64,000 nt of DNA from Candidatus Latescibacterota bacterium (GTDB lineage: Bacteria; Latescibacterota; UBA2968), in assembly GCA_965208125.1 (NCBI GenBank), contig OZ242320.1, positions 2,624,001-2,688,000 of the forward strand, written 5' to 3'. Made by a program: the position numbers and the translations under genes. Under the pieces are notes generated by a model. That model ran no database searches, was not told the origin of the DNA, and was given only the letters and a program-made list of their open reading frames with translations. Each line of letters begins with the position of its first letter. Positions within the stretch are counted from its first letter, which is position 1. This document shows, piece after piece, positions 1 through 64,000 of the stretch.

Positions 1-1
1 C

Positions 2-466
2 TTAAAGTCCGCGGAAATTGGGCATTATTACGCGGGGCGGGGCAATCAGTTTTGGCCGTTTTTGTACGAGGCTGGGCTGACAGATCGATTGTTGGAGCCA
101 CGGGAAGATGCGACTATTTTGGATTATAATATCGGGTTGACCGATATTGTGAAGGGGCGAGCGACGCGGGGGATTGGAGATCTGACGGATGGCGATTATG
201 TGTCGGGTTTTGAATTGTTGCGCGAAAAGATGCAGATGTATCGACCGCGGGTGATTTGTTTTAATGGGAAGAGCGGATACGCCAAGGTGATGGGCGGGAA
301 GCGAGATTACGGTTTGCAAGATGAGATGCTGGAAGGCGCAAAGCTGTTTCTCGCCCCGTCAACGAGCGGTGCGCTGCCTATGCCGAGGGTTGAGAAATTG
401 CGGTATTATCGAGAGTTGAAGTCTTTTGTTGATATTTGTGTCCAACCTGTGAAGGAGCGAAGATGA
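2..466 (+). CDS. mug: G/U mismatch-specific DNA glycosylase (Mug/UDG family 2), 5'-truncated by the window edge
   Basis: Frame is open from base 2: LKSAEIGHYYAGRGNQFW...IGLTDIVK...ICFNGK...LAPSTSG are Mug-family motifs; stop TGA 464-466. Confidence 0.85.
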   Translation, partial: LKSAEIGHYYAGRGNQFWPFLYEAGLTDRLLEPREDATILDYNIGLTDIVKGRATRGIGDLTDGDYVSGFELLREKMQMYRPRVICFNGKSGYAKVMGGKRDYGLQDEMLEGAKLFLAPSTSGALPMPRVEKLRYYRELKSFVDICVQPVKERR

Positions 467-1872
467 AGCGACCGAATATTTTGTTTGTCATGACCGATGA
501 CCACACGCCGCGCGAGATGAGCAGTTATGGGAATCCGATTTTGCATACGCCCAATCTGGATCGCATTGGGAATGAGGGTACGCGGTTTAACAATTGTTTT
601 TCGACTAATGCACTGTGCGCGCCTGCGCGGGGCACGGTGCTGACGGGATGTTTTTCACATGTCCACGGTATTCGGGGAAATTCCGAGAGGGCCGATGCGA
701 TTGAGTTTCTGGATCCGAATGTGCCGACGTTTCCCGAGTTGCTTCGCGATGCGGGATACAAGACCGCGTTGTTTGGCAAGTATCATATCCGGCAGGATCC
801 GCGCGGTTTTGATACGTGGTGTATTCATCCCGGGCAGGGCGTGTATTTTGATCCGACGTATATCGATAATGGGAAGGAAGTGCAAAAGGAGGGGTATGCC
901 ACGGATATAACGACGGATATGGCACTTGAATTTTTGAAGGGGTTGAATGGCGAACAGCCCTTCTGCCTGGTGTATCAGTTTAAGGCGCCGCATCGTCCGT
1001 TTACGCCTGCACCCCGGCACGCGCATCTTTTTGATGATGTTGAGATTCCCCAGCCGGAGACGTATGGAGATGATTTTGCGACGCGGAAGATTGCGGCTCT
1101 GGCAGAAGATATGAAGTTTGATATTAGTCTGGCGCCCGATTACGACGATATACCCGAGGGCTTGAGTGAAGGGGAAAAGAAGGACTGGATTTATCAGCGT
1201 TTTATGAAGGATCGGTATCGCACGATTTACGGTGTGGATGAAAATCTGGGGCGGGTGCTGGATTATCTGGATGAGACAGGTTGGGCTGACGATACGCTGG
1301 TGATTTACACGTCGGATCACGGGTATTTTTTGGGCGATTACGGGTGGTATGACAAGCGGTTTATGTACGAGCCGTCGATTCGCATTCCGCTGGTGGTGCG
1401 TTATCCAAATGGGGGTATTAGCGGGAATGTGACCGACGCGCTGGTGATGAATGTGGACTTTGCGCCGACGATTCTGGATTTTGCGGGTGTGGAAATTCCC
1501 GAAGGTGTGCAGGGAGAGAGTTTGCGTCCGTTGCTCCAGGGGACAGAGCCAGATGATTGGCGTACGTCTGTTTATTACGCCTATTTTGAGGATTCGTGGG
1601 TGTTGCACGGCAAGGGGGCAGAGGCGATGTCAGAGCCGTCATTCCAGTATTTTACGCCGCACCGCATTGGCCCGCACCGCGGCGTGCGTACAGACCGCTA
1701 CAAGTTGATTGAATATTATGCCGAGGGCGATTATTGGGAGTTGTTCGATTTGCAAGAGGATCCCAATGAATTGCGGAATGTGTACGATGACGCCGCGTAT
1801 GCAGATCTGGTGGTGGAATTAAAGGCTGAGTTGAGAAGGTTGCAGGCGCAGTATGGGGATTTGAGTGTGTGA
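463..1872 (+). CDS. Formylglycine-dependent sulfatase (no obvious signal peptide)
   Basis: MKRPNILFVMTDDH start (ATG 463, ATGA overlap with mug stop); CAPAR (CxPxR) motif; GKYH, YTSDHG and DKRFMYE motifs. Confidence 0.93.
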   Translation: MKRPNILFVMTDDHTPREMSSYGNPILHTPNLDRIGNEGTRFNNCFSTNALCAPARGTVLTGCFSHVHGIRGNSERADAIEFLDPNVPTFPELLRDAGYKTALFGKYHIRQDPRGFDTWCIHPGQGVYFDPTYIDNGKEVQKEGYATDITTDMALEFLKGLNGEQPFCLVYQFKAPHRPFTPAPRHAHLFDDVEIPQPETYGDDFATRKIAALAEDMKFDISLAPDYDDIPEGLSEGEKKDWIYQRFMKDRYRTIYGVDENLGRVLDYLDETGWADDTLVIYTSDHGYFLGDYGWYDKRFMYEPSIRIPLVVRYPNGGISGNVTDALVMNVDFAPTILDFAGVEIPEGVQGESLRPLLQGTEPDDWRTSVYYAYFEDSWVLHGKGAEAMSEPSFQYFTPHRIGPHRGVRTDRYKLIEYYAEGDYWELFDLQEDPNELRNVYDDAAYADLVVELKAELRRLQAQYGDLSV

Positions 1873-1874
1873 AG

Positions 1875-3287
1875 CTATTTTTTGGGCATGTACACGTCGG
1901 TCGCAGAGCCGAGGTGGATTTCTGAGGCTATGCCGATGGATTCGGCAAGCGAGGGATGGGGGTGAATGGTGTGGGCAATGTCTTCGGCGACGGCAGCCAT
2001 TTCAATGGCGAGCACGCCTTCGGCGATGAGGTCGCCCGCATGGGGTCCTACAATGCCCATGCCGAGTACGCGTTGGGTATAGGGATCGACAATGAGCTTG
2101 GTCTGGCCTTCGAGGCGTCCAATGGCATGCGCTTTGCCCAGGGCAGCCCAGGGGAAGCGCACGATATCGACTTTTCGGTCTTGTTTGAGAGCGTCGGTTT
2201 CGGTCAGGCCCACCCATGCAATTTCGGGGTCGGTGTACACGACGGAGGGGATGAGTGCGTCAAAAGACGCGGGTTCACCGGCGAGAACTTCGGCGGCGAT
2301 TTTGCCTTCGTGCGCGGCTTTGTGGGCAAGGCCGGGGCCTGGGACGGCGTCGCCGATTGCAAAGAGGCGGGGGTCGTTTGTACGCATTTGTGAATCGACT
2401 TCGATGAATCCCTGATCATTGGGTTCAATGTCTGTGTTTTCAAGGCCGATATTGTCTGTATTTGGGCGTCGGCCAATGCAGAGGAGGACGCGGTCGAATA
2501 TTTCAGATGTTTTCGATTCTTCGCCTTCCCAGTGTACTTCAATACCGGTGTTGACTTCTTCGATATGCGTGACGCGCGTGCTGGTGTGTATGGCGCTGAA
2601 TGCCTGACGCAATCGTGTTTCGAGTGGTTTGACCAGGTCGGGGTCGGTGCCGGGCAAGAGGGTGTCGGTCATTTCGACGACTGTGACGGCACTTCCCAAT
2701 GCGGCGTAAACACTGCCGAGTTCGAGGCCGATGATGCCTCCGCCAACGACGAGAAGGCTTTTGGGTATTTCGTCGAGATCGAGTGCTGTTGTCGAGTCCA
2801 GAATGCGCGGTGTGTCGAGCGCGAAAATTGGGAGGACAACAGGGCGTGAGCCTGTGGCGATGATGGCGTGCTCAAATTCGACGCGGTCGATATCCCCATC
2901 ACCTGTGATGGACGCACTTTGCGAATTCTCGAATTGCGCGTAGCCCGTCAGGTGGGTAACCTTGCGCTGGCGCACCAGGCCAGACAGACCGGTCGAGAGG
3001 CGGGTGATGATGTTGTCTTTCCAGCCGCGCAGGGCGTCCAGATCGATTTTGGGATCGCCAAAGGTGAGGCCATAAGTTCTGGCTTCGCTGGCTTCGGTGA
3101 TGAGTTCTGCAACGTGGAGCAGGGCTTTGGATGGGATGCATCCGCGCAATAAACAGGTGCCACCGAGGTTGTCGTCGGCATTGACCAGGGTGACTTGCAG
3201 ACCCAAGTCAGCAGCGCGAAAAGCCGCTGTATATCCGCCGGGACCGCCGCCGATTACGAGGAGATCGGTTTTGTGCGTTTCGGCCAT
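1875..3287 (-). CDS. lpdA: Dihydrolipoamide dehydrogenase (E3)
   Basis: GGGPGGY FAD motif, GGTCLLRGCIPSK disulfide motif, HPHPSLAE C-terminal motif; last gene of the PDH operon. Confidence 0.96.
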   Translation of the reverse strand: MAETHKTDLLVIGGGPGGYTAAFRAADLGLQVTLVNADDNLGGTCLLRGCIPSKALLHVAELITEASEARTYGLTFGDPKIDLDALRGWKDNIITRLSTGLSGLVRQRKVTHLTGYAQFENSQSASITGDGDIDRVEFEHAIIATGSRPVVLPIFALDTPRILDSTTALDLDEIPKSLLVVGGGIIGLELGSVYAALGSAVTVVEMTDTLLPGTDPDLVKPLETRLRQAFSAIHTSTRVTHIEEVNTGIEVHWEGEESKTSEIFDRVLLCIGRRPNTDNIGLENTDIEPNDQGFIEVDSQMRTNDPRLFAIGDAVPGPGLAHKAAHEGKIAAEVLAGEPASFDALIPSVVYTDPEIAWVGLTETDALKQDRKVDIVRFPWAALGKAHAIGRLEGQTKLIVDPYTQRVLGMGIVGPHAGDLIAEGVLAIEMAAVAEDIAHTIHPHPSLAESIGIASEIHLGSATDVYMPKK

Positions 3288-3301
3288 GTGATTTCTCCAG
3301 T

Positions 3302-4567
3302 TTATCCGCCCATGAGCATGAGTTCCGGGTTTTCGAGTGCATCGACGATTTTTCGCATAAATCGCGCGCCGTCGGCGCCGTCAATAACGCGGTGATCATA
3401 AGATAGTGCCAGAGGCATGATGAGGCGAGGTTCGATGCGGCCCTCGCGCACGGTGGCTTCTTCTCTTGCGCGTCCAAATCCCAATATTGCAACTTCGGGG
3501 TGATTGACGATGGGGGTAAATTCGCCCACGCCCAGGCTGCCGAGGTTGGTGACGGTGAATGTGCCGCCTTGTAGTTCGTCGAGGCCAATTTTGCCGGTGC
3601 GCGCGCGCTGGCTGATGTCGCCGAGTTCGAGAGCCAATTCCAGGATGTCTTTGCGATCGACGTCTTTGATGACGGGAACGAGTAAGCCGCGCTCGGTGTC
3701 AACGGCGATGCCGAGGTTGTAGTAGTGTTTGAGAATAATTTCATTGGCACCTGCATCGAGGCTGGCGTTGAATTGCGGAAAGGTCTTAAGCGCGGTGATG
3801 ATTGCTTTTAGCGCGAGGACCGTTGGCGTCAGTTTGGCTCCCAGTGCTTCGGTTTTTTCTTTATTGCGCTGCCGAAATGCCTCGAGGTCTGTGACGTCTG
3901 CGCGATCAAATTGCGTGACATGAGCCACCTGTTGCCAGGCCTGGCTCATATTTTTTGCTATAATTTGCCGGACTTTGCTGAGGGGGTGGCGCTCGATGTT
4001 GCCCCATCTCGAGAAGTCGGGCAATTCGACGGGTGCGGTTGGTGCGATACCACCTGTTTGCCGGTCGCGCACAGCGGCTTTGACATCGTCTTGTGAGATG
4101 CGTCCACCGGGACCTGAGCCAGCGACCTGTGTGAGATCTACGCCGAGTTCTCGCGCGAGTCGCCGCGTGGATGGGGCTGCGGGAATGGGATCGCCGTTGG
4201 ACGCGGGTGCAGGTGGTCTGGCTACAGGAGGTGTTGGTTCGGGTGCTCTGGTGGTGGGTTCGGGTTTTTCTTCTGGTGCAGGAGCTGGTGCTTCGGCTTC
4301 CGGCTCAGGGTCTGCTGTGACTTGTTGTTCGCCTTCTTCAACGGAGATCAATAAGCTGCCTACGGGCACGCGGTCTCCGGCATTAATGTGTATTTTTGTG
4401 ATGGTGCCAGCAACACTGCTGGGTACTTCAACGAGGGCTTTGTCGGTTTCGAGTTCGACCACGCTCTGATCGATTTCAATCGTATCGCCTTCGGCAACGA
4501 GTACGCTGACAACATCGCCGGCTTCTACACCTTCGCCGAGATCGGGAAGTTTAAATTCGGTTGCCAC
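3302..4567 (-). CDS. aceF: Pyruvate dehydrogenase E2, single lipoyl domain
   Basis: LETDKA lipoyl motif, Pro/Ala linker, PSTRRLARELGVDL E3-binding domain, DHRVIDG catalytic motif; GTG start with GGAGG SD. Confidence 0.95.
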   Translation of the reverse strand: MATEFKLPDLGEGVEAGDVVSVLVAEGDTIEIDQSVVELETDKALVEVPSSVAGTITKIHINAGDRVPVGSLLISVEEGEQQVTADPEPEAEAPAPAPEEKPEPTTRAPEPTPPVARPPAPASNGDPIPAAPSTRRLARELGVDLTQVAGSGPGGRISQDDVKAAVRDRQTGGIAPTAPVELPDFSRWGNIERHPLSKVRQIIAKNMSQAWQQVAHVTQFDRADVTDLEAFRQRNKEKTEALGAKLTPTVLALKAIITALKTFPQFNASLDAGANEIILKHYYNLGIAVDTERGLLVPVIKDVDRKDILELALELGDISQRARTGKIGLDELQGGTFTVTNLGSLGVGEFTPIVNHPEVAILGFGRAREEATVREGRIEPRLIMPLALSYDHRVIDGADGARFMRKIVDALENPELMLMGG

Positions 4568-4592
4568 GAGACCTCCTTAATCGCGGATTGAG

Positions 4593-7298
4593 TTAATAAT
4601 ACGTCGTGACGGGGCCTGCCGATATAGGATCGACTTTCTCGGGATCAATGCCGAGTTCGTCGATGGCTGTGGCGACCTGTTCGCGTTTGATTTTACCTTG
4701 TTTTGCCAGGACGTGAAGCGCGGCCACAGCGATGCACTCAGCGTCAACTTCAAAATGCCGACGCAGAGCCTGGCGCGTGTCGCTGCGCCCAAATCCATCT
4801 GTACCGAGGACCATCATGTCTTCGGGTACCCAGGGGCGAATCATTTCGGGCAGGGCTTTCATGTAATCGGATGCAGCGACGATCGGACCATCGGTTTTTT
4901 CGAGTACTTTGACGATGTACGGCTTTTTCTTTCGCCGCGTTGGGTGCAGCATGTTCCACCGTTCGGTCTCAAGTGCGTCTCGCCGCAATTCTTTGTATGA
5001 GGTGACGCTCCACACGTCGGCAGAAATATTGTATTCGGCGGCGAGGATTTCTTGCGCGCGCAGGGTTTCGCGGAGGATGGATGCACTGCCAAAGAGCTGA
5101 ATCTTGTGCTGGCCCTGTTGTGTTTCGTGCGTTTTGAGCGGATAAATGCCTTTGACAATGCCTTCTTCAACACCTTTGGGCATGGGGGGATGTTCGTAGT
5201 TTTCATTGCCCAGGGTCATGTAGTAATAGACATCTTCCTGTTCCTGGTACATGCGTCGAATGCCGTCCTGGATGATGATGGCAATTTCGTAAGCATAAGC
5301 CGGGTCATAGGCAATACAGTTGGGAACGGATGAGGCGAGAATGTGGCTGTGTCCGTCTTCGTGCTGGAGACCTTCGCCGTTGAGCGTGGTGCGTCCGGCT
5401 GTTCCGCCCAAGAGAAAGCCCTTGCAGCGGATATCGCCAGCCAGCCACATGAGGTCGCCCACGCGCTGGAAACCGAACATGGAATAGTAGATGTAGAATG
5501 GAATGGTGTTGACGCCGTGTGTGGCATAAGCTGTGCCAGCGCAGATGAATGAGGACATGGCACCGGCTTCGTTGATGCCTTCTTCGAGGATTTGGCCGTC
5601 CTGGGCTTCTCGATAGTAGCTGATGTTGCCCGCGTCAACGGGTTCGTATATCTGCCCCAGGTGCGAGTAGATGCCGAGTTGCCGAAAGAGGGAATCCATA
5701 CCAAAGGTGCGGGCTTCGTCCGGAATGATGGGGACGAGCAGTTTGCCGATGTCTTTGTCGCGGGCGAGTTTGGCAAACAGACGCGCAAAGGCCATGGTCG
5801 TAGAAGCCTGGCGGTCACCTGTACCTTTGAAGGCTTCGTCAAATACCTCGCGCGAGGGTGCTTGAATGGGTTTGGCCCGAACGCTTCGGGCGGGCAAATA
5901 TCCGCCGAGTTCGCGGCGTTGTTGTTGCAAGTACTGCATTTCAGGGCTGTCGTCGGGGGGACGATAAAAGGGTGCTTTGCCCACTTCGCTGTCGGAGATG
6001 GGGATGTCAAAGCGCCGTTTGAATTCACGCATTTCGTCTTCTTCGAGCTTTTTTTGCTGGTGGGTCATGTTGCGGCCTTCGCCAGCTTCGCCCAGGCCAT
6101 AGCCCTTGATGGTTTTGGCCAGGATGACCGTTGGTGCGCCCTTGTGCTCCACAGCGGCTTTGAAGGCGGCGTACACTTTTTCGGGGTCGTGACCCCCGCG
6201 ACGCAATTTTTGGAGTTGTTCGTCCGAGAGGTGTTCGACCATTTTGAGCAGGTCGGGATGGGTGCCAAAAAAGTCGCGGCGGATGTATTCACCGGATTCG
6301 ACGGTGTATTTCTGGTATTGACCATCGACGACTTCTTCCATGCGCTGCTGAAGCAGGCCCTGGGTGTCTTTTTCGAGAAGCGGGTCCCAATCGTCTCCCC
6401 ATATCACTTTGATGACATTCCAGCCGGCGCCGCGAAATACCTGTTCGAGTTCTTGAATGATTTTGCTATTGCCGCGCACGGGACCATCGAGGCGTTGCAG
6501 GTTGCAATTGATCACAAAGATGAGGTTGTCGAGTTGTTCGCGGGTTGCCAGGCTGATGGCGCCGAGGGTTTCGGGTTCGTCTGTTTCGCCGTCGCCAACG
6601 AAGACCCAGACTTTGGAATCGCGAGTTGATTTGAGGCCGCGGTCTTCGAGGTAGCGGTTGAAGCGGGCCTGGAAGATGCCCACGAGGGGACCAAGGCCCA
6701 TTGATACCGTGGGGAATTGCCAGAAGTCGGGCATGAGATAGGGGTGGGGATAGGAAGACAGGCCGCCGGGATTGCGGAGTTCTCGGCGAAAGTTTTCGAG
6801 ATGTTCGGTGCTCAGCCGACCTTCGAGGAAGGCGCGGGCATACATGCCGGGCGAGGCATGGCCCTGGAAGAAGACCTGGTCCCCGGAGAAATCGCCATTG
6901 GGTGCTTTGAAGAAGTGATTTTGACCCACTTCATATAGCGTGGCAGCCGATGCAAAGGTGGAGATGTGACCGCCAATGCCATCGGCTTCTTTGTTGGCAC
7001 GGGTGACCATGGCCATGGCATTCCATCGCACGAGACTTTTGATGCGGCGCTCGATTTCGCGGTCGCCCGGATAGGGCAGTTGTTTGTCGAGTGGGATGGT
7101 GTTGATATAAGGCGTATGGGGTGCAAAGGGTATGTCAACGCCCAGACTTTTTTGCGCTTCTTGTTCGAGGCGGTCGAGCAAATAGCGCACGCGGTCGGGA
7201 CCGCCGTGTTGCAGAACATAAGCCAGTGATTCGATCCATTCTTCGGTTTCGATGGGATCGGTATCGCGAAATGTATCTGGTGCGACAGAATCGGCCAT
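4593..7298 (-). CDS. aceE: Pyruvate dehydrogenase E1, homodimeric type
   Basis: 901 aa; GGHISTFAS, FPTVSMGLGP, GDGETDEPE TPP motif, NCNLQRLDGP. Confidence 0.97.
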   Translation of the reverse strand: MADSVAPDTFRDTDPIETEEWIESLAYVLQHGGPDRVRYLLDRLEQEAQKSLGVDIPFAPHTPYINTIPLDKQLPYPGDREIERRIKSLVRWNAMAMVTRANKEADGIGGHISTFASAATLYEVGQNHFFKAPNGDFSGDQVFFQGHASPGMYARAFLEGRLSTEHLENFRRELRNPGGLSSYPHPYLMPDFWQFPTVSMGLGPLVGIFQARFNRYLEDRGLKSTRDSKVWVFVGDGETDEPETLGAISLATREQLDNLIFVINCNLQRLDGPVRGNSKIIQELEQVFRGAGWNVIKVIWGDDWDPLLEKDTQGLLQQRMEEVVDGQYQKYTVESGEYIRRDFFGTHPDLLKMVEHLSDEQLQKLRRGGHDPEKVYAAFKAAVEHKGAPTVILAKTIKGYGLGEAGEGRNMTHQQKKLEEDEMREFKRRFDIPISDSEVGKAPFYRPPDDSPEMQYLQQQRRELGGYLPARSVRAKPIQAPSREVFDEAFKGTGDRQASTTMAFARLFAKLARDKDIGKLLVPIIPDEARTFGMDSLFRQLGIYSHLGQIYEPVDAGNISYYREAQDGQILEEGINEAGAMSSFICAGTAYATHGVNTIPFYIYYSMFGFQRVGDLMWLAGDIRCKGFLLGGTAGRTTLNGEGLQHEDGHSHILASSVPNCIAYDPAYAYEIAIIIQDGIRRMYQEQEDVYYYMTLGNENYEHPPMPKGVEEGIVKGIYPLKTHETQQGQHKIQLFGSASILRETLRAQEILAAEYNISADVWSVTSYKELRRDALETERWNMLHPTRRKKKPYIVKVLEKTDGPIVAASDYMKALPEMIRPWVPEDMMVLGTDGFGRSDTRQALRRHFEVDAECIAVAALHVLAKQGKIKREQVATAIDELGIDPEKVDPISAGPVTTYY

Positions 7299-7381
7299 GG
7301 TAAAACCCCTTTGTTCTGTGGTGCAATGACGGGTATTTACAATAATATACGCGCGTATCCAAATGTCTCTTCTGTGCGTGA

Positions 7382-7410
7382 AATTTACGAGGGATAATGA
7401 ATTTTGTCAA
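7382..7410 (-). promoter_or_regulatory. Putative sigma70 promoter for aceE-aceF-lpdA
   Basis: Minus strand TTGACA-N17-TAAATT about 85 nt upstream of the aceE ATG. Confidence 0.6.
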
Positions 7411-7566
7411 ATGTAGAGCGTATTTTTTTGCGAGAGAATGGCAAATTTTAAGGAAATGTATTTATATAAGATGTTGTTAATTAGTAAAATGATATTATTA
7501 GTTGACCGGTTGGTAAAATATGGCAAAAAACAGGGCATCTCGCATCTTCCGGGAGGAGAAGAGATG

Positions 7567-7959
7567 TCAGGCGTCCGGTACTTGTTGTCCCCGATGGCAG
7601 GTCTGGCAGGTGATCTGGGTGAATTGTCCTTCTTTGAAGTCTTTGAGGATTTCACCATTGATTTTTTGCGTCATGGTAATCATGAGGCGCGCAATGTCTT
7701 TGCGGGGGTTTTCGTCTGATGCAAAATCGTAAGTGGATAGGGATTGGCCTTCTTCCCCTTTGTGGCAAGCGTGACAGCGCACGCCCAGTGCTTTGCTAAA
7801 GTCTTTCATGTACTGCATGAGTTGCGCTTTTTTGATGTCTTTGGGCAGGACTTTTAAGTTGGTGTAGGTGTCGGGAATTTGGGCGAATGATGCGGTGACG
7901 ATCAGAGAGATGAAGGAACTGATTGTGAGAATGAGCGCGATGAGTAGCGTGCGGTTCAT
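7567..7959 (-). CDS. Small exported diheme c-type cytochrome
   Basis: Signal peptide (..TASFA-QIP); two CxxCH motifs (CHACH, CQTCH); NLKVLPKDI and DFASDENPRKDIAR segments; GGAGG SD. Confidence 0.85.
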   Translation of the reverse strand: MNRTLLIALILTISSFISLIVTASFAQIPDTYTNLKVLPKDIKKAQLMQYMKDFSKALGVRCHACHKGEEGQSLSTYDFASDENPRKDIARLMITMTQKINGEILKDFKEGQFTQITCQTCHRGQQVPDA

Positions 7960-7972
7960 GGTGCCTCCTGAG

Positions 7973-8072
7973 GAAGTGTGAAGTGTGAAGTAGGAAGTGT
8001 GAAGTGTGAAGTACCAGCCTATGGACGGTTGGGCAGGGCCTTCTAACTTCTCCCTTCTAACTTCTTCCTTCT
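7973..8072. repeat. Heptamer tandem array (GAAGTGT-type x6) with a pyrimidine-rich CTTCTAA-type counter-array
   Basis: 7973-8014 gaagtgt gaagtgt gaagtag gaagtgt gaagtgt gaagtac; 8040-8072 cttctaa cttctcc cttctaa cttcttc cttct. Confidence 0.85.
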
Positions 8073-9091
8073 CTTTTTAGCCATTGCAGTTGATTTGTTT
8101 GCGGAAAAGCGGCGATGGGGTTTTCAAGGGGTCCAATGCCTTCAAAGGTCATGCATACGCGATCGCCTTCGCGCAAGCCGCTTTCGAGATCGTCGTCAGA
8201 AAAAACAATGGGTGTGCCCCAGTAGAGGATTTGCAGGGTGTCGGGTTCAAGAGGTAAACGGGAAAAGAGCGATCTCTCGAGGTGAAAGAGGCCGTCGGGC
8301 ATGTTGAGATGGTTTTGCCCGGTATGCCCTTCTTTGCAGGCTATGCGCGTGTTGTTGCGTATCACTTCGCAAGAGACGGCTACGCTGCTGTCGTCGAAAG
8401 CCGATTCGGTGACCATCAGGGGACCGAGGCTGGCGCAGCCGTGGGACCAGTTTTTTGCCTGGGGTAAGTTGAGGGGGTTTTCGGCTTCGATGCCGTTGTC
8501 GGTGTAGTCGTTGCCGCCTGTGTAGCCCAAACGCTCAATTTGGCCGGTGGCATTGAGGCCGTAGATGGTTACGAGTTCTGTTTCGGGTACGAGGCGCTGG
8601 GTGTTGTCTGGATGGGATATAGAGCCACCGTGTCCGACGAGGGCAGCGGTGTCGTTTTTGGCAAAGAGTTCGGGAGTGCCGCCCTGCGCGCATTCCCGAT
8701 ATTTTTGATCATAGACGTTGACGGCATCACCGGTGGCTTGTTTGGCTTCGATTTCGCGCAATTTGGCGCTGTCTTCGTGGGTGACGCCGGCCAGCCAGAT
8801 CCGCAATTTGTGTGGCGCATCTGTTGGTGCGGTTACCGGGCTGATGAGGTGCGGTTGATTGGGGTCGCCCGTGTTGTCCAGGAGGTCGCGGAGTGATAGG
8901 CGCGGCGCATTGCGGATGTTGATTGACTCTACTGTGGTTTCAATGCCGTTTTTGTTGCCTCCGTGGCGGTAGTAGAGGTCGTGAAGCGAAGCCGGGTGGA
9001 GGGCGCAGGCTGTGAGGTCAAAGACTTCGTCGCCTTTTACAAGCCCCAGGCGAGATCCCCGCTCGGGTTGTGCGAATTGCAATAGTTTCAT
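8057..9091 (-). CDS. Fumarylacetoacetate-hydrolase-fold protein (2-keto-3-deoxy sugar-acid dehydratase-like)
   Basis: IWLAGVTHEDS, PELFAK, VPETEL, GYTGGNDYTDNGIEAENPLNLPQAK, LGP and GIGPLENPI match the FAH-family pattern. Confidence 0.75.
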   Translation of the reverse strand: MKLLQFAQPERGSRLGLVKGDEVFDLTACALHPASLHDLYYRHGGNKNGIETTVESINIRNAPRLSLRDLLDNTGDPNQPHLISPVTAPTDAPHKLRIWLAGVTHEDSAKLREIEAKQATGDAVNVYDQKYRECAQGGTPELFAKNDTAALVGHGGSISHPDNTQRLVPETELVTIYGLNATGQIERLGYTGGNDYTDNGIEAENPLNLPQAKNWSHGCASLGPLMVTESAFDDSSVAVSCEVIRNNTRIACKEGHTGQNHLNMPDGLFHLERSLFSRLPLEPDTLQILYWGTPIVFSDDDLESGLREGDRVCMTFEGIGPLENPIAAFPQTNQLQWLKREGRS

Positions 9092-9218
9092 AGTTTCCTC
9101 GGTGTTTGTGGGATGAAAAACAAGAATAGTTATTATTGGGGCACCTGTAAAGCAGATAATTAGGTTCGCAATTGCGCGCTTTTTTTTGCATATTGAGGAA
9201 CAAAAGGAGGCGGGTCTT

Positions 9219-9998
9219 ATGGCAATAGCACTGATTACGGGCGCGTCGAGCGGTATTGGTTTGGAATTGGCGCGGGTGTTTGCGGCTGATGGGGTTGATG
9301 TGATTTTGTCGGCTCGGTCCGAGGGTAAGTTGCATGCGCTGGCGAGAGAAGTGCAGGAGAAGTATGCTGTAAAGGCTGAGGTGATTGTGGCCGATTTGTC
9401 CGTGTCGGGTGAGGCTGAGAAGGTTTATGACCGGGTCGTGGAATTGGGATGGGATGTGGATTATCTGGTGAATAATGCCGGGTTTGGGGTTTATGGTTTT
9501 TACGCGGAGACAGATTGGTTGGCCGAAGCGGATATGTTGCAGGTGAATATTGTCGCTTTGACGCATTTGACCAAGTTGTTTTTGCCGGATTTGATCGATA
9601 GAGGTCGAGGAAGAATTTTGAATGTGGCTTCGACTGCGGCGTTTCAGCCCGGTCCGAGGATGGCCGTGTATTTTGCGACTAAGGCGTATGTGTTGTCGTT
9701 TTCAGATGCGATTGCCAATGAGTTAAAGGGTACGGGTGTGAGCGTGACTGCGCTGTGTCCAGGGGCAACGGAGACGGGTTTTCAACGCGCTGCAGGTGCA
9801 ACGGGTTCGCGTTTGTTTGATATGCGCGGATTGCCCACGGGTGCCGATGTGGCAAAATATGGGTACAGGGCTATGCAAAAGGGCAAGCGGGTCGCTATTC
9901 ACGGGTTGATTAGTAAGATACTGGCTTTTACTGTGCGCTTATTACCTCGACGGATTGTTGTTGCAACGACGAGAGCGTTGATTGCGAGGAGTGATTAA
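9219..9998 (+). CDS. Short-chain dehydrogenase/reductase
   Basis: ITGASSGIG, NNAGFG, YFATK (YxxxK); ATG 9219 after AGGAGG. Confidence 0.92.
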   Translation: MAIALITGASSGIGLELARVFAADGVDVILSARSEGKLHALAREVQEKYAVKAEVIVADLSVSGEAEKVYDRVVELGWDVDYLVNNAGFGVYGFYAETDWLAEADMLQVNIVALTHLTKLFLPDLIDRGRGRILNVASTAAFQPGPRMAVYFATKAYVLSFSDAIANELKGTGVSVTALCPGATETGFQRAAGATGSRLFDMRGLPTGADVAKYGYRAMQKGKRVAIHGLISKILAFTVRLLPRRIVVATTRALIARSD

Positions 9999-11287
9999 GC
10001 CAGTGCATCTGCCTGTGCGCGGCTCTTAGATAGAAAGCGGTCCAGTTGCAGGCGCTCGGCATGGTTGGAATTGAGGCGAATGCGCAGGTGTACGTCGTTG
10101 CCCTCATAATCCCGGGTCAGTATTTCGCTGTGGGTGTAAAGTTGTGAGAGGAGTTTGCCTTCACTTTGTGGCACCTGAAGTTTCAGGGTGACTGCATCGG
10201 CAGCCAAAAAATCACATATCCCATTTTTGACCGCGTCGAGAGCAGCGGCATCGAGCGCAGAAATTGCAAGCGCATTGGGATTTTTTGCGCAGCGTTTTGC
10301 AATTTCTTTTTGTCGTTCAGAATCTGCGAGGTCCATTTTGTTATAGACAGTCAGGGCGGGTTTGTCATCAATTTTGAGTTTTGTGAGGACTTCGCTGACT
10401 GTGATCATTTGCATTTTGTATTGCGAATGGCTGGCATCGACAACGTGAAGGAGCAGGTCCGCCTGTACGGCTTCTTGTAATGTGGCGCGAAAGCAGGCAA
10501 AGAGGTGGTGCGGTAAGCGGTTGATAAAGCCGACGGTGTCGGTGAGCAAGATGGGGCGATGGCTGTGTACATCGACGCTGCGCGTGGTGTTGGTCAAAGT
10601 GGCAAAAAGCTGATTTTCGACCAGGACATTTTCACCTGAAAGCCCGCGCATAAGCGTGGATTTGCCCGCGTTAGTATAGCCTACGAGCACAACGTTAAAA
10701 CTATGGCTGCGCCCTTTGCGGCTGGTGTCCATTTGACGTCTCACTCGTTTGAGGCTGTCATGGAGGGATTTTCCGCGCTGTTCGATCCACCTGCGGGTGG
10801 TTTCGGTGTGCGTTTCACCCGAGCCGAGGCCTGCGCGACGTTCTGCGTGGGGATTAAACTGGCGAATGCGTGGGCGCAAATAACGCAGGTGGGCCATTTG
10901 TACTTGAATTTGTGCGGTGCGTGTGCGTGCGTGTAAAGCAAAAATATCGAGGATGAGCAGGCTGCGATCGAGGATGCGTATCTCAATATGGGTTTCGAGG
11001 TTGCGCATTTGCGAGGGCGAAAGGTCATTGTCAAAGATGATCGCGTCGATATCTCTGTTTTTGGCCATTTCTCGAAGTTCGTCGATTTTGCCCGAACCGA
11101 TATAGGTGGCTGGATCGGGTTTGTCGCGATTTTGCAATGTGCGATCAATTACCTCAAAGGTGGCAGTGGTGGCCAGGTGCGCGAGTTCTTCGAGAGATTC
11201 TCTGGCGCTGCGTGTGGAGATCCCGCGTTGCGCCACCCCAACGAGAACGGCACGTCGTATGCCCTGTGCGTCAAAGATATGATCCAT
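9995..11287 (-). CDS. hflX: GTPase HflX
   Basis: YIGSGKIDE, LSPSQMRNLE, GYTNAGKST (G1), LFATL, DTVGFI (G3), NKMD (G4). Confidence 0.93.
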   Translation of the reverse strand: MDHIFDAQGIRRAVLVGVAQRGISTRSARESLEELAHLATTATFEVIDRTLQNRDKPDPATYIGSGKIDELREMAKNRDIDAIIFDNDLSPSQMRNLETHIEIRILDRSLLILDIFALHARTRTAQIQVQMAHLRYLRPRIRQFNPHAERRAGLGSGETHTETTRRWIEQRGKSLHDSLKRVRRQMDTSRKGRSHSFNVVLVGYTNAGKSTLMRGLSGENVLVENQLFATLTNTTRSVDVHSHRPILLTDTVGFINRLPHHLFACFRATLQEAVQADLLLHVVDASHSQYKMQMITVSEVLTKLKIDDKPALTVYNKMDLADSERQKEIAKRCAKNPNALAISALDAAALDAVKNGICDFLAADAVTLKLQVPQSEGKLLSQLYTHSEILTRDYEGNDVHLRIRLNSNHAERLQLDRFLSKSRAQADALA

Positions 11288-11332
11288 GTTGCCTCCTGAG
11301 TTTTTAGCTTATATTCATGATAAGGTGAAGAT

Positions 11333-11863
11333 ATGTTGATGCAAAGTGAAATCGCTGGAGTAGGACGGCGTCTGCTGGCAACGGTGCTGGATTTTGTGAT
11401 TTTGCACCTGGTGCTGACGGTGGTTCTGCGCAATATGCTGCTATCGCCTGCGGGTGTGTGGATGGTAGATTTTGTTTTTATTGTGATATATTCCGCGATA
11501 TTTGTGGGGGTTATGGGCCAGACGCCGGGCAAGATGTTGTTGGGGTTGCGCGTGATTGATGCCCAGGGTGGTGGGTTGAGTTATGGGCAGACGTTTCGGC
11601 GTGCGGTGGTGAAGTGGGCGCCGGTTTTTGTGCTGTTTATTGTGATGGCTCTGTTGACGCCAGAGGAGTTGTACCAGCGTCCCTCAGATGGAGAGGGGAT
11701 CGAGATGGTAGAGGTGGAGGCGGAGTCTGCTGTGGCTTCTTCGACCGCAATGGTGATCGGTACGGTGGTCTGGGTGGTGTTGATTCACATGGCGCGCCGC
11801 CATCCCGATGGTCAGGGGATTCACGACCGCGTGGCAGAGACGTATGTGATTAAAACGAGGTGA
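11333..11863 (+). CDS. RDD-family membrane protein
   Basis: RRLLATVLD, GQTPGKMLLGLRV, QGIHDRVAETYV plus hydrophobic helices. Confidence 0.88.
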   Translation: MLMQSEIAGVGRRLLATVLDFVILHLVLTVVLRNMLLSPAGVWMVDFVFIVIYSAIFVGVMGQTPGKMLLGLRVIDAQGGGLSYGQTFRRAVVKWAPVFVLFIVMALLTPEELYQRPSDGEGIEMVEVEAESAVASSTAMVIGTVVWVVLIHMARRHPDGQGIHDRVAETYVIKTR

Positions 11864-11866
11864 TGA

Positions 11867-14170
11867 TTATCGGGTGCCTGGAATAAAGAAGACAGCATCT
11901 TTTTTTGTGCTCTGATCGGCGTTTTTATCTGTGATTGTGAGTTTGAGGGTGTAGCGTCCGGGCGCGAGGTTGCTGAGGGGCATTTCGAGATAGGTGTTTT
12001 CGTCGGGGTTTGTACCGACTTGATCAAAGCTGAGGCCAACGGCCTCGGTATTTTTTTTGCCCAATTTGGCGAGGAGGGATACGAGCGCGAAACCGGTTTC
12101 CTGGCGTTTTTGCACTTCGTAGGAGATGGTGTAGCGCGTCTGTCCAAATTCGTCGCGTTTGAGGTTGTAGATTTCAAAGTAAACGTACATGGACATGCCG
12201 GGGACAAAGGTTGCCGAGGGCTGCGGCTGAATGTAGAGGTCGCCGCGCACAAAGGATGTGTCGGGTGCGCGATCCGCTTCGATGATGCGGGAGGCGATCT
12301 GGATGTCGCTCATCATCAGATGGCTTTTGTCGTGATAGGCGGGCAAGTGAAGATTGGCCTGGCGATATGCGCCAATACGGTTGGTATTTTGACGCCACGC
12401 TTCAACGGCCAGTTCATATTCGCCGGGTTCGGCGATGTGGTGTACGCCGCTCAGGGCTTGTAAACCCCGGTCCCGGATATCATCGGTAATGTCGATGGCC
12501 AATGCACTTTTGGTGTTCTGAAAATTGAGGGCGCGAGGGTAGATAAGCGCGGTGCGGCGTTCGACGACCACAGTGGTGTCCGGATCTGTGGGCAGGGCCA
12601 CATTGTCTAAAGGCAGGCCAAATATGACCTGCAATTCGGTTTTGTTCTCCGGTCCCCGAAAGGTGAGGGTGTCGAAGTAAAAGTCGAGGGGTTCGAGCGC
12701 TTCTATGCTGTACAATTCGGGTTCTACTGCCGCGAGCGATTGGGCGAGGGTGGCGGGGTTAAATTCGTTGAGGCGCTGAATCACGCTCATATACGAGCGC
12801 CCGGAGGATTCGGCATTGGCGAGATCTTCTTCGGTTAGCGATGGGACGGGGGCAAAATCGTAGTTCCCGCCCAAAAATTCATCGGTAAATGTAAATTCTG
12901 CGCCCTGTCCGAGGTCTTTGTATAGCCATACTTCCCAGGGGACAGAGGTCCAGCCGCTGGTCGTTGTGACAGGACGGTAGTCTGTAAAGCCCATATCGCC
13001 CACGCGACCTATGCCACCTTGCTCCATGGTGCGAATCGGATAGACGGGACCGACGAAGTTGGCCTCAATGCCCGCATCGCCGTAAATTGCGTACGCTCTT
13101 TGTTCTTGAATGCGCTGTACGTCGAGTGGGACAATGGCATTGAGTTTTCGGGAGGTGGAGATGTAGTCGGGTTCGCCATATCGGATGTAGATTTCTCCTC
13201 GGCGATCCCACGGCCACTTTTTGCCAAAATGGGTTCTCGCATGCCATATCCTGCGGTAGTGTTCGGCTCGGCGCAGTGCGCCTCCCGAGGTTTTAAAGGG
13301 ATCTTTTTGCAACCAGAAGCGTGTGAGAAAACGCTCGCGTTGTGTTTTGTCGTCCGAGGCTGACGCGAGGCGGTAAGCGCGCGCTTCGGCTCTTGAGCCG
13401 ATGTAAGAGATGTCGTCAAAGAGAGGCTGTTCTTCTTTCGGCAGGGTCTCGATATAGCGTTGAAATGCCGCCAGTGCGCCTTCGTGGTCGCGTCTTTTTA
13501 TGAGGGTCTGGGCGAGCAATGGCAGTGCGCGGGGGTCTCGCATGCGCGATGTGATGTCTTCGAGGTCGCGGTATTTTTTGGCTTCGTATAGCGCGTAGGC
13601 AAATTGGTATGCGGTTTCGTGGTCTTCGGGGTTGCGCTCGAGGTATTTTTTGTAGTAGTAGAGCGCGACCTGATGCGCGCTACCTTCTTTGCGATGGGCG
13701 CGAGCGAGCAGGAGATAGGGCGAAGACAGGTCGGGGAATCGCGCAATGGTTTGTGAGGCCGCTTTTCGTGCGCGGCTTCCAGTGTCTTCGAGTGCGAGCA
13801 GGGTTTTGATAAGGCGGTCGTGGGCGTCCGCATCTGTGGTGTCGATGGCGACCGCTTTTTCGTAGTGCGACAACGCGCGGTCGGGTTTATTGTGCAGATT
13901 TTGGTACACGCGACCCAGGCCCGTGTGGGCAATTGCGAGGTTGGGGCGTAAGGCGAGTGCATTTTGAAAGGCTGCTTCAGCGCTGTCGGCTTCTTCAAGG
14001 CGCAAATAGAGCAGGCCCATGCGCGCATAGTTCGCCGATGAATCAGACGCGGTAGCCAGATCTGCTTTCAACCGGTTGATGACGTCGTGGAGGTCGCGGT
14101 TTTGCGCGAATCCCGTGCTTGCAAAACTGATGAGGAGTAGATAAATGGTTGAGTAGAAGACTTTGTGCAT
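11867..14170 (-). CDS. Secreted TPR-repeat protein with a GWxTD-like domain
   Basis: Signal peptide; N-terminal TPR-like repeats; FWLQKDP...EHYRRIWHA...WDRRGEIYIRYGEPD core; C-terminal beta domain (VYFEIYNL...PGRYTLKLTITD). Confidence 0.8.
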   Translation of the reverse strand: MHKVFYSTIYLLLISFASTGFAQNRDLHDVINRLKADLATASDSSANYARMGLLYLRLEEADSAEAAFQNALALRPNLAIAHTGLGRVYQNLHNKPDRALSHYEKAVAIDTTDADAHDRLIKTLLALEDTGSRARKAASQTIARFPDLSSPYLLLARAHRKEGSAHQVALYYYKKYLERNPEDHETAYQFAYALYEAKKYRDLEDITSRMRDPRALPLLAQTLIKRRDHEGALAAFQRYIETLPKEEQPLFDDISYIGSRAEARAYRLASASDDKTQRERFLTRFWLQKDPFKTSGGALRRAEHYRRIWHARTHFGKKWPWDRRGEIYIRYGEPDYISTSRKLNAIVPLDVQRIQEQRAYAIYGDAGIEANFVGPVYPIRTMEQGGIGRVGDMGFTDYRPVTTTSGWTSVPWEVWLYKDLGQGAEFTFTDEFLGGNYDFAPVPSLTEEDLANAESSGRSYMSVIQRLNEFNPATLAQSLAAVEPELYSIEALEPLDFYFDTLTFRGPENKTELQVIFGLPLDNVALPTDPDTTVVVERRTALIYPRALNFQNTKSALAIDITDDIRDRGLQALSGVHHIAEPGEYELAVEAWRQNTNRIGAYRQANLHLPAYHDKSHLMMSDIQIASRIIEADRAPDTSFVRGDLYIQPQPSATFVPGMSMYVYFEIYNLKRDEFGQTRYTISYEVQKRQETGFALVSLLAKLGKKNTEAVGLSFDQVGTNPDENTYLEMPLSNLAPGRYTLKLTITDKNADQSTKKDAVFFIPGTR

Positions 14171-14314
14171 GGATAATCCTTAGTAAGTGCCGCGGTAGTT
14201 TTTACACGTTTGTTTGGGTTTTTGGTTTCTTTTTAACATTAAAAACTTTTGTTGAATTTCTCAATGACTTTTGCGACTTATGAGGCTGTAAAGGTATAAA
14301 TATATCTAATTTTC

Positions 14315-14343
14315 TTGACTTAGTTGAAGGGGCGTTTTATTTT
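14315..14343 (+). promoter_or_regulatory. Putative sigma70 promoter for the PTS EIIA gene
   Basis: TTGACT-N17-TATTTT; the same hexamer pair occurs in front of topA. Confidence 0.5.
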
Positions 14344-14419
14344 CCGTCTGAAAGCGATGTGTGCGGGATAGGCACACAGGCAGGGATGTCTATGCTCTCA
14401 CTCGAATGAAAGGGCATTT

Positions 14420-14881
14420 ATGACGTTGATGGAGATTCTGTCGGGCAAATCGGTCATTATCGGGCTTAAGGGACAAAACAAGCGGGAAATTCTCGAAGAG
14501 CTTGTTAATGAACTCGAAGTAGGCGATAAAATTACTGACCGAGATAAGGTACTCCAGGCGGTTTTGGACCGCGAAGATATTATGAGTACGGGTATTGGGC
14601 ACGGTATTGCCATTCCCCATGGGAAGTCGGAATATGCCACGACGTTGGGAGGTGTGCTGGGCATCAAGTCAGAAGGTATCAATTTTAATGCTTTAGATGG
14701 TAAAAAGACCTACATTTTTTTTCTTTTGGTTTCGCCTCTGGATGTCTCGGGACCGCATATTAAAGCCTTAGCGCGTATATCACGAGTGCTTAAGGGAGAG
14801 GATTTTAGACAGCGTTTGATTGGCATTAGAAATCGCGAGGAGGCTCTGGCGATTATTGAGACAGAAGATAAGAAATACTAA
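14420..14881 (+). CDS. PTS EIIA domain protein (PtsN/fructose-mannitol type)
   Basis: REDIMSTGIGHGIAIPHGK phospho-His motif; HIKALARISR. Confidence 0.9.
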   Translation: MTLMEILSGKSVIIGLKGQNKREILEELVNELEVGDKITDRDKVLQAVLDREDIMSTGIGHGIAIPHGKSEYATTLGGVLGIKSEGINFNALDGKKTYIFFLLVSPLDVSGPHIKALARISRVLKGEDFRQRLIGIRNREEALAIIETEDKKY

Positions 14882-14907
14882 TAAATATCATAAGATTTTA
14901 CCCTATG

Positions 14908-14935
14908 CCTGCTTTGCAGAAAAGCAGGTTTTTTT
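14908..14935 (+). terminator. Intrinsic terminator after the PTS EIIA gene
   Basis: cctgcttt-gcaga-aaagcagg followed by T7. Confidence 0.7.
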
Positions 14936-14950
14936 GTTTGAGCATTTTTT

Positions 14951-17011
14951 ATGTTCGGTATTTCATTTACAAATCCAATGCTGTTGCACGGTTTGTGGGC
15001 GGCGCTGTTGCCGCTTGTGATTCATTTGTTGAATCGGCGTCGTACGGTAACGGTGTCGTTTTCAAATGTGGCGCTTTTGCAAAGGCTCCAGTACGACCGC
15101 ATGCGACGGCTAAAATTAAAGCATCTCGCGTTACTCATTTTGCGAACTCTGCTCATTGTTTTGCTGGTACTGGCTTTTGCGCGTCCGACTTTGAGTGGGG
15201 GTAGTGGGCAGGTGGGCGATGCGGGTACGGCGGCGTTTATTTTGCTCGATCGTTCGTTGAGTATGCAATATCGCACAGCAGAAGGTACGTTGTTTGAGCG
15301 GGCGCTTCGCAAGGTACAGGCTCTGTTGTCCCTGTTTGATGAGCGCGACGATGTGCGGCTGGCACTGATCGACAATGGCGTTGAGGAGGTCGATGTGATC
15401 TCGCCAGAGCGGTTGCGGTTGCTTACAGATACGCTGCAACCCGGTTTTAGCAGTACAGATTTTGAGGCGGGATTGCAATTGGCTTTGTCGCATTTGTCCG
15501 GGTCACAGATGCCCAACCGCGAGTTGTATTTTGTAACAGATCGCGCTTATAATGGATGGACGAATTTGCCCGATACATTGTCAAATTTGGACGATATGTC
15601 GGTGTACATCCTTTCCGAGCGGCCTTCGCAAGTTGCCAATATCGGCATTGGGCAGATCAATACGACTTCTCCAGAGGTCGGGCGTTCAACCGCGCTGGGG
15701 ATCGAACTGATCAATTACGGCGCGGCAAATCGAGGCGATGTGCCTGTGCAGATATTTTTAGATGGTCGGCGCATCGGCCAGGATATTGCCCATGTGCCTG
15801 CGGGCGGGCGTCGCAAATTGCATACGTCGTTTGTGCCCAAAACAGGGGGGGATGTTTCCCTGCGTGTGGAAATAGGAGAAGATGATCTCGAGGCCGATAA
15901 CAAGTGCGTGACAGTGTTGCGCGTTCCAGAGCGCATCCGCATTTTGCTGGTAGGGGATGCGTCCTACGAGTCTTACTATCTCGCAGAGGCTTTGTCCGTT
16001 GTCTCAAGCGAGGTGGTACAGGTTAAACCCGAGCGCGTATCAGATCAGGTGTTGGAAGATATTGATGTGGTTTTTTTGTGCAATGTTGCGCGGCTTTCTA
16101 CAGGTGGGATTGCCGCTTTGCAAAATCGAATATCGCGCGGGGTTGGCCTGGCTATTTTTTTAGGGGATCAGATTGATGTCCGATATTATAATGAGCATGT
16201 GTTACCCGCGCTTTTTCCCGCTAAATTACTCGGTACGCGGGGCGCGTTGTCGGGTGCTTATCAGGCTTTGCAGACGGTTTTGCCCGATCATCCCATGCTG
16301 TCGGGTCTGGAACTCAAAGGGGCATTTCAAAGTCCGCGTTTTTTTGTTTCTTATCGGGTTTTGCCTGCGGCAGATGCACAATCTGTGTTGTCCTTTGCTT
16401 CGGGAGCACCCGCGCTTCTCGAAGCGCGCAAGGGCAATGGGCGCGTCGTGCTGTTCGCGTCTTCGGTGAGTGCGAATTTGGGATGGAATGACGCGCCGCT
16501 TTCCGGTTTTTTTGTTCCATTTGTGCATCGCCTGAGCGGATATCTGGCGGCTGGGGCGTTTGGTCGATCTGACTATCGCGTCGGTCAAGTTGTGTACAGA
16601 GATATCCGACGGGAAAATGCTTCTGAAGCTGTTCTTCAGGCACCGGGTGGAGAACCCAGAACAATTTGGCCTCAACAACGCGGCTTGCAATCGGTGTGGC
16701 CGGTTGGGGTAGTAGATGCGCCAGGGCTGTGGGAAATTTTTGCGCGCGAGCGCGTCTCTGATCGCTTTGCCGTTCAGATTGATGCGCGCGAACCCGATTT
16801 GACCCCGGTTCCGATAGCGCGACTCGAGGCACTTTTTGGTAAAGATCGCTTGCGCGTTGTGGATGGCAAGGCCGATTTGAAGGAGGCGATTCTTTCTCAG
16901 AGGCACGGCCAGGAGCTTTGGCGATGGGTGTTGTTGATGGCCTTGATGGCGATGGGTGCAGAGATGCTCATTGCACAGTCTGCGCGCACGAGCCGCGGGA
17001 CGCAACCTTGA
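14951..17011 (+). CDS. BatA N-terminal domain, vWA and glutamine-amidotransferase-like membrane protein
   Basis: FTNPMLLHGLWAALLPLVIHLLNRRR...LAFARP (BatA); LLDRSLSM MIDAS; C-terminal ELWRWVLLMAL helix. Confidence 0.85.
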   Translation: MFGISFTNPMLLHGLWAALLPLVIHLLNRRRTVTVSFSNVALLQRLQYDRMRRLKLKHLALLILRTLLIVLLVLAFARPTLSGGSGQVGDAGTAAFILLDRSLSMQYRTAEGTLFERALRKVQALLSLFDERDDVRLALIDNGVEEVDVISPERLRLLTDTLQPGFSSTDFEAGLQLALSHLSGSQMPNRELYFVTDRAYNGWTNLPDTLSNLDDMSVYILSERPSQVANIGIGQINTTSPEVGRSTALGIELINYGAANRGDVPVQIFLDGRRIGQDIAHVPAGGRRKLHTSFVPKTGGDVSLRVEIGEDDLEADNKCVTVLRVPERIRILLVGDASYESYYLAEALSVVSSEVVQVKPERVSDQVLEDIDVVFLCNVARLSTGGIAALQNRISRGVGLAIFLGDQIDVRYYNEHVLPALFPAKLLGTRGALSGAYQALQTVLPDHPMLSGLELKGAFQSPRFFVSYRVLPAADAQSVLSFASGAPALLEARKGNGRVVLFASSVSANLGWNDAPLSGFFVPFVHRLSGYLAAGAFGRSDYRVGQVVYRDIRRENASEAVLQAPGGEPRTIWPQQRGLQSVWPVGVVDAPGLWEIFARERVSDRFAVQIDAREPDLTPVPIARLEALFGKDRLRVVDGKADLKEAILSQRHGQELWRWVLLMALMAMGAEMLIAQSARTSRGTQP

Positions 17012-17036
17012 CTTTTGTAATTGGTGCGCGTATTTT
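17008..17036 (+). promoter_or_regulatory. Putative sigma70 promoter for topA
   Basis: TTGACT-N17-TATTTT about 60 nt upstream of topA. Confidence 0.55.
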
Positions 17037-17098
17037 TGAATTTTGAGCAGGCACAGAGGCGCTGTCCCTACTTCATTTGAACGATAAAGGATGTTTTG

Positions 17099-19543
17099 AT
17101 GGCGAAAAATTTGATTATTGTTGAATCACCTGCCAAAGCGCGGACAATTTCTCGATTTGTGGGCAAGGACTACAAAGTTGCCGCTTCTATGGGGCATGTG
17201 CGCGATCTTCCCGCACGCGAATTGGGCTTTGATGTAGAGAGTTTTGATCCCAAATACGTCGTGTCGCAAGACAAGCGCAGCGTGATTCAGGCGCTTAAAA
17301 AAGATATTGAAAAAGATACGACTGTATATCTGGCAACAGACGAAGACCGCGAAGGGGAATCTATTTCGTGGCATCTGATTTCCGCGCTGAGGCTTAAAAA
17401 TCAGCCCATTAAGCGGATTGTGTTCCACGAGATTACCCGGTCTGCGATTTTGCACGCGCTTGAAAATCCCCGCGAATTGGATCAAAATCTGGTCGATGCA
17501 CAACAGGCGCGTCGCATTTTGGATCGCGCTGTGGGATATCAGTTGTCGCCTTTGTTGTGGCGAAAGGTAAAGGGCGGATTGTCAGCCGGGCGCGTACAGA
17601 GTGTGGCGGTGCGGATTATTGTTGATCGGGAACGGGAGATTCGGGCGTTTAAGCCAGAGGAGTATTGGAGGATTAAATCCGATTTTAAGGATCCCAAATT
17701 TCAGGCTGAATTGACGCGGCAGAATGGCAAAAAAGCGTCTGTGAAAAATGAAGCCGAGGCCAAAGCTATTGAGGCGAGTGCGCTGAAGGGACAATTTGTC
17801 GTGACAGAGGTGGTCGAGCGCGAGGGCGTGCGGCGGCCCGTGCCTCCGTTTACGACATCGACGCTGCAACAAGAGGCGTCTCGCAAGCTAAGTTTTTCCG
17901 TGTCGCAGACGATGCGGGTTGCGCAACAGCTTTACGAGGGCAATTTTGAAATTCCCGGATATACCGGCGGTTTGATTACGTATATGCGTACCGATTCGGT
18001 GAGTTTGGCCGAGCAGGCGGTGAATCAGGCGCGGGAGGTGATCGCGCGGGAATTTGGTCGGGATTACACCGTGGAAAAGCCCCGCCGATTTGCCAATAGA
18101 ACCAGGGGGGCGCAAGAAGCGCACGAGGCAATTCGTCCGGCGGATTTGTCGATTAAACCCAACCGCGTTAGAGCACATCTCGATCCCCGACAATTTCGGC
18201 TGTACGATTTGATCTGGAAGCGCACGTTGGCGACGCAGATGGCCGATGCGCGCATTGCATATACAACGATTCGCATTCGGGCAGGTGAAGCGGGTGAATT
18301 GATTTTTGAGGCAAAGGGACAGCGCGTTTTATTCCCTGGATTTTTGAGGGTTTATGCCGAGGGGTCCGATAATCCAGATGCGGACGTTAGCAACAAAGAT
18401 GTGATTTTGCCCAGGGTTGCTAAGGGACAGGTGCTCAATTTGGAGAAGTTGCATTTGGAGCAGTTGTTTACCAAACCGCCCGCGCGTTATACCGAGGCTT
18501 CGCTGGTGAAGAAGCTCGAGAGCGAGGGTATTGGGCGCCCTTCGACTTATTCGCCGACGATTTCGACGATTCAGAGCCGGGAATATGTGGAACGCACGCG
18601 GGATAAGAAACTCAAACCCACAGATATCGGCGAGGTGGTGAACGATTTTCTGACGGAGCACTTTCCCGATATTGTCGATTTGCGTTTTACGTCGCATCTC
18701 GAAGACGATTTTGACGAGATTGCCCAGGGCAAAAATTCCTGGAAGGCGATGTTGGAAGGGTTTTATCCGCCGTTTAATAAGCGGGTAGAAGACAAAAAGT
18801 CGGTTGATAAAATTGGGCGCAGTCTGGGCAAAGATCCCAATACGGGGCGCGAGGTGAGTGTGCGTTTTGGACAGTATGGTCCCTTTGTTCAGATTGGTAG
18901 TGCGGGTGAAAAAGAAAAGCCCCAGTTTGCATCTTTGCCATCCAATCGGAGTATTTTTGATATTGAATTGGCCGATGCTCTCAAGTGTTTTGAATTGCCG
19001 CGCAAACTCGGGCAAAATGATGCGGGCGATGAGGTGCAGGTCAATAGTGGTCGGTATGGTCCCTATGTGCGAATAGGTCGCAACTTTTTCTCCCTGCCAG
19101 AGGGAGAGGATCTGTTTGCGGTGACGCTGGATCGCGCGCTGGAGATCGCGGCGGCTGAGAAGGATCGCAAAGCCAAAAATGTGATTCAGGATTTTGGCGA
19201 TTTCCAGGTGCTCAATGGGCGGTATGGTCCTTATATTCGCAAAGATGGAAAGAATTACAAGATTCCCAGAGGGATGGATGCGGCGACATTGGACCGCGAG
19301 ACGCTCGAACAATTCATGCAGGGCGGAGCAGGCGGCAGGCAGTCGCAGAATGTGATTCACGATTTTGACGGGATTCAGGTTCTCGCCGGGCGCTATGGTC
19401 CTTATATCAAACACGATGGAAATAATTACCGCATTCCAAAGGGCGTAGAGGCGTCGTCTTTGACGCAGGCGGCTTGCGAGAAAATTATCGCTGAAAACCC
19501 GGCGACGAATAGGAGAAGGTCGAGAAGAAGAAGTAGGAAGTGA
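17099..19543 (+). CDS. topA: DNA topoisomerase I with C-terminal GRYGPY-type repeats
   Basis: IVESPAKA, ATDEDREGE, SAGRVQS, ITYMRTDS, AQEAHEAIRP; four G(Q/R)YGP(F/Y) repeats and no Zn ribbons. Confidence 0.97.
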   Translation: MAKNLIIVESPAKARTISRFVGKDYKVAASMGHVRDLPARELGFDVESFDPKYVVSQDKRSVIQALKKDIEKDTTVYLATDEDREGESISWHLISALRLKNQPIKRIVFHEITRSAILHALENPRELDQNLVDAQQARRILDRAVGYQLSPLLWRKVKGGLSAGRVQSVAVRIIVDREREIRAFKPEEYWRIKSDFKDPKFQAELTRQNGKKASVKNEAEAKAIEASALKGQFVVTEVVEREGVRRPVPPFTTSTLQQEASRKLSFSVSQTMRVAQQLYEGNFEIPGYTGGLITYMRTDSVSLAEQAVNQAREVIAREFGRDYTVEKPRRFANRTRGAQEAHEAIRPADLSIKPNRVRAHLDPRQFRLYDLIWKRTLATQMADARIAYTTIRIRAGEAGELIFEAKGQRVLFPGFLRVYAEGSDNPDADVSNKDVILPRVAKGQVLNLEKLHLEQLFTKPPARYTEASLVKKLESEGIGRPSTYSPTISTIQSREYVERTRDKKLKPTDIGEVVNDFLTEHFPDIVDLRFTSHLEDDFDEIAQGKNSWKAMLEGFYPPFNKRVEDKKSVDKIGRSLGKDPNTGREVSVRFGQYGPFVQIGSAGEKEKPQFASLPSNRSIFDIELADALKCFELPRKLGQNDAGDEVQVNSGRYGPYVRIGRNFFSLPEGEDLFAVTLDRALEIAAAEKDRKAKNVIQDFGDFQVLNGRYGPYIRKDGKNYKIPRGMDAATLDRETLEQFMQGGAGGRQSQNVIHDFDGIQVLAGRYGPYIKHDGNNYRIPKGVEASSLTQAACEKIIAENPATNRRRSRRRSRK

Positions 19544-19560
19544 GAAATGTGAAGGGTGAA
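19530..19560 (+). repeat. Heptamer array overlapping the topA stop codon
   Basis: gaagtag gaagtga gaaatgt gaagggt gaa. Confidence 0.6.
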
Positions 19561-19565
19561 CAACC

Positions 19566-19725
19566 GTAGGGGCGAAAAATTTTTCGCCCGTTGTTGTAGG
19601 GGCAATCCCTCGTGGTTGCCCGTTGTTGGTAGGGGCGAGGCATGTCTCGCTCATCATCGCGGCCCCTGCTTAAAACATGCAGGGGCAGGCTATAGGGTTG
19701 TAGGGGACGGCCCCTGTGTCGTCCC
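19566..19725 (+). repeat. Cluster of four GTAG-type REP-like palindromes plus one extra hairpin
   Basis: gtaggggcgaaaaatttttcgccc (19566), gtaggggcaatccctcgtggttgccc (19596), gtaggggcgaggcatgtctcgctc (19629), gtaggggacggcccctgtgtcgtccc (19700); gcccctgc...gcaggggc hairpin 19662-19686. Confidence 0.85.
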
Positions 19726-19728
19726 GTG

Positions 19729-19762
19729 TGTCATTGCGGCATGATGTTGAGCCGCAATCCAG
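19729..19762 (+). repeat. TGTCATTGCGGC...GCCGCAATCCAG palindromic element, copy 1
   Basis: tgtcattgcggcatgatgttgagccgcaatccag; near-identical inverted copy at 49380-49412. Confidence 0.85.
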
Positions 19763-19797
19763 AAAGTTTTAAAAGACTGTGTGAAGCGGGGTGGTCT

Positions 19798-20643
19798 ATG
19801 GAATGGGATGACATTGCGCGGCGGCGCATCAAAGCGGGCGGGTATAGAAGACAGAAGACGTATGATACCTTCGGTTTTATTTTAACGGAAGAGTTGATCA
19901 TTCCGTCCGCGAGGATGGGTGATATTGATCTCGATGCGTTTCGGACTTTCCTGCGTATGCAGGGTCTCGATACAGAGGAGGAACCACAGTCTGAGATTGC
20001 TGATGATTTGTGTAATAGACGTGTTCTAATTGAGTTTGATAATGTCCTGCGTCCGACGCTCTATGGATTGATGGCGTTCGGCAAAGAGCCGCAGGCGCAT
20101 CCGCGGACAACGAATTTTTTCGTCGAGTGTGTAGCCTACCTGGGCGAGGATCGAGCGTCGGATGTTATTCTCACCGGCGAGGGGAAGGGACGTCTTGAAG
20201 AGCAAATACGCCGGTCGGTCGGATGGGTTCGCGGTTTGGGATGGAAGGAGAGCTACCACGGTCTTGATCGGGTGGAGACGCCACTAATTCCCGAGAAGGC
20301 ACTGCGCGAGGCAATCGTCAATGCTGTTGTTCACCGGGAGTACGCGATTACAGGGTCGAAGGTGTTGCTCGAAATATTCCGCGACCGTATTGATGTGACC
20401 AGTCCAGGGACTTTTCCAAATCACATGAGTGTCGAGAATGTCCGCTCGGGCGGCAATCCCCGATCCCGCAATGAGTTGATGGCAAATGCCATGCTCGTCG
20501 CGCGCTTGATGGAACAGCGAGGACGCGGATGGCCCGTGATGCGGAGAGAGATGCGAGAATTTAACGGCACTGAGCCGGAAATCGTGCAAGACGAGGGCGG
20601 GAAGTTTGTGCGGGTGACGTTTAGTAAAGGGGTAGAGGGGTAA
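19798..20643 (+). CDS. HATPase_c_4/'RecG C-terminal' domain protein, apparently missing its N-terminal AlbA_2 domain (possible internally deleted remnant)
   Basis: ALREAIVNAVVHREY, IFRDRIDVTSPG, RSRNELMA, MEQRGRG motifs; only about 20 aa precede the post-AlbA linker. Confidence 0.7.
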   Translation: MEWDDIARRRIKAGGYRRQKTYDTFGFILTEELIIPSARMGDIDLDAFRTFLRMQGLDTEEEPQSEIADDLCNRRVLIEFDNVLRPTLYGLMAFGKEPQAHPRTTNFFVECVAYLGEDRASDVILTGEGKGRLEEQIRRSVGWVRGLGWKESYHGLDRVETPLIPEKALREAIVNAVVHREYAITGSKVLLEIFRDRIDVTSPGTFPNHMSVENVRSGGNPRSRNELMANAMLVARLMEQRGRGWPVMRREMREFNGTEPEIVQDEGGKFVRVTFSKGVEG

Positions 20644-20646
20644 CGT

Positions 20647-20820
20647 ATGGCTAATAGAGAGGACACCTTAGCAACTTTCCGTCGTGTGCGTGCGATTCAA
20701 GCCGTTGATGAACTTCAAAAGCAATCGGTTGAAAATGGTCTTAATAATATGGATTTGGAAGAGGTAAACCGCGAAATTCAAGCCGTGCGAGCCTTGCCCA
20801 CTGCTCAGGAAAATACTTGA
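20647..20820 (+). pseudogene. 57-aa ORF resembling the C-terminal half of a Phd/YefM-type antitoxin
   Basis: Manual translation MANREDTLATFRRVRAIQAVDELQKQSVENGLNNMDLEEVNREIQAVRALPTAQENT; below the ORF-track length cut-off; similarity recalled, not searched. Confidence 0.5.
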
Positions 20821-20859
20821 TGGTGCGACTATCATTTGAGATGAGTTTTTTTAAATGTT

Positions 20860-21747
20860 ATGAAAATATCCATTACCCAATTCCTCACTCATCTATCGCG
20901 GCAGCGGCGATTGTCCGATCATACGTGTGCGGCATATAACACGGATCTGGATCAGTTCGCCGCTTTTTTGCAGGGGCGTCAGGTGGATCGCGTGGAACAG
21001 ATTGATCGGAATGCGGTGCGGGATTTTTTGGGATTTTTGCACAATAGGGGATTTGGTCGGCGGTCTGTTGCCCGAAAGCTGGCGGCGGTGCGAACGTTTT
21101 TGAGTTATTTGTGCAGTGCGGGCGATTTGGACCGGAATCCAGCACTCGATGTGCGTCCGCCCAGGCAGGATAAGATATTGCCCGTTTATCTGGATGTTGA
21201 CGAGGTTGCCCGCGCGATGTCTCTGCCGTCGCCCAATACGGTGTTGGGATTGCGCGATCGGGCGATTTTGGAGTTGTTTTATAGCGCGGGGATTCGATTG
21301 CGCGAGCTTGCGGGTCTCAAAATTGAGGCTGTGGATCTGGCAGATAAACTGGTGCGGGTTGTGGGCAAGGGCAATAAAGAGCGATTGGTTCCTTTCGGGG
21401 AACCGGCCCGGGTTGCGCTGGTGGCTTATTTGACGCGGCGGGAGGAACTGGTTTCTGATCAGACGACGGATAGACGGCACTTGTTTTTGGCGCGGTCTGG
21501 GCGTCCGCTGAGTCCCAGTGGTATTCAAGGTCGCGTTGCCCGGTATCTCAGCAAAGCGACCGGGCGGTCGTTGTCCCCCCATGCACTGCGCCACGCCTAT
21601 GCAACCCATCTGCTGGATGCGGGTGCAGATCTCAATGCGGTGAGAGAATTGCTCGGCCATGCGAGTCTTTCAACCACACAGGTTTATACGCATGTGAGTG
21701 TTGAGCGGTTAAAAAGAGCCTATCGACAAGCGCATCCACGGGCGTGA
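20860..21747 (+). CDS. xerC: Tyrosine recombinase XerC
   Basis: RDRAILELFYSAGIRLREL, GKGNKERLVP, HALRHAYATHLL, LLGHASLSTTQVYTH; downstream of topA as in many genomes. Confidence 0.88.
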   Translation: MKISITQFLTHLSRQRRLSDHTCAAYNTDLDQFAAFLQGRQVDRVEQIDRNAVRDFLGFLHNRGFGRRSVARKLAAVRTFLSYLCSAGDLDRNPALDVRPPRQDKILPVYLDVDEVARAMSLPSPNTVLGLRDRAILELFYSAGIRLRELAGLKIEAVDLADKLVRVVGKGNKERLVPFGEPARVALVAYLTRREELVSDQTTDRRHLFLARSGRPLSPSGIQGRVARYLSKATGRSLSPHALRHAYATHLLDAGADLNAVRELLGHASLSTTQVYTHVSVERLKRAYRQAHPRA

Positions 21748-21795
21748 AAAAATAATGTGGCATTATCACCAACACTTTCGACATCTAAATTAGAC

Positions 21796-23472
21796 ATGCC
21801 TGCGCTCGCGTCTCACGTCTTACATCTTACCTTTTTCTTTCTTTTTTTAGCCTGTGCCCGGCAGATGCCTCCGCCGGGAGGACCGCTCGATAAAACGCCG
21901 CCGAGGGTAGTTGATACAGTGCCCGCAGATGATTCTGTGCGAGTCGGGTTGGATACTCGGATTCGCATTCGCTTTTCCGAGGCGATGGATCGCAGGTCGG
22001 TTGAGCGGGCGTTATTTATTTCGCCACAGAGGGCTGAGGAATTTGATTTCAAGTGGCGTGGGGATGTGCTGGAAATTCGATTGTCCGATGGCTTGCAGGC
22101 CGATCGGACGTATCTGGTTACGGTGGGGCAGGAGAGCGCGGATGAGTGGCGCAACCGCATGCGGTCTTCTTATAGTTTTGGGTTTGCGACGGGGGATCGC
22201 TTAAATCGCGGGGAACTCAATGGGCGGGTGTTGAAGTCTAAGGGACAGACAGGACAGGTAGTGGATAGAGGCATTCCACCACAAGTTTTTGTTTGGGCTT
22301 ATGATCTGTCTTTGGTGATGGCACCCGATCCGGGACGAGACCGTCCCACGTATGTGACACAGCCCGATGAAACGGGTCATTTTGTATTGCCGCGGTTGGG
22401 GTCTGGGAATTATCGGATATTTGCTTTTGGCGATCAGAATAATGATCGCGCGTATTCATCAGGCGACTTGTTGGCACTTCCGCCCGGCGATGTGGTGCTC
22501 ACCGATGAGGGGCGCGTTCGCCTGGGGGATCTCAAACTCGCGGTGCGCGATACATCAGCACCTGCGCTCGTTGCCGCACGCACGCCAGATCAACAGCATG
22601 TTTTGATGCGATTTGATGAACCGGTGCGCGTTTTAGGCGTTGAAATAACCGACCTGTCGGTGTTGGAGATATATCAAGATCCCGTTGACTCGAGCGGGGT
22701 AGGGTTGATTACCGAACTGCAAACGCGAGGTGTGGAATACAGGGGGCGGGCTGATGTCGCAGATCAGTGGGGGAATCGCGATACCACAGATGTAACGGTG
22801 CGAGGCGATGGTACGCGCGATCGACGCGCGCCAGAGGTGCTGGCTCGCGCACCAGTGGAGAATGCCGAGAATGTTTTGCCAACGGCTGTAATTCGCATGT
22901 TGTTTTCCGATGCGATGCGTGTAGATGTCGTGTCTGACTTCTGGATAGCGTCGGATTCGACGGTTGTTCCCCAGGGATATTTTGAATGGGTTGCGCCCAA
23001 TCATCTCGTGTTTACACCGGATAGTCTGTGGATGGGTGGTGAGACGATTCGGCTCATTGGAAATCGCGAAAAACTCCTGGATATTGGCGGTAATGTTCTT
23101 TCTGAACCGATTTCGTTTGTTTTTTCTGTGATGGATACTGCGGCTCTGGGGCGCGTTTCCGGGACGACTTCTTCTTCTGATGTGGTGATATGGATGGAGG
23201 GGTTGACGCATGACTTTTTTTTAGAGCAGGTTTTGCGGGATACGACGTTTAGTTTGACGAATTTGCTTCCGGGGACGTATCGCATTTCCGGATTTTTAGA
23301 TCGCGACCGCAATGGCCATTGGATGTCTGGGCAAGTCCATCCGTTTGTGCCCGCGGAGCCTTTGATCGCGCATGCCGATACTGTGGAGGTACGGGCGCGG
23401 TGGGAGACGGAGGTGGAGAGGTTGGATTCCAAAATCTGGTGGATGTTGCCACCTGAGGAAAAGAAACCGTGA
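21796..23472 (+). CDS. Lipoprotein with Ig-like (Big_5-type) domains
   Basis: FFFLFLA-C lipobox then ARQMPPPGGPLDKTPP; two IRFSEAM/LFSDAM Ig modules; DxNxD motifs. Confidence 0.8.
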   Translation: MPALASHVLHLTFFFLFLACARQMPPPGGPLDKTPPRVVDTVPADDSVRVGLDTRIRIRFSEAMDRRSVERALFISPQRAEEFDFKWRGDVLEIRLSDGLQADRTYLVTVGQESADEWRNRMRSSYSFGFATGDRLNRGELNGRVLKSKGQTGQVVDRGIPPQVFVWAYDLSLVMAPDPGRDRPTYVTQPDETGHFVLPRLGSGNYRIFAFGDQNNDRAYSSGDLLALPPGDVVLTDEGRVRLGDLKLAVRDTSAPALVAARTPDQQHVLMRFDEPVRVLGVEITDLSVLEIYQDPVDSSGVGLITELQTRGVEYRGRADVADQWGNRDTTDVTVRGDGTRDRRAPEVLARAPVENAENVLPTAVIRMLFSDAMRVDVVSDFWIASDSTVVPQGYFEWVAPNHLVFTPDSLWMGGETIRLIGNREKLLDIGGNVLSEPISFVFSVMDTAALGRVSGTTSSSDVVIWMEGLTHDFFLEQVLRDTTFSLTNLLPGTYRISGFLDRDRNGHWMSGQVHPFVPAEPLIAHADTVEVRARWETEVERLDSKIWWMLPPEEKKP

Positions 23473-23861
23473 TGTTTTTTTGGAAATATCGAGATCAGTT
23501 GTCTCAGGTGGGTGTTGTTATTGGTCTTCTGGTATTGATATGCGTGGTGTTGTTTTATCAGTTTACATATCGCACGCCCGAAGACGCAGAGCGAGAACGC
23601 GCCCGCATTATGTTGCAACGCATTGCGACTCTACAACACGCATATCGCGCAGAATATGGCACTTATTTATCTATTGATGAAAAAAGTAATGGCGGTATTT
23701 TACAACTCAATAATGTGCCCGGACGTTTTCGCTATCGGGTGACGGTTTCAGAGGATGGTTTCAAAGCGTATGCAGAAGCGGATTTTGATCGAGATGGCAA
23801 AGCCGAGGTGTGGGTGGTGGATGCAAGGGAATCAGAACCGGTACTCAAACATGAGGATTAA
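23469..23861 (+). CDS. Type IV pilin-like membrane protein lacking a class III cleavage motif
   Basis: One N-terminal TM, then ARIMLQRIATLQHAYRAEYGTY...FRYRV...FKAYAEADFDRDGKAEVWVVD; no GFTLIE; overlaps both neighbours. Confidence 0.6.
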   Translation: MMFFWKYRDQLSQVGVVIGLLVLICVVLFYQFTYRTPEDAERERARIMLQRIATLQHAYRAEYGTYLSIDEKSNGGILQLNNVPGRFRYRVTVSEDGFKAYAEADFDRDGKAEVWVVDARESEPVLKHED

Positions 23862-26379
23862 TATTGTGAAAAAGATATGTGTTATCGGCCTTTTGCTCGC
23901 TCTGTGGGTTGGTGCAGAGGGGTATGTGATTCTTACACGACAAAATTCGCGTGAACGTATTGTGACACTTCGCTGGTCACCCTCTCGGGCCCAGGCCGGT
24001 ATTCCCTTTGTGGTCAATGCCGGGAGTTTTCCTTTTCCCGAGGCCGAGGTGGTGCGGATCGCACAGCAGGGGTTTAACGACTGGGGCGGGGTGCCGTCGG
24101 CATTTATTACATTTGAATATGAAGGTACAGCACAGCTTGAAGTGGCGGGTAATGATAATCGCAATGTGATTTTTTTCGATACGACGGGAGAGGTTATAGG
24201 AGCACCTGAGGGTACGGGGGTCATTGCAATTGCACGGGTCATCGAGAACGACGACGGTTTTATTACGGATACGGATATTGTTTTTAATGGACGAGATCAC
24301 GAGTTTTCGATTGAGGTGAATAACACGCCTGAGAATCTGACCGATCTTCACGCTGTGATGACGCATGAAATCGGTCATTTGTTGGGGCTGGATCACAGCC
24401 CCTGGGTGGGTGACCCCGAACTGCGACCGACCATGTTTCCCTATAATTTGGACGAAGCGCCGCGTGCGGAGCGTTCTCTGGAAGTCGATGACCGCGCGGG
24501 TATAACGGCGATATACCCTGTGGAAGGGTTTACTGGCGGTGTGCGTGGACAAGTTCTGGATGCCGATGGTCCCACATTTGGCGTGCATGTGGTGGTCTAT
24601 CAGGCGGGAACAGATTCCCTTATGTTTGTCGCGAGTGCTTTGTCGGGTTCGGCTGGTGAACAAAAAGGACCCAATGGCGATGGGCGTTACGAAATTCTCG
24701 GGTTGCCCCCGGGTGATTACCACGTTGCGATTGAGCCACACCATCGCGCAATTTCGGCTGATAATTTTGGCGGTATTTTTCAGACATTATATGATGAAAG
24801 ATTAGAAAGAGAGTACTATAATAATGCGTTTTTGAAAGACAATGCCCAGATCATACGCGTTGAAATCGACCGCGTGATAGAAAATGTCGATTTTGCGATT
24901 GGACCTTCTGTGGCGGGCGCGCCCTTTATTCGGGAGACTATTTTTCCGGCCAATACGCCCGATCCCAATGGCCCCTATCGCTTTTCGGCAAGGGTGACCG
25001 ATAATACAGGGGTGGCAACGGTTGAATTGCATTATCGGGTCAATGGCGGGGGCGTGCACGTGCTGCCAATGATCCCTACGGGTAACGATATTTTTTCCGC
25101 TGAACTCGACGGACAAAGTGTGGGATCGCGGGTTGAATATCGGGTGGTTGCGCGCGATGGCGATGGCAATGAAACGCCTTCGCCGCCACCTGAATTGCCC
25201 ATGTTGCAATTCGATGTGATATCCCTTTCTGGAGCTCCCGTACTTTTTGTTGCATTGCGAGATGAAGATATGGTGGCCGTTATTGATATGGGATCGGATG
25301 AAGAGGTGGCGCGCATTTCCACTGGCGCGGGCCCCTTAAGTGTTTTGATGACACCGGATCAGCGCTATTTGTTTGTCGCCAATACGGGGGGGGCTGTCGG
25401 CACATCTGAAAATCGGGTCACGGTTATCGAGACTGCCACGCATCAGGTGGCGGCGAATATTACGGTTGACAATGCGCCTCTGGATCTCGCGTTGAGCGCA
25501 GATGGGCAGTTGCTCTATGTCACCAATTCACAGTCTAAGAGTATTTCGGTTATTGAGGTGGCGAGTTTGACTGTGCGCAATCGCATTCGGGTGCCGGTTG
25601 TTAATGACGGCGGTCCCTATGGCGTGGCGATTCATCCGGATGGAAAGCGGCTTTATGTCACAGATATCCAGGCCAATCAAGTGCTGATTGTCGATACCGC
25701 ACTCAGAGCGACGGTTGGTCGCATTGATGTGATTGAGGACCCCCGCTCATTGGTTATATCTGCGGATGGAAAGCGGTTGTATGTGTCGGGAGGGGACTTT
25801 GGTGACGTTGGCAGTGGCGGTGTTGTGGTGATTGATACCGAGTCGGAGTCTGTGGTGACAACGATTTCTATAGATGGTGGAATCTTTCGCCTTGCTTTAT
25901 CGCCGGATGGTTCGCGGTTATACGGAACCGATCGCGCGAATGCCCAATTGGTCGTCGTCGATGTGGCGCAGAATCGCGTTGTGAATACTGTCCAGGTTTT
26001 GCCCGAAGGTGAAGAGACGCGTTCTTTGTTTGTGTCGCGCGACGGGTCGCAGATATATGTGGCGAACCAGAATTCGAATGAGTTGGTTATTTTTGACGCG
26101 GAGTCGTTTCAGATTTTGAAAACGCTGAGTTTTGAAGATAGACCACGCGGTATAGCAGTGCGCTCTCAGCCGGCTGTGTTTCTGCCCTTGCGGGAGATAG
26201 CCGCTCAAGCGGATTTCGATGGCAGTGGCAAGATCGATTTTGGAGATTTTCTTCTGTTTGTTGCCGCTTTTAGTGCTGAGAGTCCCGATGCGCGTTTTGA
26301 CTTAAATGAGGATGGGCAGGTCAATTTTGGCGATTTTTTGTTATTTACCAGTGTTTTTGGAAAAACGGTAAGCGCGTGA
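23851..26379 (+). CDS. Secreted metzincin (matrixin-like) protease with Ig-like domains, YVTN beta-propeller and C-terminal paired EF-hand/dockerin-like domain
   Basis: Signal peptide; HEIGHLLGLDH and Met-turn PTMFP; LFVAN/LYVTN repeats; DFDGSGKIDFGDF...DLNEDGQVNFGDF. Confidence 0.85.
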   Translation: MRINIVKKICVIGLLLALWVGAEGYVILTRQNSRERIVTLRWSPSRAQAGIPFVVNAGSFPFPEAEVVRIAQQGFNDWGGVPSAFITFEYEGTAQLEVAGNDNRNVIFFDTTGEVIGAPEGTGVIAIARVIENDDGFITDTDIVFNGRDHEFSIEVNNTPENLTDLHAVMTHEIGHLLGLDHSPWVGDPELRPTMFPYNLDEAPRAERSLEVDDRAGITAIYPVEGFTGGVRGQVLDADGPTFGVHVVVYQAGTDSLMFVASALSGSAGEQKGPNGDGRYEILGLPPGDYHVAIEPHHRAISADNFGGIFQTLYDERLEREYYNNAFLKDNAQIIRVEIDRVIENVDFAIGPSVAGAPFIRETIFPANTPDPNGPYRFSARVTDNTGVATVELHYRVNGGGVHVLPMIPTGNDIFSAELDGQSVGSRVEYRVVARDGDGNETPSPPPELPMLQFDVISLSGAPVLFVALRDEDMVAVIDMGSDEEVARISTGAGPLSVLMTPDQRYLFVANTGGAVGTSENRVTVIETATHQVAANITVDNAPLDLALSADGQLLYVTNSQSKSISVIEVASLTVRNRIRVPVVNDGGPYGVAIHPDGKRLYVTDIQANQVLIVDTALRATVGRIDVIEDPRSLVISADGKRLYVSGGDFGDVGSGGVVVIDTESESVVTTISIDGGIFRLALSPDGSRLYGTDRANAQLVVVDVAQNRVVNTVQVLPEGEETRSLFVSRDGSQIYVANQNSNELVIFDAESFQILKTLSFEDRPRGIAVRSQPAVFLPLREIAAQADFDGSGKIDFGDFLLFVAAFSAESPDARFDLNEDGQVNFGDFLLFTSVFGKTVSA

Positions 26380-26401
26380 TATGCAATAATTCCCGAAAGA
26401 T

Positions 26402-26431
26402 AAAAAAGCTCTGGATGCCCGGAGCTTTTTT
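26402..26431 (+). terminator. Intrinsic terminator
   Basis: aaaaaagctctgg-atgc-ccggagctttttt. Confidence 0.75.
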
Positions 26432-26503
26432 ATCTTTGCGCTCAAATTGTGGTGTATATTGCAATGGTGTGTGACTTTTTAGCTTTTTTACAAGGAGGAT
26501 GTG

Positions 26504-27367
26504 ATGGCGTTTGGACAGGGTGATTATGTCTATACGGTGCAGGAAAATTGGTGGTCGTTGCCCGAAGGCTGGTCGTTTGGATGGGTACCGGCGGTGGCTG
26601 TTGATTCGCAAGACCGCGTTTATGTGTACAGTCGCAGCGAGCACCCGATGGTGGTTTTTGATCGCGAAGGCAATTTTTTGTCTTCGTGGGGCGAAGATGT
26701 GTTAAAGGATGCGCATGGCATTTATATCGATGCAGAAGATCACGTCTATTGTGTGGAGCGCAATACGCATTGTTTGCGGAAGTTTAGCTGTGATGGCGAG
26801 TTGTTGATGACGGTGGGGACGCCCGATCGGGAAGGCGATGAAGGCGAGCCGTTTCGGTTGCCGACCGATGTCGCGTTTGATTCTCAAGGGTTTATGTATG
26901 TGTCCGATGGGTATGGCAATGCGAGGATGCACAAGTTCACGCCCGATGGGGAGTTGATCAAGTCCTGGGGAGAACCGGGTACGGGACCGGGACAATTTGA
27001 TCTGGTGCATTCTGTGCGGGTCGATAAGGATGACCGTTTGTGGGTGGCAGATCGGAGCAACAATCGCATTCAATTTTTCGATACCGAGGGCAATTTTCAG
27101 GGAGAGTGGACGGGTTTGCACCAGCCCGATACTGTTTATATTGATGACGACGATGGGGTGGTTTATATCGCGGAGTTGGATCAGCGGGTGAGTATCTGGA
27201 CGGTTGATGGCGAGAAATTGTCTGAGTGGGGGCGCGGGGTTGAAAGCGATATCCCCGGTGAGTTCAAGAAGTGCCCGCACGGTATCTGGCTGGATTCACA
27301 CGGCGATTTGTATGTGGGGGAAGTGCAGACAGATGCCCGGTTGCAAAAGTTTATCCGGGAAAGATAA
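26504..27367 (+). CDS. NHL-repeat beta-propeller (PAL-like family)
   Basis: VAVDSQDRVYV, PTDVAFD..YVSDGYGNAR, GTGPGQFDLVH, WVADRSNNRIQ, PHGIWLDSHGDLYVGEV. Confidence 0.85.
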   Translation: MAFGQGDYVYTVQENWWSLPEGWSFGWVPAVAVDSQDRVYVYSRSEHPMVVFDREGNFLSSWGEDVLKDAHGIYIDAEDHVYCVERNTHCLRKFSCDGELLMTVGTPDREGDEGEPFRLPTDVAFDSQGFMYVSDGYGNARMHKFTPDGELIKSWGEPGTGPGQFDLVHSVRVDKDDRLWVADRSNNRIQFFDTEGNFQGEWTGLHQPDTVYIDDDDGVVYIAELDQRVSIWTVDGEKLSEWGRGVESDIPGEFKKCPHGIWLDSHGDLYVGEVQTDARLQKFIRER

Positions 27368-27374
27368 GGCAGTG

Positions 27375-28229
27375 ATGATTGAGGGTATTGTCACTTATGG
27401 CCGGATGATTAAATTCGGCCACAGTATTTTTGCCTTGCCATTCGCGCTTTCGGGCGCGGTATTGGCGGCGGCTGGATATGGGATTTCGTCCGAGCAGGTG
27501 TTCTGGATTGTGGTGGCGATGGTGGGCGCGAGAAGTGCGGCTATGGGTTTTAATCGGCTTGTGGATCGGAAAATGGATGCGGCCAATCCGCGCACGGCCA
27601 ATCGCGAGTTGCCGCAAGGAGTTATTTCGGCAGGTGCTGTGAAGGTGTTTGTGTGCGTTTTTTCTGCGCTACTCGTTTTTGCGGCTTATAAGTTAAATCC
27701 ACTGTGTTTGATGCTGTCACCTGTGGCATTGGGTATTGTGTTTTTTTATTCTTATACAAAGCGTTTTACGTGGACTACGCAGCTTTTTCTCGGGTTGGCA
27801 TTGTCTCTCGCGCCCGTGGGGGCATGGATCGCAGTGACGGGACAATTGGATGCGAAGATTTTACTGCTCGGTGGCGCGGTGTTGATGTGGGTCGCGGGAT
27901 TTGATGTGATTTACGCCTGTCAGGATGCCGAGTTTGATCGGCGGTTTGGGGTGTATTCGATTCCGCAGAAGTTTGGGATTGGTCCCGCGTTGTGGATTGC
28001 GCGGTTATTTCATGTGATTGCTTTTGGTTTGATGGTGTGCGTGGGACAGGTGTTTGAACTGGGGATGATTTATGTAGCTGGCGTGATGTGCGTGGGATGT
28101 TTGCTGATTTATGAACACTATTTGGTGAGGCACAGAGATTTGTCAAAGGCGGGTATGGCGTCTTTGACAATGAATGGTGTGGTCAGTGTGGTGTATTTTG
28201 CGGGGACGCTGGCCGATTTGTTGTTGTAA
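27375..28229 (+). CDS. UbiA-family polyprenyltransferase (MqnP-like)
   Basis: IKFGHSIFALPF, ARSAAMGFNRLVDRKMDAANPRTANRELP, YSYTKRFT, GFDVIYACQD. Confidence 0.9.
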   Translation: MIEGIVTYGRMIKFGHSIFALPFALSGAVLAAAGYGISSEQVFWIVVAMVGARSAAMGFNRLVDRKMDAANPRTANRELPQGVISAGAVKVFVCVFSALLVFAAYKLNPLCLMLSPVALGIVFFYSYTKRFTWTTQLFLGLALSLAPVGAWIAVTGQLDAKILLLGGAVLMWVAGFDVIYACQDAEFDRRFGVYSIPQKFGIGPALWIARLFHVIAFGLMVCVGQVFELGMIYVAGVMCVGCLLIYEHYLVRHRDLSKAGMASLTMNGVVSVVYFAGTLADLLL

Positions 28230-28256
28230 TTCGCTGTATCTGGGATTCTGTTTGCT

Positions 28257-28850
28257 ATGAAACGAATTACGGTTGCAATTACAGGGGCAAGTGGGGCTAT
28301 TTATGCGTTGCGCACGTTGCGCGCATTGCTGATGCGCGAGGTTGCGGTGGATGTGGTGATATCCGAATTTGGCTGGATGTTGCTTCGAGATGAGGCGGGC
28401 TTTGAGGGGAAACAGCGAGATTTTGGTGGTTTTATCCGGGAACTTTATGGTGTTTCGGTGGATAATATGGCACTGCACCCGTTTAAGAATCTCGCTGCAA
28501 CGCTGGCGAGTGGTTCGGCGCAGTCAGATGGCATGGTGGTGGTGCCGTGTTCGATGAAGACACTGGCGAGTATAGCCCATGGGTTGTCGCGCAATTTGAT
28601 TGAACGCGCTGCAGATGTCGCGTTGAAAGAGCGCCGGACGCTCATTATCGTGCCGCGGGAGACACCGATGAATTTGATTCAACTGCGCAATATGGTGGCG
28701 GTGGCCGAAGCGGGTGCTGTTGTGGTACCGGCGATGCCAGCATTTTATCAAAAGCCGGAGACGTTCGATGATTTGGCGGATTTCGTCGTTGGTCGAATTT
28801 TGAGTTTATTGGGCATTGAGCACGATTTGTATCCGGCATGGGAAGGGTGA
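28257..28850 (+). CDS. ubiX: Flavin prenyltransferase
   Basis: ITGASGAIY, ASGS, PCSMKTL, LIERAADVALKERR, PRETP, PAFYQKP. Confidence 0.93.
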   Translation: MKRITVAITGASGAIYALRTLRALLMREVAVDVVISEFGWMLLRDEAGFEGKQRDFGGFIRELYGVSVDNMALHPFKNLAATLASGSAQSDGMVVVPCSMKTLASIAHGLSRNLIERAADVALKERRTLIIVPRETPMNLIQLRNMVAVAEAGAVVVPAMPAFYQKPETFDDLADFVVGRILSLLGIEHDLYPAWEG

Positions 28851-28936
28851 AGGGTAAAGTGTGAAGTGTGAAGAAGCACCTGTTCTGGGGCGATGTTGGG
28901 AGGACTTCTCACTTCTAACTTCCTACTCCTTACTTC
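28842..28936. repeat. Inverted pair of heptamer arrays between convergent ubiX and RNB genes
   Basis: gaagggt gaagggt aaagtgt gaagtgt gaagaag (28842-28876); acttctc acttcta acttcct actcctt acttc (28904-28936). Confidence 0.8.
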
Positions 28937-31079
28937 AAAAGCCGACTGCTGATTGCTGGTAGATTTTTTCCGTGAAGTGTGCCCAGCCTCTCCAGCGGTC
29001 AATACCCGTCAGGCGCAGGTCAATTTCGTCGCCGATCTCTACGGGATAACCCGGATAGATGACGGTTTTGAAGGGGTGGTCGAGGAGTTCTACGAGGACG
29101 CCGCGCATTTTGAGGTGGAGAACAACGGCGCGAAATTCCCGACCAATCTGATTCTCCCACGATTGTAATATCAAATCGCGGGTACGGTGGTGTACCAGGT
29201 CGTCGATGAGGTCCTGTGTTTCCCACATGCGGTAGCGCAGGGTATTGAGGTCGTCAACCTCGTAAAGGGATTGCTCGGTTTTTAGGTAGTGATCGATCTG
29301 GCGTTGCATTACGAGGTCGGTGTATCTGGTTGTGGGTTGGGTGATGGGACAATAATGCGATATGCCATAGCCGTGATGTGTTTCTGGCGTTGTGCTGAGG
29401 CCGATGTTTGGGGTCTGGCGGTGGCGTTCGTGGCGGCGTACAACGGAGTGGGAGATTTGGATGATGGTCTCAATGTTTTCAATGGGGTCGCGCATTTCGT
29501 AAATTGCGGGGAGGCTCTTATTATCACACCACCGCCCAACAGCTATGCCAGCGAGCAGGGATAGTTCAATGGCAATGTGATGCGCGGAATTTGGGGGTGA
29601 TTGTTCTTCGAGGTCGTGCATGGCCGTTTGCCGCGTTTTGTAGAGGCGTGCGGATAATTGCGAGAAGAATTGTATGGCGCGGTGCTGCGGGTGAGCAGGG
29701 TCGTTTAGTGCATGGTCGATGTTTTCAGGTGAAAGGTCCGCTTTGTTTATTGCGGCCGTTTGCGCGATACAAAAATCTTTGAGGCGGCCATCCCGATTTA
29801 CGCGCCAGAAGATACTGAGTGCTGGATGCGCTTTGTCGCTTTGGAATTGGCCCAGGTCGTGTGAAAAGCGCGTTGGTAGCATGGGAATGGGATGATCGGG
29901 AAAGGGAATGTGCGCCATGCGCTCGGCAGCGTCGCGGTCAATGTGCGAATCTTTGGGGATGAGTGCGCCGATATCTGGAATGTGTACGCCAAACTCTGCG
30001 CCTCCCAAGAGCCTGCGACGGTATGAGAGGGCGATGTTTGGGTGATCGGGCGGGTGTATTACAAAGACGGGTTGTTTTTTTCGGTTTCCATAAGCGGGCG
30101 CGAGTGTTTCTGCCTGGCGGATGGCGAGGTCTGAAAATGCAGTTGGAATTTCGGCGCGGAGCAAGTCGAGGTTTTGATCGCGTTTCCAGACCTTTTTTTT
30201 AATGAGTAGTTCGACTGCGGATTTTTGGCGGTTTTTTTGGGTTTTGCAAATTTCAGAGATCAATGCCTGCGCTTGAGTTGCGTATTGGGATTCACTGCCC
30301 CACAATGCGTATTGTCGAATCTGTTCCAGATAGGTTTGCTGGCGTGGGGTCAGCGTGTGTTCTGCGATGGATTCGTCCTGATTCGCCATGGCGTGGATAA
30401 ATTCTTCTCGTTCTTCATCCCGGTCTTTTCTAAGTTTGTGGCGTTGGCGAAGGACATTTACTTGACCGGCCGTATAGGGCGAATACGAGTTGGAAGATTG
30501 AGGCTGAAAATAAGGAGAAGTATGGTGCAGGTGAAGATAGAGGGCAATCCATTGTGTCGCATCGATTTCTGTGTTGTAGAAGAGGTCGGCGATTTCTGAA
30601 AGCGGAAGCGGGGTTGCAGATTCAACGGCGATTTCCCAGACGGCTTCGAGGTCTATTTCCCGGCTCAAGGTGCGGACGGCCGTTGCATAAGTTTTGAGTG
30701 GTACATCGGTTGATGAGGTGCCGGTGAGATAAACGAGGTTGGTGTGGCGAAAGCGGAGGCGCCGACCATCTTCTGATAAAACTGTGATTTCGGAAATTTT
30801 GCGGGGCAAAACAGCCTGGCATGTTCCCAGGAGCAGGCGTTTTCGAAAGCGAAACAGGATAATTTCATCCTGGATAGGTGTGCCGGGTAACCTACCTTTT
30901 GTATGGGGCGCATCTTGGGAACTCGGTATTCCATCTTCATCCAGACGGCCCGTGTAGCGCTCGTTGGGTTGGTTTTTGTGTTCATTTCGGATGATCAGAC
31001 CGTAGATGCGTTTGACAAGGCTGGCGTAGAAGTAGAGATAGCGATTTGAGATTGTGACTTCGCGTTTGGATTTTTGCAT
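28935..31079 (-). CDS. RNB-domain (RNase II/R family) protein with a degenerate active site and C-terminal S1-like region
   Basis: GVHIPDI...IDRDAAER...PIPMLP and HHGYGISHYCPITQPTTRYTDLVMQRQI align to RNB motifs; the TID...DxDD catalytic motif is replaced by VIHPPDHPNIALS. Confidence 0.75.
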   Translation of the reverse strand: MQKSKREVTISNRYLYFYASLVKRIYGLIIRNEHKNQPNERYTGRLDEDGIPSSQDAPHTKGRLPGTPIQDEIILFRFRKRLLLGTCQAVLPRKISEITVLSEDGRRLRFRHTNLVYLTGTSSTDVPLKTYATAVRTLSREIDLEAVWEIAVESATPLPLSEIADLFYNTEIDATQWIALYLHLHHTSPYFQPQSSNSYSPYTAGQVNVLRQRHKLRKDRDEEREEFIHAMANQDESIAEHTLTPRQQTYLEQIRQYALWGSESQYATQAQALISEICKTQKNRQKSAVELLIKKKVWKRDQNLDLLRAEIPTAFSDLAIRQAETLAPAYGNRKKQPVFVIHPPDHPNIALSYRRRLLGGAEFGVHIPDIGALIPKDSHIDRDAAERMAHIPFPDHPIPMLPTRFSHDLGQFQSDKAHPALSIFWRVNRDGRLKDFCIAQTAAINKADLSPENIDHALNDPAHPQHRAIQFFSQLSARLYKTRQTAMHDLEEQSPPNSAHHIAIELSLLAGIAVGRWCDNKSLPAIYEMRDPIENIETIIQISHSVVRRHERHRQTPNIGLSTTPETHHGYGISHYCPITQPTTRYTDLVMQRQIDHYLKTEQSLYEVDDLNTLRYRMWETQDLIDDLVHHRTRDLILQSWENQIGREFRAVVLHLKMRGVLVELLDHPFKTVIYPGYPVEIGDEIDLRLTGIDRWRGWAHFTEKIYQQSAVGF

Positions 31080-31109
31080 GGTTTTGCCTCGTCTCTGTCG
31101 CCCATTAAT

Positions 31110-31139
31110 AAAAAGCCCCGGTGTGTGACCGGGGCTTTT
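31110..31139 (-). terminator. Intrinsic terminator after the DUF1501 gene
   Basis: aaaaagccccggt-gtgtg-accggggctttt; GC-rich stem flanked by A and T runs. Confidence 0.8.
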
Positions 31140-31163
31140 ATAGTTTCAGACGATGCCGGGTGC

Positions 31164-32584
31164 TTAACGGTTTCGGAAGGCATCGACAAATCTCAAGAAA
31201 TCGCCAAACCCAACGTTGCCATCGCCGTCTAAATCGAATTTGGCTTCATTGCTGCCATAGGCCTGGGCAAATTGGAGAAAGTCGTTAAAGTCGAGTTTGC
31301 CGTCGGCATTAAAGTCAACTTTGGCGAGATCGAGCCTTGGTCTGAGAATGGGAATGTGAGACGTATTGGATGAAAAGATGCTTGAGACAACATCTTGTGA
31401 TACGTCAAACCAATCGTTGAGCACCGAGGCATAGACATGGCGGAAGTCGTGATCGTAGTAAAAGTCACCGCGCCTGTCAACCTGTTCAAAGTTGGGCTGT
31501 GGACCTGCAATACCCGCATTGATCGATGGGCCAAAGAAGAACATGGGCGCTGATGTGCCGTGATCGGTGCCTGCGCTGCCGTTTTCTTTTGTTCGACGAC
31601 CAAATTCCGAAATGCTCATGCCGAGCACGCGGTCTTGCAATTGATGTTGCCGCAGGTCCTGAACAAAAGCCGTGACTGCTCCGTTGAGCTGGCTCATCAG
31701 GTTGTTGTGGCGGTTGAGCTGATTGGAGTGTGTGTCGTATCCGCCCTGTGAAACCAGATACACTTTGGATTGTAAGCCGCCAGCGATCAACCGCGCGACC
31801 AGACTGAGCTGGTTGGCGAGCCCATTATTGGAGGGGTATTGAACTCTGTTCGCGCCTTTATTTGCGGCATCTCTGACTTGTGAGGAATATTGAAGGGATT
31901 CAAAGTTGATGCGGCGGATAAAGTCGAGTTCATATCCTGCCGGTGTGGGGATTTTACCGTCTTCGATAATTTTGTTGCCCTGCTCCACGAGATTGACAAA
32001 TTGCGTGGGGTTGCGCAGGGCAATGCCCATAGCACCGTTTTTGCCCAATAGAGCGAGGGAAAGCACGGGACCGATGTCAACTGCCAGCGGCTGTTCTGGC
32101 AGGGTGTCTGGGAAGCCGGGAGTTTGGGATTCAAAATAGCGCCCCAGCCAACCGTGGTTCAAAAATTCTTTGGAATCCGATGCGGTCATCCAGATGTCGG
32201 TCGAGCGGAAGTGCGACCGGTTGGGATTGGGATATCCCACTCCTGCATGACCATCAACTGACCTTCATCGTAGAGTTCTTTGAACCCTGTGAGTTGGGGA
32301 TGCAGACCCTGTGTCGGGGTGAGTCTGAGGGCTTCTTGTTTTGTGATGTGGATTTTGGGACGCGCCTGATAATAGGCGTCGTTTTCAAAATTGACCAGGG
32401 TGTTGAGGCCGTCATTACCGCCATTGAGGCGAATGATAACGAGCACGCGGTCGGTCTCGCTGAGGGCTGTTGCAGCCAGAGGCCCAATAGCTTCGGCGCG
32501 CCCATAAGCCCGCGTCATAAAACCGCCCAGCGCAAACCCGGCACCACCGCGGGTCGCATTTTTGATAAAGTCGCGTCTGTTCAT
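31164..32584 (-). pseudogene. DUF1501-family protein (Tat signal, C-terminal EF-hand/dockerin-like tail) split by a 1-nt frameshift; could be a sequencing error
   Basis: MNRRDFIK...LNGGNDGLN (ORF 32186-32584) continues as VGYPNPNRSHFRS...GGYDTH...SEFGRR...GTDHG (ORF 31164-32240); adding one G near 32242 restores QGVGYPNPN. Confidence 0.85.
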
Positions 32585-32623
32585 AACGAGCTCCTTCTGG
32601 AGGCTAACAGGCAGGCCTCAAGT

Positions 32624-34096
32624 CTAATTCAGTTGATAGTCGGGCAATTCAAAGATGAGTTTGAGAATATTCTTGATGCGCCGGGGTGCTGCAACAGCAT
32701 CGGGATTCCAGTCATAGACATCGGCACCTTCGAGTAGCGTTTCCAAAAACATTTCGAGGCGATATTCGTCAACTGGAAAGGCCATCAGACATTCTCCCAT
32801 GGCGCGAACGAGTTTTTCCGCGTCGTAGGGGTCGGGAAATGCCTTGACGAATCCCACGGCATCTGTGTTGAGGATGGTGTAACGGTTGGGATTGCGCGGT
32901 CTGGCATCGACAATCTCGTCGGTCATTTTGTGGCGTTCGGGCAATGTTGATGTGCTGATCCACAGCCGATATCCCGGCCACCCGGCTACATTGGGCGGAT
33001 CAAGTAGTCTCTGGCCGAGCACCTGGGCGATGTAAACGAGGTATTGGGAACTTATGCTCCTGCCTGTGCCGGCTTTGAAACCGAGACTGCGCGCTGTGCC
33101 AGCGACGAGTTCGACGGGGCTTTTGATTTTAGCACCGATGGTGGCTGGATCGAAGAAGTGCTGGCTTAAGAGCAATGTCTTCAAAACCGGTTTGATTTCG
33201 TAATCGTTGTCGCGCATGATTTGCGCGAGTTCCGAGACGATGTTTTTGTCTGGATGCTCATAGACAAATTCGCGATAGAGTTTGCCGCATATAAATTCAG
33301 CTGTGACTTCTTGCTGGAAGATGATGTCGATAATGTCCCGATAATCAAAGTTACCAGTTTGTCCCAGGAAGGTCTTCTGGCCTTTGTCGAACCGGTTTTC
33401 TCTAAAAGTGGGTTGCCTGCCCACGACAATCCAACCTGTGAGCGCGCGTGACGCTTCTCCGATGTCTTGTTCTGTGTAGCCGCCACCTTCGCCCATTGTG
33501 AACAATTCCATGAGTTCTCGAGCGTAGTTCTCATTGGGTCTTCCCACTCTGTTGGAGTTGCTGTCGAGGTAGTAGATCATGGCCGGATCTATTGTGACTT
33601 CCTTGACAAGTGTTTTGAAATTGCCGACAGCACGCTTGCGAAACAGGAAATTCTGGAGATACATCCACTGCGGGCGTCTGACATCTTTGGCCTGGGTGGC
33701 AAAGTGATCGTGCCAGAAGAGCACCATGCGCTCTTGAATTGAGAACCCCTGGTTGACGATGAGTTCCATCCACCAGGCGCGGGTCTCGTCAACGCGCGCG
33801 CGCTCAATTTTGCGCTGGTCTGAATCGGGTTTTTGAAATGGATCCTGATAAACCCACTGAGCGGGTGGATTTGGTGGCAAAAAAGGCATTTCCAGAAGGC
33901 GATCTACAACGGCTTCTGGCGTGCTTTGCGCGGCTTCTGCTATTTCTCTTGGCGTTGGGCCAATGAGGGTGCGCCGCAAGAGGTGTGCCGCCCGGTGCTC
34001 ATTCCACGGCTGTTCTGCCGAGGGGATATACGGTTCGAGTCCCGTGGATGCATACGCAAGTTTGGGCGCAACAGGAAAATGTTCGCGATTGGACAC
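32624..34096 (-). CDS. DUF1800-family protein
   Basis: AAHLLRR, ERMVLFWHDHFAT, PAMIYYLD, PNENYARELMELFTMG, DPPNVAGWP; usual partner of DUF1501. Confidence 0.9.
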   Translation of the reverse strand: MSNREHFPVAPKLAYASTGLEPYIPSAEQPWNEHRAAHLLRRTLIGPTPREIAEAAQSTPEAVVDRLLEMPFLPPNPPAQWVYQDPFQKPDSDQRKIERARVDETRAWWMELIVNQGFSIQERMVLFWHDHFATQAKDVRRPQWMYLQNFLFRKRAVGNFKTLVKEVTIDPAMIYYLDSNSNRVGRPNENYARELMELFTMGEGGGYTEQDIGEASRALTGWIVVGRQPTFRENRFDKGQKTFLGQTGNFDYRDIIDIIFQQEVTAEFICGKLYREFVYEHPDKNIVSELAQIMRDNDYEIKPVLKTLLLSQHFFDPATIGAKIKSPVELVAGTARSLGFKAGTGRSISSQYLVYIAQVLGQRLLDPPNVAGWPGYRLWISTSTLPERHKMTDEIVDARPRNPNRYTILNTDAVGFVKAFPDPYDAEKLVRAMGECLMAFPVDEYRLEMFLETLLEGADVYDWNPDAVAAPRRIKNILKLIFELPDYQLN

Positions 34097-34212
34097 GGAT
34101 ACTCCTCCTCTTGATGTAAATTTTCGGGATGCTGGTGGTTAAACGCCTGTATTATTTCAATATGATAAATTTGCGCTATTAGTGCAAGTTAAAATTTGTA
34201 AATACTAAAGCT

Positions 34213-34530
34213 TCAGGGAGAATATTTTGTGAGAGAGTCGAGTAGAGCTTGTTGCGCCGCTAAATTTCTTTCCGATGCCACGACAATGGTTTCCTGAATT
34301 TTGATACGGGCGTGTTCTATTTGTTCTGATTGTTCTTTTGGAATGCCCAGGGCGATATTGCGGCGAATTTCGATTTGCAGGCTGTCGCGCAGGGTTTTCA
34401 GGCGAATGCGTTCTTCACTCAGCGTCTTTTCAGCTTGTGAGACCTTCATTTTCTGACTTTCGAGTACGGGATTGGTTCCCGAACATGCGAAAATCAGAAT
34501 AAAAAAAAGAAATAAAGGAAAACGAGGCAT
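34213..34530 (-). CDS. Small coiled-coil lipoprotein, unknown function
   Basis: MPRFPLFLFFILIFA-C lipobox; helical heptads; starts 1 nt after the RSH stop. Confidence 0.65.
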   Translation of the reverse strand: MPRFPLFLFFILIFACSGTNPVLESQKMKVSQAEKTLSEERIRLKTLRDSLQIEIRRNIALGIPKEQSEQIEHARIKIQETIVVASERNLAAQQALLDSLTKYSP

Positions 34531-34531
34531 A

Positions 34532-35953
34532 TTATTTTTGACTATTGAGGTAGTGCTGGATGTGGCGGCGAGCGCGGTAGGTTTTTACGCGGCTGACCCA
34601 GCTCTTTTTTGGATGTTGATTTGGATCGGTGTCAATTTCAACGGTGTCGCCCCAGGCGAGTTTGGAGAACGGATAAGCCCGCGCGCCGTTGATACGACCT
34701 CCTTTGCATTGCAAGCCGAGGTCGGTATGCACGGCAAAGGCAAAATCGGCAAGGGTCGCATCTTCGGGCAAAATAAAGGGATCGCCTCTGGGGGTGAGTG
34801 CGACAATTTCTCGGGTAAAGAGAATGCGTTTGAGTTCAGATATCAGGTGATGGGAGGCATCGGCGCGGTCGTACCAATCGACAAAATCGTGCAACCAGCG
34901 CGTGCGCCGCTCTTCGTGCTCTGCATCTCCGCGCAACGCGGCAATGCCAAATTCGCCCAGGCGATGCATTGCGGGGGTTTGAATGTGAAGTTCGTAGCGT
35001 TGATCCCTGTGGTGGACACAGGTATGGAGAGCCTGATAACCATTGCGTTTGGGCAGGGCTATAAAGTCTTTGAAACGCTCCATTACGGGCAGGAAGTGCT
35101 CGTGCAAAATGCCCAAAGCCAAATAACATAATCGGCGACGCGAGACAATGACTTCGACTGCGTAGCGATCCTGTATTTGATTGAGGGGACGATGTTGCAT
35201 TTTGCGGTAAATGCTGCCCAAACTTTTCTGTTGTACGCGCACACTTGTCCGCACGCCGTTGGCATTGAGCAAGTTGCGAATTGTGTCCTGGAATTTCGCG
35301 AGGTGCTCGGTCTGTTCTGTTCTAAGTGTGGTCTGTATCTGATTCGCGATTCGCGGTTCGAGGCAGGTAAGGCTGCGGTCTTCGAGTTCGCGGCGGATAC
35401 GGGCCATGCCCAACAAGTGCGATAGGGGTGCGTATATATCAATGGTTTCTCGCGCAATGCGTTGCCGTCTGTCGATTTCTGAAATGCCGTCGAGGCTGCG
35501 CATGTTATACATGCGGTCAGCTAATTTGAGAATGAGTACGCGCGGGTCTCTTCTGGCATGGGTGAACAGGTGTTGCAAGGTGGCAATGCGCCGCGCAGTG
35601 CGACCGGCTTTTGATCCTTCTACTTTTGTAACGCCGCTGACGAGGGTGGCAATGTTTTTGCCAAAGGTGGGTTCAATGTCGTTAAGGGTCAGGGCAGAGT
35701 CTTCAACGGCGTCGTGCAATAGTGCCGCTGCCATCATTTCCGCGTCGCGCGCAAATCCCAATTCAGAAGCCAGGATGAGTGCCACGCCAATGGGGTGGGT
35801 AATATACGGTTGCCCGGCGTCACGGTCCTGGCCTTCGTGGCTGGCATTGGCGAAGTGATAGGCATGCCCGACGAGCGGATGATTGCGCTGGGGAATTTGT
35901 ACCAGCAATTTCCGCAGAGGCTCGCGTATGGAAGTTAGATGTTTGGTATTCAC
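34532..35953 (-). CDS. RelA/SpoT homologue (HD hydrolase, degenerate synthetase, TGS; no ZFD/ACT)
   Basis: HEGQDRDAGQPYITHP, LLHDAVED, KLADRMYNMR, KDFIALPKRNGYQALHT, DFAFAVHTDLG (TGS); 473 aa. Confidence 0.88.
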   Translation of the reverse strand: MNTKHLTSIREPLRKLLVQIPQRNHPLVGHAYHFANASHEGQDRDAGQPYITHPIGVALILASELGFARDAEMMAAALLHDAVEDSALTLNDIEPTFGKNIATLVSGVTKVEGSKAGRTARRIATLQHLFTHARRDPRVLILKLADRMYNMRSLDGISEIDRRQRIARETIDIYAPLSHLLGMARIRRELEDRSLTCLEPRIANQIQTTLRTEQTEHLAKFQDTIRNLLNANGVRTSVRVQQKSLGSIYRKMQHRPLNQIQDRYAVEVIVSRRRLCYLALGILHEHFLPVMERFKDFIALPKRNGYQALHTCVHHRDQRYELHIQTPAMHRLGEFGIAALRGDAEHEERRTRWLHDFVDWYDRADASHHLISELKRILFTREIVALTPRGDPFILPEDATLADFAFAVHTDLGLQCKGGRINGARAYPFSKLAWGDTVEIDTDPNQHPKKSWVSRVKTYRARRHIQHYLNSQK

Positions 35954-38799
35954 GCCGCGCTCACTTTGTCGAACCAGCTTTTGATGGTTTGTAGTAAATG
36001 GTCTGGTGCTCGAAACGCCCGATGTTGAACCGGGAGTGCTTCGAGAAAGGCCCGCCCGTAAAAGGTGGATAAAACCCGACTGTCGAAGACAATGACAATA
36101 CCTCTGTCGGATTTGTTGCGAATCAGGCGGCCAAAACCCTGGCGAAATTTGAGAATAGCTTCGGGGACAGAATAGTGTAAAAATGGATTTTTACCCTGTT
36201 TTTCGAGTTCTTCCATGTGTGCTGCAACAAGGGGGTCAGATGGCACGGCAAAAGGCAGGCGAATGATGCCCAGTATTTCGAGAGCTTCGCCGGGGATATC
36301 TACTCCCTCCCAGAAACTGTCCGTACCCAGGAGCATTGCGCGGCGGTGGGTTTTAAAGCGTTCGGTAATACTGCCGCGCGCACCGTCTATCCCCTGTCCC
36401 AGAAGCAAGATGCCATCGGATGACAGATCGTTTTTGAGTGCGTCATAAGACTGGTTGAGCATGCTATAGGAGGTAAATAATGCCAGCGTGCCCCGTCCGA
36501 CTTTACATGCCAGATGGCGCAGCAAATCGTCAACAGCTTGTTGAAAATGAGGGGATTTAGGTGATGGCATAAATTGTGGCACGCAGACAAGGGCTTGTAA
36601 GTCGTAGTTAAAGGGCGAACCCAGACAACTCGTTTGCACGCGCTCTTCGGGCATGGTGTCGAGCCCCATGCGCTGAAGAAAGTAGATGAGTTTGCCGCGA
36701 ATGCCCAAAGTGGCTGATGTGAAGACGATGGTGCGCATTTTGTCGTAGAGTGCGTCGCGCAATACTTCGGCGACGTGCAGGGGCGCGGAAAATAGGCGCG
36801 TGTCACTGCTGTTTTCTCGGGTTGGCAATTCAAACCAGTAAACATATTGTTCGTCTTCGGGATGGGTCAAGTGATTGAGGGTCGTGAGCAGATCGTTGCA
36901 TTCCTGTGTGCGCCCGTCGAGTTCGTTGACGAGTTCGTCCTGGTTGGGAAACGTGTCGTCGGGCAAGTCTTTGAGCCAATCACACAGATTTTTTAAGCTA
37001 TTATTGAGTTCTTTGACCGCTTCGGCAAAGTCCTCAAGGCTTTCACTGACTGCCTCAAACGTATTTTCACCCGGGCGATAGCGCACTTTGGGCGTGTAGT
37101 AAAATTTGCGATTGCCCTGTTTGCCGTACAAAAATTTCGTGAGGTCTTGAAAAAAGGTCTGCGCTTTGAGATAGATGTCTTCGGCGGCGTTCACAGCCCG
37201 CCCAATGCCTTTGTCAAAGGTGGCGAAGATATTGTCTTTGAGGTCGGCTACACCGATCCAGTGGCGCAATGCGGGCAGGGTACCGGTGCTTTGAAAGCCC
37301 GGACTGCGCAGTTGATCGGAAAAATTTTTGATGTGCCATATATTGAGTTCGCGGCCCAGATATTGTGCGGCAATTTTTTCAATGTTGTGGGCTTCGTCCA
37401 GGATGAGGTCTTCGTATTCGCCCAGCACGGCATTTTCCGAGACGATATCGGAAAAGAGCAGGGAGTGATTGACGACCACGATATGTGCTTTTTGGGCAGA
37501 GCGGCGCACGGTGTTGGCAAAACACTGTCCGTTGGTGCGGCACTTTTGCGAGCGGCAATACCCCGAGTCGGAACACACTTTTGCCCACAGGCCAGCATAG
37601 CGACGCATGTCAAAGCCATTGTTTTCCGAAATGTCGCCTGTTTGCGTTTGTTCTGCCCATATAACGAGAGATAAAGCTCCTTCGCGCTCGTCTTCGGTAA
37701 AGAAGGTTTCGGTATTGGCGAGTGCTGCATGCCACCGATTGAGGCATATATAGTTGCTGCGGCCTTTGAGCAGGACATAGCTGAAGGGTACATTCAGGAT
37801 GCGTTCGAGGTGGGGCAGGTCTTTGAAGAACAATTGTTCCTGAAGATTTTTGGTATTGGTGGAAACGATGATGCGGCGACCATTTTGTGCGGCGTGGTGA
37901 ATGGCCGGGGTGAGATAGGCCATGGATTTGCCCACGCCTGTGCCTGCTTCAGCGACGAGGAGATGGTTGTTGTTGAAGGCATCGGCAATGGCGCGTACCA
38001 TTTCGATCTGTTCGGTACGCACTTCATATCCTTCGGTTTGTTGGTCAAATGTGCCGCCGGATTCAAACAGGGTGCAGAGCAGGTCGATGTCGAGAGGCGC
38101 GTGGTCCTCTGTGTCCGTTCGTGGTTCTTCGCCGCCCACATTGGATAGGGGGAGGCCATCTGCACCACCACCGCGAATGCGGTTCATAAATTCGCTTTTG
38201 GCCGCTTCGTTGCCCAGATCGACAAAGATGTTGAGCAAGGGGCTATTTGTGCCTTGCAAAAGCTGGAGTATTTGTTGTTTGGTGCGGAATGAGGTTTCGC
38301 GCAAGACCTCGACGATACCCGGGTATATGCCTGCGAGTTGCTCGGCATCGCAAAGTGCTTTGTGCGCTGATTGGGATTCGACTTCAAAATAGTCCGCAAG
38401 CGTATTCGCCCGATGATCGGATAAACTGGGCAAGGCAATCCGGGCGAGGTCGCGCACGCTGTGTATGTTGTTGCCAAAAGGCAGGCCAGAGGCTTCAGAT
38501 AAAAAGCGAGTTTCAAATCGACCCTGATGTACGATGAGGGGCTGGTCGCTGGCAAAGGTCATAAAGTTTTCGATTGCCGCATTGATGCGGGGTGCGTTTC
38601 TCACGTCTTTGAATGCTATGCCAGTCAGGCGCGTTGTTTCTTCGGGCACCCCCATTTTGGGCCGCACATAAGTCTGAAAGCGCTCGACGATTTCGCCATC
38701 TTTTACTTTGACAGCACCGATTTCGATTATTTCGGCTTCTTTTGGGTTCAGACCCGTGGTTTCGAGGTCGAGGGTTATGTAGGTGTGGAGAATGGACAT
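35950..38799 (-). CDS. dinG: DinG-family helicase with N-terminal DnaQ-type 3'-5' exonuclease
   Basis: LDLETTG...HKALCDA exonuclease; EAGTGVGKS, LKGRSNYIC, Cys cluster, DEAHN, FWEGVDIPG, FRQGFGRLIR. Confidence 0.92.
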   Translation of the reverse strand: MSILHTYITLDLETTGLNPKEAEIIEIGAVKVKDGEIVERFQTYVRPKMGVPEETTRLTGIAFKDVRNAPRINAAIENFMTFASDQPLIVHQGRFETRFLSEASGLPFGNNIHSVRDLARIALPSLSDHRANTLADYFEVESQSAHKALCDAEQLAGIYPGIVEVLRETSFRTKQQILQLLQGTNSPLLNIFVDLGNEAAKSEFMNRIRGGGADGLPLSNVGGEEPRTDTEDHAPLDIDLLCTLFESGGTFDQQTEGYEVRTEQIEMVRAIADAFNNNHLLVAEAGTGVGKSMAYLTPAIHHAAQNGRRIIVSTNTKNLQEQLFFKDLPHLERILNVPFSYVLLKGRSNYICLNRWHAALANTETFFTEDEREGALSLVIWAEQTQTGDISENNGFDMRRYAGLWAKVCSDSGYCRSQKCRTNGQCFANTVRRSAQKAHIVVVNHSLLFSDIVSENAVLGEYEDLILDEAHNIEKIAAQYLGRELNIWHIKNFSDQLRSPGFQSTGTLPALRHWIGVADLKDNIFATFDKGIGRAVNAAEDIYLKAQTFFQDLTKFLYGKQGNRKFYYTPKVRYRPGENTFEAVSESLEDFAEAVKELNNSLKNLCDWLKDLPDDTFPNQDELVNELDGRTQECNDLLTTLNHLTHPEDEQYVYWFELPTRENSSDTRLFSAPLHVAEVLRDALYDKMRTIVFTSATLGIRGKLIYFLQRMGLDTMPEERVQTSCLGSPFNYDLQALVCVPQFMPSPKSPHFQQAVDDLLRHLACKVGRGTLALFTSYSMLNQSYDALKNDLSSDGILLLGQGIDGARGSITERFKTHRRAMLLGTDSFWEGVDIPGEALEILGIIRLPFAVPSDPLVAAHMEELEKQGKNPFLHYSVPEAILKFRQGFGRLIRNKSDRGIVIVFDSRVLSTFYGRAFLEALPVQHRAFRAPDHLLQTIKSWFDKVSAA

Positions 38800-38911
38800 G
38801 GAGAAAATTGAAAAACCTTATAGGTTGACTCTTTGATTTCTGTTCGGTATCATAAATGCCGACCAGTTTTGATTTTCCGATCGGCTCTTGCATGGCAGCA
38901 ATTTGATATGG

Positions 38912-38927
38912 TGTAACATACATTACA
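38912..38927. promoter_or_regulatory. Palindromic operator candidate TGTAA-N6-TTACA
   Basis: tgtaacatacattaca in the divergent dinG / dehydrogenase intergenic region, 35 nt before ATG 38963. Confidence 0.4.
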
Positions 38928-38962
38928 AAGCCCTGAATTTCAAGGTTTATTGCGGAGGTGAT

Positions 38963-39979
38963 ATGAAAGCGTCTGTTTATCTGGGTCCCGAGCGGGTTGA
39001 ATTGCGCGATATTGAGGAACCCAAACCGGGTGATGATGAGGTGCTCATCAAGGTGGCGCGGGCGGGTTTATGCGGTACGGATTTGCATGTTTATCAGGGG
39101 CACATGGATCAGCGGGTGCAAATTCCTCTGGTGATGGGACACGAGATGTGCGGCGAGATTGTCTATGTTCCGAAAGATGCCGGGTTCAAAGTAGGGGAGC
39201 GCGTGGTGGTTGAACCCACGGTGGCATGTGGCGTGTGTGCGGCTTGTCGTCGGGGGCATCGGCATATTTGTCAGAATTTGAATTTTTTGGGTATTGACTC
39301 TGCGGGTGCATTTCAGGCTGTTTGGAATGCACCACTCAATCGCTTGCACCGCGTGCCCAATGCACTGGACGACGATGCTGGCGCGCTTATTGAACCGCTT
39401 GCAGTCGCTGTCCACGATGTTCGGCGTGCCAAAGTGGAATTGGGTGACCGCGCGGTTGTGATTGGCGGCGGTCCAATTGGGATACTAATTGCAATGGCGG
39501 CGCGATTGGATGGGGCCGAGGTGGTGATTTCCGAAGTGAATCCCTTTCGTTTGGCAAAGGCGAGGGCATTGGGCTTTGAGGTTGTGAATCCATTGGAAAC
39601 TGATCTTCTCGCATATACAGAAGATTGGACCGAGGGTGCAGGTGCGGACCTCGTGTTTGAAGTTAGCGGCAGTGCACCCGGTGCAAAGGTTATGACTGAG
39701 TTGGCTCGGGTCCGCGGAACCATTGTGCTGGTTGGGGTACACGCTGAACCGCCGCCTGTGGATTTGCAGCGGTTTTTTTGGCGGGAATTGCATCTGGTGG
39801 GGTGTCGCGTGTACGAACCCATAGATTTTGAGCGGGCAATTCGATTGGCGGCATCTGGCGCGGTTGATGTAAAAGCTCTGATTACGGATACGCTGCCACT
39901 GGAGGATGCGGCAAAGGGATTTGAACAGATGGTGGCGGGTGGAGAGGTGATGAAGGTGCTTTTGGACTGTCAGGTGTAA
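38963..39979 (+). CDS. Zn-dependent medium-chain dehydrogenase (sugar/sugar-acid type)
   Basis: GLCGTDLH, GHEMCG, CGVCAACRRGHRHIC, GGGPIG; GGAGG SD. Confidence 0.92.
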   Translation: MKASVYLGPERVELRDIEEPKPGDDEVLIKVARAGLCGTDLHVYQGHMDQRVQIPLVMGHEMCGEIVYVPKDAGFKVGERVVVEPTVACGVCAACRRGHRHICQNLNFLGIDSAGAFQAVWNAPLNRLHRVPNALDDDAGALIEPLAVAVHDVRRAKVELGDRAVVIGGGPIGILIAMAARLDGAEVVISEVNPFRLAKARALGFEVVNPLETDLLAYTEDWTEGAGADLVFEVSGSAPGAKVMTELARVRGTIVLVGVHAEPPPVDLQRFFWRELHLVGCRVYEPIDFERAIRLAASGAVDVKALITDTLPLEDAAKGFEQMVAGGEVMKVLLDCQV

Positions 39980-39987
39980 AGGGAGTC

Positions 39988-40758
39988 ATGATGGGAATTT
40001 TGGATAAGTTTGATTTGAGCGGTAAGACTGCGCTGGTGACGGGGTGTCGGCGCGGTATTGGCCGCGCTTTTGCCCAGGGGTTGGCCGAGGCTGGTGCCGA
40101 TATTGTGGGGGTGAGTGCATCGCTGGCGTTGGGTAGTGAAGTAGAAGGGGATGTCGCTGCATTGGGCCGTAGTTTCCGCCCTTATGCATGTGATTTTTCC
40201 GATCGGGATGCTTTGCGTACTTTTATAGCACAGGTAAAAGCAGATGTCGCTCAGGTCGATATATTGGTGAATAACGCGGGTACGATTTTGCGGGAACCCG
40301 CGGCGGATCATCCCGATGAATACTGGGATAGGGTGATTGAAGTAAATTTGAACGCGCAATTTGTTCTCGCGCGCGAGTTTGGCAAAGAAATGGTGGCGCG
40401 TAGGCGTGGCAAAATTGTTTTTACAGCGTCTTTGCTGAGTTTTCAGGGGGGTATTACAGTTCCGGGTTACGCTGCGGCCAAAGGGGGTATTGCGACTTTG
40501 ACGATGGCACTGTCAAATGAGTGGGCGAGCAAGGGGGTGAATGTCAATGCTATTGCGCCGGGTTATATTGCAACAGATAATACCGAAGCCCTGCGCAATG
40601 ATTCTGTCCGCTCCGAGCAAATTTTGACGCGGATTCCCCAGGGACGATGGGGACAGCCGGATGATCTGAAAGGCGCGTGTGTGTTTTTGTGTTCGGATGC
40701 GGCCAATTATGTCAATGGTGCGATTTTGACTGTGGATGGTGGATGGATGGGGCGGTGA
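39988..40758 (+). CDS. SDR, KduD-like 2-keto-3-deoxy sugar-acid dehydrogenase
   Basis: FDLSGKTALVTG, ASLLSFQGGITVPGYAAAKGG, NAIAPGYIATDNT, VDGGWMGR. Confidence 0.85.
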   Translation: MMGILDKFDLSGKTALVTGCRRGIGRAFAQGLAEAGADIVGVSASLALGSEVEGDVAALGRSFRPYACDFSDRDALRTFIAQVKADVAQVDILVNNAGTILREPAADHPDEYWDRVIEVNLNAQFVLAREFGKEMVARRRGKIVFTASLLSFQGGITVPGYAAAKGGIATLTMALSNEWASKGVNVNAIAPGYIATDNTEALRNDSVRSEQILTRIPQGRWGQPDDLKGACVFLCSDAANYVNGAILTVDGGWMGR

Positions 40759-40787
40759 AGAAAAAACATTTTACTTGGAGGTTTGAT

Positions 40788-41771
40788 ATGGAATACAGGC
40801 CGTTTGGAAAGACCGGATTGGATGTTTCAGCGATTGGGTTTGGGTGCTGGGAACTCGGCGGGAATTATGGTTATTTTGATGAAGGCGAAGTGATTGCGGG
40901 CATTCACAAGGCACTGGATTTGGGGATTAATTGCTTTGATACGGCCGAAGGCTATGGAAAGGGAAAATCAGAGGCTTTGCTCGCGCGCGGGCTGGGGAAT
41001 CGACGCAAGGATGTGATTGTGGTGACAAAGGTCGGTATTGGATATACGGATTCGGGGCGGGAAAAGGGGCGCGACAGTCGCAGAGAGCGGATTATGACGT
41101 CGGTAGAGAATAGTTTGCGGTTTTTGAATACGGATTATATCGATGTTTATTTGATTCACTGGCCCGATCGGCATACGCCTTTTGAAGAGCCTATGCAGGT
41201 GCTGGAAGATTTGATTCAGCAGGGGAAGGTGCGTTTTGGAGGGGTATCGAATTTCAAGGCCGAGGAGGTCGATGCGTGTATGAAGACGCGGCGGGTAGAT
41301 GTGGGGCAATACGGCTATCACATGTTTGATCGGCGTATGGAGAGAGATGTTTTTCCATATTGCGAGGCGCACGGCATTGGGATGATGGGATATGGCTCTC
41401 TGGCACATGGACTGCTCGCCGGGGCATTTGATGAGCATACGACATTCGACACAGAAGATTGGCGCTCTAAGGGCGGGTTGTTTAATATGCCTTTGTTTGC
41501 AGAGGAGAATTTTCCGCGCAATCTGAAGGTGGTGGAAGCGTTAAAACAGATGGCAGCGGACCGCGGCACAGCGGTATATCACCTCGCGCTGGCGTGGGTG
41601 TTGTCCAATCCCGTGATTAGCACAGCACTGGTTGGCGTGCGTAAACCTGAGGAGGCGGTGTCAAATATGGGGGCATTAGAGTTGACGCTGTCCGAAGACG
41701 ATAAGTGTGCTATTGATGCGATATTTGAGAATTACGGGGTGGATACGCGCCCGGATATTTGGGTGGAATAA
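40788..41771 (+). CDS. Aldo/keto reductase
   Basis: SAIGFGCW, FDTAEGYG, TDYIDVYLIHWPD, GVSNF. Confidence 0.92.
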   Translation: MEYRPFGKTGLDVSAIGFGCWELGGNYGYFDEGEVIAGIHKALDLGINCFDTAEGYGKGKSEALLARGLGNRRKDVIVVTKVGIGYTDSGREKGRDSRRERIMTSVENSLRFLNTDYIDVYLIHWPDRHTPFEEPMQVLEDLIQQGKVRFGGVSNFKAEEVDACMKTRRVDVGQYGYHMFDRRMERDVFPYCEAHGIGMMGYGSLAHGLLAGAFDEHTTFDTEDWRSKGGLFNMPLFAEENFPRNLKVVEALKQMAADRGTAVYHLALAWVLSNPVISTALVGVRKPEEAVSNMGALELTLSEDDKCAIDAIFENYGVDTRPDIWVE

Positions 41772-41810
41772 GCCAAAGAGAGGGAAAAAAGGGGAATGGG
41801 CAATCTATAC

Positions 41811-41840
41811 TTGACAAATCAAAGCATGCTGGACTATAAT
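41811..41840 (+). promoter_or_regulatory. Consensus sigma70 promoter for HU
   Basis: TTGACA-N18-TATAAT, both hexamers perfect. Confidence 0.75.
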
Positions 41841-41921
41841 TAGAGTATAGCCTTCGACCTATCTGCCTTCGTGGGGGCATTAGGTTTGAGATTATAACCA
41901 TTTTCACAAAGGGAGAGAATT

Positions 41922-42239
41922 ATGTCGCAAGCTGTAACAAAACGATGGAGTAAAGCCCAGATTGTAAGCGCGATCGCAGAAAGCACTGGTCTGAGCAAAA
42001 AGGATGTGGGTAGCGTTCTCGATGGGTTGGACAGTGCCATTGAAAGCCATGTCACAGCAGGTTCTGTCGGTGAATTTGTGTTGCCCGGTCTGCTCAAAAT
42101 CAAAAGGGTCGAAAAACCGGCTCGCGCAGAACGAGAGGGCGTCAATCCTTTCACTGGCGAAAAAATAACAATTGCAGCCAAACCCGCTTCGCAGGGTATA
42201 AGAATTTCAGCCCTGAAAAAACTGAAAGACATGGTTTAG
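41922..42239 (+). CDS. HU-family DNA-binding protein
   Basis: SKAQIVSAIAESTGLSKKDV...PGLLKI...REGVNPFTGEKITIAAKPA. Confidence 0.93.
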   Translation: MSQAVTKRWSKAQIVSAIAESTGLSKKDVGSVLDGLDSAIESHVTAGSVGEFVLPGLLKIKRVEKPARAEREGVNPFTGEKITIAAKPASQGIRISALKKLKDMV

Positions 42240-42267
42240 CAATTGCCGCATTATAGGGAACTATCGT

Positions 42268-42297
42268 AAAGCCCAGCCTTTTAAGGTTGGGCTTTTT
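42268..42297 (+). terminator. Intrinsic terminator after HU
   Basis: aaagcccagcctt-tt-aaggttgggcttttt. Confidence 0.8.
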
Positions 42298-42408
42298 ATT
42301 TTTATAACGCTCTGGGGGTATATTTTGTAGGACTGGACAAAATACCGCGAAATGATTACTTTCAAAGTCGCAACCAAAAAGCGATAATCCAATCGCCAAG
42401 GAGGCAAA

Positions 42409-43350
42409 ATGCGGCAGTATATTATGGGAGTATGCGTGATCGTATTTGGGGTCTTATCTTGCATGGTCGATACAACTGAGGCCGTTGAGGTCGTTCTCAA
42501 ATCGGGTCGCGTTGTGCGAGGCGAACTGATTCGGGAGACTGCGACTTCTATTACGCTTCAGCTATCTTCCAGCCGGATCGAAATTTCCAAGTTGAGTATC
42601 AAAACAATTGATGGACGTTCTCCTTTTGAACGGCGCAGATCCCGCGCGGCAGTATCTTCCGATAGTACAAGTAAGATGGAGGTGCAAATTTCCGCAGGCC
42701 ATTTTCTCATGGGAGATACCCGAGATAAAAATGCGCCTGTACACAAGGTGTATCTCGATTCATACTGGGTTGACACACGCGAAGTTACCAATGCTCAGTA
42801 CCGCGAATTTGTGACGAGTACAGGGCATGCGGCCCCACGGTATTGGGGCGAGGCCAAATACAATGACCCCAACCAACCCGTTGTGGGTGTTTCCTGGGAT
42901 GACGCCAATGCCTATTGTTCTTGGAAGGGTAAACGACTGCCGACTGAAGCAGAATGGGAGCGGGCAGCGCGGGGGGTACAAAGCCGTCTTTACCCCTGGG
43001 GCGACCGTTTTGACGTCACGCGAACAAATACCAGAGAAACCCGAAACCGGCGTCCGATGCCTGTGGGAACTTTCCCCGAAGGTGCTACCAGTGAGGGCTT
43101 GCTCGATATGTCGGGCAATGTGTGGGAGTGGTGTTGGGATTGGTATGATGAGGGATATTATCGCGTCTCTCCTCTCAATAATCCCACGGGTCCAGAAGCC
43201 GGGAAAAAGCGTGTCATAAGGGGTGGGGGCTGGAGTGCTCCTCATATCCACATGGCTCGGCGGCGAGGTGAAAAGCCCGATAAGACCTACCCTTCTCTGG
43301 GTTTTCGATGCGCCAGATCGGATACTCAGGCACGGGCGAAACAAGAATAA
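42409..43350 (+). CDS. Secreted FGE-sulfatase (SUMF1-fold) domain protein, probably non-catalytic
   Basis: Signal peptide; EVTNAQY, PVVGVSWDDA, RLPTEAEWERAARG, DMSGNVWEW, GFRC; no catalytic Cys pair after RGG. Confidence 0.88.
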   Translation: MRQYIMGVCVIVFGVLSCMVDTTEAVEVVLKSGRVVRGELIRETATSITLQLSSSRIEISKLSIKTIDGRSPFERRRSRAAVSSDSTSKMEVQISAGHFLMGDTRDKNAPVHKVYLDSYWVDTREVTNAQYREFVTSTGHAAPRYWGEAKYNDPNQPVVGVSWDDANAYCSWKGKRLPTEAEWERAARGVQSRLYPWGDRFDVTRTNTRETRNRRPMPVGTFPEGATSEGLLDMSGNVWEWCWDWYDEGYYRVSPLNNPTGPEAGKKRVIRGGGWSAPHIHMARRRGEKPDKTYPSLGFRCARSDTQARAKQE

Positions 43351-43357
43351 TAAGATG

Positions 43358-43389
43358 AAAAAAAAGCCGCTGATAAGCGGCTTTTTTTT
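43358..43389. terminator. Bidirectional intrinsic terminator between convergent genes
   Basis: aaaaaaaagccgct-gata-agcggctttttttt. Confidence 0.85.
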
Positions 43390-43408
43390 ATGAACTTTCA
43401 CAAAATCA

Positions 43409-43828
43409 TTACAGGTCGAGATCGTCCAAACCCTCCAGTTCATCCAATACCTCGTCTTCGCCTACTATGGTATCCGACTCTCGAATCACTACCAGAATGG
43501 ACGCCTGGGGTACAATGAGATATTTCTCCCCTTCAAAAGAGATCTCCATCGCGGCTTTTTGCAAAAATAAGGCAAAATCGCCTTCCTCAACTTGCAGGGG
43601 CAAATACCGCGGTTCTTTTGGAGAATTGCGCCAGGGTTCATCGTCTTCCGGCGTTTCTGGCAGCGGGAGCCCAGGCCCTGTGGCCATAATGCGACCGCTC
43701 TGTACTTCCTCTTTTTCGACCACAGTTTGAGGCAAATAAAGCCCTACTTTGGTTCGTTCTTCCAAATCTTCCTGCTTGACCAAAACGCGGTCGCCAATAA
43801 CGACGAGTTCTTTGTTTCCTATTTGCAT
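43409..43828 (-). CDS. Stand-alone GroES-family co-chaperonin (long form)
   Basis: IGDRVLVK...TKVGLYLP...GRIMATGPG...EGEKYLIVPQASIL; acidic tail; no groEL in the window. Confidence 0.8.
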   Translation of the reverse strand: MQIGNKELVVIGDRVLVKQEDLEERTKVGLYLPQTVVEKEEVQSGRIMATGPGLPLPETPEDDEPWRNSPKEPRYLPLQVEEGDFALFLQKAAMEISFEGEKYLIVPQASILVVIRESDTIVGEDEVLDELEGLDDLDL

Positions 43829-43943
43829 TGCATCTTCTCGCTCAATGAGTCCGTTATACATCTGAACAATTGTTTGTGAAACTTAAAAAATTGTACCGCA
43901 AGTGTCAACAGTTTAGGGGTAAAACTATTTGAATAATAAAATC

Positions 43944-43972
43944 TTGACAAATGGATGGATAAGGTATATTAT
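43944..43972 (+). promoter_or_regulatory. Sigma70 promoter for the leader-holB-metG transcript
   Basis: TTGACA-N17-TATTAT. Confidence 0.75.
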
Positions 43973-44015
43973 TTTTCACCGCGTTGTGATATACTTTTGA
44001 TTATGGAGCCGTTCC

Positions 44016-44111
44016 ATGTTGTTTTTTGTGCCAACAATGCAAATGCCGATGCCCGTCACTGTACGGGCTACACGTGTTGTACATTCCCACTGTGAGCAGG
44101 GGCATGGATAG
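44016..44111 (+). CDS. Putative leader peptide (31 aa, rich in Met/Pro/Val/His)
   Basis: GGAG SD at 44005-44008, ATG 44016, TAG 44109-44111; MLFFVPTMQMPMPVTVRATRVVHSHCEQGHG; lies between promoter and terminator-like hairpin. Confidence 0.6.
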   Translation: MLFFVPTMQMPMPVTVRATRVVHSHCEQGHG

Positions 44112-44140
44112 CGGATCATTTTAGTCGTTTGCAAAATAAA

Positions 44141-44175
44141 AAAAGCCGTTGGAATGTTCCGTTCCAGCGGCTTTT
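44141..44175 (+). terminator. Attenuator-like hairpin upstream of holB
   Basis: aaaagccgttggaa-tgttccg-ttccagcggctttt (14 bp with one G-U); inside the predicted 5' leader, 17 nt before the holB start; U-tract is short. Confidence 0.65.
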
Positions 44176-44192
44176 CATCATGAGAGGCGATA

Positions 44193-45236
44193 TTGAAACG
44201 GGTGATTGGACAGAAACGAGCAATTCAGTTTTTGACCGAATTGGTTGAGAGAGATCGAGTCCCGCACGCGCTGTTGTTTTTGGGGACTTCTGGCACAGGT
44301 GCAATGGCGGCGGCATTGGATTTTGTACAGGCATTGCATTGTCGGGCAGATGGTGCTGTGGCCTGTGGACATTGTGCCGCATGCCACAAGGTGACAAATC
44401 TCAATCATCCAGATAGTACGCTGCTCTTTCCCTTTTCTTCTCGCGTGAAAGAGGAAGATAGACAAGGCGTATTGCTTCAGGTGTGGCAATCGCCTTATCA
44501 CTATCCATTGCCCGACGACAATGCAGCGATTGCCATTGATCGGGTTCGGGAGATGCAGCGGCAGTTTACGCACAGTGCTTTTGCGGGGGGCTGGCGCACG
44601 ACTCTTATTTTACACGCGGATCAAATGCGCGCGGAGGCGGCCAACGCCATGTTGAAAACTTTGGAGGAACCGCCTGTTCGGTCGTTGATGATCTTGATTG
44701 CTCCCCATGGCGATGCGTTGTTGCCCACCATTGTGTCTCGGTGTCAGTTTGTGAAATTTTCCGCGCTTTCGCCGTATGATATCAGTACTGAATTGGCGGC
44801 AAAGGGCGTTGATAAAACAACGGCAGATTTTATTGGACGCACGTGTGGCGGCGACTTTCGCAGGGCATTGGATATGACCGATGGCCATATCGCAGACAAG
44901 CAAGATCGTTCATTTCGGTTTTTGGAAGCCTTGCTGTGGGAGCAGGAGGAGCGCACGTTTGAAGCACTGGCAAAACTCGACCGACAAGAGGCATTGGATA
45001 TTTTGGCAGGTGCAGAAATCTGGCTCAGGGACGCGCTGTTGTTGCAATGTGGTCGGGAAGATAATATAGCCAATGCCGATCATGTGGACAATGTCGGGCG
45101 ATTGGCTGAGGTTTTTGATCTGGACCAACTCGCCGCAATTGTAAAAAAGATTGAATCACTGCGGGAGATGAATCACCGCAATGTAAATATGAATCTGGGC
45201 TTGATTTCGCTCTGGCGACAGATCAGGTCCTTTTGA
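44193..45236 (+). CDS. holB: DNA polymerase III subunit delta'
   Basis: VIGQ, PHALLFLG, CGHCAAC..HPD, AANAMLKTLEEP, LLPTIVSRCQ; TTG start with GAGG SD. Confidence 0.88.
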   Translation: MKRVIGQKRAIQFLTELVERDRVPHALLFLGTSGTGAMAAALDFVQALHCRADGAVACGHCAACHKVTNLNHPDSTLLFPFSSRVKEEDRQGVLLQVWQSPYHYPLPDDNAAIAIDRVREMQRQFTHSAFAGGWRTTLILHADQMRAEAANAMLKTLEEPPVRSLMILIAPHGDALLPTIVSRCQFVKFSALSPYDISTELAAKGVDKTTADFIGRTCGGDFRRALDMTDGHIADKQDRSFRFLEALLWEQEERTFEALAKLDRQEALDILAGAEIWLRDALLLQCGREDNIANADHVDNVGRLAEVFDLDQLAAIVKKIESLREMNHRNVNMNLGLISLWRQIRSF

Positions 45237-45250
45237 GTGGGTGTAGAAAA

Positions 45251-47137
45251 ATGGGCACATTTTATATTACGACACCGATTTATTACGTCAATGATGAACC
45301 CCATATCGGGCATGCGTACACGACGATTATGGCCGATGTGCTGTCGCGTTTTCATCGCCTGGCCGGCGATGATGTGTTGTTTTTGACGGGTACGGATGAG
45401 CACGGGCAGAAAGTGGATGAGGCGGCGAAAGAACGCAATTTGTCGCCGCAGGCACACGCCGATGAGATGGTGGTGCGATTTCAGGCGTTGTGGGAGGTTT
45501 TAAATATTTCAAACGATGATTTTATTCGCACAACCGAAACGAGGCACAAGCGCGTTGTCTCCGAGATTTTGCAACGCATTTACGATGCAGGCGAGGTTTA
45601 TTCCGACAATTATGAGGGCTGGTATTGTATTCCAGATGAGCGGTTCTGGACGGAGAAGGATCTGGTGGATGGGAATTGTCCGGATTGCGGGCGGCCGACT
45701 GAGAAGATTTCGGAGAAGAATTATTTTTTTAAAATGAGCAAATACCAGGACTGGCTCATTGAGTATATTGAGACACATCCCGATTTTATTCGTCCAGAAA
45801 AGCGGCGCAACGAGATTCTCGGATTTTTGCGTCAGCCGCTGGGCGATTTGTGTATTTCTCGCCCTAAAGCGCGTTTGGAATGGGGGATTCCGCTTCCTTT
45901 TGATGAGGATTATGTCTGTTATGTGTGGTTCGATGCGCTGATCAATTATATCACGGCACCGGGTTATATCGCAGATGATGCGCGTTTTGAGCACTGGTGG
46001 CAGGCGTCTTGTCATTTGATTGGTAAGGATATTTTGACCACGCACTGCGTGTATTGGCCCACGATGCTCAAGGCGATAGGTGTGCCATTGCCCAAAACGA
46101 TTATGGGGCATGGTTTTTGGCTCGTGGATGAGACAAAGATGGGGAAGTCGCTGGGCAATGCGATCCGGCCTCTGGATCTGGCGGATAAATACGGGGTGGA
46201 TGCGTTCCGGTATTTTCTGGTGCGCGATATGACGCTGGGGCAGGATAGCAATTTTAGCGAGGAGGCTTTTGTTCAGCGCTATAATACCGAGTTGGCCAAT
46301 GAGTTGGGCAATTTGCTGAATCGTTCGGTGGTTATGGCTGCGCGATATTTGGATGGGGTTGTGCCTGCTGTGGATGTCAACCACGCGGCGCTCAACGCTT
46401 TGAAAGCGCAGACAGACGAGACGCTCAATGCGGTGGGCAAAGCTATTGATGCGATGAATCCCAATGCGGTGCTGGATGCGGTTTGGCGGTTGGTGCGAGA
46501 AGCCAATCGGTTTGTCGAGGTGCAGGCGCCGTGGCATTTGGTGAAGGATGCGAGCAAGAGGGCCGAGCTTGAGGTGACGATTTACGCGTTGCTGGAGACG
46601 ATGCGGCAATTGGCCGTGTTGCTGTTTCCGGTGATTCCCTCAAAGGCGTGTGAGATTTGGCGGCAACTCGGTGTAAAGGGTTCGCCGGAAGGTGTTCATT
46701 TGGATGGTTTAAAAACATGGGGGGGGCTGGATGCCAATTTGAAGGTTGCACCTGGCGATCCGGTGTTCCCGCGTATTGAGGAGGTCAATGTGGCAGAGGA
46801 AAAAACAGAAGAAGATTTGATTTCTTTTGCAGAATTTCAGAAGCTCAAGTTGCGCGTTGCTAAAATTGACGCAGCCGAGCGCGTGAAGGGGGCAGATCGC
46901 CTGTTGCAGTTGCAGATCAGTTTGGGCGATGAGCAACGCCAGATTGTCGCCGGGATTGCCGAGTTTTACGAACCAGAGGCACTCGTTGGACAGCAGATTG
47001 TGGTGGTTGCCAATCTGGAGCCAGCGACTATTCGCGGTGTCGAGTCCCAGGGTATGCTGCTGGCTGCTTCCGATGATAACGGCCTCGCACTCGTGACACC
47101 GGATAGTGAGATTAGTGATGGGGCAGAAGTTAATTGA
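45251..47137 (+). CDS. metG: Methionyl-tRNA synthetase with C-terminal tRNA-binding domain
   Basis: YITTPIYYVNDEPHIGHAY, GTDEHGQK, YVWFDALINY, KMGKS, ESQGMLLAA. Confidence 0.97.
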   Translation: MGTFYITTPIYYVNDEPHIGHAYTTIMADVLSRFHRLAGDDVLFLTGTDEHGQKVDEAAKERNLSPQAHADEMVVRFQALWEVLNISNDDFIRTTETRHKRVVSEILQRIYDAGEVYSDNYEGWYCIPDERFWTEKDLVDGNCPDCGRPTEKISEKNYFFKMSKYQDWLIEYIETHPDFIRPEKRRNEILGFLRQPLGDLCISRPKARLEWGIPLPFDEDYVCYVWFDALINYITAPGYIADDARFEHWWQASCHLIGKDILTTHCVYWPTMLKAIGVPLPKTIMGHGFWLVDETKMGKSLGNAIRPLDLADKYGVDAFRYFLVRDMTLGQDSNFSEEAFVQRYNTELANELGNLLNRSVVMAARYLDGVVPAVDVNHAALNALKAQTDETLNAVGKAIDAMNPNAVLDAVWRLVREANRFVEVQAPWHLVKDASKRAELEVTIYALLETMRQLAVLLFPVIPSKACEIWRQLGVKGSPEGVHLDGLKTWGGLDANLKVAPGDPVFPRIEEVNVAEEKTEEDLISFAEFQKLKLRVAKIDAAERVKGADRLLQLQISLGDEQRQIVAGIAEFYEPEALVGQQIVVVANLEPATIRGVESQGMLLAASDDNGLALVTPDSEISDGAEVN

Positions 47138-47681
47138 GAAGCAAATAGAGGTTAAAATTCGTCCATTGTGGCTCAGCGATGCAGCAGCAGTACAGCGATA
47201 TGCCTCTGATGAACGCGTTGCGCGTACTACTACCATACCCCAACCATATCCGGAGAATGGTGGAGAAACTTTCGTCAAGAAAGGCGTTAGAGCACACAAA
47301 AATCGAGAGGCGTTCTTTTTTGCTATTGTTGCAGATGGCGATATGGTTGGGGTGGTAGAACTCGGGGCGGTTGACTACGAAAAATGCAGTGCCCGATGTG
47401 ATTACGGAATCGCATCGTCGCATTGGGGCAAGGGAATTGCGACCAGGGCTGTTGCTCTCGCGCTACACTACGCGTTCTGTGAACTCGGCATGGAGATCGT
47501 CCATTCGGCTTGCCTGAAGTGCAATCCGGCGTCTGCTCGCGTTCTGGAAAAGAATGGATTTCAGGAGATGGATGGGTTTCTATACAACAGTTCCAAGTTC
47601 GAGAACGAACCCGCACGGCGGTTTCAACTGACCCGACAGACGTGGGTAGCGGTGCATCAAAAAATGGCGGTAAAACAATGA
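47118..47681 (+). CDS. GNAT acetyltransferase (RimJ/RimL type)
   Basis: IPQPYP, HWGKGIATRAV, NPASARVLEKNGF; start uncertain because it overlaps the metG end. Confidence 0.8.
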   Translation: MGQKLIEKQIEVKIRPLWLSDAAAVQRYASDERVARTTTIPQPYPENGGETFVKKGVRAHKNREAFFFAIVADGDMVGVVELGAVDYEKCSARCDYGIASSHWGKGIATRAVALALHYAFCELGMEIVHSACLKCNPASARVLEKNGFQEMDGFLYNSSKFENEPARRFQLTRQTWVAVHQKMAVKQ

Positions 47682-47884
47682 GACAAGTGATTATTTATCC
47701 GAGCGAAGATGGCTATTGGGTCGCTGAATGCCCCAGCTTGCCAGGTTGTATCAGTCAGGGAAAAACAAAACAGGAAGCTGTCGCCAATATCAAAGAGGCC
47801 ATTGAGGGATATGTTCTCTCTCTTGAAGAAGATGGATTGCCAGTTCCCGATTAACACTTTGAGGCATTGGTCATAGTCGTGTGA
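47678..47884 (+). pseudogene. hicB: HicB-family antitoxin with a premature TAA at 47852; no intact hicA
   Basis: MRQVIIYPSEDGYWVAECPSLPGCISQGKTKQEAVANIKEAI...LPVPD* then in-frame HFEALVIVV* (TGA 47882-47884). Confidence 0.75.
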
Positions 47885-47935
47885 GCGGATTATGGTGCTG
47901 TTTTATTAAAGTAAAGAGGAAGTGGAGAGATTACT

Positions 47936-48691
47936 ATGAATAACGGGCAGTGTCTGAATGAGCTACAAAAGGCCCTTGAGAATGATCTGCAACTCAGTGA
48001 AGTCTGGCAACGTACCAAAGAAGGCAAGTCTCCTACCAAAATAAAAGATGAATTGAAATTAGATAGAATTGGAGCTATTAGTAGGTTAATAAAGGCCATT
48101 GAGAAGGGTGACCTGCCCCAAAGTCCTTCGACAGCTAAACAGTGTAGAGGGGGATTACGAAGTTTCCTAAAACGACATCATGAGGACTTCTCAAAGGAGA
48201 CCATCCAGAAACTTGAGAAGCGGATTAAAGAATGCGATCGTCGGGCAAATAATCCCCAAGCCATAGAAGATGAAGACACCAAGGTGGAAAAAGAAACGAG
48301 CCAGGCGGTGGAATCCGGCGTCGCAGGGATCTACGTGTACACTTATCCTCACTACTACCGCCACTCGGTCGTTCAGGGAAAGGATGACGAGACTGATGAC
48401 CGGACATATCTGAAAATTGGGATGTCTGAAAAAGACGCTTTTAAGCGCGTTATGCAGCAGACGACAGGAATGCCTGAACGCCCAAGACTTCTACAAATCT
48501 GGGTGGTCGAAAACGATAGTGACCTGCGGGAAATTGAAAAGAAGATACATGACCATTTGCGTACGATTGGTCACAGTGGCCCCCACCAACGTAAAGAATG
48601 GTTCCTGACAAATGAACAGTCCGTAGCGTCAACCGCCAACCTTCTTGGCCTCAAGCTTCACTTTGAACTCAACCTGGAAACGGATGATTAG
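47936..48691 (+). CDS. GIY-YIG-superfamily nuclease (T5orf172/MUG113-like C-terminal domain)
   Basis: GIYVYTYP...YLKIGMS...R...EKKIHDHL...KEWF; base composition looks A-richer than flanking genes. Confidence 0.75.
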   Translation: MNNGQCLNELQKALENDLQLSEVWQRTKEGKSPTKIKDELKLDRIGAISRLIKAIEKGDLPQSPSTAKQCRGGLRSFLKRHHEDFSKETIQKLEKRIKECDRRANNPQAIEDEDTKVEKETSQAVESGVAGIYVYTYPHYYRHSVVQGKDDETDDRTYLKIGMSEKDAFKRVMQQTTGMPERPRLLQIWVVENDSDLREIEKKIHDHLRTIGHSGPHQRKEWFLTNEQSVASTANLLGLKLHFELNLETDD

Positions 48692-48771
48692 CAGGCTCTC
48701 GCATTGTGCCCTGAAGATTGTGATCAGGAGTCCTCAAATGGCTATCACCGACGGTGGGTCTCTTGTAAGAT

Positions 48772-49083
48772 ATGAATATTCTTGAAGGAATTTGTGAAAA
48801 GATACGAAGCGGTCAGTTTGAGTTCTCACAGCATGCTACTGATCAGAGTATTATTCGCCATATTAGCGTACAAGAACTGCGTGAAGCAATTGAAGGTAGT
48901 GAAGTGATTGAAGATTATCCCGACGACAAATACGGGCCGAGTTGCTTGATTCTCGGCTTCACAAAATCCAAGAGAACTTTGCATATTCAGTGTAGTTATC
49001 CATCAAGACCTTTGGTTAAAATCATTACACTTTATGAACCCGATCCTTCGCGATGGATTAATTTCAAAACAAGGAGAAAATAA
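48772..49083 (+). CDS. DUF4258-family protein (putative toxin)
   Basis: FEFSQHA...IEDYPDDKYGPSCLILG...LHIQCS...IITLYEPDP..W. Confidence 0.8.
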   Translation: MNILEGICEKIRSGQFEFSQHATDQSIIRHISVQELREAIEGSEVIEDYPDDKYGPSCLILGFTKSKRTLHIQCSYPSRPLVKIITLYEPDPSRWINFKTRRK

Positions 49084-49084
49084 A

Positions 49085-49321
49085 ATGTCTGATAATAAAG
49101 CGGTGCGTGAAACATTGGTTGAGATGAGCGTTACGTATAGTATTGAAGTCAATGGGCGGTTTGTTATCATTGAAGATGTTCCTGCTCGGGTCAATGTTGA
49201 GACGGGAGAAAGGTTCTTTTCTCCAGAGACTGTGGAATGTTTGCAACAGGCGGTTTGGGAACGATGTCAACCCGTTCGCACTATTGAAACACCTGTGTAT
49301 GATTATGCCGCATTGACATGA
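49085..49321 (+). CDS. YgiT-type partner protein (putative antitoxin, Zn-ligand-poor variant)
   Basis: VTYSIEVNGRFVIIEDVPARVNVETGERFFSPETVE; starts 1 nt after the DUF4258 stop. Confidence 0.75.
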   Translation: MSDNKAVRETLVEMSVTYSIEVNGRFVIIEDVPARVNVETGERFFSPETVECLQQAVWERCQPVRTIETPVYDYAALT

Positions 49322-49379
49322 CTATAGACTATTGATCTTTCCAAAAATTGCTAACATTTTTTGTTCTTAGTTTCATAGA

Positions 49380-49412
49380 CTGGATTGCGGCTAAAACCAT
49401 GCCGCAATGACA
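49380..49412 (-). repeat. TGTCATTGCGGC...GCCGCAATCCAG palindromic element, copy 2
   Basis: Reverse complement is tgtcattgcggcatggttttagccgcaatccag; arms identical to 19729-19762. Confidence 0.85.
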
Positions 49413-49487
49413 ATCAAAATTTTCTGAATTAAGCTAATAAAAAACTTTTTTACAGACCAATATTGTTTCAGTTTTCAGGATTTCAAC

Positions 49488-50258
49488 ATGCTTGTCGATT
49501 CACACGCACATTTGATGTTTCCACAGTTTCAGCAGGATCTGGACGATTTGCTCGCTCGGGCGCGTGCCGCGGGGGTGGGGCAGATTGTGAATGTGGGTAC
49601 AAATCTGGAGACGAGTCGGGCTGCTATTGATCTTGCCGAGGCACGGGCTGATGTGTTTGCTTCGGCGGGGTTTCATCCGTCGGATTCTGCAAAGGCGGAT
49701 GAAGCGGCTTTGAAAAAGTTGCCCGCGCTTTTGAAGCATCACAGGATTGTTGCGGTTGGCGAGACGGGGCTGGATTTTTATCGCGATTACGCGCCGCGCG
49801 AGGTTCAGGAACAGGCGTTTCGGGCACATATTCGCCTGGCGAGAGAGATGGGTTTGCCGCTGATTATTCACAGTCGGGGTGCTGAGACGCGCGTGTTAGA
49901 TGTATTGGAGGAAGAAGGCGGATCGGAAGTGGGCGGTGTGATGCACTGTTTTGGGGGGGATGTCGAAGGAGCCAAGCGTGCGGTTGATCTCAATTTTTAT
50001 CTGGGTTTTGGCGGTATTGTTACTTTCAAAAATTCGGGTGCGTTGAAGGTCGCATTGGATGTGCCCGCTGAGCGGTTGCTGTTGGAGACGGATTGTCCGT
50101 TTTTGGCACCGGCACCAAAGCGCGGCAAGCGCAATGAGCCGGCTTATGTGCGCTATGTTGCCGAGTTTCTGGCCGATGCTGGATGGGGGGATACTGGAGA
50201 TGTGTGTCGGCAGACGACGCAAAATGCTCAGGCTTTGTTTGGATTGGGATCAACGTGA
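49488..50258 (+). CDS. tatD: TatD-family nuclease
   Basis: DSHAHL, GFHP, VGETGLD, IIHSR, MHCF, LLETDCPFLAP...RNEP. Confidence 0.93.
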   Translation: MLVDSHAHLMFPQFQQDLDDLLARARAAGVGQIVNVGTNLETSRAAIDLAEARADVFASAGFHPSDSAKADEAALKKLPALLKHHRIVAVGETGLDFYRDYAPREVQEQAFRAHIRLAREMGLPLIIHSRGAETRVLDVLEEEGGSEVGGVMHCFGGDVEGAKRAVDLNFYLGFGGIVTFKNSGALKVALDVPAERLLLETDCPFLAPAPKRGKRNEPAYVRYVAEFLADAGWGDTGDVCRQTTQNAQALFGLGST

Positions 50259-51031
50259 AAACGAAGACGCGGCTGGGTCAGCATTTTCTCACAAATGGCG
50301 CAGCTATCGAGCGAATCGTAGAGGCTGCACAGATTGAAAGAGAGGATCTGGTCGTAGAAATTGGTCCTGGACGAGGTGCATTGACGGGCCTCTTGGTTGA
50401 GCGGGCAGATCAGGTGGTCGCTATTGAGATTGATGAGGCTTTGTGTGATCTGCTTTCTGATCGATTCGGTCCGCGGTTAAAAATTGTATCAGATGATGTG
50501 CGGCAGGTCAATTTGCCCGCGCTTGTTGAAACGTCAAAAAGAGAAAAGGCGGTTCTGGTGGGCAATTTGCCCTATCATATTACGGGTGCGCTCATCAGGC
50601 AAATTACGGATGCTCGAAGGGTTTGGAAACGCGCTGTGATTACAGTGCAGCGCGAGGTGGGGCAACGCATGATCGCTCCGCCGGGCAGTAAAATATATGG
50701 CGTGCTGTCGGTTGTTACACAGGTGCGATGTGTCGCAAAACGGTTGTTTGACCTGCCTCCCGCGCATTTTTATCCGCGACCCAAAGTGCACTCTTCTGTG
50801 TTGATGCTGGATTTTGAAGCGAATTCTGCTTATGATATTGTAGATGAAAGGCGTTTGTTTGGCGTGGTGCGCGCCGCATTTCAGCAGCGAAGAAAGATGG
50901 TGCGCAACGCACTATCTGGTGTGGTAGATGATGAGATTTTGATGGAGGCGAATATCGATGGCCGAGCGCGTCCCGAAACCATATCAATAGATGGGTTTGA
51001 ACGGATTTGCCGCGCATTGGCTATGCGATAG
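50255..51031 (+). CDS. rsmA: 16S rRNA dimethyladenosine transferase
   Basis: LGQHFL, VEIGPGRG, GNLPYHIT, FYPRPKVHS, FQQRRK; GTGA overlap with tatD. Confidence 0.93.
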   Translation: MKTKTRLGQHFLTNGAAIERIVEAAQIEREDLVVEIGPGRGALTGLLVERADQVVAIEIDEALCDLLSDRFGPRLKIVSDDVRQVNLPALVETSKREKAVLVGNLPYHITGALIRQITDARRVWKRAVITVQREVGQRMIAPPGSKIYGVLSVVTQVRCVAKRLFDLPPAHFYPRPKVHSSVLMLDFEANSAYDIVDERRLFGVVRAAFQQRRKMVRNALSGVVDDEILMEANIDGRARPETISIDGFERICRALAMR

Positions 51032-51052
51032 TTTTATAGAAAGGGATTTGTT

Positions 51053-51973
51053 ATGCCCATTCCAAAGTCAGATAAGATCTGGTTTAATGGGAATTTTGTG
51101 GGTTGGGACGATGCCAAAATTCACGTGCTGTCCCATGTGGTGCATTACGGTTCGAGTGTTTTTGAAGGGATACGGTGTTATCATACCGAAAGAGGACCGG
51201 CCTGTTTCAGGCTTCGAGATCATGTGAAGAGGCTCTACGATTCGGCCAAAATTTATCGTATGGAAATTCCCTATACGCAGGATGAAGTGGAAGCGGCCAT
51301 TTTGGAGACGATTCGCATTAATAAATTGCAAGCGTGCTATATTAGACCTGTGGTTTTTCGGGGTTTTGGCGAATTGGCTGTCAATCCAATGCCATGCCCA
51401 GTTGAGGTGGTGATCGCGGTGTGGGAATGGGGAAAGTACCTGGGGCCAGAAGCTCTGGAGAAAGGCGTGTCGGTTCGGTTTGCGTCGTGGAATCGTCTGG
51501 CGCCCAATACCATGCCTTCGCTTGCTAAGGTGGCGGCAAATTACATGAACGCGCAACTGATCAAGATGGAGGCGATGGCCGATGGCTATGCCGAGGGTAT
51601 TGCCCTGGATACACAGGGTTATGTGAGCGAAGGTAGCGGTGAGAATATTTTTATGGCGAAGAATGGACAGATTTACACGCCTTCTACCGAGTCGTCTATT
51701 TTGCCCGGTATTACGCGACATTCGGTTATTACACTGGCCCGAGATCTGGGACATACGGTGACGACGCGGCCGATTCCAAGAGAGTCCCTGTATATTGCCG
51801 ACGAGGTATTTTTTACGGGTAGTGCGGCAGAGATCACGCCGATTACGGCTATTGACCACATCAAAATTGGCTGTGGTTCTCGGGGCGGGATCACAAAGAA
51901 GTTGCAGGACGCCTTTTTTGCTGTTGTGGAAGGGCGTGCGGAAGATGAGCGCGGCTGGTTGACGTATGTTTGA
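51053..51973 (+). CDS. ilvE: Branched-chain amino acid aminotransferase
   Basis: [54 protein letters not shown]. Confidence 0.95.
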
Positions 51974-51999
51974 TGAAGGCCCTTTAACTGCTGATTGCT

Positions 52000-52809
52000 A
52001 TGATGATAAATAAAAAAATTGCTGTTATTGGCGCAGGCAATATGGGAGGCGCGCTCATGGCCGGTTGGATTCGGTCGGGAGAGATCGCGCCTGAAAATAT
52101 CACGGCGGTGGATTTGATTGCTGAAGTATTGGATCAGAGAAAGCGCGAGTTGGGTGTCCAGATTGCAGCGGATGCGCGCGAAGTGGTGGGCGATCAGGAT
52201 ATTGTGGTGCTGGGTGTGAAGCCCCAGTTCTGGAAGCAAACTGTTGAGGGATTTCGGGATTTGTTACGCAGTGATCAGGTGATTATTTCCTTCATGGCGG
52301 GTGTGCGAATTGCGGCATTGGAAGCGGAATTAGGTTCTCTGCCCGTTATTCGCGTGATGCCCAATGTGCTGGCGCAGGTCGGTGCGGCGGGTTCGGGGAT
52401 TTGTGCTGGAGCACATGTGGGTGAAGATCACATGAGTCTGGTAATGTCTCTGTTCAACGCGGTTGGTGCGGCGGTCGTTGTTTCAGAATCACAGATGGAC
52501 GCGGTGACTGGTCTTGCGGGCAGTGGGCCTGCATATGTGTACGCGGTAATTGACGCGCTGGCAGATGGTGGGGTGCGGTCTGGTTTGCCAAAAGATATGG
52601 CGTTGACGCTGGCGACTCAGACTGTGCTGGGGGCTGCGCGTATGGTTGCCGAGAGCGGCGAACATCCGTCGATTTTGAAAGATCAGGTGACCTCGGCGGG
52701 CGGAACTACTATTGCGGGTTTGCACGCGCTGGAACAGGGCGGTTTGCGCGCGGCTTTGATGGATGCTGTTTTGGCTGCGACAGAGCGGTCGGGTGCATTG
52801 GGGGAATGA
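52000..52809 (+). CDS. proC: Pyrroline-5-carboxylate reductase
   Basis: IGAGNMG, VKPQ, RVMPN, GSGPAY, VTSAGGTTI. Confidence 0.95.
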   Translation: MMINKKIAVIGAGNMGGALMAGWIRSGEIAPENITAVDLIAEVLDQRKRELGVQIAADAREVVGDQDIVVLGVKPQFWKQTVEGFRDLLRSDQVIISFMAGVRIAALEAELGSLPVIRVMPNVLAQVGAAGSGICAGAHVGEDHMSLVMSLFNAVGAAVVVSESQMDAVTGLAGSGPAYVYAVIDALADGGVRSGLPKDMALTLATQTVLGAARMVAESGEHPSILKDQVTSAGGTTIAGLHALEQGGLRAALMDAVLAATERSGALGE

Positions 52810-52810
52810 G

Positions 52811-53413
52811 ATGATTGCGGTTGTCGATTATGGGATGGGAAATTTGCGGAGTGTTCAAAAGGCGTTTGAACACGTTGGGGCAAAGGCTGTTATTGTCGAT
52901 AGACCAGAGGATATCGATGCCGCCGAGCGCGTTGTGCTTCCCGGCGTGGGGGCATTTGGCGATGCGATGAACAATCTGAAAACCGCGGGGTTGATTGCGC
53001 CCATTGTAAGAGCTATTTCAGAAGGCCGACCCTTTTTGGGTATTTGTTTGGGGTTGCAATTGATGTTTGCCGAGAGTGAAGAAATGGGGCAGCACAGGGG
53101 GTTAGACATTTTGCCGGGAAAGGTGAAGCGTTTTCCCGAAGGGCAGCGCGTTCCGCAAATTGGGTGGAATGAAGTGCGAATTCAGCGCGAGACAGCACTT
53201 CTGCATGGCGTGCCCAACAGGTCTTATTTTTATTTTGTCCATTCTTTTTTTGTAGCGCCTGAGCGCGATGAAGATGTGGTAGGGGTGACGGATTACGGGA
53301 TTGATTATGCGTCAATTGCCGGAAATGATCGGGCTTTTGGCGTGCAGTTTCACCCCGAGAAAAGTCAGGATGCTGGCTTAAAAATTTTGAAGAATTTTGC
53401 GGAGAAGGTGTAG
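52811..53413 (+). CDS. hisH: Imidazole glycerol phosphate synthase, glutaminase subunit
   Basis: DYGMGNLRSV, LPGVGAF, GICLGLQ, YFVHS, QFHPEKS. Confidence 0.95.
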   Translation: MIAVVDYGMGNLRSVQKAFEHVGAKAVIVDRPEDIDAAERVVLPGVGAFGDAMNNLKTAGLIAPIVRAISEGRPFLGICLGLQLMFAESEEMGQHRGLDILPGKVKRFPEGQRVPQIGWNEVRIQRETALLHGVPNRSYFYFVHSFFVAPERDEDVVGVTDYGIDYASIAGNDRAFGVQFHPEKSQDAGLKILKNFAEKV

Positions 53414-53414
53414 G

Positions 53415-54212
53415 ATGCTGGCCAGGCGAATTATTCCGTGTTTAGATGTGAAAAACGGTCGCAATGTGCGCGGGGTCAAGTTTTCAGCAGATAAAGATGC
53501 TGGCGATCCCATTGAACTCGCGAAACGCTATGATGCAGAAGGTGCCGATGAACTGGTGTTTTACGATATTACGGCATCGGCTGAGAAGCGCGATATTGTT
53601 GCCGAACTCGTGCAGCGTGTGTCCGAAGAGGTGTTTATTCCCTTTACGGTTGGCGGGGGCGTTCGCACGTATTATGACATTCGCACAATTATCGAAGGGG
53701 GCGCGGAAAAAGCGTCGATCAATTCGGCTGCCATACACACGCCTGAAATTATTACTCAGGGGTCTGAGAGTTTTGGATCGCAGGCAATTGTGGGGTCAAT
53801 TGATGCAATTCGACGTCCGAATCTCGATCAAACAGAAGATGTGTACTGGGAAGTGGTTATCAATGGCGGGCGCACATATACTGGAAGAGATGCCCTCGAA
53901 TGGGCTGAGGAATTGGTGGATCTCGGCGCGGGCGAACTGGTTTTGAACAGCATTGATGCAGACGGTACAAAAGATGGATACGATATTGAATTGAATCGCA
54001 TGGTTGCCGAGCGCGTGGATGTACCGATTGTAGCGTCTGGTGGTGCTGGTGGGCCAGAGGATATGTACGCGGTGTTGTCCGAAGGCAAGGCGAGCGCGGC
54101 ACTGGCTGCGTCGATTTTTCACTACAATCAATACAGTATTGCGGAAGTCAAAACGTATCTCGCAGAACGCGGGGTCCCGGTGCGTCCCAAGATCGAGATT
54201 GATTTGACATGA
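53415..54212 (+). CDS. hisF: Imidazole glycerol phosphate synthase, cyclase subunit
   Basis: [51 protein letters not shown]. Confidence 0.96.
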
Positions 54213-55366
54213 GTGGGACAAAAGAACACGAAATTGATCGCAGAGCTTTGTTTGCCGATGTGCGGCGGGTGGTGGTAAAATTGGGTACGCGGGTTGTGAC
54301 GGCACATGGCAACACATTGAATCTTGAGGTGATTGAACGCCTGGCCGCCGATGTGGCGTGTTTGAAAGATCGCGGGTTACAGGTGGCAATTGTGACATCT
54401 GGAGCCGTTGGTGCCGGCATGGGGCAATTGGGGTTGAGTAATCGGCCGAGGCGTTTGGCCGATTTGCAAGCTACGGCTGCGGTAGGGCAGGGTTTGGTGA
54501 TGGATGCTTACAAACGGGCATTTGAAGCACACGGTATTCTGGTGGGGCAGGTGCTGTTGACATCGGACGATCTGGACAATCGCACGCGGTATGTGAATGC
54601 GCGCAATACACTATATCAATTGTTTCGATATGGTGTTGTGCCTGTTGTCAATGAGAACGATAGCGTGGCGGTGGAAGAATTGCAATTGTCCGTGGGCGAA
54701 AATGACCGCCTATCCGCGATGGTGTCACATCTGGTGGATGCGGACATGCTGGTGTTGTTGACCGATGTCGATGGGTTGTTTTCAAGTGATCCCGCAAAAG
54801 ACCCAAACGCGCAATTAGTTCGGTTTGTGCGCGGGATGCCCAAAGAACTCTACGCAAATGTGGGGTCTTCGGGGAGTGCGTTGGGGCGCGGGGGAATGCG
54901 CACAAAACTCAGGGCAGCCGAAGCTGTGATACAAGGTGGGCAGATGGCAGTGATTGCAAATGGATGTACAAACGGTTTGCGCGAAATTTTGGATGGAGCA
55001 GATTGCGGCACGTTATTTGGGGCGGATAATCGCAGTTTGAACAGCAGGGATTTGTGGTTGGCGCATTCCCGAAAGCAAGGAGGTGTGGTTGTAGATGATG
55101 GTGCAGTGGTTGCTTTGAGCGATAGAGGCAAAAGTTTGTTGCCTTCGGGTATTATCCGCGTTATTGGCGATTTTGAAGTTGGTGAACTCATTGGCGTTGA
55201 ATCGGAACAACGCGTTGAGATCGCGCGCGGTTTAACGCGATTTGACGCCGATGATGTGCGACGTATTCGCGGAAAAAAAACGCCAGAAGTTGCAGAAATT
55301 CTCGGGATCAACAATGGCGCGGTAGTTATCCATCGGGATGATATGGTGGTGTTAAATCGGAAGTAG
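54209..55366 (+). CDS. proB: Glutamate 5-kinase with PUA domain
   Basis: VVKLGT, TSGAV, AAVGQ, NENDSV, LTDVDGL, GGMRTK, SLLPSG, VIHRDD. Confidence 0.94.
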   Translation: MSGTKEHEIDRRALFADVRRVVVKLGTRVVTAHGNTLNLEVIERLAADVACLKDRGLQVAIVTSGAVGAGMGQLGLSNRPRRLADLQATAAVGQGLVMDAYKRAFEAHGILVGQVLLTSDDLDNRTRYVNARNTLYQLFRYGVVPVVNENDSVAVEELQLSVGENDRLSAMVSHLVDADMLVLLTDVDGLFSSDPAKDPNAQLVRFVRGMPKELYANVGSSGSALGRGGMRTKLRAAEAVIQGGQMAVIANGCTNGLREILDGADCGTLFGADNRSLNSRDLWLAHSRKQGGVVVDDGAVVALSDRGKSLLPSGIIRVIGDFEVGELIGVESEQRVEIARGLTRFDADDVRRIRGKKTPEVAEILGINNGAVVIHRDDMVVLNRK

Positions 55367-55398
55367 AACAACCGACAACTGACTTTGGAGATTGTGTT

Positions 55399-55767
55399 AT
55401 GCGCTCATTTTATCGGGGACAAAGTACGGTGTTGCCGGAAAATAGTCCGAGGTTACCGGGAAGTGCAAGGCGACGTCTGAATAGATTTTTGATATTTGCA
55501 CCCGTGGTGCTTTCCCTTTATTTGTTTTTTGCAGGAGATAGTGGGATTTTCCAACTCGTAATGCGCGAGCAGCAAATTGCCGCATTAGAACGGGAAATCG
55601 AAACTATTCGCCAACAGAATGCGATGCTGGAACGCGAGACAAAACTGCTGGAAAACAATTTGGGTGAAATTGAACGCATTGCTCGCGAGCGCTATGGCAT
55701 GGTGTATCCCAATGAATCGATTTATATGGTCTATCCCAATCCACCAACAACATTGGAGTCGCCGTGA
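55399..55767 (+). CDS. FtsB/DivIC-family septum formation initiator
   Basis: Single TM, coiled coil, IERIARERYGMVYPNE. Confidence 0.8.
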   Translation: MRSFYRGQSTVLPENSPRLPGSARRRLNRFLIFAPVVLSLYLFFAGDSGIFQLVMREQQIAALEREIETIRQQNAMLERETKLLENNLGEIERIARERYGMVYPNESIYMVYPNPPTTLESP

Positions 55768-56558
55768 TTTGCCATACCGATGGGTTGGTGTTGCGCGGTT
55801 TTCGCATGAGTGAAAGCAGCAAGGTTGTGGTACTGTTTTCTCGCGATTACGGCAAATTGCGTCTGGTCGCCAAAGGGGCGCGACGGCCCAAAAGTAAATT
55901 TGGTGCGAGCCTTGAACCCATGACCTGGGGGCGTTATGTTTTTTATCGGCAGGATAATCGAGAGTTACAAATATTGAGCGAAGGCGATATTGCACACGCT
56001 TTTGAACCGGTAAAACAACACTACGGTCGAATGGCAGCCGGAAGCGCGATATGCGAATTTCTGGATCATATTACCGAAGATGAAGACCGCAATCCACTTT
56101 TGTTTAGTATTGCACTTGAAGCGATGCAATGGGTAGGGAGCATTGCTGAAATAGCGCTGGATGTACCGGTGTGGTATTTCCAGATTCGCGCTGCGGGCGC
56201 GGTGGGGTATCGCCCCCATGTGAGTGGGTGTATTCAATGTGGTGCGCGGCTCCAGGGGCACCGCCTGGGGTTTAGCCCCGGTCTGGGCGGTACTCTGTGT
56301 GACAAGCACGCAGGAGCGGGCATGCGTGTGCAGTTCGAGACGGTAAATTTTATGGCTCATCTACAGGTGGGACGTTCCGACCGCATTGATCTTTCACTCT
56401 TGCGGGGTGTAAATCGCGCAGAGGTGACGCGAATATTGCGCGCATTTTTTGATCAACACATCGAATCGCGCTATCGCCCAAAGGCACTGGATTTTTTTGA
56501 ACGCTTAAGGGCAGCAGAATCTGCGGCGCCTTATCGCTCAGGGATACAGGATTTGTGA
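55764..56558 (+). CDS. recO: DNA repair protein RecO
   Basis: GLVLR...ESSKVV...GKLRLVAKGARRPKSKF; CIQC...LC Zn region. Confidence 0.9.
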   Translation: MICHTDGLVLRGFRMSESSKVVVLFSRDYGKLRLVAKGARRPKSKFGASLEPMTWGRYVFYRQDNRELQILSEGDIAHAFEPVKQHYGRMAAGSAICEFLDHITEDEDRNPLLFSIALEAMQWVGSIAEIALDVPVWYFQIRAAGAVGYRPHVSGCIQCGARLQGHRLGFSPGLGGTLCDKHAGAGMRVQFETVNFMAHLQVGRSDRIDLSLLRGVNRAEVTRILRAFFDQHIESRYRPKALDFFERLRAAESAAPYRSGIQDL

Positions 56559-57088
56559 TGAATCGATTTTTACAGCGATGGTTGGAGCGCGAAAAGCCAC
56601 TATTTCCCAAATTGCGCGCTATTCCACTATTTCGGGAACTGAACCGCCGGGAGTTGCAGACAGTGGTGCAACTTATAGAAATTCGCAAGTATTCAACAGG
56701 TGATGTTGTTTTTGAACAGAGTGCTCCGGGAGATGGGGTTTACGTGGTGTTAAAAGGATGTGTAGAAGTGGTTCAGAAGGATGGTGAAGACGGCGAGAAA
56801 GTGCTGCTTGCCCAATCTAAATCCGGTTCCTTTTTTGGTGAAACCGCACTTTTGGAAGATACGCCGAGAACGGCAGCAGCAGTGGCGGTAGAAGATACCA
56901 AATTGGCACTTTTCCCGCGAGACGCATTGTACCAGTTGGCGGAACAACGGCCGCATTTGGGGGTAAAAATTGCCATTCAACTTTCGCGGATTGTTGCGGA
57001 GCGATTGCGGCAAACCAATCACAGTTTGCAGGTTGCCCAAGATGAACTGGCGGAAAAACAAAAAGAGGACGGAGAAGACAAATTATGA
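56558..57088 (+). CDS. Stand-alone cyclic-nucleotide-binding domain protein
   Basis: IPLFREL, GDGVYVVLKGCVEV, FFGETALLEDTPRTAAA; no HTH. Confidence 0.85.
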   Translation: MNRFLQRWLEREKPLFPKLRAIPLFRELNRRELQTVVQLIEIRKYSTGDVVFEQSAPGDGVYVVLKGCVEVVQKDGEDGEKVLLAQSKSGSFFGETALLEDTPRTAAAVAVEDTKLALFPRDALYQLAEQRPHLGVKIAIQLSRIVAERLRQTNHSLQVAQDELAEKQKEDGEDKL

Positions 57089-58623
57089 ATGAACCCTCTT
57101 CTGGTGGCCTGGGCACTGCTCAGATTTTGCGTATTGTGATTTTTTTGGGTCTCATCGTTGTGATGATCTGGTTGCTATATACTATTCGAAGTACGCTGGT
57201 CCCTTTTTTTATTGCGTTTGTGCTGTCGTATTTTCTCATGCCCGTGGTTGATTTTCTCGAATCGCACCGCTTAAATCGTTTTATCGCCGTGGTTGTCGTC
57301 TTGCTGGCTGTTTTTGCAATTGTGGTCATTCCGCTTATTGTAGTCGCGCCTATGATTGTGCGCGGTACGGAGGATATGGTCAAGAGCATTATTGGTGAGC
57401 AGGGCACCTGGTACTGTGTGGTGGAAAATACGGGCGATGATGTGGTGAAGATTGATCGGTTTGAGAGCGAACTCGAAGATTTTAAGGTTGATGGCTTGCC
57501 CCTGGAATTGACACCCGGTGGGGGAGACGCGGAATCCGCTGCCCCACAGGCCAATCCAAAAGTGGTCGGTGGGCGAGATACACTGCGCGTGGTATTTTCT
57601 CCACAAGCGGATGAACCGCGCCAGGCGTCTTTGAGGTTGTACGGTTCGTCTGGCAGCCGGGAAGATTCTATTGTGTTGACGCTTAGAGGGAATATGGAGG
57701 ATGTGTCATCGGTTTCGGATACAATGGCTTCGGTTCAATTTGGCACATCTAAAATTTTAATCTCGGCGACAAAACATGCGTTTGGCAAATACAAGCCCAG
57801 TTCTTTGATGGCACTCAAGTCAGTTTATGAAACTTCATTCCTGCCGTGGCTGAAATCAGCTCAGACTTATCTCGAAGAAATTTTGCCAATGCTCAAGGGC
57901 CGCGATTGGGAGGAAGAAATTTTGCCAATGCTCAAGGGCCGCGATTGGATACAGGCCGCAAATCAGTACCTGCAAAACGTTGTGACAATTTTGCTTAAGG
58001 AAACTCCCGGATTGGTCGGGCAATTGCTATCGGGACTTACCTTGTTCATCATTGTGCCTTTTGCTTTATTCTTTTTTTTAGCAGAGGGCAGAACGATCAA
58101 GCGTGCGATTATCGAGCAGGTGCCAAATCGATATTTTGAACTGATATTAAATCTGTTGTATCGCATTGACAGGCAATTGGGGAGCTATATGCGCGGTATG
58201 GTGTTATCTGTAATAATTGTTTCGCTTCTGTCAAGTACCGGACTTTATATCATCGGTCTGGAACATTTTTTGGTGATTGGTCTTCTCGCTGGTTTGGCCA
58301 ATGTAATTCCCTATATGGGACCTGCGATTGGGATTATTGCCGGTGTTGTTGCCGCTGTATTGCAATATTCTGCGCTGAGTTTTGGTGTGGTTATTCCAGT
58401 GATTATAGTGTTTGCGATCGTTCAGCTCGTAGATAATGTTTTTGTCGCTCCTATGGTGGTTGGGCGCAGTGTTAATTTGCATCCTCTGCTCGTTATTTTT
58501 GCGGTGTTCGTTGGCAGCGAGTTGTTTGGCGCAGTTGGCATGTTATTGGCCGTGCCCACAACAGCGGTGATTAAAGTATCTGTGCGGACGATTTATGAGG
58601 GGTGGCGAAGTTATTCGGTTTAG
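57085..58623 (+). CDS. AI-2E family transporter with a large inserted soluble domain
   Basis: N-terminal TMs (PFFIAFVLSYFLMPVV); YMRG, IPYMGP, QLVDNVFVAP..VG..VNLHP, GMLLAVP; 512 aa, longer than usual for the family. Confidence 0.85.
   Translation: MNEPSSGGLGTAQILRIVIFLGLIVVMIWLLYTIRSTLVPFFIAFVLSYFLMPVVDFLESHRLNRFIAVVVVLLAVFAIVVIPLIVVAPMIVRGTEDMVKSIIGEQGTWYCVVENTGDDVVKIDRFESELEDFKVDGLPLELTPGGGDAESAAPQANPKVVGGRDTLRVVFSPQADEPRQASLRLYGSSGSREDSIVLTLRGNMEDVSSVSDTMASVQFGTSKILISATKHAFGKYKPSSLMALKSVYETSFLPWLKSAQTYLEEILPMLKGRDWEEEILPMLKGRDWIQAANQYLQNVVTILLKETPGLVGQLLSGLTLFIIVPFALFFFLAEGRTIKRAIIEQVPNRYFELILNLLYRIDRQLGSYMRGMVLSVIIVSLLSSTGLYIIGLEHFLVIGLLAGLANVIPYMGPAIGIIAGVVAAVLQYSALSFGVVIPVIIVFAIVQLVDNVFVAPMVVGRSVNLHPLLVIFAVFVGSELFGAVGMLLAVPTTAVIKVSVRTIYEGWRSYSV
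57874..57948 (+). repeat. Exact in-frame 36-bp direct repeat (period 39) inside the AI-2E gene
   Basis: gaagaaattttgccaatgctcaagggccgcgattgg at 57874-57909 and 57913-57948 (EEILPMLKGRDW twice). Confidence 0.95.
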
Positions 58624-58636
58624 GAGAGAAGGAGTA

Positions 58637-61357
58637 ATGGAGACGATGAAAGATAAAGCTTTGGAGCGTGCCTACGATCCAAAAGATATTGAAAAGACGT
58701 GGTATGATTTTTGGCACAGGAAGGGATATTTTCGCCCGGAGTTTCGCGCGACAGGCACCGCCTATACGGTGACGATTCCGCCGCCCAATGTGACGGGGGA
58801 GTTGCACATGGGCCATGCGCTGCAGCACGCGATTCACGACGCGGTGATTCGGTATAAGCGGATGCGGGGATTTCGCACGCTGTGTTTGCCCGGTACAGAT
58901 CACGCGGGTATTGGCACGCAGATGAAGGTAGAGCAAGAGATCTGGGAGAACGAAAAAAAGACGCGCCGCGATATTGGGCGTAGAGACTTGTTGAAACGGA
59001 TATGGGCCTGGCGGGAAAAATACGGTAGCACAATTTTGCGACAGTTGCGCGAGTTGGGCTGTAGTTATGACTGGTCGCGCGAGCGATTTACAATGGATGA
59101 GGAGTACGTGCGGGCGGTGTTGGAAACATTTGTGCGTTTTTACGAGAAGGGCTGGATTTATCGGGGCAAACGCATGGTGAACTGGTGCCCGCAGTGTGGC
59201 ACTGTGATTTCCGATCTCGAGGTGGAAGAAAGAGAGGTCGATAGCCATCTGTGGCATATTCGGTACAAAGGGATAGATGACGCGCCCGATGTGGTTGTGG
59301 CGACAACGCGCCCGGAAACTATGCTGGGCGATACCGGGGTGGCGGTACATCCATCCGATGTGCGATGGCGAGATGCCGTGGGTAAAATGGTGATGTTGCC
59401 ACTTATGGATCGCCCCATTCCCATTGTGGCAGATGACTATGCCGATCCAGAGATGGGGAGCGGTGCGGTGAAGGTGACTCCGGCACACGATCCCAACGAT
59501 TACGAGATAGGGCAGCGTCACGATTTATCCGAAATCGCGGTTATTGGTCTGAATGGCGAAATGACAGAAGAGGCAGGTGCTTATGTCGGGCAGGACCGGT
59601 ATGTGTGTCGCAAGGCGGTGATCGAGGCACTCGACAATTTGGGTTTGATGGAAAAAATTGAGGGTTATACCCACGCGGTGCCTCATCACGATCGCTGTGG
59701 CACGGTGATTGAACCGATGCCTATGGAGCAGTGGTTTGTGGCAATGCGCGATTTGGCCGATTTGATTTTGCCCCTGATGCGCGAGAAGAAGATTGATTAT
59801 GTGCCGGATCGGTTTCGGGAATATTCGATTGAATGGCTGGAGAATATCCGCGACTGGTGTATTTCGAGGCAACTGTGGTGGGGACACCGCATTCCGGTGT
59901 GGACGTGTGAAAATTGTAGTGAGGTGATTGTAAATGCAGAGCCACCCGAGGTGTGTACAACGTGTGGCAGTCAGCAGTTGACGCAAGACCCCGATGTGCT
60001 CGATACGTGGTTTTCCTCGGCGCTGTGGCCTTTTGCAACGCTGGGTTGGCCCGAAGATACAGAGGATTTGAAGCTGTTTCACCCGACGGATTTGATGATT
60101 ACGGGACGGGATATTTTGTATTTGTGGGTGATTCGGATGATTATGACGGCTGTTGAATTTGTGGATGAGATTCCGTTCCGGACGGTGCTGGTTCATCCCA
60201 CTGTGCAAACGCGCGATGGCAAGCGCATGAGCAAGTCGCTGGGTACGGGAATTGATCCACGCGAATTGATTGACCGCTATGGTGCCGATGCCACGCGCCT
60301 GTCGCTTTTGTATCAATGCGGCAGTTCGCAGGATATTCGGTTTGATGCCGATGTGAAGGATAATAAGTTGCAAGATTCGCCCATCGCAGAAATGTGCCGC
60401 AATTTTTGCAACAAAATTTGGAATGCCGCGCGGTTTGTACAAATGAATCTGGACGATCGCGACATCCGCGATGTGGCGTTGCAGACGGTACCCGAGCCGA
60501 TTACAGACCTTTCTGATCGGTGGATTTTGAGTTTGTACAATCGCACGGTGTTACAGGTTACAGAGGCTTTGGAGGCGTATCGCTTTGACGAGGCGGCGCG
60601 CGCGTTGTACGATTTTGTGTGGAGCGCGTATTGCGATTGGTATGTGGAGATGGCAAAAGTGCGCCTGTATGGCGATGATCAAACCGCCCGTCAAACCGCG
60701 CAGTCGATTTTGTGTGTCGTGTTTGAGGGCACGTTGCGCCTGTTGCATCCCGTTGCACCTTTTATTTCTGAGGCGTTGTGGCAGACCTTTCCACGCGAGG
60801 GCGAGGCACTTATTGCCGCGCCCTGGCCCAAATGCGACAAAATGCAATTTGATAAAGCAGCGGAGCGAGAAATGGCTTTGATGCAGGATGTGGTGGGTGC
60901 TGTGCGCCATATTCGAGGTACGATGCGTATTCCGCCGGGCAAGCGCGTGGATGTGGTGTGTAAGACGGGTTCAGAGGAGGCGCACGCGATTTTGACGTCT
61001 GTCCAGGGCTATATGAAGGCGTTGGGGCGCATTGAAAATTTGACTCTTGGCGCGGCTTTAGAACGCCCGGTAGCGTCCGCGAGTGCTGTGGTTGGCGATG
61101 TGGAAATTTTTGTGCCTTTGGCTGGCGTGATTGATTTCACTGTGGAACGTCAGAGATTGGAGAAGGAGATTGGGGGATTGGAAAAGGCACTGGGGGGATT
61201 GGAGAAGAAGTTGAGCAATGCGGGTTTTTTGAACAATGCCCCCGCAGAGATCGTGGCAAAAGAGCGCGAACGCGAACGCGAGTATCGGGAGACGCTGTCG
61301 AAGTTTCGGGAAAATCTGGCTGTACTTTCAGAGGGAGATTCAAATGTCGAGCGTTAG
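58637..61357 (+). CDS. valS: Valyl-tRNA synthetase
   Basis: PPPNVTGELHMGHA, GTDHAGI, ATTRPET, DWCISRQLWWGH, DTWFSS, RMSKS, C-terminal coiled coil. Confidence 0.97.
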   Translation: METMKDKALERAYDPKDIEKTWYDFWHRKGYFRPEFRATGTAYTVTIPPPNVTGELHMGHALQHAIHDAVIRYKRMRGFRTLCLPGTDHAGIGTQMKVEQEIWENEKKTRRDIGRRDLLKRIWAWREKYGSTILRQLRELGCSYDWSRERFTMDEEYVRAVLETFVRFYEKGWIYRGKRMVNWCPQCGTVISDLEVEEREVDSHLWHIRYKGIDDAPDVVVATTRPETMLGDTGVAVHPSDVRWRDAVGKMVMLPLMDRPIPIVADDYADPEMGSGAVKVTPAHDPNDYEIGQRHDLSEIAVIGLNGEMTEEAGAYVGQDRYVCRKAVIEALDNLGLMEKIEGYTHAVPHHDRCGTVIEPMPMEQWFVAMRDLADLILPLMREKKIDYVPDRFREYSIEWLENIRDWCISRQLWWGHRIPVWTCENCSEVIVNAEPPEVCTTCGSQQLTQDPDVLDTWFSSALWPFATLGWPEDTEDLKLFHPTDLMITGRDILYLWVIRMIMTAVEFVDEIPFRTVLVHPTVQTRDGKRMSKSLGTGIDPRELIDRYGADATRLSLLYQCGSSQDIRFDADVKDNKLQDSPIAEMCRNFCNKIWNAARFVQMNLDDRDIRDVALQTVPEPITDLSDRWILSLYNRTVLQVTEALEAYRFDEAARALYDFVWSAYCDWYVEMAKVRLYGDDQTARQTAQSILCVVFEGTLRLLHPVAPFISEALWQTFPREGEALIAAPWPKCDKMQFDKAAEREMALMQDVVGAVRHIRGTMRIPPGKRVDVVCKTGSEEAHAILTSVQGYMKALGRIENLTLGAALERPVASASAVVGDVEIFVPLAGVIDFTVERQRLEKEIGGLEKALGGLEKKLSNAGFLNNAPAEIVAKEREREREYRETLSKFRENLAVLSEGDSNVER

Positions 61358-62342
61358 ATTTGGTATTATGGGATTGGGGCGCGGCCGCGGAGCAGCAAAA
61401 CAGGTGGCAGCAGCAGAGGGTAGCGCGTTGGTTTGCGTGTGTGATTTACAGGAAGACAAGGCCGTGGAGCAGGCCGAAATGTATGGATGCGACTGGTCGA
61501 CGAATTACAAGGCGATGTTTGCGCGCGATGATATCGATGCGATCGGTATCTATACGTCCAGTGGCACGCATTGCGATTACGCCATTGAAGCGATAGAAGC
61601 AGGCAAACATGCATTTGTCACCAAGCCGATGGATATTCTCGTGGAAAAGTGCGATGCGGCGATTCAGGCTGCAAAAGATGCGGGGAAGGTTCTGGCAGTG
61701 GATTTTGGAAATCGCTATTCTAAGGCAAACCAGCAATTGAAGGCAGCCATTGAACAGGGGATCATTGGACAGATTTTTTTGGGTGATGTGAAGATGAAGT
61801 GGTGGCGCGAGCAGAGCTATTACAATGGGGGCTTTCCCATGGGATGGCGCAGCCGCAAAGAGACAGAGGGCGGCTCGATAGCCAATCAGGGTGTGCATTT
61901 TGTCGATCTCATCTGCTGGTTGCTCGGCCCGGTAAAGGAAGTTTATGGGCGCAGTGCAACCATGACACACGATATTGAAACGGAAGATATTACAATTGCA
62001 CAGTTGACATTTCAAAGCGGCGCATGGGGGCTGATTACGACCACGACATCGAGTTACCCAAATTTGGGGACACAAGTGGAGATCAGCGGCACGGAAGGCA
62101 CTGTACGGTGGGATCAACGCGGCGGTATAGAAGTGATGACAAAGGATGAGGAATTGGTAGATTTGAGCCGTTTTGAAGTGCCCGATGCGCCTGCCGATAT
62201 TGCAGAGGATATGGTTTCTGCTATCACCAAAGGCACGGCCCCTGTGGTGTCGGGTGAAGAGGGCCGAAAGTCTGTTGAGCTCTTTTGCGCAGCTTATGCG
62301 TCTTCAAAATCGGGTTCTCCTGTGGTTATTGATCAGCAGTGA
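61344..62342 (+). CDS. Gfo/Idh/MocA-family oxidoreductase
   Basis: RFGIMGLG, AGKHAFVTKP, GGSIANQGVHFVD, ETED. Confidence 0.88.
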   Translation: MSSVRFGIMGLGRGRGAAKQVAAAEGSALVCVCDLQEDKAVEQAEMYGCDWSTNYKAMFARDDIDAIGIYTSSGTHCDYAIEAIEAGKHAFVTKPMDILVEKCDAAIQAAKDAGKVLAVDFGNRYSKANQQLKAAIEQGIIGQIFLGDVKMKWWREQSYYNGGFPMGWRSRKETEGGSIANQGVHFVDLICWLLGPVKEVYGRSATMTHDIETEDITIAQLTFQSGAWGLITTTTSSYPNLGTQVEISGTEGTVRWDQRGGIEVMTKDEELVDLSRFEVPDAPADIAEDMVSAITKGTAPVVSGEEGRKSVELFCAAYASSKSGSPVVIDQQ

Positions 62343-62357
62343 TACGCGGTTCGAAAT

Positions 62358-62846
62358 ATGTCTGAACAGTTGGAAGTAAAACTCGGAATATTGCTTCGAG
62401 AACGGGGCTGGACCATTGCTGTTGCAGAAACCACAACAGGAGGGTTGATCAGCGCCCGCATTGTTTCGGTTCCGGGCAGTTCGGCTTATTATGAGCGCGG
62501 GGTTATTGCGTATAGCGCGTTGTCTAAACGCGAGATGCTGGGGACAGATGTGCAGGTGATGGATACGTATGGTGCTGTGAGTGCAGAAGCCGCGTGCGCA
62601 ATGGCTAAAGGCGTGCGAAAGGTGAGTGGTGCAGATTTGGGTCTGGCCGAGACCGGGATCGCAGGCCCCATTCGCGGTCGGTCGGCCAAGCCCATCGGTA
62701 CGGCGTATATCGCGCTTGCCTATGCAGAGGGCGTGACGTGTAGAGATTTTCGGTTTGATGGGGGGCGCGATGCGATCCGCAATGCGATATCAGATGCTGC
62801 CCTGCAGATGGTGATTGAGACGATACAAAAAGCAATTGATAACTGA
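62358..62846 (+). CDS. CinA C-terminal / PncC-family (NMN amidohydrolase-like) protein
   Basis: AVAETTTGGL, VPGSSAYY, YGAVSAE, ETGIAGP, KPIGT. Confidence 0.85.
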   Translation: MSEQLEVKLGILLRERGWTIAVAETTTGGLISARIVSVPGSSAYYERGVIAYSALSKREMLGTDVQVMDTYGAVSAEAACAMAKGVRKVSGADLGLAETGIAGPIRGRSAKPIGTAYIALAYAEGVTCRDFRFDGGRDAIRNAISDAALQMVIETIQKAIDN

Positions 62847-62880
62847 TGTTAAGCAGTTTATCAAAGGAAGCTTCATTTTA

Positions 62881-62929
62881 CCACCATATCTTGTATATCT
62901 CATTTCAAATAAATCACAAGATATAGAGT
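62881..62929. promoter_or_regulatory. Tandem NrdR-box-like sites
   Basis: ccaCcAtATcTtGtat (62881-62896) and tcaCaAgATaTaGagt (62914-62929) fit acaCwAtATaTwGtgt at all six core positions; starts 33 bp apart. Confidence 0.6.
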
Positions 62930-63029
62930 CGCTGCATAATATCAACTGATAACTTGCTTTTTTGCGCGTTCAGCCGTATTTTCAGTGCCCTGTGCGATGT
63001 TCAATAAGTTCTGGGGTTTGGAGGCTTGT

Positions 63030-63380
63030 ATGAGAATTTCGGAAAAGATCCGCGGGGATGTCGCTGTCTTGACCCTGTCGGGTGAATTGATGAGTGGTCC
63101 CGAGGTTGCCCCGTTCCAAGATCATATCAAAAAACTTGTAAATGAGGGTATAAAAAAAGTGGTGGTTGATTTTTCCAGGGTGAGATGGTTTGGCAGTGCC
63201 ATGTTAGGCGTGCTAACGGCGAGTTTGACGACGTTGCGGGGTGAAGGCGGCGATTTGAGATTGACGGGCGTTACCAGAAAGATTGAAAGTATTTTAATGG
63301 TTACGCAGTTGGCAAATATTTTTACGACCCTGGATACAGTAGATCGGGCTGTGGAAAGTTTTGTAGATCAGGATGCATAG
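63030..63380 (+). CDS. STAS-domain anti-sigma factor antagonist
   Basis: VAVLTLSGEL, KVVVDFSRVRWFGSAMLGVL, GGDLRL; GGAGG SD. Confidence 0.88.
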   Translation: MRISEKIRGDVAVLTLSGELMSGPEVAPFQDHIKKLVNEGIKKVVVDFSRVRWFGSAMLGVLTASLTTLRGEGGDLRLTGVTRKIESILMVTQLANIFTTLDTVDRAVESFVDQDA

Positions 63381-63392
63381 AGATTTTTTTAG

Positions 63393-63758
63393 ATGAGAGT
63401 GAAAGTTGACATTCGCGACCAGGTTGCGGTTATGACTGTATCGGGTACCCTTATGAGTGGTCCTACGGTCGTTCCTTTTCAACACTATGTCGAAGAGGTC
63501 ATGGCCGATGGCATTACAAATGTCGTGGTCGATTTTTCCAAGGTGAAGTGGTTTGGCAGTACGATGTTGGGAGTATTAGCGGTCAGCCTGGAGATGTTGA
63601 GAAATGCTGGAGGCGATCTCAGGTTGGCTGGCATTGCAAACCGGATGGAGAGTTTGATGATGGTCGGAAAGTTGTCGTCGCATTTTCGCACGTTGGAATC
63701 GGTTGACGCGGCTATCGAAAGCTTTGTATCCGACCCGCCGGGGAGACGGGAAACATAA
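63393..63758 (+). CDS. STAS-domain anti-sigma factor antagonist (tandem paralogue)
   Basis: LMSGP, VVVDFSKVKWFGSTMLGVL, GGDLRL; clearly paralogous to 63030-63380. Confidence 0.88.
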   Translation: MRVKVDIRDQVAVMTVSGTLMSGPTVVPFQHYVEEVMADGITNVVVDFSKVKWFGSTMLGVLAVSLEMLRNAGGDLRLAGIANRMESLMMVGKLSSHFRTLESVDAAIESFVSDPPGRRET

Positions 63759-63791
63759 ATCGCCCCAAACTATCATCTGTATTTCGTTCAT

Positions 63792-63831
63792 AAAAAAGGG
63801 GTGCGATTATATCGCAATCCCTTCTTCTTTT
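63792..63831 (+). terminator. Probable terminator after the STAS pair
   Basis: aaaaaaggggtgcgat-tat-atcgcaatcccttcttctttt, imperfect hairpin with T-rich tail. Confidence 0.5.
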
Positions 63832-63904
63832 GGAAGAAAGTACGCAAAATATTTAGCCCCATCGACTCGGTGATGAGGCGATATATTGAAAGGAGACACA
63901 TCTT

Positions 63905-64000
63905 ATGTTGCATCGTATGATTCCCCCAGCACTGATGTTCTTATGTGCTTTTGTACAGTGCAGCGAAAAACAACCCGTGCCAAAATACACTGGCGATCTT
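63905..64000 (+). CDS. Start of a probable lipoprotein, truncated by the window edge
   Basis: AGGAG SD; MLHRMIPPALMFLCAFVQCSEKQPVPKYTGDL open to the end. Confidence 0.5.
   Translation, partial: MLHRMIPPALMFLCAFVQCSEKQPVPKYTGDL

Follow-up and report, generated by a model that had tools for sequence, protein, structure and literature searches.

A conserved leader frame and terminator-like hairpin directly before holB and metG in sponge-associated Latescibacterota: a candidate attenuator

Introduction

Which genes, and which amino acids, might a short reading frame directly before holB serve in a bacterium of the phylum Latescibacterota? The question is raised by a 64,000-nucleotide stretch of DNA (contig OZ242320.1, positions 2,624,001 to 2,688,000), hereafter the window, to which all coordinates refer. 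A sequence-only reading of the window had proposed that one leader peptide senses Met, Pro, Val and His and governs the whole holB-to-valS run of genes that it mirrors. Attenuators of the synthetase genes pheST, trpS and leuS are known or predicted (PMC1262725). Our literature searches found no paper on metG leader-peptide attenuation, on Met-codon leaders, or on such elements in Latescibacterota. The comparisons presented here support a real, conserved leader-frame-plus-terminator unit directly before holB, and we suggest that the leader probably throttles transcription of holB and metG.

Results

A conserved unit directly before holB

The unit and the two genes behind it comprise the following features:

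43944-43949 and 43967-43972, + strand: -35 and -10 hexamers of a sigma-70-type promoter with a 17-nt spacer, placed by hexamer match and conservation
44005-44008, + strand: ribosome-binding site GGAG of the leader frame, 7 nt 5' of its ATG, columns invariant in the alignment
44016-44111, + strand: leader frame of 31 codons plus stop (44109-44111), rich in Met and Val
44037-44051, + strand: cluster of three in-frame Met codons (8, 10 and 12), directly 5' of the inner hairpin of the leader
44141-44175, + strand: intrinsic-terminator-like hairpin followed by four U, 17 nt 5' of the holB start
44182-45236, + strand: holB, DNA polymerase III delta' (ribosome-binding site 44182-44187, TTG start 44193; PF13177, E 2.8e-44)
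45233-47137, + strand: metG, methionyl-tRNA synthetase (PF09334, E 1.2e-110), its start overlapping the holB stop by 4 nt

The promoter lies where it had been placed from the sequence alone (TTGACA-N17-TATTAT, 43944-43972), and its columns are near-invariant in 20 sequences of the genus. It is an 11/12 match to a sigma-70-like promoter and the best of the 27 promoter-like sites found in 43000-62900, a total not above chance (21.7 +/- 4.9 in shuffles). Homologous promoters with partly conserved spacers occur in genera g9, g5, g7 and g4. Transcription would start near 43979. The sigma-70-like scan found no promoter-like site on the + strand of 43972-44751, that is, from the -10 hexamer to a point inside holB; transcription of holB in this genus thus seems to rely on read-through. 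The - strand of 43972-44200 likewise has none. Four promoter-like sites lie at 48825-49303, before tatD.

The unit adjoins holB in 21/21 genomes of the genus, and in the genomes searched it always stands directly before this gene, in one copy per genome. Identity per bin is 0.97-0.995 in the promoter, the start region, 44102-44121 and the hairpin, compared to 0.83-0.84 in holB; 44102-44121 is 99.5% identical among 20 sequences. Homologous leaders are present in the sister genus g9 (3/3; E 1e-7 to 1e-12) and in metagenome lineages, and the hairpin alone extends to two further genera. The host group consists of sponge-associated Latescibacterota.

Contigs of three RNA libraries from three studies bridge the hairpin into holB (43938-44343, 43995-44332 and 43987-44403); they derive from relatives 85-99% alike and are blind to transcript ends, and RNA libraries can hold DNA. 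The stretch 43862-43937 is without cover in three of four runs, the contigs starting at 43938, 43987 and 43995, from which we draw nothing because contigs cannot show starts or ends. In one run a contig reaches from the upstream gene across the promoter to 44086. Further RNA runs contain only small shares, and we base no statement about habitat on them.

Covariation supports a long leader hairpin

The RNAalifold consensus places these elements in the leader RNA:

44006-44027, + strand: P1 basal helix, 5' strand, covering the ribosome-binding site and start codon of the frame
44094-44117, + strand: P1, 3' strand, covering the last codons and stop of the frame
44036-44039/44082-44085 and 44042-44045/44075-44078, + strand: P2 middle helices
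44051-44056/44063-44068, + strand: P3 inner hairpin
44118-44140, + strand: unpaired linker ending in an A tract, with 44118-44133 almost invariant in the genus

Covariation supports the prediction that the leader RNA is one long hairpin, the base of which pairs the start region with the stop-codon region. The leader fold has a z score of -2.68 (2/200 shuffles equally good), and P1 is also present in the fold of the isolated segment. Helices 1-3 are 94-99% paired, with eight of their pairs changing on both sides, and helices 4-6 are 92-99% paired, with two-sided changes in helices 4 and 6. Overall, 97.2% of alignment cells are paired, compared to 31-47% when the partners are slid, and the 12 two-sided pair changes compare to 2.4 in shuffles (0/500 attain 12) and 2-4 when slid.

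Alignment with relatives, the check that the sequence-only reading had called for, showed both that the short frame is kept and that its stems covary. Two alternative pairings suggested in that reading fared differently: 44051-44056 with 44063-44068 is real and covarying, and 44049-44054 with 44100-44105 is peculiar to this genome, since position 44101 differs in 19/19 other aligned sequences of the genus and leaves a mismatch within the helix. A pairing of the leader 5' end with the holB ribosome-binding site, seen in a single-sequence fold, was discarded as not conserved in the alignment.

The leader frame looks translated

The GGAG site and 31-codon frame described earlier are present and the frame is conserved in relatives. 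It is open in 20/20 loci of the genus, one of which has an in-frame 6-nt deletion, and homologous frames of 31-37 codons are carried by g9, g5 and the metagenome lineages. Of all frames it alone is open in 11/11 lineages; in g9 the other two reading frames are interrupted by 1-4 stops each. Internal ATG triplets are in frame in excess (33/46, summed over 11 mutually related lineages), Met stands at codon 12 in 90% or more of 10 aligned peptides, and in another lineage the stop codon survives a third-position G-to-A change. The frame thus looks translated, judging from its ribosome-binding site, its being the sole frame open in every lineage, and the excess of in-frame ATG triplets. A second frame starting at 44003 was dropped; its ATG is absent from four divergent members of the genus.

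A ribosome-binding site and short frame close behind the promoter, as in attenuators, are found in g1, in the metagenome lineages and in g9, where a similar purine-rich site lies 10-11 nt 5' of the conserved ATG. No ribosome-binding site lies upstream of the g5 frame. In g7 the promoter and hairpin are present, and no 31-37-codon frame lies upstream of the hairpin. Variable columns in the genus alignment number 10, 18 and 18 by codon position, third positions not being favored, which fits a frame whose translation outweighs its peptide in importance.

These figures bear on the idea that the locus encodes, with a terminator of its own, a 29-37-residue protein in which Met, His and Val abound, for example a metal-binding peptide. 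A frame that is open in all lineages and has a ribosome-binding site would suit such a gene, as would a peptide core in which M1 and P13 are invariant and M12, V16, A18, V21 and V22 occur in at least 90% of sequences. Gene callers have also picked it up, and a library of 1.84 billion proteins includes six representatives that are 29-34 residues long. However, second codon positions have changed as often as third, the peptides are only 29-68% identical to one another, and RNA pairing accounts for much of the conservation. The same library contained no relative in another context or inside a longer protein; a seventh match is weak and is to repeats within a 537-residue protein. The peptide has no long hydrophobic stretch, the - strand of 43972-44200 offers no promoter-like site for an antisense RNA partner, and the locus does not qualify as a type I toxin or small membrane peptide. 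We regard a small-protein gene as very unlikely.

Methionine and valine codons are enriched

A recount confirmed four Met, three Pro, five Val and three His among the 31 codons, 15 in all. The claim that all four residues are enriched held for Met and Val and failed for Pro and His when each was compared with dinucleotide shuffles, on which alone these figures rest. Met is enriched in 6/8 lineages at p 0.003-0.08 (5/8 at <=0.05) and Val in 8/8 (p 0.005-0.08), p values that are not independent because the lineages are related; Pro is enriched in 0/8 and His in only 1/8. The combined share of the four residues is 0.39-0.55 in seven lineages, compared to 0.21-0.28 in shuffles, of which at most 16/1000 attain the observed share, and to 0.03-0.24 in the other two frames, the residue set having been picked after inspection of this same sequence.

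Met codons cluster in 9/11 lineages, the cluster being absent from g5 and nearly absent from one g9 lineage. Some of these AUG triplets double as pairing partners: in the long hairpin the His codon at 44103-44105 pairs with the start codon, and that at 44082-44084 with the Met-8 codon. The codon bias may therefore be partly structural, as AUG and CAU triplets partly serve base pairing.

The terminator-like hairpin is strongly constrained

The hairpin at 44141-44175 and its short U tract are present as the sequence-only reading described them. ViennaRNA gives 16 pairs, including four basal A-U and two G-U pairs, around a 3-nt loop, with an energy of -23.3 kcal/mol on the + strand compared to -16.8 on the - strand. 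The U tract has 4-5 U. One genome scan found the hairpin, and a simple terminator scan omitted it because the stem runs into A and U tracts. Seven lineages have 34-37 nt between stop codon and hairpin, and g5 has 43 nt; the window's own frame stops 30-34 nt short of the hairpin. In a pattern search the hairpin is single-copy in 26/53 genomes of the order, and a control pattern read backwards found none. Pattern matches outside the phylum are scattered terminator-like palindromes. A dispersed repeat was rejected, there being a single copy per genome; the additional sites that the model matched in one g9 genome are different terminators, which share a similar stem but lack the long hairpin.

All 15 pairs of the stem are intact in 24/24 sequences and 12 of them never vary. 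One interpretation of this constraint is that a protein or RNA recognizes the hairpin, which would act as regulated terminator, processing site or translational operator for holB, and that the frame is a later addition in one family. The stem is preserved nearly letter for letter in four genera, drawn from two families, although their holB proteins share only 46-54% identity; it varies only through one-sided, G-U-compatible changes, a stricter constraint than a plain terminator would require, and g7 retains the promoter and hairpin without the long leader. Against this, no candidate factor is known, similar stems serve elsewhere as ordinary terminators, and attenuator letters shared by several alternative pairings are also conserved over long distances (PMC1262725). 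Factor-dependent control is in our view unlikely. Recognition of the hairpin as a DNA operator was rejected because its G-U pairs weaken the - strand and DNA palindrome and the spacing of the arms varies between genera.

No ribosome-dependent antiterminator was found

Duplex searches in eight lineages and ribosome-masked folds revealed no antiterminator set by ribosome position. Between leader segments and the 5' arm of the terminator, 66-262 of 300 shuffles were as good, which is above chance in 0/8 lineages. Duplexes with the loop and 3' arm reach marginal values in three lineages (equalled in 15, 24 and 33 of 300 shuffles) but not in the remaining five. The antiterminator proposed earlier, 44105-44115 with 44158-44166, is a possible pairing (-14.8 kcal/mol, second-best partner of the loop and 3' arm) that is marginal at best compared to shuffles. 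The accompanying proposal, that a ribosome on the leader would mask one partner, gained nothing from ribosome-masked folds: these gave no stall-specific antiterminator, the Met codons did not stand out as a peak, and every full-length fold contained the terminator. Both the masked folds and the duplex searches are thermodynamic and of low power, and a weak or kinetic antiterminator could escape them. Three antiterminators picked by eye were at shuffle level and were rejected (start region with the 5' arm; 44081-44093 with the 5' arm; 3' arm of the inner hairpin with the base of the 5' arm). With an antiterminator missing, the element could instead use a mechanism so far undescribed.

The missing antiterminator also speaks for another reading, in which the locus would be a stand-alone small RNA gene, perhaps with a dual function, between rimI and holB, its frame incidental or minor and holB living on read-through of a leaky terminator. 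As in trans-acting small RNAs, there is a promoter of its own, near consensus, and a strong hairpin terminator, and the covarying long hairpin is followed by a conserved unpaired stretch beside that terminator. The genes rimI and holB are direct neighbors in g6 and have the unit between them in g9 and g7, and in g7 only a short RNA of ~60 nt precedes the hairpin. On the other hand, the element is never found away from holB or in a second copy, holB has no other visible promoter in the genus, and every lineage keeps the frame open, which carries a ribosome-binding site and clusters of in-frame ATG triplets. Rfam 15 covariance models (E up to 1; 40000-64000, both strands) gave no match to any family, by which 6S RNA, SRP RNA, T-box and known riboswitches are set aside. 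A small RNA gene is a real possibility, if a doubtful one. CsrA-type GGA sites (about four GGA per 200 nt) and a tRNA-Met mimic (its loop being without CAU) were dropped by eye.

The downstream run of genes

As the sequence-only reading stated, holB, metG, ilvE, proC, hisH, hisF, proB and valS all lie on the + strand. The genes holB and metG are adjacent in 10/10 loci examined, and the run holB-metG-tatD-ksgA-ilvE-proC-hisH-hisF-proB-ftsB-recO-...-valS is on one strand in all long-enough loci, from six genera. Genes matched in amino acid to the leader are metG, in second place, and valS and ilvE further along; the first gene, holB, is unrelated.

Could one leader sense Met, Pro, Val and His on behalf of this entire run, as originally proposed? 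The conserved order on one strand, the touching or overlapping of genes from tatD to cinA in the window, and a combined share of the four residues above that of shuffles and other frames are in keeping with this. Several observations oppose it. The residue set was chosen post hoc, and taken singly Pro and His show next to no enrichment, the His codons at 44082-44084 and 44103-44105 being pairing partners of AUG codons; the run holds only two his and two pro genes. Its conservation spans the whole order, leaderless genera included, and 2/2 leaderless genera examined for gene order keep it. Between metG and tatD the window has three inserted genes and gaps of 255 and 405 nt, and the four promoter-like sites stand before tatD. 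Finally, the antiterminator is wanting here too. The mirroring of four amino acids is only in part supported, and we consider control by all four extremely unlikely. A narrower version, in which a Met/Val leader would attenuate a conserved same-strand supra-operon of ~14-18 kb that has exactly the two matching synthetase genes, metG near the front and valS near the end, alongside ilvE, two pro, two his and replication, recombination and division genes, we judge distinctly unlikely.

Discussion

Tentatively, and at somewhat less than an even chance, we prefer to read the leader as an attenuator of the holB-metG operon that depends on ribosomes and senses through its Met, and perhaps its Val, codons. 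In the model that we infer, which takes in translation of the frame, termination at the hairpin, an effect of ribosome position, the residues sensed and the direction of the response, a strong promoter would produce a leader RNA of ~200 nt in which the 31-codon frame spans one long hairpin. Once its 3' strand is made, the base of this hairpin would lock the frame's own ribosome-binding site and start codon, such that the frame could be translated only by ribosomes loading during transcription of the leader. A conserved linker of ~25-30 nt would follow, and then the intrinsic terminator, 17 nt before the holB start. How the ribosome advances over the clustered Met, and perhaps Val, codons would determine what fraction of polymerases reads past the terminator into holB-metG and the genes downstream. 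The gene matched to the leader would be metG, in the manner of pheM-pheST.

Several results weigh against the attenuator. No antiterminator was detected and the masked folds are flat at the Met codons; the Met cluster is missing in g5, which also has no ribosome-binding site, and g7 has no long frame; the U tract is short, and the first gene, holB, is not an amino-acid gene. A crude whole-genome scan for other leader-peptide attenuators returned 182 sites and 49 clustered frames, none other of them credible, so that such control is not shown to be used by the organism. The sole other Met-rich short frame in the genome is antisense within a 798-residue gene.

Known systems resemble the proposed attenuator in part. 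In E. coli, pheM-pheST combines a short leader frame in which one amino acid abounds with an intrinsic terminator and the matching synthetase operon. The element before holB likewise has a short, biased frame and then a terminator ahead of an operon with a matching synthetase gene. It differs in that the residue sensed would be Met, perhaps with Val, that holB comes first and the synthetase second, and that its frame is longer (31-37 codons) and spans a hairpin masking its own start, with no antiterminator identified. The multivalent attenuators of E. coli ilvGMEDA and thr also use one leader peptide with regulatory codons for more than one amino acid over many codons, but their amino acids come from linked pathways, whereas Met and Val are unlinked here and the two synthetase genes lie ~13 kb apart in a mixed housekeeping cluster. 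In T-box leaders of Firmicutes synthetase genes, the leader terminator responds to tRNA charging; sensing here would use a translating ribosome rather than direct tRNA binding, and there is no Rfam match. Attenuation of the pyrBI type depends on tight ribosome-polymerase coupling. Only g7 resembles it. There a short frame, whose TTG start follows its ribosome-binding site by only 3 nt, extends through the terminator hairpin itself, and a ribosome trailing the polymerase closely would keep that hairpin from forming. By contrast, the window's frame stops short of the hairpin. For Streptomyces trpS and leuS, classical attenuators were predicted by comparative genomics (PMC1262725). These too are leader-peptide attenuators before synthetase genes outside the proteobacteria; they have clear antiterminator/terminator pairs with shared complementary motifs, unlike the present element.

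Should the proposal hold, methionine, and possibly valine too, would for the first time be the signal of a leader-peptide attenuator, and the uncultured phylum Latescibacterota would have its first described regulatory RNA element. The replication gene holB, along with synthetase genes, would then be tied to the speed of translation. Were the Met/Val supra-operon true, its leader would be the first attenuator to combine signals from two amino acids of unrelated biosynthesis while serving the synthetases of both. A further lead is the conserved cluster that extends from tsaB and rimI by way of holB as far as valS; it may show how symbionts of sponges and corals bundle housekeeping genes.

Results

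Layout of the holB leader

Re-reading of the window sequence confirmed the layout proposed in the sequence-only reading, in which a promoter, a 31-codon frame and a hairpin precede the holB start. The features read from the sequence are:

43944-49, + strand: -35 hexamer
43967-72, + strand: -10 hexamer, 17 nt from the -35 hexamer
44005-08, + strand: GGAG, leader ribosome-binding site
44016 (ATG) to the stop codon at 44109-11, + strand: leader frame, 31 codons
44141-44175, + strand: terminator-like hairpin, 16 pairs and a 3-nt loop, then four U
44182-87, + strand: holB ribosome-binding site, with the TTG start at 44193

The leader promoter is the top promoter-like site of 43000-62900 (11/12 matches). 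The 27 sites in this interval are not in excess of shuffles (21.7 +/- 4.9), and the promoter-site scan found no + strand site in 43972-44751. Part of the spacer (43950-43966) is conserved beyond both hexamers across the window's own genus (g1), its sister genus (g9) and another genus of the order (g4), and might be a regulator binding site. Two G-U pairs make the hairpin stronger on the + strand than on the - strand (-23.3 vs -16.8 kcal/mol), which marks it as an RNA feature belonging to the holB strand. The leader had no Rfam match at E up to 1. Read by eye, the leader frame remains open past its stop through the linker and hairpin (44112-44183), closing at a TGA that shares bases with the holB ribosome-binding site, a frame relation not kept in g9. 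Another open frame, 30 codons long (44003-44095, +), overlaps the leader frame in a different phase in most genus members; it lacks a ribosome-binding site, and its ATG is missing in four divergent members.

Distribution of the leader

A 399-nt intergenic query gave full-length matches beside holB in 21/21 genus genomes, the window's own included (77-94% identity), and in 0/20 other relatives searched. Identity within the genus is 97-99.5% in the promoter, the start region, 44102-44121 and the hairpin, above that of the first 70 nt of holB (83-84%). The exact hairpin pattern occurs as a single copy in 26 of 53 genomes of the order, comprising 19/20 g1 genomes plus the window's own (the sole miss being a one-letter variant), 3/3 in g9, and 1/1 and 2/2 in two other genera, g5 and g7. 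It was absent in 26 genomes from seven other genera, and the pattern read backwards gave zero matches. The hairpin lies directly before holB in every case examined, followed by a U tract in all four genera. A whole-leader covariance model matched g1 (19/19 and the window's own) and g9 (3/3) and none of 128 further genomes, a sample covering 14 families of the phylum; in g5 and g7 it picked up the hairpin alone. A metagenome contig scan returned 29 stretches, of which seven, with holB or clearly the same leader, add three lineages. The leader is a functional element and belongs to holB.

The frame and its codons

The leader frame held up among relatives. It is open in 20/20 genus loci (with an in-frame 6-nt deletion in one), has homologs of 31-37 codons in g9, g5 and metagenome lineages, and is open in all 11 lineages, as no other frame is; the two alternative frames hold 1-4 stops each in g9, and in g1 the alternatives are likewise almost open. 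In one g9-like lineage only the second of two in-frame ATGs survives, so the conserved start is the ATG paired in the basal helix of the RNA fold, 7 nt (g1) or 10-11 nt (g9) downstream of a purine-rich site. Variable columns number 10/18/18 over codon positions 1/2/3 and pairwise peptide identity is 29-68%, indicating little constraint on the peptide itself. Searched against 1.84 billion proteins, a profile of ten leader peptides found seven matches, namely six 29-34-residue proteins of the leader-peptide family, one with a long Val run, and a weak match to repeats within a long protein. That this frame, conserved as it is but loosely constrained in its product, is a small protein gene seems very unlikely.

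The sequence-only reading had proposed that one leader peptide senses Met, Pro, Val and His, mirroring the downstream genes. Against 1000 dinucleotide shuffles per lineage in eight lineages, all of them related, Met was enriched in 6/8 (p 0.003-0.08; not in g5 and one g9 lineage) and Val in 8/8 (p 0.005-0.08), whereas His was enriched in 1/8 and Pro in 0/8. The four residues make up 0.39-0.55 of the peptide in seven lineages vs 0.21-0.28 in shuffles, an excess carried by Met and Val. Of 46 internal ATG triplets counted across the 11 lineages, which are related, 33 are in frame. Of the three His codons in this leader, that at 44082-84 is the pairing partner of the Met-8 codon and that at 44103-05 the partner of the start codon; the position of the second, next to the stop, had been puzzling and is explained by this pairing in the long hairpin. 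Sensing of all four residues is highly improbable.

RNA structure and transcripts

RNAalifold on 20 genus sequences yields a long hairpin distinct from the terminator. In its basal helix, 44006-27 (ribosome-binding site, ATG and subsequent U-rich codons) pairs with 44094-44117 (final codons and stop codon). Nested inside are 44036-45/44075-85 and the inner hairpin 44051-56/44063-68, a pairing already seen in the sequence-only reading; the alternative given there, 44049-54/44100-05, lacks conservation, since 44101 differs in 19/19 other genus sequences. The terminator hairpin follows an unpaired linker, outside the long hairpin. Among 24 leaders (21 g1, 3 g9), in an alignment whose fitting to the model itself favours the structure, 97.2% of cells pair, vs 31-47% with slid partners, and 12 pairs change on both sides, vs 2.4 in shuffles (0/500 reach 12) and 2-4 when slid. 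Covariation thus extends to the long hairpin but not to the terminator stem, where 12/15 pairs are invariant and three change on one side only. Control by a factor that recognises the conserved hairpin is an unlikely reading of this conservation.

RNA libraries were available as contigs, in which ends and levels are invisible. Leader-to-holB contigs crossing the hairpin (43938-44343, 43995-44332 and 43987-44403; three libraries, three studies) come from relatives 85-99% alike and fit read-through, without proving a single transcript. A small RNA gene whose terminator leaks is a possible, if rather unlikely, interpretation of the leader.

When the transcript was cut before the 3' arm and a ribosome mask was shifted codon by codon, the 5' arm paired weakly (-1 to -8 kcal/mol), with no peak at Met codons in six lineages, and every full-length fold contained the terminator. 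The best leader/5'-arm duplex is at shuffle level in 8/8 lineages. The antiterminator segment proposed earlier (44105-15) is the second-best 3'-arm partner here. Pairing with the loop plus 3' arm stands out marginally in three lineages, where 15, 24 and 33 of 300 shuffles do as well, and is unremarkable in the other five. The masked folds and the duplex searches are both thermodynamic and would miss a weak antiterminator winning by earlier formation. The stop codon lies 34-37 nt from the hairpin in seven lineages, which puts the hairpin out of reach of a ribosome terminating there.

In both g7 genomes (loci L037 and L038) a short frame, 14 codons from TTG, runs through the terminator hairpin; its beginning lies either 5 nt upstream or 4 nt downstream of the point where the hairpin begins, and it stops 18 nt past the hairpin's end, inside the holB ribosome-binding-site region. 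An extra ATG in one genome gives 17 codons. Translation of this frame would melt the hairpin, hinting that g7 may use a simpler control of the hairpin through translation.

Gene neighborhood

Pfam confirmed the downstream run, including the metG, ilvE, proC, hisH, hisF, proB and valS genes named in the sequence-only reading: holB, metG, GNAT, T5orf172/MUG113 and DUF4258 genes, tatD, ksgA, ilvE, proC, hisH, hisF, proB, ftsB, recO, cNMP-binding and AI-2E transporter genes, valS, a GFO/IDH/MocA oxidoreductase gene and cinA. The order holB-metG-tatD-ksgA is found in 10/10 loci of six genera, followed by ilvE in 8/8 loci of sufficient length, proC-hisH-hisF-proB-ftsB-recO in 7/7 and valS in 5/5 loci reaching so far. 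The single-strand run from holB to valS (44193-62846) is common to six genera of two families (L159-L168, the loci compared for gene order), with the cNMP-binding and AI-2E transporter genes between recO and valS. Two genera, g6 and g2, keep the run though the leader is absent, and every gap in g6 is < about 160 nt. Judged from gene order, this run may form one very long operon of housekeeping genes.

The metG-tatD interval here (47106-49488) holds the GNAT, T5orf172/MUG113 and DUF4258 genes with gaps of 255, 81 and 405 nt, and the metG and tatD matches are only 8-12 nt apart in g9, g7, g6 and g2; the three genes resemble a mobile insertion that entered the cluster. Insertions between ksgA and ilvE occur in other genomes. 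The longest oxidoreductase frame overlaps the end of valS by ~120 nt (61236-61357), and its true start is probably further downstream.

The gene preceding the leader is rimI in g9 and g7, with tsaB before it in g7, and in g6 holB directly follows the gene at the rimI position. The window's genus has a divergent GroES-like gene instead (43409-43861, - strand). Its 150-residue product is ~55 residues longer than GroES, and its Cpn10/GroES model matches are partial and under NCBIfam cut-offs. A strong two-way terminator-like hairpin (43358-43389; 14 pairs, A and T tracts both sides) separates it from a convergent FGE-sulfatase-like gene (42409-43350).

Discussion

For gamma-proteobacteria, classical attenuators at pheST are on record, for Streptomyces those of trpS and leuS are predictions, and attenuator letters shared by several pairings remain conserved over long distances; the same source cautions that some leader-plus-terminator pairs, once mutated, failed to act as attenuators (PMC1262725). 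Our literature search found nothing on metG attenuation, Met-codon leaders or such elements in Latescibacterota. A crude whole-genome scan for hairpin-plus-U sites in 5'-untranslated-region-like places gave 182 sites, 49 short frames with a residue cluster, and no credible leader-peptide attenuator besides the holB leader; further examples are therefore not evident in this organism.

We tentatively favor a ribosome-dependent attenuator as the best-fitting reading, at somewhat under even chances, because a translatable frame is kept with little constraint on its peptide, Met clusters are in frame, the start masks itself and a terminator stands just before a metG-containing operon. The three rivals, a small RNA, a hairpin-recognising factor and a small protein, stay alive because the antiterminator is missing, some lineages lack Met clusters and g7 has the promoter and hairpin only. 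The boldest version left, in which the residues Met and Val correspond to the conserved run's metG and valS, is distinctly doubtful. In the window's genus, the leader is the only visible route for transcribing holB-metG.
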